The position numbers and the translations under genes were made by a program. From positions 53,211 through 73,210 of the IMG/VR virus record IMGVR_UViG_3300023179_005195: a DNA stretch of 20,000 bases; one strand, given 5' to 3'. The notes below the pieces were generated by a model. The model did not search any database, had not been told where the DNA came from, and saw only the letters and a list, made by a program, of their open reading frames with translations. This document shows, piece after piece, positions 1 to 20,000 of the stretch; within the stretch, counting starts at the first letter, position 1; each line of letters starts with the position of its first letter. This stretch comes from an uncultured virus (IMG/VR IMGVR_UViG_3300023179_005195). Its lineage: Duplodnaviria; Heunggongvirae; Uroviricota; Caudoviricetes.

Positions 1-102
1 TGGTGGACGACCTTGTGAATCTGTTTGTGCTGGTGTTTGATTGATATTAGCTGATGCCGGAGTCTGAATTCGACTGGGAATATTTAATTTACCTTTTTTC
101 AT
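1..102 (-). CDS. Hypothetical protein, 5' portion (runs off the left edge of the window)
   Basis: Read manually: ATG at 102 preceded by AAAGGT, open to the edge: MKKGKLNIPSRIQTPASANINQTPAQTDSQGRPP...; directly follows the folE stop. Confidence 0.7.
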   Translation of the reverse strand, partial: MKKGKLNIPSRIQTPASANINQTPAQTDSQGRPP

Positions 103-116
103 TTGTTACCTTTAAG

Positions 117-806
117 TTATCGTTTCTGGCAAGAATTTACAATATTCATAAATTCTAATCGTACACTGGGATCTGATTTAAATACTCCTCCCAATTTACT
201 AGTTGTAGTAGATGAACCTGTGTCCTCAACTCCTCTACTTTTGACACAATAATGTTGGGCGTCGATAACTACCGCAATATTTTCTGTATCTAAAATATAG
301 GATAACGCATGATATATCTGTTCAGTAAGTCTTTCTTGAATTTGAGGACGTTTACTAAAATATTCTACTACTCTATTAATTTTACTCAATCCTAGTACTT
401 TTGTTCTTGGTATGTATGCTACTGTGGCCAATCCGTCAATAACAACAAAATGATGCTCACAATTGGATTGAACATTAATATTACGTTCTACGACCATTTC
501 ATCGTATTTCATTTTATTGTCCACTGTGGTACATTTAGGAAATGCTTCCCAATCTAACCCCCAGAAGATTTCATTTACATACATCTTGGCCACACGCTTT
601 GGTGTTTCTGCTAGACTATCATCTGATAAATCTAGATCAAGAGCCTTCATTATTTGAGAAAACAATTGCTCAATTACTTCAATTTTACCTTTACGATCTA
701 TTATAAAGGTTCGTTCACTAGTAGGAGTTTCTACTCCGCATTTTACCAAATGTTCATGAATACGACGACCAAGATCAGGGTCTGTTTTAGTTTTATTATA
801 AGACAT
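117..806 (-). CDS. folE: GTP cyclohydrolase I (type IA)
   Basis: Motifs ETPKRVAKMY, SNCEHHF, GLSKINRVV, RPQIQERLT, QHYCVKSRG with the Zn-binding Cys/His residues. Start reassigned to ATG 806 (MSYNKTK), which has the SD AAGGAAGG upstream; the ORF track starts at 857. Confidence 0.95.
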   Translation of the reverse strand: MSYNKTKTDPDLGRRIHEHLVKCGVETPTSERTFIIDRKGKIEVIEQLFSQIMKALDLDLSDDSLAETPKRVAKMYVNEIFWGLDWEAFPKCTTVDNKMKYDEMVVERNINVQSNCEHHFVVIDGLATVAYIPRTKVLGLSKINRVVEYFSKRPQIQERLTEQIYHALSYILDTENIAVVIDAQHYCVKSRGVEDTGSSTTTSKLGGVFKSDPSVRLEFMNIVNSCQKR

Positions 807-860
807 TATATTTCCTTCCTTACGCGGTACGCTTAATTTGTCACCGTTATGTGACATTCA

Positions 861-868
861 TATTTATT
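861..868 (-). promoter_or_regulatory. Putative T4-like late promoter (AATAAATA) upstream of folE
   Basis: Minus-strand AATAAATA is 1 mismatch from TATAAATA and lies in the intergenic gap; the AT-rich background lowers specificity. Confidence 0.45.
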
Positions 869-875
869 TGTCAGA

Positions 876-1109
876 TTAATAGTCATTCAGTAATCCTGAA
901 ATCATCATCTCACGTTCTGTCATATGTGCGACAGGTCGAAGCCAACCTTTACCAAGACATTCTAAAATTATGTCTTTATATTTCTCTGGACATTTTCGGG
1001 CGATTTCAAAACTTGCTCTTGGAGACACTGTCATTTCATCATTGATTAAAAATGCAGGGTTATCTGTCTTGATTGAAATAATCTGAGATTGATAAGTTTT
1101 AAAGTTCAT
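876..1109 (-). CDS. Hypothetical phage protein (~77 aa)
   Basis: ORF co-oriented with its neighbours; likely start MNFKTYQ at 1109 (ORF track starts at 1127). Confidence 0.7.
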   Translation of the reverse strand: MNFKTYQSQIISIKTDNPAFLINDEMTVSPRASFEIARKCPEKYKDIILECLGKGWLRPVAHMTEREMMISGLLNDY

Positions 1110-1139
1110 ACTTGATTGTAACATCAAGTTATATGAGTG

Positions 1140-1853
1140 TCAATACCAGATATAAAAATTATTTTTAAACGGCTTTCCATTTTTTGCCTTATTGAGATTT
1201 TTTTGAATTTGCTTTTTGAGTCGTTGCATCACAGGATGGTTCCAATCTTTTTTAAAAACCTGTAAGTATTTCCTTAAACATGGCATTTTGGTTGTATGGC
1301 ATTTAATTTTACCATCTAAAAAATCTATAATACGTAGATTATCATTTTTAAACTTCATTAGTAGTTCACAGGCAATGTTAAAACTGTAGGCATCTATCTC
1401 ATCTCTATGTCCAAGATAATTTTGTTCTTCTCTTAATTCAGTATGTTTTACTACACTTATATAATTAGGAATGTCTTTATAATTTCTTTTTCTATATTGC
1501 CTCATATGGATAATTTCGTGTAACATAACATCACTTATTAAACTAGCTAAAGAAAATAAATTCGATGTGCATATGCTGATTTTTTTATATCTTTTAGCAT
1601 AATAACAATCTATTGTGATAGATTTTTTTCCTAATTGATCTGATTCGGCACAATAAGAGCCCCCTATATAAATTTCATTTTTTGGAACTTTAGGTGTATA
1701 GTGAGCTTTTACAATAACTGGTGCAATTGACTTTATATGCCTAGATAGACGTTTATGAAATAAGGTTACAGGTAGATCATCATCCTGCAAATTATATGTT
1801 TGATATATACTGTCTATAATATGGTTTCTAGATAAATTAGCCCAGATAAACAT
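1140..1853 (-). CDS. Putative zinc metallopeptidase-like protein (HEXXH)
   Basis: MLHEIIHMRQY motif plus downstream YLGHRDEIDAYS supplying a candidate third ligand (Glu). Likely start MFIWANL at 1853, just after the upstream stop. Confidence 0.6.
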   Translation of the reverse strand: MFIWANLSRNHIIDSIYQTYNLQDDDLPVTLFHKRLSRHIKSIAPVIVKAHYTPKVPKNEIYIGGSYCAESDQLGKKSITIDCYYAKRYKKISICTSNLFSLASLISDVMLHEIIHMRQYRKRNYKDIPNYISVVKHTELREEQNYLGHRDEIDAYSFNIACELLMKFKNDNLRIIDFLDGKIKCHTTKMPCLRKYLQVFKKDWNHPVMQRLKKQIQKNLNKAKNGKPFKNNFYIWY

Positions 1854-1861
1854 CAAAATAT

Positions 1862-2563
1862 TTATAATATTAATTTTTTTGGAATCATATATAACCAATT
1901 CATTACACCAGGCCTACCTTCACTCAATAGCAAATTTTTTTCTTCTTTGGTTAGATCTTTAATAGCATGATGATCCGATGTTTTGTTTAAATCATCTAAG
2001 ATATTAAAGACATGATGTGAATCATTAAATCTTTCATTTAAAATTTGCGTAATAGGAATACCTTGAAAATCGTGGCATTCAACAATAATACACGATTTTA
2101 CCAATTCGCTGTTTATGTTTTGATCTAAAAAAGTTATCTCATACCCTTCAACATCTATGAATAAAAAAGGTTTCTTGTACTTGCGCATAATATATTGTAT
2201 TACATCTATATCAGCATAGTTCCATAATTCTACATTAGATAACTTATTTGATTGAAGATTATACAAAGCATTAATTAGCTCGTGTTCTGCATTATCTATA
2301 AGAATGTTTCTGACATTGGGGAGTCGTTTAGCTAACCCTAACCCGTAATATCCTTCACCACACCCTAAATTTATAACTAAATCTGGTTGGTAGTTTATTG
2401 TCTGTTCAATGGCAGCGTAAAGTTGCGATTCATAACTTCCTAATAATTTATTTCCTAAACATCCATTGTCGTAATTGCATAATTTTAAACCAGTAAAGGG
2501 TCCTTGTTGAACAATCCCTTGTGTTCTTTCATGTACAATATTATTTAAATATGTTCTATTCAT
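1862..2563 (-). CDS. SAM-dependent methyltransferase (FkbM-like)
   Basis: Motif I VINLGCGEGYYG, FkbM-like LFIDVEGYE and IIVECH. Likely start MNRTYL at 2563, overlapping the upstream stop (ATGAATAG). Confidence 0.75.
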   Translation of the reverse strand: MNRTYLNNIVHERTQGIVQQGPFTGLKLCNYDNGCLGNKLLGSYESQLYAAIEQTINYQPDLVINLGCGEGYYGLGLAKRLPNVRNILIDNAEHELINALYNLQSNKLSNVELWNYADIDVIQYIMRKYKKPFLFIDVEGYEITFLDQNINSELVKSCIIVECHDFQGIPITQILNERFNDSHHVFNILDDLNKTSDHHAIKDLTKEEKNLLLSEGRPGVMNWLYMIPKKLIL

Positions 2564-3314
2564 ACAATAATCTTCCATCTTTACTGGTATATCTTTTATT
2601 AGGGTCAAAATGACCGTATGTTTCAAACCCAGGTTCTCCTGGTAATATACGTTTGCCTGTGAACCATTCACCGATATGGTTTATAAGTTTAAGTCCAAAA
2701 AAGTTTTTAACATTGGCAGATACCATGCCGTATTTGTCATTTAAAATTTTACCAATTGTCCCTTCATTAATATTATGAGAAATTAATTCTTTCCAGGGAT
2801 ACTTAATTATATTATGGCTATAAAGACTGGCCATAGGTGAAAATATGCAACTATTTTTTTGGTACCTAAAATTCTTGTAAATTATATCATCGTTGTTTGC
2901 ACTAGGATCTTGCTCATTACTGTACCAAGCCTGTCTAGATAATGTAACCTGACTGATTTGTTTGTCTTTTTCTAAAATTTCAATTAAATCACTTATACAA
3001 ATAGGTTCTAGAAAGACCACATCATCCTCTTGATGAAATATATAATCATACTCTCTATCTCTTATCATATTCCAAAATTCTGTCCAGGTAGCACTTAGAC
3101 CAATATTGTTCTTATGAAAAATTATTTCGTTATAGTTATAGTAAGTTAAAAATGATCTTAACATAAGATCATTTCTTGTCCTGGGATAATCATCTATAAA
3201 AATCTTATCAACTTTACATCCGTACCAATTTAACATTCTTTGACTATTCAAACTTGGGATTAGATATTCTAGTCTGTTAGTGCTAAAAATGATGTGACAA
3301 ATTTTATAACTCAT
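2556..3314 (-). CDS. Glycosyltransferase, GT-A fold (GT2-like)
   Basis: N-terminal IIFSTNRLEYL, FIDD, NIGLSA and the DxD-type YDYIFHQEDD motif. Confidence 0.75.
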   Translation of the reverse strand: MSYKICHIIFSTNRLEYLIPSLNSQRMLNWYGCKVDKIFIDDYPRTRNDLMLRSFLTYYNYNEIIFHKNNIGLSATWTEFWNMIRDREYDYIFHQEDDVVFLEPICISDLIEILEKDKQISQVTLSRQAWYSNEQDPSANNDDIIYKNFRYQKNSCIFSPMASLYSHNIIKYPWKELISHNINEGTIGKILNDKYGMVSANVKNFFGLKLINHIGEWFTGKRILPGEPGFETYGHFDPNKRYTSKDGRLLYE

Positions 3315-3853
3315 TATGTATCAAAGAAAAAAGTTTGAAAAAGTCTTCCATTGTGTAGATTATCACCAAAATAATCTATACTCGCATGAAATAAGTCTCC
3401 TCTATACAAGATTAATCTATTATACCTATTTCCTATTTTATCGAACAGATCCCATTTGGTAAAATCATACCCTTCATAGTCGGTATCTACTCTTCTATAA
3501 TTTTTAGATAGTTTGTGTTGGTAAAGAGCAGTTCCTGCACTTACAGGAGCATCTGGGCTAAGATAACATACTCCTGCCCATTTGTTAAAGTAGTCACTGT
3601 GTATCCAAGTTCTATCTTGTGCAGTAGCTATTTGAAAAGCCCCTGTATATCCGTAATTTTCAAACCAATTAGTAATACGTCCTACAGGATTCATCCAATG
3701 TTGGATTGAAAATTTTACATCTTCGGGCAAATATGGTCTTGTTCTAGCACCCGGAAAATTACCAGTGACATTAAAAGGCAGGCTCAACGCATAATTTCTA
3801 ACTATATCAGGATTGGTATAGAAATTATCTACAATAATTAAGGTAAGATCCAT
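3314..3853 (-). CDS. Fe(II)/2-oxoglutarate-dependent oxygenase (DUF6445-like)
   Basis: IIVDNFY..PD.VR start, FPGART, HxD (WIHSD), distal His (LFHAS) and terminal RLFQTFFF. Confidence 0.8.
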   Translation of the reverse strand: MDLTLIIVDNFYTNPDIVRNYALSLPFNVTGNFPGARTRPYLPEDVKFSIQHWMNPVGRITNWFENYGYTGAFQIATAQDRTWIHSDYFNKWAGVCYLSPDAPVSAGTALYQHKLSKNYRRVDTDYEGYDFTKWDLFDKIGNRYNRLILYRGDLFHASIDYFGDNLHNGRLFQTFFFDT

Positions 3854-4614
3854 TAATATTTTAAATACCTTCCATTAACACCGTCCCATCCATTTACGGT
3901 CCATGGAACATGAATTATATCTTGTTCAAATTCTCTTGTAAAGAAATATAATAAAGTTTCTATATCGTAATGTGTTGAATTTTCTTTGCCTGTTATTTCG
4001 CAGATTACTCGATTTATGTCTAGCATTTTATCTAGATATTGTGATCCCCAACCATATAATACACTAGAGTATTGATAAAGTTTATTATCACCTTGTAAAG
4101 CTCTTCTATCTACCATTTGATAACCCCAGTTATCATTCCAGTCAAAGCTAAGATGATTTTTAAAGAATAGTTTATCTGTGTTTTCTGGTGTAAAATATTC
4201 TAAGCTAAAAGATCCATCTATAAAATACCTACCACTAAGTTTACATATATAATCGTAATGTCTAAGTTCGTCATAAAATTTTTCCATAAATGTTTTTACT
4301 ATTGTTGTTTCGCAATGACTTTTATTATTATGAGTCCTTACCTTGTGATATATTTCTGGAAATAATTTTTTTACACTGATAAATTTACAGCGTCTTTGCC
4401 AGTTTATCACGCCTTCATAAGAGTCGTAATTATCTGACGCATCTATTACAAAAATATCTAGTTCGGGATTTCTTACTAGGTCTAAAGAATTAACAGTGAA
4501 TAGTGTTTGTCGAAGTCTTTCTTCTGATGAGAAATGAGACCTAACCTGGCTATAAGTTAATGGATACTGATTGTCAACATCTATACTACTTGTTACTATA
4601 AAAGCAATTTTCAT
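3853..4614 (-). CDS. Hypothetical protein, possibly glycosyltransferase-related
   Basis: 253 aa ORF overlapping both neighbours, with a YDYICKLSGRY motif and GT-A-like beta/alpha pattern; function inferred from context. Confidence 0.55.
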   Translation of the reverse strand: MKIAFIVTSSIDVDNQYPLTYSQVRSHFSSEERLRQTLFTVNSLDLVRNPELDIFVIDASDNYDSYEGVINWQRRCKFISVKKLFPEIYHKVRTHNNKSHCETTIVKTFMEKFYDELRHYDYICKLSGRYFIDGSFSLEYFTPENTDKLFFKNHLSFDWNDNWGYQMVDRRALQGDNKLYQYSSVLYGWGSQYLDKMLDINRVICEITGKENSTHYDIETLLYFFTREFEQDIIHVPWTVNGWDGVNGRYLKY

Positions 4615-5630
4615 CTATAGAAATCTTTTGATTGTAATTTGACCAAATAGTCATGATATTTTTTATATATCACTTCTTCTCCGTAATTATCTTCAGCAAA
4701 TTTTCTGCAAACATGTGGGTCAATAGTATGTATATTTTTCAAAGCATCTACGAACTCTCTCATTTCTCTACATCTAAATCCTGTAACACCATGTACTACT
4801 GTATCTATAAAACCACCCCAATCAGTGGTTATCGATGGTGTACCAGATAAGTATCCTTCAATTACCATATTTCCAAAAGGTTCTATATAGTATGTAGGTC
4901 CAAATATTGCTTTGGCATTTTTCATTAGTTCTTTTCTTTGTCGTGCGTCGCACAATCCTACACAGGTAACATGTTCGGGTATTTCTTTATATCCTAGATC
5001 TTCTAGAGAACCTGGTCCTGCTATTATTAATTTATCACCCGATAATTGAGTAGCCTGTATACAAACATTTATTCCTTTACTTTCTATTACTCTTCCAAAA
5101 TAAAGAACATAGTTTTCTTTTTTGGCTGTAAATTCAAATTCGCTTGGAGTAAATCCATTAGATATTACAGCATCAAACCAGCTAGGAGTCATTAACATCT
5201 TATGATGCCCATAGTACATATGTTGTACAGCATAAGAAGAGAACACTCTAAAAGGGGCAAATACAGCAGTATGATCATAGGCTATGTATGGTTCTACAAT
5301 AGTTAAGTCAATGTTCATTTCTGCTGCTTGCTGGTTGCCCCATCCATGAAAACACATGATCATGTCTCCAGGTTTTTTACGTTGTTGAATTTCTTTACCT
5401 GCGTTGACATTGTATACTCTCATGTTTTCCTGGTAGTCATTATAGATAAAAGGTAACGCCATGACAGTTTCGCAATTAACTTGGCAACCTGGTATTCCAT
5501 AATGTATACAATCCCAACCGTATTTCATCATGTTGTCAATAAACTTAACGGCTCCTACAGCAAACGCATCTATACGATTATCAATGTGTACAGGTTTGTC
5601 TGGAGCAGAAAGTATGTGTAATGTAGTCAT
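4611..5630 (-). CDS. Glycosyltransferase, GT-B fold (GT4 / Glycos_transf_1)
   Basis: YFGRVIESKG, LIIAG, EPFGNMVIEGYLSGTPSI (ExFGxxxxE signature) and VHGVTGF. Confidence 0.9.
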   Translation of the reverse strand: MTTLHILSAPDKPVHIDNRIDAFAVGAVKFIDNMMKYGWDCIHYGIPGCQVNCETVMALPFIYNDYQENMRVYNVNAGKEIQQRKKPGDMIMCFHGWGNQQAAEMNIDLTIVEPYIAYDHTAVFAPFRVFSSYAVQHMYYGHHKMLMTPSWFDAVISNGFTPSEFEFTAKKENYVLYFGRVIESKGINVCIQATQLSGDKLIIAGPGSLEDLGYKEIPEHVTCVGLCDARQRKELMKNAKAIFGPTYYIEPFGNMVIEGYLSGTPSITTDWGGFIDTVVHGVTGFRCREMREFVDALKNIHTIDPHVCRKFAEDNYGEEVIYKKYHDYLVKLQSKDFYR

Positions 5631-5664
5631 ATTATTAATTATCTTAATACTTAATTACAAAAAA

Positions 5665-5844
5665 TTATTCTGGTCTCCATTCTACTCGACCCCATTGATC
5701 GACTTTGGCAATACTAGAGATACGTTTGATTTCAACATAATCTTTTTTCTCAACAATTATAACGCCTCCTCTTTTTACTAGGTCTTCTATTTTTTGAGTA
5801 GCATTAAAATTTAACGGTTCAAATTTTTTTAATTTTTTATTCAC
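5665..5844 (-). CDS. Small hypothetical protein (59 aa), not in the ORF track
   Basis: Read manually: SD GGAG, GTG start, MNKKLKKFEPLNFNATQKIEDLVKRGGVIIVEKKDYVEIKRISSIAKVDQWGRVEWRPE-TAA; fills the gap between neighbours. Confidence 0.75.
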   Translation of the reverse strand: MNKKLKKFEPLNFNATQKIEDLVKRGGVIIVEKKDYVEIKRISSIAKVDQWGRVEWRPE

Positions 5845-5853
5845 AATATTCTC

Positions 5854-6456
5854 CTACATTATAGGCGCATTGCCGTTACGAAATCCTACATGCCCTCCTT
5901 GTGCTACAATCCTAGCATTAACTTCTTCAAGACTAATTGGAGCAAAGTCAATTTGTTCAACACTTACGTTGAAATAACGTGGGTCGATCTCGTCACCATA
6001 TTCAAATTCTCCGGACTTTCGATTAACACCCGTGATCTTCATCACACGGTTGGCGTGAAGGTGTCCGTGAATGTTGGTGCCAAACCTACCAAGACTTTCT
6101 GGATGAATGGGAACGTGACTAAAGATCATACCGTTCTTAACGTCAAAGGCACGAATGTCTCTAAAGTATTGGCTGTAGTCCTCCAGTTTAAAGATATCGT
6201 GGTTACCGCGTATAAGCACTTTGTCTCCATTAAGCCTACCAAGAATGTGTAGGAACTTGCGATTGATAACCACATCGCCACAGTGGTATACCTTGTCATT
6301 TGGACGAACACGTTCGTTCCAAGCCTTTACCATAAACTCGTCCATTTCTTCAGCACAACTGAAGGGACGAAGTGGTGAGCCGTCTGCCCGTTTGAATACG
6401 GTGCAGGTTTTCTCGTGTCCGAAATGTGTGTCACTGATAAAAAAAGTTGCTGGCAT
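5854..6456 (-). CDS. Calcineurin-like metallophosphoesterase
   Basis: Complete motif set: SDTHFGH, GDVV, GNHD, SHVP, HGHLH. Confidence 0.9.
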   Translation of the reverse strand: MPATFFISDTHFGHEKTCTVFKRADGSPLRPFSCAEEMDEFMVKAWNERVRPNDKVYHCGDVVINRKFLHILGRLNGDKVLIRGNHDIFKLEDYSQYFRDIRAFDVKNGMIFSHVPIHPESLGRFGTNIHGHLHANRVMKITGVNRKSGEFEYGDEIDPRYFNVSVEQIDFAPISLEEVNARIVAQGGHVGFRNGNAPIM

Positions 6457-6707
6457 TATTTTGCTCCTGATGATTTCTTCAATATATACATACTAACTAC
6501 TGGTCCTTCTATCTTTACCAAATCAGATGGATATCTATTGTATGTTAGCGATTGCCACTTTCTTGGAGGTTCTATTTTCTTAATTTTTACCATTTTTGGA
6601 TTTATTTTAACGACTATTCCCAAATCTAAAGAATTATGTAGTGAATATACTACACAATCGCCTATCTTGATTTCTTGGTCAAGTTTATCTCTAAATAATT
6701 CTGTCAT
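6456..6707 (-). CDS. Hypothetical phage protein (KOW/SH3-like)
   Basis: DKLDQEIKIGDCVVY...GIVVKINPKMVKI pattern; overlaps both neighbours. Confidence 0.7.
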   Translation of the reverse strand: MTELFRDKLDQEIKIGDCVVYSLHNSLDLGIVVKINPKMVKIKKIEPPRKWQSLTYNRYPSDLVKIEGPVVSMYILKKSSGAK

Positions 6708-7120
6708 TGAATTTCTTCTTTTGAGGTGCTGGGGAATTTACTACTACCATATCTTATTATTAACAAACTTATTGCTAAGATTAGGGTAGTACCGCCAAGG
6801 GCTATAATTTCAATTAGATTATCTTTACTATGGGCGACGATATCAACCAAATGCCGTGTCAACGCTGTTATAGCAATATAAATTAAAAATCTTACAGGCA
6901 TATGATTTGTTTTAAAATATATGCCAACCATAGCACCGATTTCAAGATAGATAAACATTAACAAAAGATCTTGTATACTAGCATGGTGTTTTTTGAACAT
7001 TTCAAAAAATTCCCATCCCGCTGCATAAACTGTAGCCGCACCGATTGAAAATAATGCCAATCTATGGAAAATTCCAACTAGATCATTACCTACTTTATCC
7101 AAAAGAGAAAATTGTTTCAT
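6704..7120 (-). CDS. psiE: Phosphate-starvation-inducible PsiE-family membrane protein
   Basis: Four hydrophobic segments, DLLLMFIYLEIGAMVGIYFKT and PVRFLIYIAITALTR signature; SD GGAGG 5 nt before ATG 7120. Confidence 0.85.
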   Translation of the reverse strand: MKQFSLLDKVGNDLVGIFHRLALFSIGAATVYAAGWEFFEMFKKHHASIQDLLLMFIYLEIGAMVGIYFKTNHMPVRFLIYIAITALTRHLVDIVAHSKDNLIEIIALGGTTLILAISLLIIRYGSSKFPSTSKEEIQ

Positions 7121-7136
7121 GTTCACCTCCTTGTTT

Positions 7137-7165
7137 ATTTTAACAGATTTTTCAAATTATGTCAA
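7137..7165 (-). promoter_or_regulatory. Sigma70-type promoter for the psiE-phosphoesterase unit
   Basis: TTGACA - 17 nt - TAAAAT on the minus strand, just upstream of the psiE SD. Confidence 0.8.
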
Positions 7166-7191
7166 GAAAAATGCAGGACTAGCCTGCATTT
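7163..7191 (-). terminator. Rho-independent terminator-like hairpin
   Basis: AAATGCAGG-CTAGT-CCTGCATTT followed by TTCTT on the minus strand, downstream of the small basic ORF. Confidence 0.7.
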
Positions 7192-7216
7192 AAGTTAATT
7201 TCATGTATGAATTACA

Positions 7217-7354
7217 CTATTTGCCCTGTCCTCGATATGATTTGTAACTTCTACGTTTAGACTTATTCATTGTACTTGTTTTTGGTGCAGACCCGCCTTG
7301 ACTGGTACTTTTTTTAATAGATTTCCTTTGACTTTGTTCTTTTGCTTTAGCCAT
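7217..7354 (-). CDS. Small basic protein (45 aa) ending ...YRGQGK, not in the ORF track
   Basis: Read manually: SD GGAG, MAKAKEQSQRKSIKKSTSQGGSAPKTSTMNKSKRRSYKSYRGQGK-TAG; resembles a conserved small hypothetical protein of T4-like aquatic phages (recalled, not searched). Confidence 0.8.
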   Translation of the reverse strand: MAKAKEQSQRKSIKKSTSQGGSAPKTSTMNKSKRRSYKSYRGQGK

Positions 7355-7372
7355 ATATAGTCTCCGTTTGTA

Positions 7373-8371
7373 TTATTTAAGCGATGATAAAATATTATGT
7401 AAACTTTGCTCAAATGTATACTGTGGTGTCCAGTTCAAATCATTACCAATGTTGTTTATACTAGGTACTCTATTACTAACATCTTCATACCCAGCACCGT
7501 AAAATTCTCCACTGCTTTTTACTTTAATCTGTACGTCAGTTACTAACTTGTGTTCCTTCATTTTTTCAATTAACATCATTGCCACTTCTCTCACACTGAA
7601 ATTGTTCCAAGGATTACCAACATTGTAAATTTTTTGGTTACTTATATCTTCATTTAATATCATAGCCTTTAGAGCTGAAACTCCGTCTCTTACATCAGTA
7701 AAACACCGTTTCTGATTGCCTCCATCTACTAAAGTAACTTCTCCTTTAATTTGAGCGTCGTTTATGAGTTGAGTAATTAGTCTACTAGATCCTTCTGAGC
7801 TTGACTCTAAACTGTCCAGGTATGGGCCTACCCAATTAAAAGGCCTGAACAAAGTAAAACGAAATGGTGACTTTTGATGCATGGCAAATACCACCCTGTC
7901 CAATAGCTGTTTACTACAGGCATAAATCCATCGGCTATATTTAATTGGGCCATAGGTTAAATCTGTGGTATTTTCGTCAAATGGTGCAATTCCTTTACCA
8001 TATACTTCGCTGGTGCTAGGAAAAATTACACGTTTGTTTAGTTTGTGACATAGTTTCAATATTCTTAAATTTTCTTCAAAATCTAGTTCAAATACATCCA
8101 TTGGACGTTCGACATATATTTTTGGTGTAGCAATGGCTACTAGCGGTAATACAATGTCTGTATCTTGTATTAAAGAATCTATGTATTGTCTAGACTGTAA
8201 AATATTAGCTTTATGAAACTGGAACCTGTTAGACGACGGAAGCATGTCTGTGCGCAGTTTATTGGCATCTATTCCTGTAATTGTATATTCTGCAAATTTT
8301 TCATCTTGTAGGATTGAATCAGTTAAATGATAGCCTATAAACCCATCAGACCCTAAAATTAATATTTTCAT
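7373..8371 (-). CDS. NAD-dependent UDP-glucuronic acid oxidase/decarboxylase (stand-alone ArnA C-terminal domain-like SDR)
   Basis: ILGSDGFIG Rossmann motif, PLVAIATP, FELDFEENL, FPSTSEVYG, RWIYACSKQLLDRV (YxxxK), FRPFNWVGP, SSRLITQ and DGGNQKRCFTD all match the ArnA decarboxylase domain. Confidence 0.85.
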   Translation of the reverse strand: MKILILGSDGFIGYHLTDSILQDEKFAEYTITGIDANKLRTDMLPSSNRFQFHKANILQSRQYIDSLIQDTDIVLPLVAIATPKIYVERPMDVFELDFEENLRILKLCHKLNKRVIFPSTSEVYGKGIAPFDENTTDLTYGPIKYSRWIYACSKQLLDRVVFAMHQKSPFRFTLFRPFNWVGPYLDSLESSSEGSSRLITQLINDAQIKGEVTLVDGGNQKRCFTDVRDGVSALKAMILNEDISNQKIYNVGNPWNNFSVREVAMMLIEKMKEHKLVTDVQIKVKSSGEFYGAGYEDVSNRVPSINNIGNDLNWTPQYTFEQSLHNILSSLK

Positions 8372-9088
8372 TTATAACCTTTCTAACTTTTCTTTTTTAT
8401 CATTTATTATATGCGAAATTTGTTCACCGAGACAATCTTCGTTGTTTACTACGGTCAAAACAGTTGAACCTCTTTTTAAAGAATTAGTATTTCCTAGTTC
8501 AATGGTATAATCTGCGGTAGTTGTTTCTATTTCTATAATGAGAGATCTAATCTTGCTCTTGATAATGTTGACCTGGCTGATTGAATCTATAACGTAATGT
8601 CCAAACTGTTCTACATATAAATCAGAATTATTATTTTTCAAATAATTATCTATAGAAACAATATGGTACATCCATTCTTGAGCTGAATGCTGTTCTACAG
8701 CCCAATTGTATTTTATTCCACAGATTGTTTCTTGTTGTTCTAAAAAGTCTGTAAATATTTCACTAAATCTGTATTGACTTAAAAAAAATACCGGAATATC
8801 TCCAACTAATTCTTTAGCCTTACGCCTTTCGTTGGCGGAAGCAAATCCTTTTTCTATATAAATTTCTTTAGGTAAATGTGGTAGGCAATCTTTTAAATCA
8901 TTTAAATGATTTTCAGTTTTAGAAAGGATAAACAAAGGATATCCCTGAGTAAATTTGGGATATTGAGATCTTGAAAATAACGCTAATCTGTCATCAGATC
9001 CGATATGAACTGGTAAAAGTCCATGGTTCTTAATCTTATTTCCTAATAGCCTGGCCCATTTGCCAGTGCCGTATACTACTGCATACAG
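8372..9088 (-). CDS. Gfo/Idh/MocA-like NAD(P)-dependent oxidoreductase, apparent CTG start
   Basis: Frame is open upstream of the ORF-track start (8935) to a CTG at 9088 preceded by AAGGAG. The extension adds the Rossmann motif AVVYGTGKWA, and the body has IYIEKG (EKP-like). Confidence 0.65.
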   Translation of the reverse strand: MYAVVYGTGKWARLLGNKIKNHGLLPVHIGSDDRLALFSRSQYPKFTQGYPLFILSKTENHLNDLKDCLPHLPKEIYIEKGFASANERRKAKELVGDIPVFFLSQYRFSEIFTDFLEQQETICGIKYNWAVEQHSAQEWMYHIVSIDNYLKNNNSDLYVEQFGHYVIDSISQVNIIKSKIRSLIIEIETTTADYTIELGNTNSLKRGSTVLTVVNNEDCLGEQISHIINDKKEKLERL

Positions 9089-10218
9089 ACAATTTCTCCT
9101 TTGTGTCCACGAGACATTAACTTATTCTTAATTTCTTCAAAGAAATTCCAAGCAGTAACAACTACAAGACAATCTTTATTCATTTTTTCAGGACTTTCTA
9201 TTACTATGTTTGTTCCTGGGAAATAAAATCCTTGTTTTAGTTCATTGTCATCGTACACCCCAAACAATGAATTTGAAACTAAATCTAACATGTATAAACT
9301 TGTTACAGCTTTAGCCGCTGCACCGTAGGCTACAAAAGGTCTTCCTAAAATAATAGAGTTCATGTTATTCTTACGTTGAACTATATAATTTTCTACCTTC
9401 GTACGTTGTATATCTATGTTTACAGGTTCAAATGTTGTAATAGATGGTTTATCTACTTTTCTAGCAATTAATCTAAAACTTAAACCATGTGAGTTTATAA
9501 GCTCAAATTCTTCAACAGTCAGGCCATGTTTTGCTAATAATGTGCCAAATGAATGGGGGCTATAATAGTCAATATGCTCATGATAAACATTATCTAAATG
9601 TGTTCCTTGTAATATAGCATCACGATGGCCGCATTCGACCATTAGAACTCCGCCATCCTTTAACGATCGTGATATGCCCTTTATTACATCGTCTGTATCT
9701 GGAATATGCGCCAATACATTATTAGCACAAACTAAATCAAATTTAGCAGTCCATTCACGTTTATTGACCAGTGCAGTGGTAAAAAACCCGTTTACCAATG
9801 GCATGTTATTTTCTACGTATTCATTTACAAGATATGCACTCGGCTCAACTCCTTGGACCTGGCATCCTTTTTCTTTAAATTGGAGTAACAAGAATCCATC
9901 ATTGCTGCCGATTTCTAAAACTTTACTATTATTAGAAAGATTGAATTTTTCAAAAGCATAATTTGCCAAAGCGGTAAAATGATTTCTAAATGATTTAGAA
10001 ACCGCAGATTTATATCTGTAACTGGCAAAAACCTTGTCTGGATCAGGTGCTGCTGCCAATTGCAAATGACCACACTGTTCACAGTAGTTTAAATCTAAAG
10101 GATACTTTGTGAAATTCGGTATCTCAAACAATGCATTAGCTACAGGACTAGATGGCAATGATAACCAGGGATTAATATTATTATTGCCGCAACATCTACA
10201 AGATTGGTACTTAAACAT
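9076..10218 (-). CDS. NDP-hexose C-methyltransferase (3-C-methyltransferase family)
   Basis: Zn ligands CRCC and CEQCGHLQL, VLEIGSNDG, ANNVLAHIPD, VYHEHIDY, HGLSFR, AYGAAAKA, DDNELKQG, AWNFFEEI. Likely start MFKYQ at 10218. Confidence 0.9.
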   Translation of the reverse strand: MFKYQSCRCCGNNNINPWLSLPSSPVANALFEIPNFTKYPLDLNYCEQCGHLQLAAAPDPDKVFASYRYKSAVSKSFRNHFTALANYAFEKFNLSNNSKVLEIGSNDGFLLLQFKEKGCQVQGVEPSAYLVNEYVENNMPLVNGFFTTALVNKREWTAKFDLVCANNVLAHIPDTDDVIKGISRSLKDGGVLMVECGHRDAILQGTHLDNVYHEHIDYYSPHSFGTLLAKHGLTVEEFELINSHGLSFRLIARKVDKPSITTFEPVNIDIQRTKVENYIVQRKNNMNSIILGRPFVAYGAAAKAVTSLYMLDLVSNSLFGVYDDNELKQGFYFPGTNIVIESPEKMNKDCLVVVTAWNFFEEIKNKLMSRGHKGEIVCMQ

Positions 10219-10597
10219 ATTGCTCATGTAACGGACGAATTCTTACAATGTCTTCATCATAACTTACAGCATCACGCTTATGTTCACTAATAACAACCAT
10301 TACAGATGGACTTGTAAATACCATTTCATGGTCGATTAATGGTCCAGTTTTAAACAACTCCCCTGCAACTATACGTTCTTTATGAATTTTTGTTTCACCG
10401 TGGTCACGCCAATAATAATCCATATCTCCGCTGACTAAGAAACAAACATGAGTGTCTGTTTTATGATAATGGTTGGCCCTAATGGCACCTGTTTCAGACC
10501 AAATCATTTGTACATTGGCCATGTCATGTACTATAGGTAAAATTTTTCCTCTAGCATCGGTATATCCGAGTTCTAGTGGTAATTTATGAGTTGGCAT
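10211..10597 (-). CDS. Cupin-fold protein (sugar 3,4-ketoisomerase / RmlC-like)
   Basis: DARG, IRANHYHK...H and distal DHEM cupin motifs; adjacent to NDP-sugar enzymes. Confidence 0.7.
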   Translation of the reverse strand: MPTHKLPLELGYTDARGKILPIVHDMANVQMIWSETGAIRANHYHKTDTHVCFLVSGDMDYYWRDHGETKIHKERIVAGELFKTGPLIDHEMVFTSPSVMVVISEHKRDAVSYDEDIVRIRPLHEQYV

Positions 10598-10637
10598 TTT
10601 TTATCCTTGTTAATTAAGTATGTATTTAATAAACTTC

Positions 10638-10982
10638 TTAAAAGCCTCTATTTCTTTTGACGTTCCATGCTATAGCAGTTTCTAATCCAGAAGGTTTAGT
10701 ATCGTTAATTACAATTCTTTCACCAACAGGCAAATCAAAGATAATCTTATCGTATCTTAGATTAAATTTCTTGAGTGCTTGTTTTGTTTGTTCTGCAGAA
10801 AAAGCGTTTCTGGCAGTGGTAAGAATGATACAGTCATCTTGTGGTATGGCGTTCCAAAGTTCTTGTACACCTGGAAGCAGGGTATCCTCACCATCTTCCC
10901 AGAGACCTTCATGTTTGAATATGGTTCCGTCTATGTCAATAAACCATGTATGTTGTAGTGTCGAAAGTTCAAATGGTATCAT
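10638..10982 (-). CDS. Small HAD-superfamily phosphatase-like protein
   Basis: Motif I FIDIDGT, motif II LTTAR and RIVIND. Confidence 0.7.
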   Translation of the reverse strand: MIPFELSTLQHTWFIDIDGTIFKHEGLWEDGEDTLLPGVQELWNAIPQDDCIILTTARNAFSAEQTKQALKKFNLRYDKIIFDLPVGERIVINDTKPSGLETAIAWNVKRNRGF

Positions 10983-10997
10983 ATGATAAAAAGAATT

Positions 10998-11076
<79 letters not shown>

Positions 11077-11084
11077 TGTAAAAC

Positions 11085-11174
11085 TGGTGCCTAGGGCCGG
11101 ACTCGAACCGGCATGCCCCTTTCGGAAGCGAGGGATTTTAAGTCCCTTGTGTCTACCTATTTCACCACCCAGGC
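11085..11174 (-). tRNA. tRNA-Leu (anticodon UAA)
   Basis: GCCTGGG / CCTAGGC-A-CCA acceptor, AGGGA-CTTAAAA-TCCCT anticodon arm, long variable arm, GCCGG-TTCGAGT-CCGGC T arm. Confidence 0.95.
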
Positions 11175-11198
11175 AATTAACTTTTTTTAATCTCGCTT

Positions 11199-11293
11199 TG
11201 GTAGTAGACTAGGGAATCGAACCCTACCGTTCCAGCCCATCTGACCAGTCTCCAGAGTTTATAAGTCTCCGCCGCACACCAGTGCTGTCTACT
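11199..11293 (-). tRNA. Atypical tRNA-like RNA, anticodon UAU, long extra arm, tetraloop D arm
   Basis: AGTAGAC/GTCTACT-A-CCA acceptor; TAGGG-TTCGATT-CCCTA T arm; GCAC-TGGT-GTGC D arm; CGGAGA-CTTATAA-ACTCTG anticodon arm; 26-nt variable region; 95 nt in total. Confidence 0.8.
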
Positions 11294-11301
11294 ATAAACT
11301 T

Positions 11302-11330
11302 ATTATATTAGTTTGTTGCTAGTATGTCAA
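11302..11330 (-). promoter_or_regulatory. Perfect consensus sigma70 promoter for the tRNA cluster
   Basis: TTGACA-TACTAGCAACAAACTAA(17)-TATAAT; the -10 box ends 8 nt before the first tRNA. Confidence 0.9.
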
Positions 11331-11339
11331 TCTATTTTT

Positions 11340-12116
11340 TTAATATTTTGAATTATATAGGCTCTTTTTATTACCTGTAAGTATAACAATTAAATAAATT
11401 ACATATCCGCTAATATCTATTTCCCACCATTTTCTTTGAAAACTGTAATGCCAGGGTTCTGCATGATGATTATTATGCCATCCTTCACCCCAAGTAATTG
11501 CACTTACCCACCAGGTATTTTTACTTCCTTCGCCTGTTTCGTAATTTTGGTATCCAAACATATGGTTAGCGTAATTGCTTATATTACTTGCCCAAATTTG
11601 AAAACAAACAGGAACAATAAAGGCAAACAAAAAAAGTTTGTAATTAATAGCCAATAATAAGAATGCCCAAATTAAAAGTATTAGATTATAATACTGATGC
11701 AGTATAATATGAAATTTATCTCTAAGTAATAATTTAGCATCTAGAGGATTAAATTTATAATTATAATTTGTGAGCAACAATTTGGGCCCGAGTAAATGTG
11801 GGCTATGCGGATCCTTATCTTTGTCGCTAAATTTGTGATGAACATTATGCACGGCTAACCAACCTATAGTTGATCCTGTTCCTCCAAGAGCACCAAACAT
11901 ACTAAAAAGATATTCAAAAACTTTAGGCATTTTGAATGCCTTATGAGAAAGATAACGATGGTAAGTTATTGTAATACCTAAGCAACCTGTTAAAAAATAA
12001 ACAAAAAAAGATAAAAGCCACCAATAAAGATTAAATTGTAATGTCATAAGGTACAATGTAATCACAGTACTGATTAATTGTAATATTTTAATGCTCGAAA
12101 CGTTTGAATATAACAT
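11340..12116 (-). CDS. Membrane fatty acid desaturase (Delta-9 / OLE1-DesC-like) #1
   Basis: His boxes HRYLSH, HNVHH and GEGWHNNHH; DKDPHSP; WWEIDISG; transmembrane segments. Confidence 0.92.
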   Translation of the reverse strand: MLYSNVSSIKILQLISTVITLYLMTLQFNLYWWLLSFFVYFLTGCLGITITYHRYLSHKAFKMPKVFEYLFSMFGALGGTGSTIGWLAVHNVHHKFSDKDKDPHSPHLLGPKLLLTNYNYKFNPLDAKLLLRDKFHIILHQYYNLILLIWAFLLLAINYKLFLFAFIVPVCFQIWASNISNYANHMFGYQNYETGEGSKNTWWVSAITWGEGWHNNHHAEPWHYSFQRKWWEIDISGYVIYLIVILTGNKKSLYNSKY

Positions 12117-12124
12117 AGTCTATC

Positions 12125-12152
12125 AATAAATATATAATAAATTTTATTTATA
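12125..12152. promoter_or_regulatory. Putative paired T4-like late promoters in the divergent intergenic gap
   Basis: Exact TATAAATA on the minus strand (12145-12152, towards desaturase #1) and AATAAATA on the plus strand (12125-12132, towards 12163). Confidence 0.5.
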
Positions 12153-12162
12153 AGGACAAAAT

Positions 12163-12543
12163 ATGAGCTTTTGGGTTTATAAAACATTTACAATAATTCA
12201 TGATACTAACCTTTTAAGTGAGGATGCTCAACTTACACTTTTTAATTTAACACCATACGTTTTTAAACCAGGTAATGTACCTCTTTATCAAGAAATAGTT
12301 AAAGAATATGTAAATGATGGTCGACAAATAGGATTCAAACGTTGGTTAAATGGAAATATTCTTATTTCAGAACGAATATATGATACTCAAGAAACCGCAT
12401 TAGAATGTAAAAATAGACTAGATGTTCTTTACAATGAAAATACTATTTTTCATAATGAACAGGGGTATTCAAATAAATTTACTTTTACTTTCGAAATTGT
12501 TGAAATTTCCGAACAGGATTTCATAAACAATTATGCACGTTAA
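12163..12543 (+). CDS. Hypothetical protein (126 aa), first gene of the desaturase operon
   Basis: SD AAGGA before the ATG; overlaps the next gene; no recognisable motif. Confidence 0.75.
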   Translation: MSFWVYKTFTIIHDTNLLSEDAQLTLFNLTPYVFKPGNVPLYQEIVKEYVNDGRQIGFKRWLNGNILISERIYDTQETALECKNRLDVLYNENTIFHNEQGYSNKFTFTFEIVEISEQDFINNYAR

Positions 12544-13312
12544 TACTCTTACTAAAATTCGTTCATTACTATTAACCACCCACATACTTTTTATTTCAAG
12601 TTTTTTTATCGTTAATGTTGAATGGTATTATTTCCTTTTCACATTTTTATCATATATTTTAATAGGAAAAATCGGAGGTGAAATAGGATTTCACAGATTA
12701 TTTGCCCACCGTAGTTTTAAAACTACAAAGACCAAGGAACGAATCCTACTAATTTTAGGTAGTTTAAATTTTGTAGGAAGTAGTTTATCTTGGTGTGGAG
12801 TTCACAGAATTCATCATAAAACAGCAGATACTGATAAGGATCCTCACAGTCCATATTTTAATAAACTTTGGAAAGTTTGGTTAGTCGTTTGGAAACCTTT
12901 TATTGTAAGTCCAAAAAACATTTCCGATTTGATTAAAGATAAATGGCATCTCTTTATTCACAAAAATTATTTTATATTAAGTTATACAACAATTGTTTTG
13001 TTGGCATTAATTAATTATAAGTTTTTAATTTTTGTGATTATTATTCCATCTGTGATACAATTTCATGTTGGTGCTTATCTGATAGATATAGTTTGTCACA
13101 AATACGGATATAGGAATTATGACATTCTAGACCGAAGTAGAAATAATCTGTTAGTTAATATTGTTACAGGAGGTAGTGGTCTACATAATAATCATCATGC
13201 CCAACCAGGTAATCCATACTTTAATCATAAACCAGGAGAATTTGATTTACCTGGATTAGTAATTAAATACCTTTTAATAAAAAATGAAGTTGAAAACAAT
13301 AAACAATCTTAG
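12533..13312 (+). CDS. Membrane fatty acid desaturase #2
   Basis: HRLFAH, HRIHH, DKDPHSP and GSGLHNNHH; transmembrane segments. Confidence 0.9.
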   Translation: MHVNTLTKIRSLLLTTHILFISSFFIVNVEWYYFLFTFLSYILIGKIGGEIGFHRLFAHRSFKTTKTKERILLILGSLNFVGSSLSWCGVHRIHHKTADTDKDPHSPYFNKLWKVWLVVWKPFIVSPKNISDLIKDKWHLFIHKNYFILSYTTIVLLALINYKFLIFVIIIPSVIQFHVGAYLIDIVCHKYGYRNYDILDRSRNNLLVNIVTGGSGLHNNHHAQPGNPYFNHKPGEFDLPGLVIKYLLIKNEVENNKQS

Positions 13313-14075
13313 ATTTATTCCGTTTATGGAATTAGGCATTCAATTTGATATTAATAGTATAAAATCTGAAGTTTTAAAAAATAGAACTTGGCATAATTAT
13401 CATCCGCCATATTTTCAATTGACACCATTCCTTGAGGAAATTCACAAATCGTATAAACAATGTGCTCTTACAACAATTTATAAGTCAGGAAATTCTTCTA
13501 TTGTAAGGGAACACTTTGCTAGATGGAAAAATAAAGATAATAACGAGTTAGAAGATTTTTACGAATGGCCCGTTGAAGATCAAAGATGGTATCCTACAGA
13601 AGTAACCAAAAATTTTCCATTATTAATGGATTTGGTTCTTAGTATAACAGATAAACCTTTATTGGTCAAAATTGTAAAATCTGGGCCAGGACACGCTCTA
13701 GGTTGGCATAGTCATCAAAATGACGAATTAATAAAAAAATATAATAAACCCGAACAGTGTATAATTCATATACCAATTATTGCTGATAAAAATGTAGCGC
13801 ATATTGTTTCTAAAGAGGTCCATAGCGATAGATATTTTTTTGAAGAATTATCGTATTATAAAAATAATTCGAAATATTTTGTTGCTAATTTTACATGCGG
13901 TAAAATTTGGTACTTAAACGGTTATCATCAACATGCTTATAAAAATTATAGTGATAAAGAACGAATTGATATTTTAATTTATAATGACGTAAGAGATAAT
14001 TCTACTTTAGAAAAGGTAATAAAAAAGCTATCCTGGCATACCAAGGTCCTATTATTCCATGTTAAAATTTTATAA
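13284..14075 (+). CDS. Asp/Asn beta-hydroxylase-like Fe(II)-dependent oxygenase (DSBH fold)
   Basis: LGWHSH, IIHIPI, GKIWYLNGYHQHAYKN and ERIDIL resemble the AspH/LpxO-type jelly-roll pattern. The C-terminus is uncertain (see frameshift finding). Confidence 0.65.
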   Translation: MKLKTINNLRFIPFMELGIQFDINSIKSEVLKNRTWHNYHPPYFQLTPFLEEIHKSYKQCALTTIYKSGNSSIVREHFARWKNKDNNELEDFYEWPVEDQRWYPTEVTKNFPLLMDLVLSITDKPLLVKIVKSGPGHALGWHSHQNDELIKKYNKPEQCIIHIPIIADKNVAHIVSKEVHSDRYFFEELSYYKNNSKYFVANFTCGKIWYLNGYHQHAYKNYSDKERIDILIYNDVRDNSTLEKVIKKLSWHTKVLLFHVKIL

Positions 14076-14823
14076 ACCAAATATGGATATACAATTTAAG
14101 ATACTAATTGTTTTCCATCACCTTATAATAATTTTATTATTTTATATAGATTGGAATTATAAAGATTTATTATTAACTATACTAGGTTGGATCTTATTTG
14201 GAAAGATTGGAGGCGAAATAGGTTATCATAGATTATGTGCCCATAGAAGTTTTAATACTCAAAGATGGAAAGAAATAATTTTGATATTATTAGGATCATT
14301 AAATTTTCTAGGAAGTAGTTATGGATGGGTAGGAACACATAGAATACATCATAGATATTCAGATACAAGAAAAGATCCTCAAAGTCCACTCTATAATAAA
14401 TGGTATGATGTTTGGTTGGTAAATTGGCCTATGGTTAAATTTTCTCCTAAAATAATTTCAGACCTGGCCAAGGATCCATTTCATAATTTCTTACATAGAC
14501 ACTATTTAGAATTTGTTATAATTGTATATAGCATCACCGCTTTAATTGATTTAAAGTTGGCTATATTTTTGTTTAGTTTAAGTGCGGTATGGACTTTTCA
14601 TACTAGTAGTTTATTGATAGACATTGTATGCCATAAATGGGGATACAGGAATTTTGATACAAACGATAATAGTAAGAATAATACTTTAGTAAATATCTTA
14701 ATGCTTGGAAGTGGACTGCATAATAATCATCATGCCAATAGCCAAAGTCCTTACTATGCAGTTAAAAAATTTGAATGGGACTTACCAGGTCTTTTTATAA
14801 AGTATTGTTTGCAAAAAAAATGA
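14059..14823 (+). CDS. Membrane fatty acid desaturase #3
   Basis: HRLCAH, HRIHH, KDPQSP and GSGLHNNHH; closely related to desaturase #2. Confidence 0.9.
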   Translation: MLKFYKPNMDIQFKILIVFHHLIIILLFYIDWNYKDLLLTILGWILFGKIGGEIGYHRLCAHRSFNTQRWKEIILILLGSLNFLGSSYGWVGTHRIHHRYSDTRKDPQSPLYNKWYDVWLVNWPMVKFSPKIISDLAKDPFHNFLHRHYLEFVIIVYSITALIDLKLAIFLFSLSAVWTFHTSSLLIDIVCHKWGYRNFDTNDNSKNNTLVNILMLGSGLHNNHHANSQSPYYAVKKFEWDLPGLFIKYCLQKK

Positions 14824-15410
14824 AAACATTCTCTATTTTAGATTTACCAGAATTGCCAAAAGATATAATCGATATCATCGAAGATTCTAAAACAGGATCT
14901 CTCAAACAAAAGCTATCTCAACAAAAAATAAAGCAACTTGATAATACAGAAGTAGATGATGCAATTTATTCTAGATGGCCGCTAACTGATAGGTATACAC
15001 AATTTATAAATAATTTAATTCCTGAATTAGAAGGATTAACTTTAACTATAGGTTTTCAAAGTATAAAAGCAAATGGCAATAATATCTGCCAGTTACATCC
15101 TCATACAGACGGAAAAACCCGTGGTCCATTTTGTATTAGTTTTTTGCTAACCTCCGGTGGAACAAACGTTGAAACTATTTGGTGGCAGGAAAATGGTAAA
15201 GAACTAATTAGGGATCCATGGTCTCATTGTTTTGACCTAAATGTATTAAGTAAGGTAAATTCTACAATTTTTCCAAGCCACCGATGGAATATTATGCGTA
15301 CAGATTTGATACATAGTGTACATAATATTAATAACGATAGAAGAGCATTTACGATTGGGTTCTTCGACGAAAGCATTTTTAATATAATTATAAGCAAATA
15401 CGGTGTATGA
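14820..15410 (+). CDS. Putative Fe(II)/2OG-dependent oxygenase
   Basis: HxD (LHPHTD), distal His (LIHSVHN) and Arg (RRAFTIG). Likely start MKTFS at 14820 with an ATGA overlap. Confidence 0.6.
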   Translation: MKTFSILDLPELPKDIIDIIEDSKTGSLKQKLSQQKIKQLDNTEVDDAIYSRWPLTDRYTQFINNLIPELEGLTLTIGFQSIKANGNNICQLHPHTDGKTRGPFCISFLLTSGGTNVETIWWQENGKELIRDPWSHCFDLNVLSKVNSTIFPSHRWNIMRTDLIHSVHNINNDRRAFTIGFFDESIFNIIISKYGV

Positions 15411-16222
15411 ACATATACAAATTAAGAACCATTTGGGCATTAGGTTTGCTTTCTTGGGGGTTTAGTTTAATATATCCATTCTTTAGTGGTGAATGGTTGT
15501 GGACTATTTTAGCATTTTTGATTAGTAAAATTGTAGTGATTCCTGCTAATCATATAGCTATGCATAGATATTTCGCTCATAGATCATTTGTTACCACTAA
15601 AAAGAAACATGTTTTTTTAACTTGGGCAAGTGTGTTGATTGGTGCAGGAAGTCCTATATTATATGCTACTAGTCATAGACATCACCATAGATATAGTGAT
15701 GAAGATCTTGATATTCATAGTCCAAAAAATAGTATAAAAGAAAGCTTAGGATTATGGGAAATTAAACCTTTTGAATGGTTTAATAAAATTAAACAGGTAA
15801 GAATATTACCTAAGGATTTAATACGAGACCCTACAATTAAATTTGTACATCATAATTATTTTAAGATATGGGCTTGTCTGATTATATTTTCATTAGTGTT
15901 AGGACTAATAGATTGGCATATTCCTATTTTTATATTATTTGCTCCTTTGGGTTGGTATATATTCGGAAGCGGTGTGTTTGTCACCACTTTAAGCCATGTA
16001 CCAACAAGTATTTCATATAGAAATTTTGAAACTTCTGACAAAAGTCAAAATAATAAATGGATACATTGGTATACTCTAGGTGAAGGATTACATAATAATC
16101 ATCATGCTTATCCAAGCGAATATAATCAGGCTATGAAAAAAGGGGAGTTTGATTTTTCCGGTTGGTTAGTTAAGAAATATTTTATAATTGATAGAAATGA
16201 TCCTAGAGCTTATACAGTTTAA
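15407..16222 (+). CDS. Membrane fatty acid desaturase #4
   Basis: HRYFAH, HRHHH, DLDIHSP, GEGLHNNHH and GEFDFSG. Confidence 0.9.
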   Translation: MNIYKLRTIWALGLLSWGFSLIYPFFSGEWLWTILAFLISKIVVIPANHIAMHRYFAHRSFVTTKKKHVFLTWASVLIGAGSPILYATSHRHHHRYSDEDLDIHSPKNSIKESLGLWEIKPFEWFNKIKQVRILPKDLIRDPTIKFVHHNYFKIWACLIIFSLVLGLIDWHIPIFILFAPLGWYIFGSGVFVTTLSHVPTSISYRNFETSDKSQNNKWIHWYTLGEGLHNNHHAYPSEYNQAMKKGEFDFSGWLVKKYFIIDRNDPRAYTV

Positions 16223-16236
16223 TATTTCAAGACTAA

Positions 16237-17460
16237 ATGACATTTTATAAAAAAATGGATGAAATTGCTATCATTGGATTAGGTATAGTCGATGCCTTAG
16301 GGGAAGATATTAATATTAATTGGAATAGGTACTTACAGGCTCAATCTCCAATATCCGAAATTAAAAATTTTGATAAAAAAACTTACCCTGCTATCAAAAT
16401 AAATGGTGCTTTTCAAATTAACGATGCTGAAATAAAACTAGACTTTTTAGATAATACAGAACAAAAAAATCTAGATAGATATTCTATAATTGGTTTATAC
16501 TCAGCTAATAGGGCTGTGCTTGATGCCAATATTATGAATAAAACTAATACTGGTGTTATATTTGGGTCGTTAGGTGGTCCTCAAAAACTAATATTAGAGA
16601 ATGTTTCTAAATTAATTGACAATAAAAGGCTAAGCCCTAGACAGGCTTTAGCAGCTCAGAGAGACAATTTAGGTTATTTAATTTGTAAAAAGTTTGGATT
16701 CAAAGGTATAAATCTATGTATGACTAGTGCCTGTGCTACTGGAATACTCATGATAGATTATGCTGTAAGATTACTACAGGCAGAAGTTTATGATCAAATT
16801 CTTGTAGGTGCGTGTGATGTAATGGTAGATCCTATTGATATTTTTATGTTTCAATCCATAGGAGCTTTGGATTTAAGAGAACCGCCTATATCATCACCGT
16901 TTGATAAAGATCGTAAGGGTTTTGTAATGGGTGAAGGTGCTTGTTCATTGGTTTTGAAGTCATTGCCTAAAGCGGAAAAAGATGGAGATAATGTTCTAGC
17001 CGTGATTAAATCTATTGGTTTCGCAACAGAATTATATCACGAAACCGGAATGGACCCAGCAGCTATAGGAGCTAGACAAAGTATAGATATGGCACTTAAA
17101 TACGCTAATTTACAAAGAGATCAGATATCTATAATAAGTTGTCATGCTACAAGCACGCCGAACGGTGATCCATCAGAATATAATATTATAAAGGAGTATT
17201 TTCCTAATTCTGCTTTAATGGCTTTAAAGGCTAATATTGGTCATACTATGTCTGCCTGTGGATTAATTGAATTAGCATATCTTATTCAATCTATGAATAT
17301 GAATAAAATAGGAAGAATTGCAAATTTAAAAAATCCAATCGATATATTAATATCTGATAATCATAAAAGGGAATTTCCAAATTTTAAATATGGCATAAAA
17401 AACAGTTTTGGTTTCGGTGGTAAATGTGCTGCTGTTGTAGTGGAGAAATTTGATGGATAA
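16237..17460 (+). CDS. fabF: Beta-ketoacyl-ACP synthase (FabF/FabB-like)
   Basis: Catalytic Cys-His-His triad (SACATG, CHATST, GHTMSA), PFDKDRKGFVMGEG and NSFGFGG. Confidence 0.9.
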   Translation: MTFYKKMDEIAIIGLGIVDALGEDININWNRYLQAQSPISEIKNFDKKTYPAIKINGAFQINDAEIKLDFLDNTEQKNLDRYSIIGLYSANRAVLDANIMNKTNTGVIFGSLGGPQKLILENVSKLIDNKRLSPRQALAAQRDNLGYLICKKFGFKGINLCMTSACATGILMIDYAVRLLQAEVYDQILVGACDVMVDPIDIFMFQSIGALDLREPPISSPFDKDRKGFVMGEGACSLVLKSLPKAEKDGDNVLAVIKSIGFATELYHETGMDPAAIGARQSIDMALKYANLQRDQISIISCHATSTPNGDPSEYNIIKEYFPNSALMALKANIGHTMSACGLIELAYLIQSMNMNKIGRIANLKNPIDILISDNHKREFPNFKYGIKNSFGFGGKCAAVVVEKFDG

Positions 17461-18070
17461 AGATGATTTTTCAATTAAAATTTTAGACATTGATGATTTA
17501 GACGCATATATAGAGTTGTTTAATAATAGTGACAAGTTTTTAAATCAAAGAAAAACTATCGACTTTTCTAATTTTATGATTGAAAAATTTACTAATGACT
17601 TCGAAGAAAAACAAAGAATAATTGTTGGTGCGTATTATAATAATAAGTTAGTATGTTCTGTTAACGGATATTTTCCAGACAATATACAATATTGGTACGC
17701 ACATAGACATTTTTCCAATTTCGAAAAAAAAGATTTAGGTAATTATAAATTAAGTATGAATATATACGGTAAGTGCATGTATATTCTAATGAATCATGGA
17801 GAAAAGAACGGATATTATAGTTTTTATAGTAGACGACCTTTAAAACATCAACAGGCGCTAGATAAAATTTGGAAAAAATTTAATGAAGAAGGTATTATAG
17901 AAAACAAATATAACTGTTTTTACGAAGCTGTATATGCAGTTGGAGAAACTTGTAGATCCCCTCTTCATAAATTTTATTTTCCCGAACATAAGAAAACTTT
18001 CGAAGTAGAAACAATTATTTGTCTGTTTGCTCTAAAACAAAAATATAGGCTTAAATTGTTAAATTTATAA
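17453..18070 (+). CDS. Hypothetical protein, possible GNAT-fold acyltransferase
   Basis: IKILDIDDLDAYIELF and IIVGAYYNNKLVCSV resemble the GNAT beta1-alpha1 and beta2-beta3 elements; SD GGAG; overlaps the fabF stop. Fold is inferred. Confidence 0.5.
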   Translation: MDKDDFSIKILDIDDLDAYIELFNNSDKFLNQRKTIDFSNFMIEKFTNDFEEKQRIIVGAYYNNKLVCSVNGYFPDNIQYWYAHRHFSNFEKKDLGNYKLSMNIYGKCMYILMNHGEKNGYYSFYSRRPLKHQQALDKIWKKFNEEGIIENKYNCFYEAVYAVGETCRSPLHKFYFPEHKKTFEVETIICLFALKQKYRLKLLNL

Positions 18071-18071
18071 T

Positions 18072-18953
18072 CTAATTTTCTATGTTTTTGATTTGTTTTA
18101 TTATTTCTCTTTTAAAATAGACATCATTATCGTCTTTCAATATAAAGATACCTTGATCTAACAATGCAGTTTTTACTTTATCAGAATTCAAAATCCTAGA
18201 TAAAGCTTGTTTTTGCGTTTGAATTGCACTTTCATTTATACTTTCATTCGCTACAAATCCAAAAATTGTATCTGTTACTACGAACTCATCAATAACTGGT
18301 ATATTAGGAAAATATATTTTATTAGAAAAGCTAGCAACTAATCTTATAGAATTTGAATCAATTTGACTCTTGACAGCCGTATATGGGGCTATTACATATG
18401 AAATATGTTTTCCTATAAGGTCTTTTAGAGCAGGACCAACTCCATTATATTCTATATTTTTAGACTTGAAAGCCTTTAAAAATATCAAAAACTGATTTAT
18501 AACATAAGAATTTCCTAAAGCACCACCACCTAAATTAATTTCCTTATATTTTATTTCATGAATAATTTCATCTATATTCTTAAAATTATCTTTGTATGTA
18601 ACTAAAACCATAGGGCTACTGCCGATTAATTTAACATAGGTTAAATTTTTAGAATGATAATTTACAACATTTGAAGTCAATTTAGATGAAAAAACAAGTT
18701 GCGATTGAGACACCAAACATAGTGTTAAAGGATCTGCATTTTTAATGCATTCATTTAAAGCAATTACTCCTCCTGCTCCAGGTTTTGTGACTAATATTGA
18801 ATTTATTCCTTCATCTCCGAATCCTTTTTGTATAATAGTCCCTATCAGGTATTGTCCTCCACCAGGAGGAAATCCTACTAATATTTTAAACTGTTCATTT
18901 GCAAAAATGTTTGTAGAAAAGAAAAGTAACAGTGTTGTTATTATAATTTTCAT
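18072..18953 (-). CDS. Tripartite tricarboxylate transporter substrate-binding protein (TctC/Bug-like)
   Basis: Signal peptide, ILVGFPPGGG, KPGAGGVIA and YNGVGPALKDLIGKHI. Confidence 0.8.
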   Translation of the reverse strand: MKIIITTLLLFFSTNIFANEQFKILVGFPPGGGQYLIGTIIQKGFGDEGINSILVTKPGAGGVIALNECIKNADPLTLCLVSQSQLVFSSKLTSNVVNYHSKNLTYVKLIGSSPMVLVTYKDNFKNIDEIIHEIKYKEINLGGGALGNSYVINQFLIFLKAFKSKNIEYNGVGPALKDLIGKHISYVIAPYTAVKSQIDSNSIRLVASFSNKIYFPNIPVIDEFVVTDTIFGFVANESINESAIQTQKQALSRILNSDKVKTALLDQGIFILKDDNDVYFKREIIKQIKNIEN

Positions 18954-19999
18954 AATTTATACCAAGGTGTAAAATAAGTTTTAAATTTGTTTAACTCCTT
19001 GAAGAAGTATTTTTCATCTAAAACTGTTTTCCAATCTGTTAAATGACTATTATATTTTTCGATCACATTTGAAAAATCTGCACTATTTATGTATATCTTA
19101 TCCCGTGACCTTCCAACTTGGTTATACGGTTGAGGTTTATTAACTTGAAATGTATCATTATTCCAAGTTGAATATATTAAAGGAATAACAGCTTTTCGAT
19201 AGGCATCATATATTAAATGTAAGTTTTTTTGATCTATATTTTTAATATCCATCATTTTTTTATAAGTTTCATTTTTTGAAAAGAAATCATATACTACTTG
19301 TGCCTGTTTAAATGCTATCTCGGGCATATCAGGAGTCCAGTAAAATAATTCAACCAAGCTAAAGTTTTTAAGGTCTTTTTTAATACATCTCGATGCAGAA
19401 GAGATTTCTTGGTCTGAGAATAGCACAAATCCTTCATTATTTTTAATAACTACTATAGGTTTATCTATTCCAAAAATAGAGCAGGTTTTTGTTCCAGAAT
19501 TTAAATTTCTGTCAATCGTACTTGAATATGAGGATTGTCTTAACAATTCAAACAAACCTATAAAGTTATTCGATTGTAAAAACATATCTTCATGTATAAT
19601 CTTGCTTAAATTTTTTTCAAAAATATCCTCTACATTTATTCTAATGTTTGGATAGTTTTTTGCAATATACTCTAAAGAGGGTTTAATCACATAATCCCAC
19701 TCGCTAAAGATATTTTCAGCATTTTTGTTATTTTTATTAGGCGTATAAATCTTTTCATCAACTGACGCACTTCTCTGAACATAAATTTCATCTAGTCTTA
19801 TATTATTATTCAAAAAGGTCATTAAGACATTATGGCTGTCTGCACCTCCACTATAGTTTAGAATTATGTAGTCATATTTTTCTCTTAGTTGCAAAGCCCG
19901 ATTTTTATAGATAGTTTCCAAATTAATATTTTCTAAAGTATGCATTTTAGTTTTAGAAAAATTATTCCATACATTATTATAAAAATGCCAGCTTATCTC
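18950..19999 (-). CDS. PP-loop (adenine nucleotide alpha hydrolase) protein, 5'-truncated by the window edge
   Basis: LNYSGGADSHN PP-loop, FGIDKP and ELFYWTPDMP. The frame stays open from the ORF-track start (19945) to the window edge (EISWHFYNNVWNNFSKTK-M), so the true start is probably outside the window. Confidence 0.75.
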   Translation of the reverse strand, partial: EISWHFYNNVWNNFSKTKMHTLENINLETIYKNRALQLREKYDYIILNYSGGADSHNVLMTFLNNNIRLDEIYVQRSASVDEKIYTPNKNNKNAENIFSEWDYVIKPSLEYIAKNYPNIRINVEDIFEKNLSKIIHEDMFLQSNNFIGLFELLRQSSYSSTIDRNLNSGTKTCSIFGIDKPIVVIKNNEGFVLFSDQEISSASRCIKKDLKNFSLVELFYWTPDMPEIAFKQAQVVYDFFSKNETYKKMMDIKNIDQKNLHLIYDAYRKAVIPLIYSTWNNDTFQVNKPQPYNQVGRSRDKIYINSADFSNVIEKYNSHLTDWKTVLDEKYFFKELNKFKTYFTPWYKL

Positions 20000-20000
20000 C

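Follow-up and report, generated by a model that had tools for sequence, protein, structure and literature searches.

We propose, with confidence standing at about even, that freshwater jumbo myoviruses carry a conserved module that lengthens and repeatedly modifies fatty-acyl chains in infection. Its most likely role, as predicted from the genes, is the multi-step elongation, desaturation and oxygenation of acyl chains. The module looks like a virus-owned route to unusual unsaturated lipids or lipid remodelling, which goes beyond the single membrane-fluidity gene of other phages. We analysed a window of 20,000 nucleotides from an uncultured virus (IMG/VR record IMGVR_UViG_3300023179_005195), and found the open reading frames where a preliminary description had placed them, at 11340-18070 (Table 1). 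The interpretation offered in that description stands in part: the viral contig, the co-occurrence of the genes and the separate desaturase paralogs hold up, the polyyne analogy does not, and the hydroxylation and transfer of the chain stay conjectural.

Table 1. Genes of the module and its neighbours (positions in the window)
Feature	Position	Strand	Basis or remark
des1, 258-aa SCD-type membrane desaturase	11340..12116	-	divergent transcription; PF00487 58.7 bits, His boxes intact
126-aa soluble protein, no family match	12163..12543	+	heads plus-strand operon
des2, 259-aa SCD-type desaturase	12533..13312	+	PF00487 69.1 bits
Oxygenase A, 2OG/Fe(II)-oxygenase-fold protein, unnamed family	13284..14075	+	AF2 model and Foldseek
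des3, 254-aa SCD-type desaturase	14059..14823	+	PF00487 74 bits
Oxygenase B, 2OG/Fe(II)-oxygenase-fold protein	14775..15410	+	AF2 model and Foldseek; probable start 14820
des4, 271-aa SCD-type desaturase	15407..16222	+	PF00487 64 bits
KS, FabF-type decarboxylating beta-ketoacyl synthase, virus-associated clade	16237..17460	+	PF00109 and PF02801
GNAT-fold-like protein, 206 aa	17450..18070	+	overlaps KS gene end; ESM Atlas model neighbours
TctC-family periplasmic solute-binding protein	18072..18953	-	PF03401 66.8 bits
PP-loop (SGGxDS) ATPase-like protein, virus-restricted unnamed family	18950..19945	-	invariant motif residues

The module runs beyond 18070 to the conserved PP-loop-like gene, and a longer, 138-kb contig that matches the 73-kb record at 99.9% adds a radical SAM gene, a fifth desaturase and a 181-aa protein past the end of the window. 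Compared with this contig, the window carries a one-nucleotide deletion in an A-run near 14020, within oxygenase A, that alters the last ~13 residues of the protein; the tail from the longer contig agrees with the family consensus. For oxygenase B, the internal Met is the probable start, given an orthologue of 196 aa. The 126-aa protein has no hydrophobic segment and no match in Pfam, PHROG or NCBIfam. Its orthologues (40-47% identity) occupy the equivalent position in three relatives (L118, L119 and L120), and none was detected in a fourth, L121.

The contig is a fragment of a ~400-kb jumbo myovirus found in freshwater metagenomes. Besides a tail collar gene, it carries genes for gp25, a baseplate hub, tail fibres, a family-B DNA polymerase, a clamp loader and an endolysin, and on the 138-kb contig such structural and replication genes lie to both sides of the module. 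By identity (44-50%), the polymerase is closest to its counterparts in jumbo phages of 350-490 kb, which places the phage closest to the Atu_ph07/Phosso type and, with the flanking genes, secures the viral origin of the contig. CheckV puts completeness at 17% for the 73-kb record and at 35%, about a third of the genome, for the 138-kb one. Freshwater or lake metagenome runs from four studies contain nearly all of the stretch (0.91-0.99 of sampled words); one of these studies may be its source. It is true that IMG/VR viral assignments are sometimes wrong and that contigs of 0.8-1.6 Mb carry short desaturases at 47% identity, but we find a cellular origin of the contig, or a chimera miscalled viral, with a cluster that belongs to a bacterium, extremely improbable. 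In fact, phage genes lie on either side of the module, the two assemblies agree across 73 kb, and the 80 best cellular loci (of 602 confirmed matches), at most 38% identical, contain the module in no case.

Judged from their sequences, the five desaturases are anciently diverged enzymes of the SCD-type di-iron membrane class with complete metal ligands. All four in the window score above the Pfam FA_desaturase cut-off. None of the five paralogs deviates in the His boxes HRxxxH, HxxHH and HNNHH or in one further His, and all nine His positions are kept in each of 80 related desaturases examined, so the boxes are indeed intact as first described. A profile built from all five hits mouse SCD1 (E 9e-35) with the His boxes aligned; the catalytic core aligns with SCD1 structures (PDB 4ymk, 4zyo) over profile positions 17-246 of 255, including all His ligands, and the hydrophobic segments fall into two blocks as in SCD, whereas the phage enzymes (~255-270 aa) lack the N- and C-terminal extensions of SCD1. 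Every paralog falls within the Delta9/SCD family. The five are mutually just 30-34% identical, and each forms its own orthogroup (SH-aLRT 97-100) with orthologues 47-89% identical. For des1 (support 98), those in L118-L121 are 69-79% identical; des2 (59-86%) and des3 (75-83%) are sister orthogroups, and des3 has 543 homologues, mostly unnamed and ~250 aa long; for des4 (support 100) the range is 70-89%. The closest cellular desaturases, among the best 80 of 602 confirmed matches, are at most 38% identical.

By sequence, the KS is a FabF-type ketosynthase with an intact catalytic set, and its clade is virus-associated. Both of its domains are matched in Pfam, its best PDB match is FabF (1ox0, E 5e-48), and it aligns over its full length with bacterial FabF/KAS II, with which it has the Cys-His-His-Lys catalytic set in common. 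The triad reported earlier is intact: Cys166, His303 and His336, together with Lys331, are invariant among 30 clade members. Unlike FabF/KAS II, the phage enzyme reaches only half of the equivalog cut-off (TIGR03150, 242.6 against 493.75), belongs to a clade of its own found solely on metagenome or viral contigs, and is located in desaturase arrays, not in a fab operon. The clade comprises ~30 clusters at 50% identity or more; all other sequences are at most 39% identical, with named bacterial FabF proteins at 31-36%. Thus, the gene is no recent copy of a host fabF.

Neither oxygenase has a Pfam, NCBIfam or PHROG match, and the oxygenase and GNAT labels are based on AF2 models with Foldseek and on ESM Atlas structural neighbours. 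We model both oxygenases as 2OG/Fe(II)-oxygenase folds, with confident predictions. Oxygenase A (pLDDT 88.5) has 21 homologue clusters, all unnamed, and its top Foldseek matches are L-proline cis-4-hydroxylase (4p7x, E 5e-9), proline 3-hydroxylase and AspH; H142, H144, D147, H217 and R227 are invariant. Oxygenase B (pLDDT 92.3) has 306 representatives at E<=1e-3 and matches PHD2 and proline 3-hydroxylase (E ~1e-5); across 62 sequences H110, D112, H180 and R189 never vary, and none of these sequences matches a 2OG-oxygenase Pfam family. The His...Arg spacing is invariant in both proteins. Their best matches are prolyl and aspartyl hydroxylases and AlkB-type enzymes, not known lipid hydroxylases, and 2OG oxygenases are frequent in aquatic phages for unrelated reasons.

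The 206-aa protein, which has no Pfam, NCBIfam or PHROG match either, is a probable acyltransferase. All ten listed structural neighbours of its Atlas model (pLDDT 0.58) are ordinary GNAT acetyltransferases, at TM 0.62-0.66. In three loci (L019, L020 and L094) its gene adjoins desaturases without a KS. Two steps of the preliminary description therefore stay conjectural: hydroxylation of an acyl chain, since the oxygenase folds are closest to prolyl hydroxylases, and the passing of that chain to an acceptor, since the GNAT assignment comes from a low-confidence model. The PP-loop-like protein is 379 aa long in the longer contig, and 13 sequences share S80, G81, G82, D84 and S85 without exception. 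It has no significant match in Pfam or PDB; its nearest named ESM Atlas cluster is annotated QueC in 38% of members (score 0.93). The TctC-family gene is absent from the relatives compared and lies outside the conserved core. At the module edge of L121 we observed a DctP-family binding protein.

The co-occurrence of the genes extends to diverged relatives, in which the core is syntenic: L118, L119, L120 and L121 have the gene order in common at 30-89% identity, although as rather close kin they provide evidence that is only partly independent. Oxygenase A, the GNAT-like gene (directly after the KS, 32-62% identity) and the PP-loop-like gene (adjoining the module) keep their positions in five of five lineages. 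More widely, the PP-loop-like gene occurs in 9 of 80 desaturase-centred viral loci, and of 20 non-self viral KS loci, 12 have a desaturase as neighbour of the KS, with arrays of up to five. More distant modules carry a FabI/FabG-type SDR (L098, L102), an ACP with a FabA-like dehydratase (L092), and also a flavin monooxygenase, Rieske proteins and rubrerythrin.

These data bear on a rival reading, in which the locus is a toolbox of independent fluidity genes. Every desaturase would serve its own host lipid class, chain length or host and yield ordinary monoenes, the KS would simply promote the lengthening of unsaturated chains, in the manner of KAS II during homeoviscous adaptation, and the oxygenases, GNAT-like and PP-loop genes would be unrelated neighbours. 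Lone viral desaturases are in fact established or proposed fluidity genes: the cyanophage vFADs are described as Delta9 enzymes acting on C16 (PMC5776448), and viral FAD genes of sea ice and cryopeg brine are proposed, in the passage concerned, to aid against cold and salt stress (PMC7300359). The family assignment of every paralog fits this reading too, as do the single desaturase in 43 of the 80 viral loci and the inconstancy of oxygenase B (just two of five lineages), TctC and the radical SAM gene. Even so, we consider a toolbox rather unlikely. Five to seven paralogs per genome, held in orthogroups at 47-89% identity against ~30% between them, exceed what redundancy needs; three other genes hold their places in all five lineages; and the KS is too far from outsiders for a recent host copy. 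Moreover, at least two desaturases occur in 37 of the 80 viral loci and in none of the 80 cellular loci (best 80 of 602 confirmed matches), which are also without oxygenase A or B, GNAT-like or PP-loop genes. The separate conservation of each paralog argues for a multi-step module over a single fluidity gene, as first suggested.

Several partners are missing. A six-frame search of the 73-kb and 138-kb records found no PP-binding (ACP) or AMP-binding (ligase) domain, rubredoxin and ferredoxin were not found in 138 kb, and no thioesterase family is among the Pfam matches of the window or the 138-kb contig. The absence of ACP, ligase and thioesterase noted for the window thus extends across 138 kb. 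Among jumbo phages with both KS and desaturases, three complete records (CheckV 100%) were searched and two of them also lack an ACP, so the module probably uses that of the host. The same gaps weigh against a polyyne- or alkyne-type toxin pathway (caryoynencin, protegencin, jamaicamide-like), in which the desaturases would jointly form triple bonds on a carrier-bound fatty acid. At least three clustered desaturases are a hallmark of bacterial polyyne clusters such as cay and pgn, whose triad acts jointly according to the passage in question (Kim, Ishida and Hertweck 2022, PMC9828172). Like these and the module here, the related ligase-ACP-desaturase clusters on plasmids of Burkholderia gladioli BSR3 (L217, L218) group several SCD-like desaturases, presumed to work on a single acyl chain, and the Burkholderia ligase-ACP cluster enzymes belong to the broad SCD-like family at ~25-30% identity to des2. 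However, the polyyne partners were not found in the 138 kb here except for a ferritin-like gene ~55 kb away, and polyyne clusters lack a KS. In our tree, four desaturases from ligase-ACP-thioesterase clusters on B. gladioli plasmids fall into a separate clade (SH-aLRT 99) whose sister is the cellular Delta9 enzymes, with no phage paralog inside and no specific relationship to the phage desaturases. Membership in the caryoynencin group, suggested earlier, fails on both gene content and tree, and we judge a polyyne pathway very improbable.

The surroundings of the module might point to another substrate. A ~10-kb island of glycosyltransferase, sugar epimerase/dehydratase and methyltransferase genes abuts it, a GDP-mannose-dehydratase-type gene lies beside a desaturase in L098, and the NCBIfam DesA equivalog scores are far under the cut-off (55-84 against 400 bits). 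The desaturase-like enzymes could accordingly act with the island on acyl or alkyl parts of envelope glycolipid or lipid A, or on another hydrophobic substrate. But the island is on the opposite strand, set off by two tRNA genes; the sequence signature and SCD1 alignment are characteristic of acyl-chain Delta9-family desaturases; and a fatty-acid-type KS is the recurrent partner, with FabI/G-type, FabA-like and ACP genes in distant modules. We regard such a role as improbable.

Returning to the acyl-chain module, we envision the following sequence of events. The KS would condense malonyl-ACP with acyl-ACP on the host ACP, and host FabG, FabZ and FabI would complete each elongation cycle. The desaturase paralogs would differ in positional or substrate specificity and, acting in series or in parallel, could yield di- or poly-unsaturated chains. 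A donor of the host would supply the electrons; phage-encoded Rieske proteins are recurrent in some of the relatives. One or both oxygenases would oxygenate the chain or its carrier, and the GNAT-like and PP-loop proteins may deliver the product to an amine-bearing acceptor or complete it there. The predicted product may reside in host membrane lipid, in a free lipid or in the virion. In multi-desaturase loci, the enzymes could equally act in parallel on different host lipids.

The system had been thought possibly undescribed. This stands only in part: the combination of fabF, a stearoyl-CoA desaturase and a 2OGFeDO protein was already noted in passing as unique to freshwater pelagimyophages, myophages of SAR11 (Zaragoza-Solas et al. 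2020, PMC7029224). These match the present phage in the trio of enzyme types and in habitat. The mention is one sentence, in a passage that does not touch on clustering, copy number, conservation or function, and by description those phages are T4-like, whereas ours is a jumbo phage of the Atu_ph07/Phosso type. Another near parallel is cyanophage vFAD, a DesC-type Delta9 acyl-lipid desaturase carried as an auxiliary gene (Roitman et al. 2017, PMC5776448). Like the present enzymes it is a Delta9-family membrane desaturase of an aquatic myovirus with three His boxes; it is described in two genotypes, close to host desC clades, that make Delta9 C16:1. In contrast to these host-tied genes, the desaturases here are at most 38% identical to their closest cellular counterparts (best 80 of 602) and, compared by description, they come as five to seven deeply diverged paralogs per genome in a jumbo phage, in linkage with KS, oxygenase and GNAT-like genes.

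The genes described here may well form a single phage-run, host-ACP-dependent module, a reading in which we place middling confidence. Acyl chains would be carried by the host ACP, elongated by a FabF-type ketosynthase (KS) and acted on repeatedly by several desaturases. One or both of two oxygenases would probably oxygenate the chain, and a GNAT-like protein and a PP-loop protein may then finish the product or pass it on.

The contig that carries these genes is viral, as the preliminary description had supposed. Its source record (73,210 bp), of which the window forms the last 20 kb, has a CheckV completeness of 17%, and a longer contig, IMGVR_UViG_3300022752_003639 (G001; 138,457 bp, 35% complete), holds a 99.9%-identical copy of the stretch, reaching 2.6 kb past the window end and 62.7 kb the opposite way. 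Combined, the two records encode structural proteins (baseplate hub, T4-type baseplate wedge and tail-fibre protein, gp25, a tail-collar protein and a virion structural protein), replication and lysis proteins (endolysin, clamp loader, family-B DNA polymerase), PhoH, ClpP, a Lon-like protease, thymidylate synthase and peptide deformylase. The DNA polymerase is nearest to those of Sinorhizobium phage Phosso (50%) and Agrobacterium phage Atu_ph07 (46%), followed by Escherichia jumbo phages of 350-380 kb (44%), and the genome size implied by CheckV, ~400 kb, is consistent with these jumbo-phage relatives. Moreover, 0.91-0.99 of the sampled words of the stretch occur in freshwater, lake-water or aquatic metagenome runs from four studies, one of which may itself be the source of the sequence; no RNA dataset was among the sequencing runs listed as containing the stretch. 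Phage genes, polymerase kin and freshwater runs taken together mark the contig as part of a freshwater jumbo myovirus genome, and a cellular origin is less likely.

The open reading frames that had been assigned to a lipid-tailoring cluster between 11340 and 18070 were recovered at those positions in our ORF listing (see table). The cluster in fact runs further: in G001, genes for a radical SAM protein, a fifth desaturase (des5) and a 181-aa protein lie beyond the window end. The module measures ~7 kb and its plus-strand genes, from 12163 to 18070, are tightly packed. The 126-aa protein, both oxygenases and the 206-aa GNAT-like protein found no match in Pfam (including a permissive scan), PHROGs or NCBIfam, and a promoter and terminator scan gave nothing above shuffled expectation in this AT-rich DNA.

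Features of the module and of associated loci (window positions unless a locus is named)
Feature	Coordinates	Strand	Evidence or remark
des1	11340-12116	minus	FA_desaturase Pfam match
126-aa protein	12163-12543	plus	no Pfam, PHROG or NCBIfam match
des2	12533-13312	plus	FA_desaturase Pfam match
oxygenase A	13284-14075	plus	2OG-oxygenase fold by AF2 model
des3	14059-14823	plus	FA_desaturase Pfam match
oxygenase B	14775-15410	plus	2OG-oxygenase fold by AF2 model
des4	15407-16222	plus	FA_desaturase Pfam match
KS	16237-17460	plus	both KS domains in Pfam
GNAT-like 206-aa protein	17450-18070	plus	Atlas model neighbours
TctC-family binding protein	18072-18953	minus	
PP-loop gene, 331-aa ORF	18950-19945	minus	runs into contig end
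268-aa Rieske protein	L121:17736-18542; L092:19694-20503; L119:17620-18411		

A MAFFT alignment of the window with G001 revealed 67 differences. One is an A missing from an A-run near 14020 in the window, which puts the final ~13 codons of oxygenase A out of frame. Since the G001 tail agrees with the family consensus, the 17-nt overlap between oxygenase A and des3 in the window is a product of this indel. The indel itself may be genuine or may come from an error in assembly. A further 62 differences fall within 19000-20000. This segment, at the contig end, covers the 5' part of the PP-loop gene, and the two PP-loop proteins are 93% identical there; strain microdiversity, recombination or an assembly-end artefact could account for the differences. 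Finally, with an orthologue of 196 aa, oxygenase B probably starts at its internal Met, at 14820.

The desaturases are the most conspicuous part of the module. The four window copies score 58.7-74 bits against PF00487 (cut-off 29.7) and des5 scores 69.2 bits; the five paralogs are 30-34% identical in pairs. The His boxes, which had been reported intact, are so in every copy examined: HxxxxH, HxxHH and HxxHH, with a further His of the di-iron site, are invariant across the five paralogs, and nine His positions are kept in all of 80 related desaturases. A five-paralog profile aligns the boxes with those of mouse and human SCD1 (E about 1e-34), and a Kyte-Doolittle scan finds hydrophobic blocks at ~6-50 and 137-190 of each paralog, placed as the two helix pairs of SCD, although four helices are not resolved in every paralog. 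The sole NCBIfam match is DesA, at 55-84 bits against an equivalog cut-off of 400. By family, the five genes are thus predicted to encode SCD-type (Delta9-family) membrane desaturases; that they act on a substrate other than a fatty acid is less likely. Each window paralog has an orthogroup to itself (SH-aLRT 97-100) in a tree of 80 desaturases, those of des2 and des3 being sisters; the 11 cellular sequences, which come from eight phyla, group in a single clade with support 100. This deep paralogy and the separate conservation of each copy point to different roles. Among GenBank phages, tblastn matched desaturases in only three records, at no more than 28% identity: two of Acinetobacter phage MD-2021a and one of Pelagibacter phage Mosig.

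The KS carries both the N- and the C-terminal Pfam domain and aligns end to end with FabF, scoring 242.6 bits against TIGR03150 (cut-off 493.75). The Cys-His-His triad described at the outset holds throughout its clade, where C166, H303 and H336 are invariant together with the catalytic Lys, K331. About 30 protein clusters are at least 50% identical to it, all from metagenome or viral contigs; outside this clade identity falls to 39% or less, and named bacterial FabF proteins reach 31-36%. From its sequence, the protein is judged to be FabF-type without orthology to housekeeping FabF. A tblastn search of GenBank phages with the KS found nothing close: matches stayed at or below 31% identity and came largely from unannotated contigs filed as phage and resembling host fabF/fabB. 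Likewise, blastn of the 6.7-kb stretch against GenBank phages returned no match.

Both oxygenases appear, from their models, to have the double-stranded beta-helix fold of the 2OG/Fe(II) superfamily. For oxygenase A, which has 21 homologue clusters, all unnamed, the AF2 model (pLDDT 88.5) matches L-proline cis-4-hydroxylase, proline 3-hydroxylase, AspH and AlkB homologues in Foldseek (best E 5e-9). H142-S-H144, D147, H217 and R227 are invariant, a variant motif and putative counterpart of the HxD/E...H iron triad, and a profile search of the PDB gave only proline 3-hydroxylase at E 0.12. The family of oxygenase B, likewise unnamed, has 306 representatives. In Foldseek the model of this protein (pLDDT 92.3) resembles PHD2 and proline 3-hydroxylase at E 7e-6, and H110-x-D112, H180 and R189, invariant in 62 sequences, provide the iron triad and a basic residue ~10 positions after the distal His. 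TM scores of the Foldseek matches are modest for both (0.43-0.51), none of the 62 oxygenase B family members matches a 2OG-oxygenase Pfam family, and the two proteins show no detectable paralogy to each other (BLASTP E > 5).

The co-occurrence of these genes is conserved in relatives, as a concerted function had been expected to require. An oxygenase A profile run against metagenomes recovered four diverged loci, L118, L119 (the same contig as L018/L097), L120 and L121, which share, at 30-89% identity, the order des1 (divergent), 126-aa gene (absent from L121), des2, oxygenase A, des3, des4, KS and GNAT-like gene. The PP-loop gene lies near the module in all four, and in two, L118 and L120, the module continues with des5 and the 181-aa gene. 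Around this core the content varies: oxygenase B is confined to the window and L119 among the five lineages, a sixth desaturase precedes the KS in L118, L120 and L121, L119 has seven desaturases, and the TctC and 290-aa radical SAM genes are particular to the window's phage. Another radical SAM protein, of 519 aa, is encoded in L121 and matches sequences in L118-L120 at 25-27%.

Cellular genomes present a different picture. With the five-paralog profile we confirmed 569 viral stretches and examined the best 80 loci (the match plus up to 10 kb per side), a set that includes the near-identical contig and several near-duplicates: 37 had at least two desaturases and nine a KS. The same profile, applied to one genome per prokaryote species, confirmed 602 stretches. 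The best 80 of these, 31-38% identical and from Acidobacteriota, Planctomycetota, Cyanobacteriota and others, each had exactly one desaturase, so that desaturase arrays were absent; two had a distant KS, and none had the oxygenase A or B, GNAT-like or PP-loop genes. A scan of viral contigs with the single KS sequence returned the near-identical contig only, and relatives required a KS-clade profile, which found 21 viral loci; one to five desaturases stand beside the KS in 12 of the 20 non-self ones. More distant modules add a FabI/FabG-type SDR (L098, L102), an ACP and a FabA-like dehydratase (L092), two 2OG-FeII_Oxy_5 proteins (L115) or a flavin monooxygenase and rubrerythrin (L098). Fatty-acid-synthase parts, desaturases and iron/oxygen enzymes thus make up a recurring set in viral modules. 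In two loci the KS is followed by five tandem desaturases (L102:5590-10660 and L116:10001-14671), with an enoyl-ACP-reductase-type SDR soon after in L102.

To our knowledge, viral desaturases have so far been treated as single host-borrowed fluidity genes. The main rival to a cooperating module extends that view: the genes would be a toolbox of independent membrane-fluidity functions, which we regard as possible but rather unlikely. Precedents for single viral desaturases exist: cyanomyophage vFADs are DesC-type Delta9 enzymes active on C16 (PMC5776448) and Arctic-brine viral FAD genes are proposed as aids against cold and salt (PMC7300359). According to one sentence of PMC7029224, freshwater pelagimyophages are unique in carrying fabF, a stearoyl-CoA desaturase and a 2OGFeDO protein. 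Apart from single-gene reports and that mention, we found no description of multi-desaturase or KS-desaturase arrays in phages in open-access papers or bioRxiv. What is new relative to the single-gene view is a diverged desaturase set conserved in giant phages together with a chain extender and oxygenases. If these genes cooperate, phages would run their own multi-step lipid chemistry, beyond tuning host lipids, which bears on membrane change in infected lake cells and on the lipids that reach the food web. The set is also a possible new source of desaturases, perhaps with unusual positional specificity.

How would the chains be carried? No ACP, acyl-AMP ligase or thioesterase had been seen in the window, and searching the flanking sequence extends this absence to 138 kb. 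Six-frame searches of both records (17% and 35% of the genome) gave no PP-binding (ACP) or AMP-binding (acyl-AMP ligase) match at E up to 1, thioesterase families were absent from the Pfam hits, and a six-frame search of G001, about a third of the genome, detected neither rubredoxin nor 2Fe-2S ferredoxin. Of three CheckV-100% phage records with KS and desaturases, two are without ACP: G002 (364 kb, its KS 40% identical to that of the window) and G004 (222 kb). The third, G003, has two PP-binding matches, one directly beside a KS only 26% identical to ours. With no ACP in our records or in two of three complete phages, use of the host ACP is the simplest reading. Because the module is compact and would need only host ACP and reductant, it is directly testable by heterologous expression.

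The same searches bear on polyyne-type chemistry, to which the preliminary description had likened the cluster through caryoynencin. SCD-family desaturases can evolve acetylenase activity, and the phage module, with five desaturases, matches polyyne clusters (cay/pgn/jam type) in having at least three. However, those clusters also contain an acyl-AMP ligase, a dedicated ACP, a thioesterase and a rubredoxin, none of which was found in the phage records. For comparison we took the desaturases of two annotated Burkholderia gladioli BSR3 plasmid loci, stand-ins for the ligase-ACP architecture: besides two desaturases, the annotation of each lists a ligase, ACP(s) and a thioesterase or hydrolase. 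The four desaturases group together in the tree (SH-aLRT 99), with the cellular Delta9 clade as sister (97) and no phage paralog among them. The analogy thus fails on partners and, as far as these Burkholderia cluster desaturases go, on phylogeny; we reject membership in the polyyne class, and polyyne-type chemistry is less likely.

All ten listed structural neighbours of the 206-aa protein are GNAT acetyltransferases (TM 0.62-0.66), found with a low-confidence Atlas model (pLDDT 0.58); the sequence itself has no Pfam match up to E 5 and lends no family or acyl-CoA-binding-motif support to a GNAT assignment. The PP-loop protein, 379 aa in G001, carries an SGGxDS motif that is invariant in its family, which is unnamed and virus-restricted; a profile of the protein has no significant match in Pfam or the PDB. 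We speculate, as an improbable extension, that jumbo phages possess their own aerobic route to polyunsaturated, oxygenated chains, in which the FabF-type KS would alternate with virus-radiated, position-specific desaturases and a GNAT-type N-acyltransferase and PP-loop adenylating enzyme would join the chain to an amine acceptor, yielding a virus-made aminolipid or N-acyl signal. As far as we know, such a route is otherwise a eukaryote or cyanobacterium trait. Were this true, the KS-plus-desaturase array would mark a widespread, undescribed class of viral lipid clusters.

A 7-deazaguanine (QueC/QueE) reading of the PP-loop and radical SAM genes was also considered, prompted by a GTP cyclohydrolase I gene and a PTPS/QueD-like gene on the contig, the latter carried by G001. 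The nearest named ESM Atlas cluster of the PP-loop protein has QueC in 38% of its members. We rejected this reading as unsupported because the PP-loop protein has no QueC Pfam match, because the best NCBIfam rows of the radical SAM protein are TrsS, MoaA and Tes, far below cut-offs, and because the PP-loop gene accompanies desaturases in relatives.

Solute-binding proteins lie at the module edge in two lineages, of the TctC family in the window and of the DctP family at L121:2125-3069. Both families bind carboxylates, which is of note beside 2-oxoglutarate-dependent enzymes. Beside the desaturase modules of three phage contigs stands a 268-aa protein (44-64% identical) with a Rieske [2Fe-2S] domain at its N terminus; it is a candidate electron donor or oxygenase, and was not found in the 138 kb of the window's phage.

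On the other side of des1, tRNA-Met(CAT) and tRNA-Leu(TAA) genes (10998-11174 and 11302-11330, minus strand) separate the module from a sugar/glycan island, with a perfect TTGACA-17-TATAAT just upstream of both on the same strand. The island (117-10600, minus strand) contains the GTP cyclohydrolase I, several methyltransferases, GT2 and GT1 glycosyltransferases, DUF6445, a metallophosphoesterase, PsiE, an NAD-dependent epimerase/dehydratase and an NDP-hexose C-methyltransferase-type protein. Elsewhere, G001 carries the ClpP and Lon-like protease genes, Bax1-I, a ferritin-like protein, a carbamoyltransferase, a DHQ-synthase-like sugar cyclase adjoining an SDR and an FAD oxidoreductase, and a 4469-aa ORF (109430-122839, minus strand).
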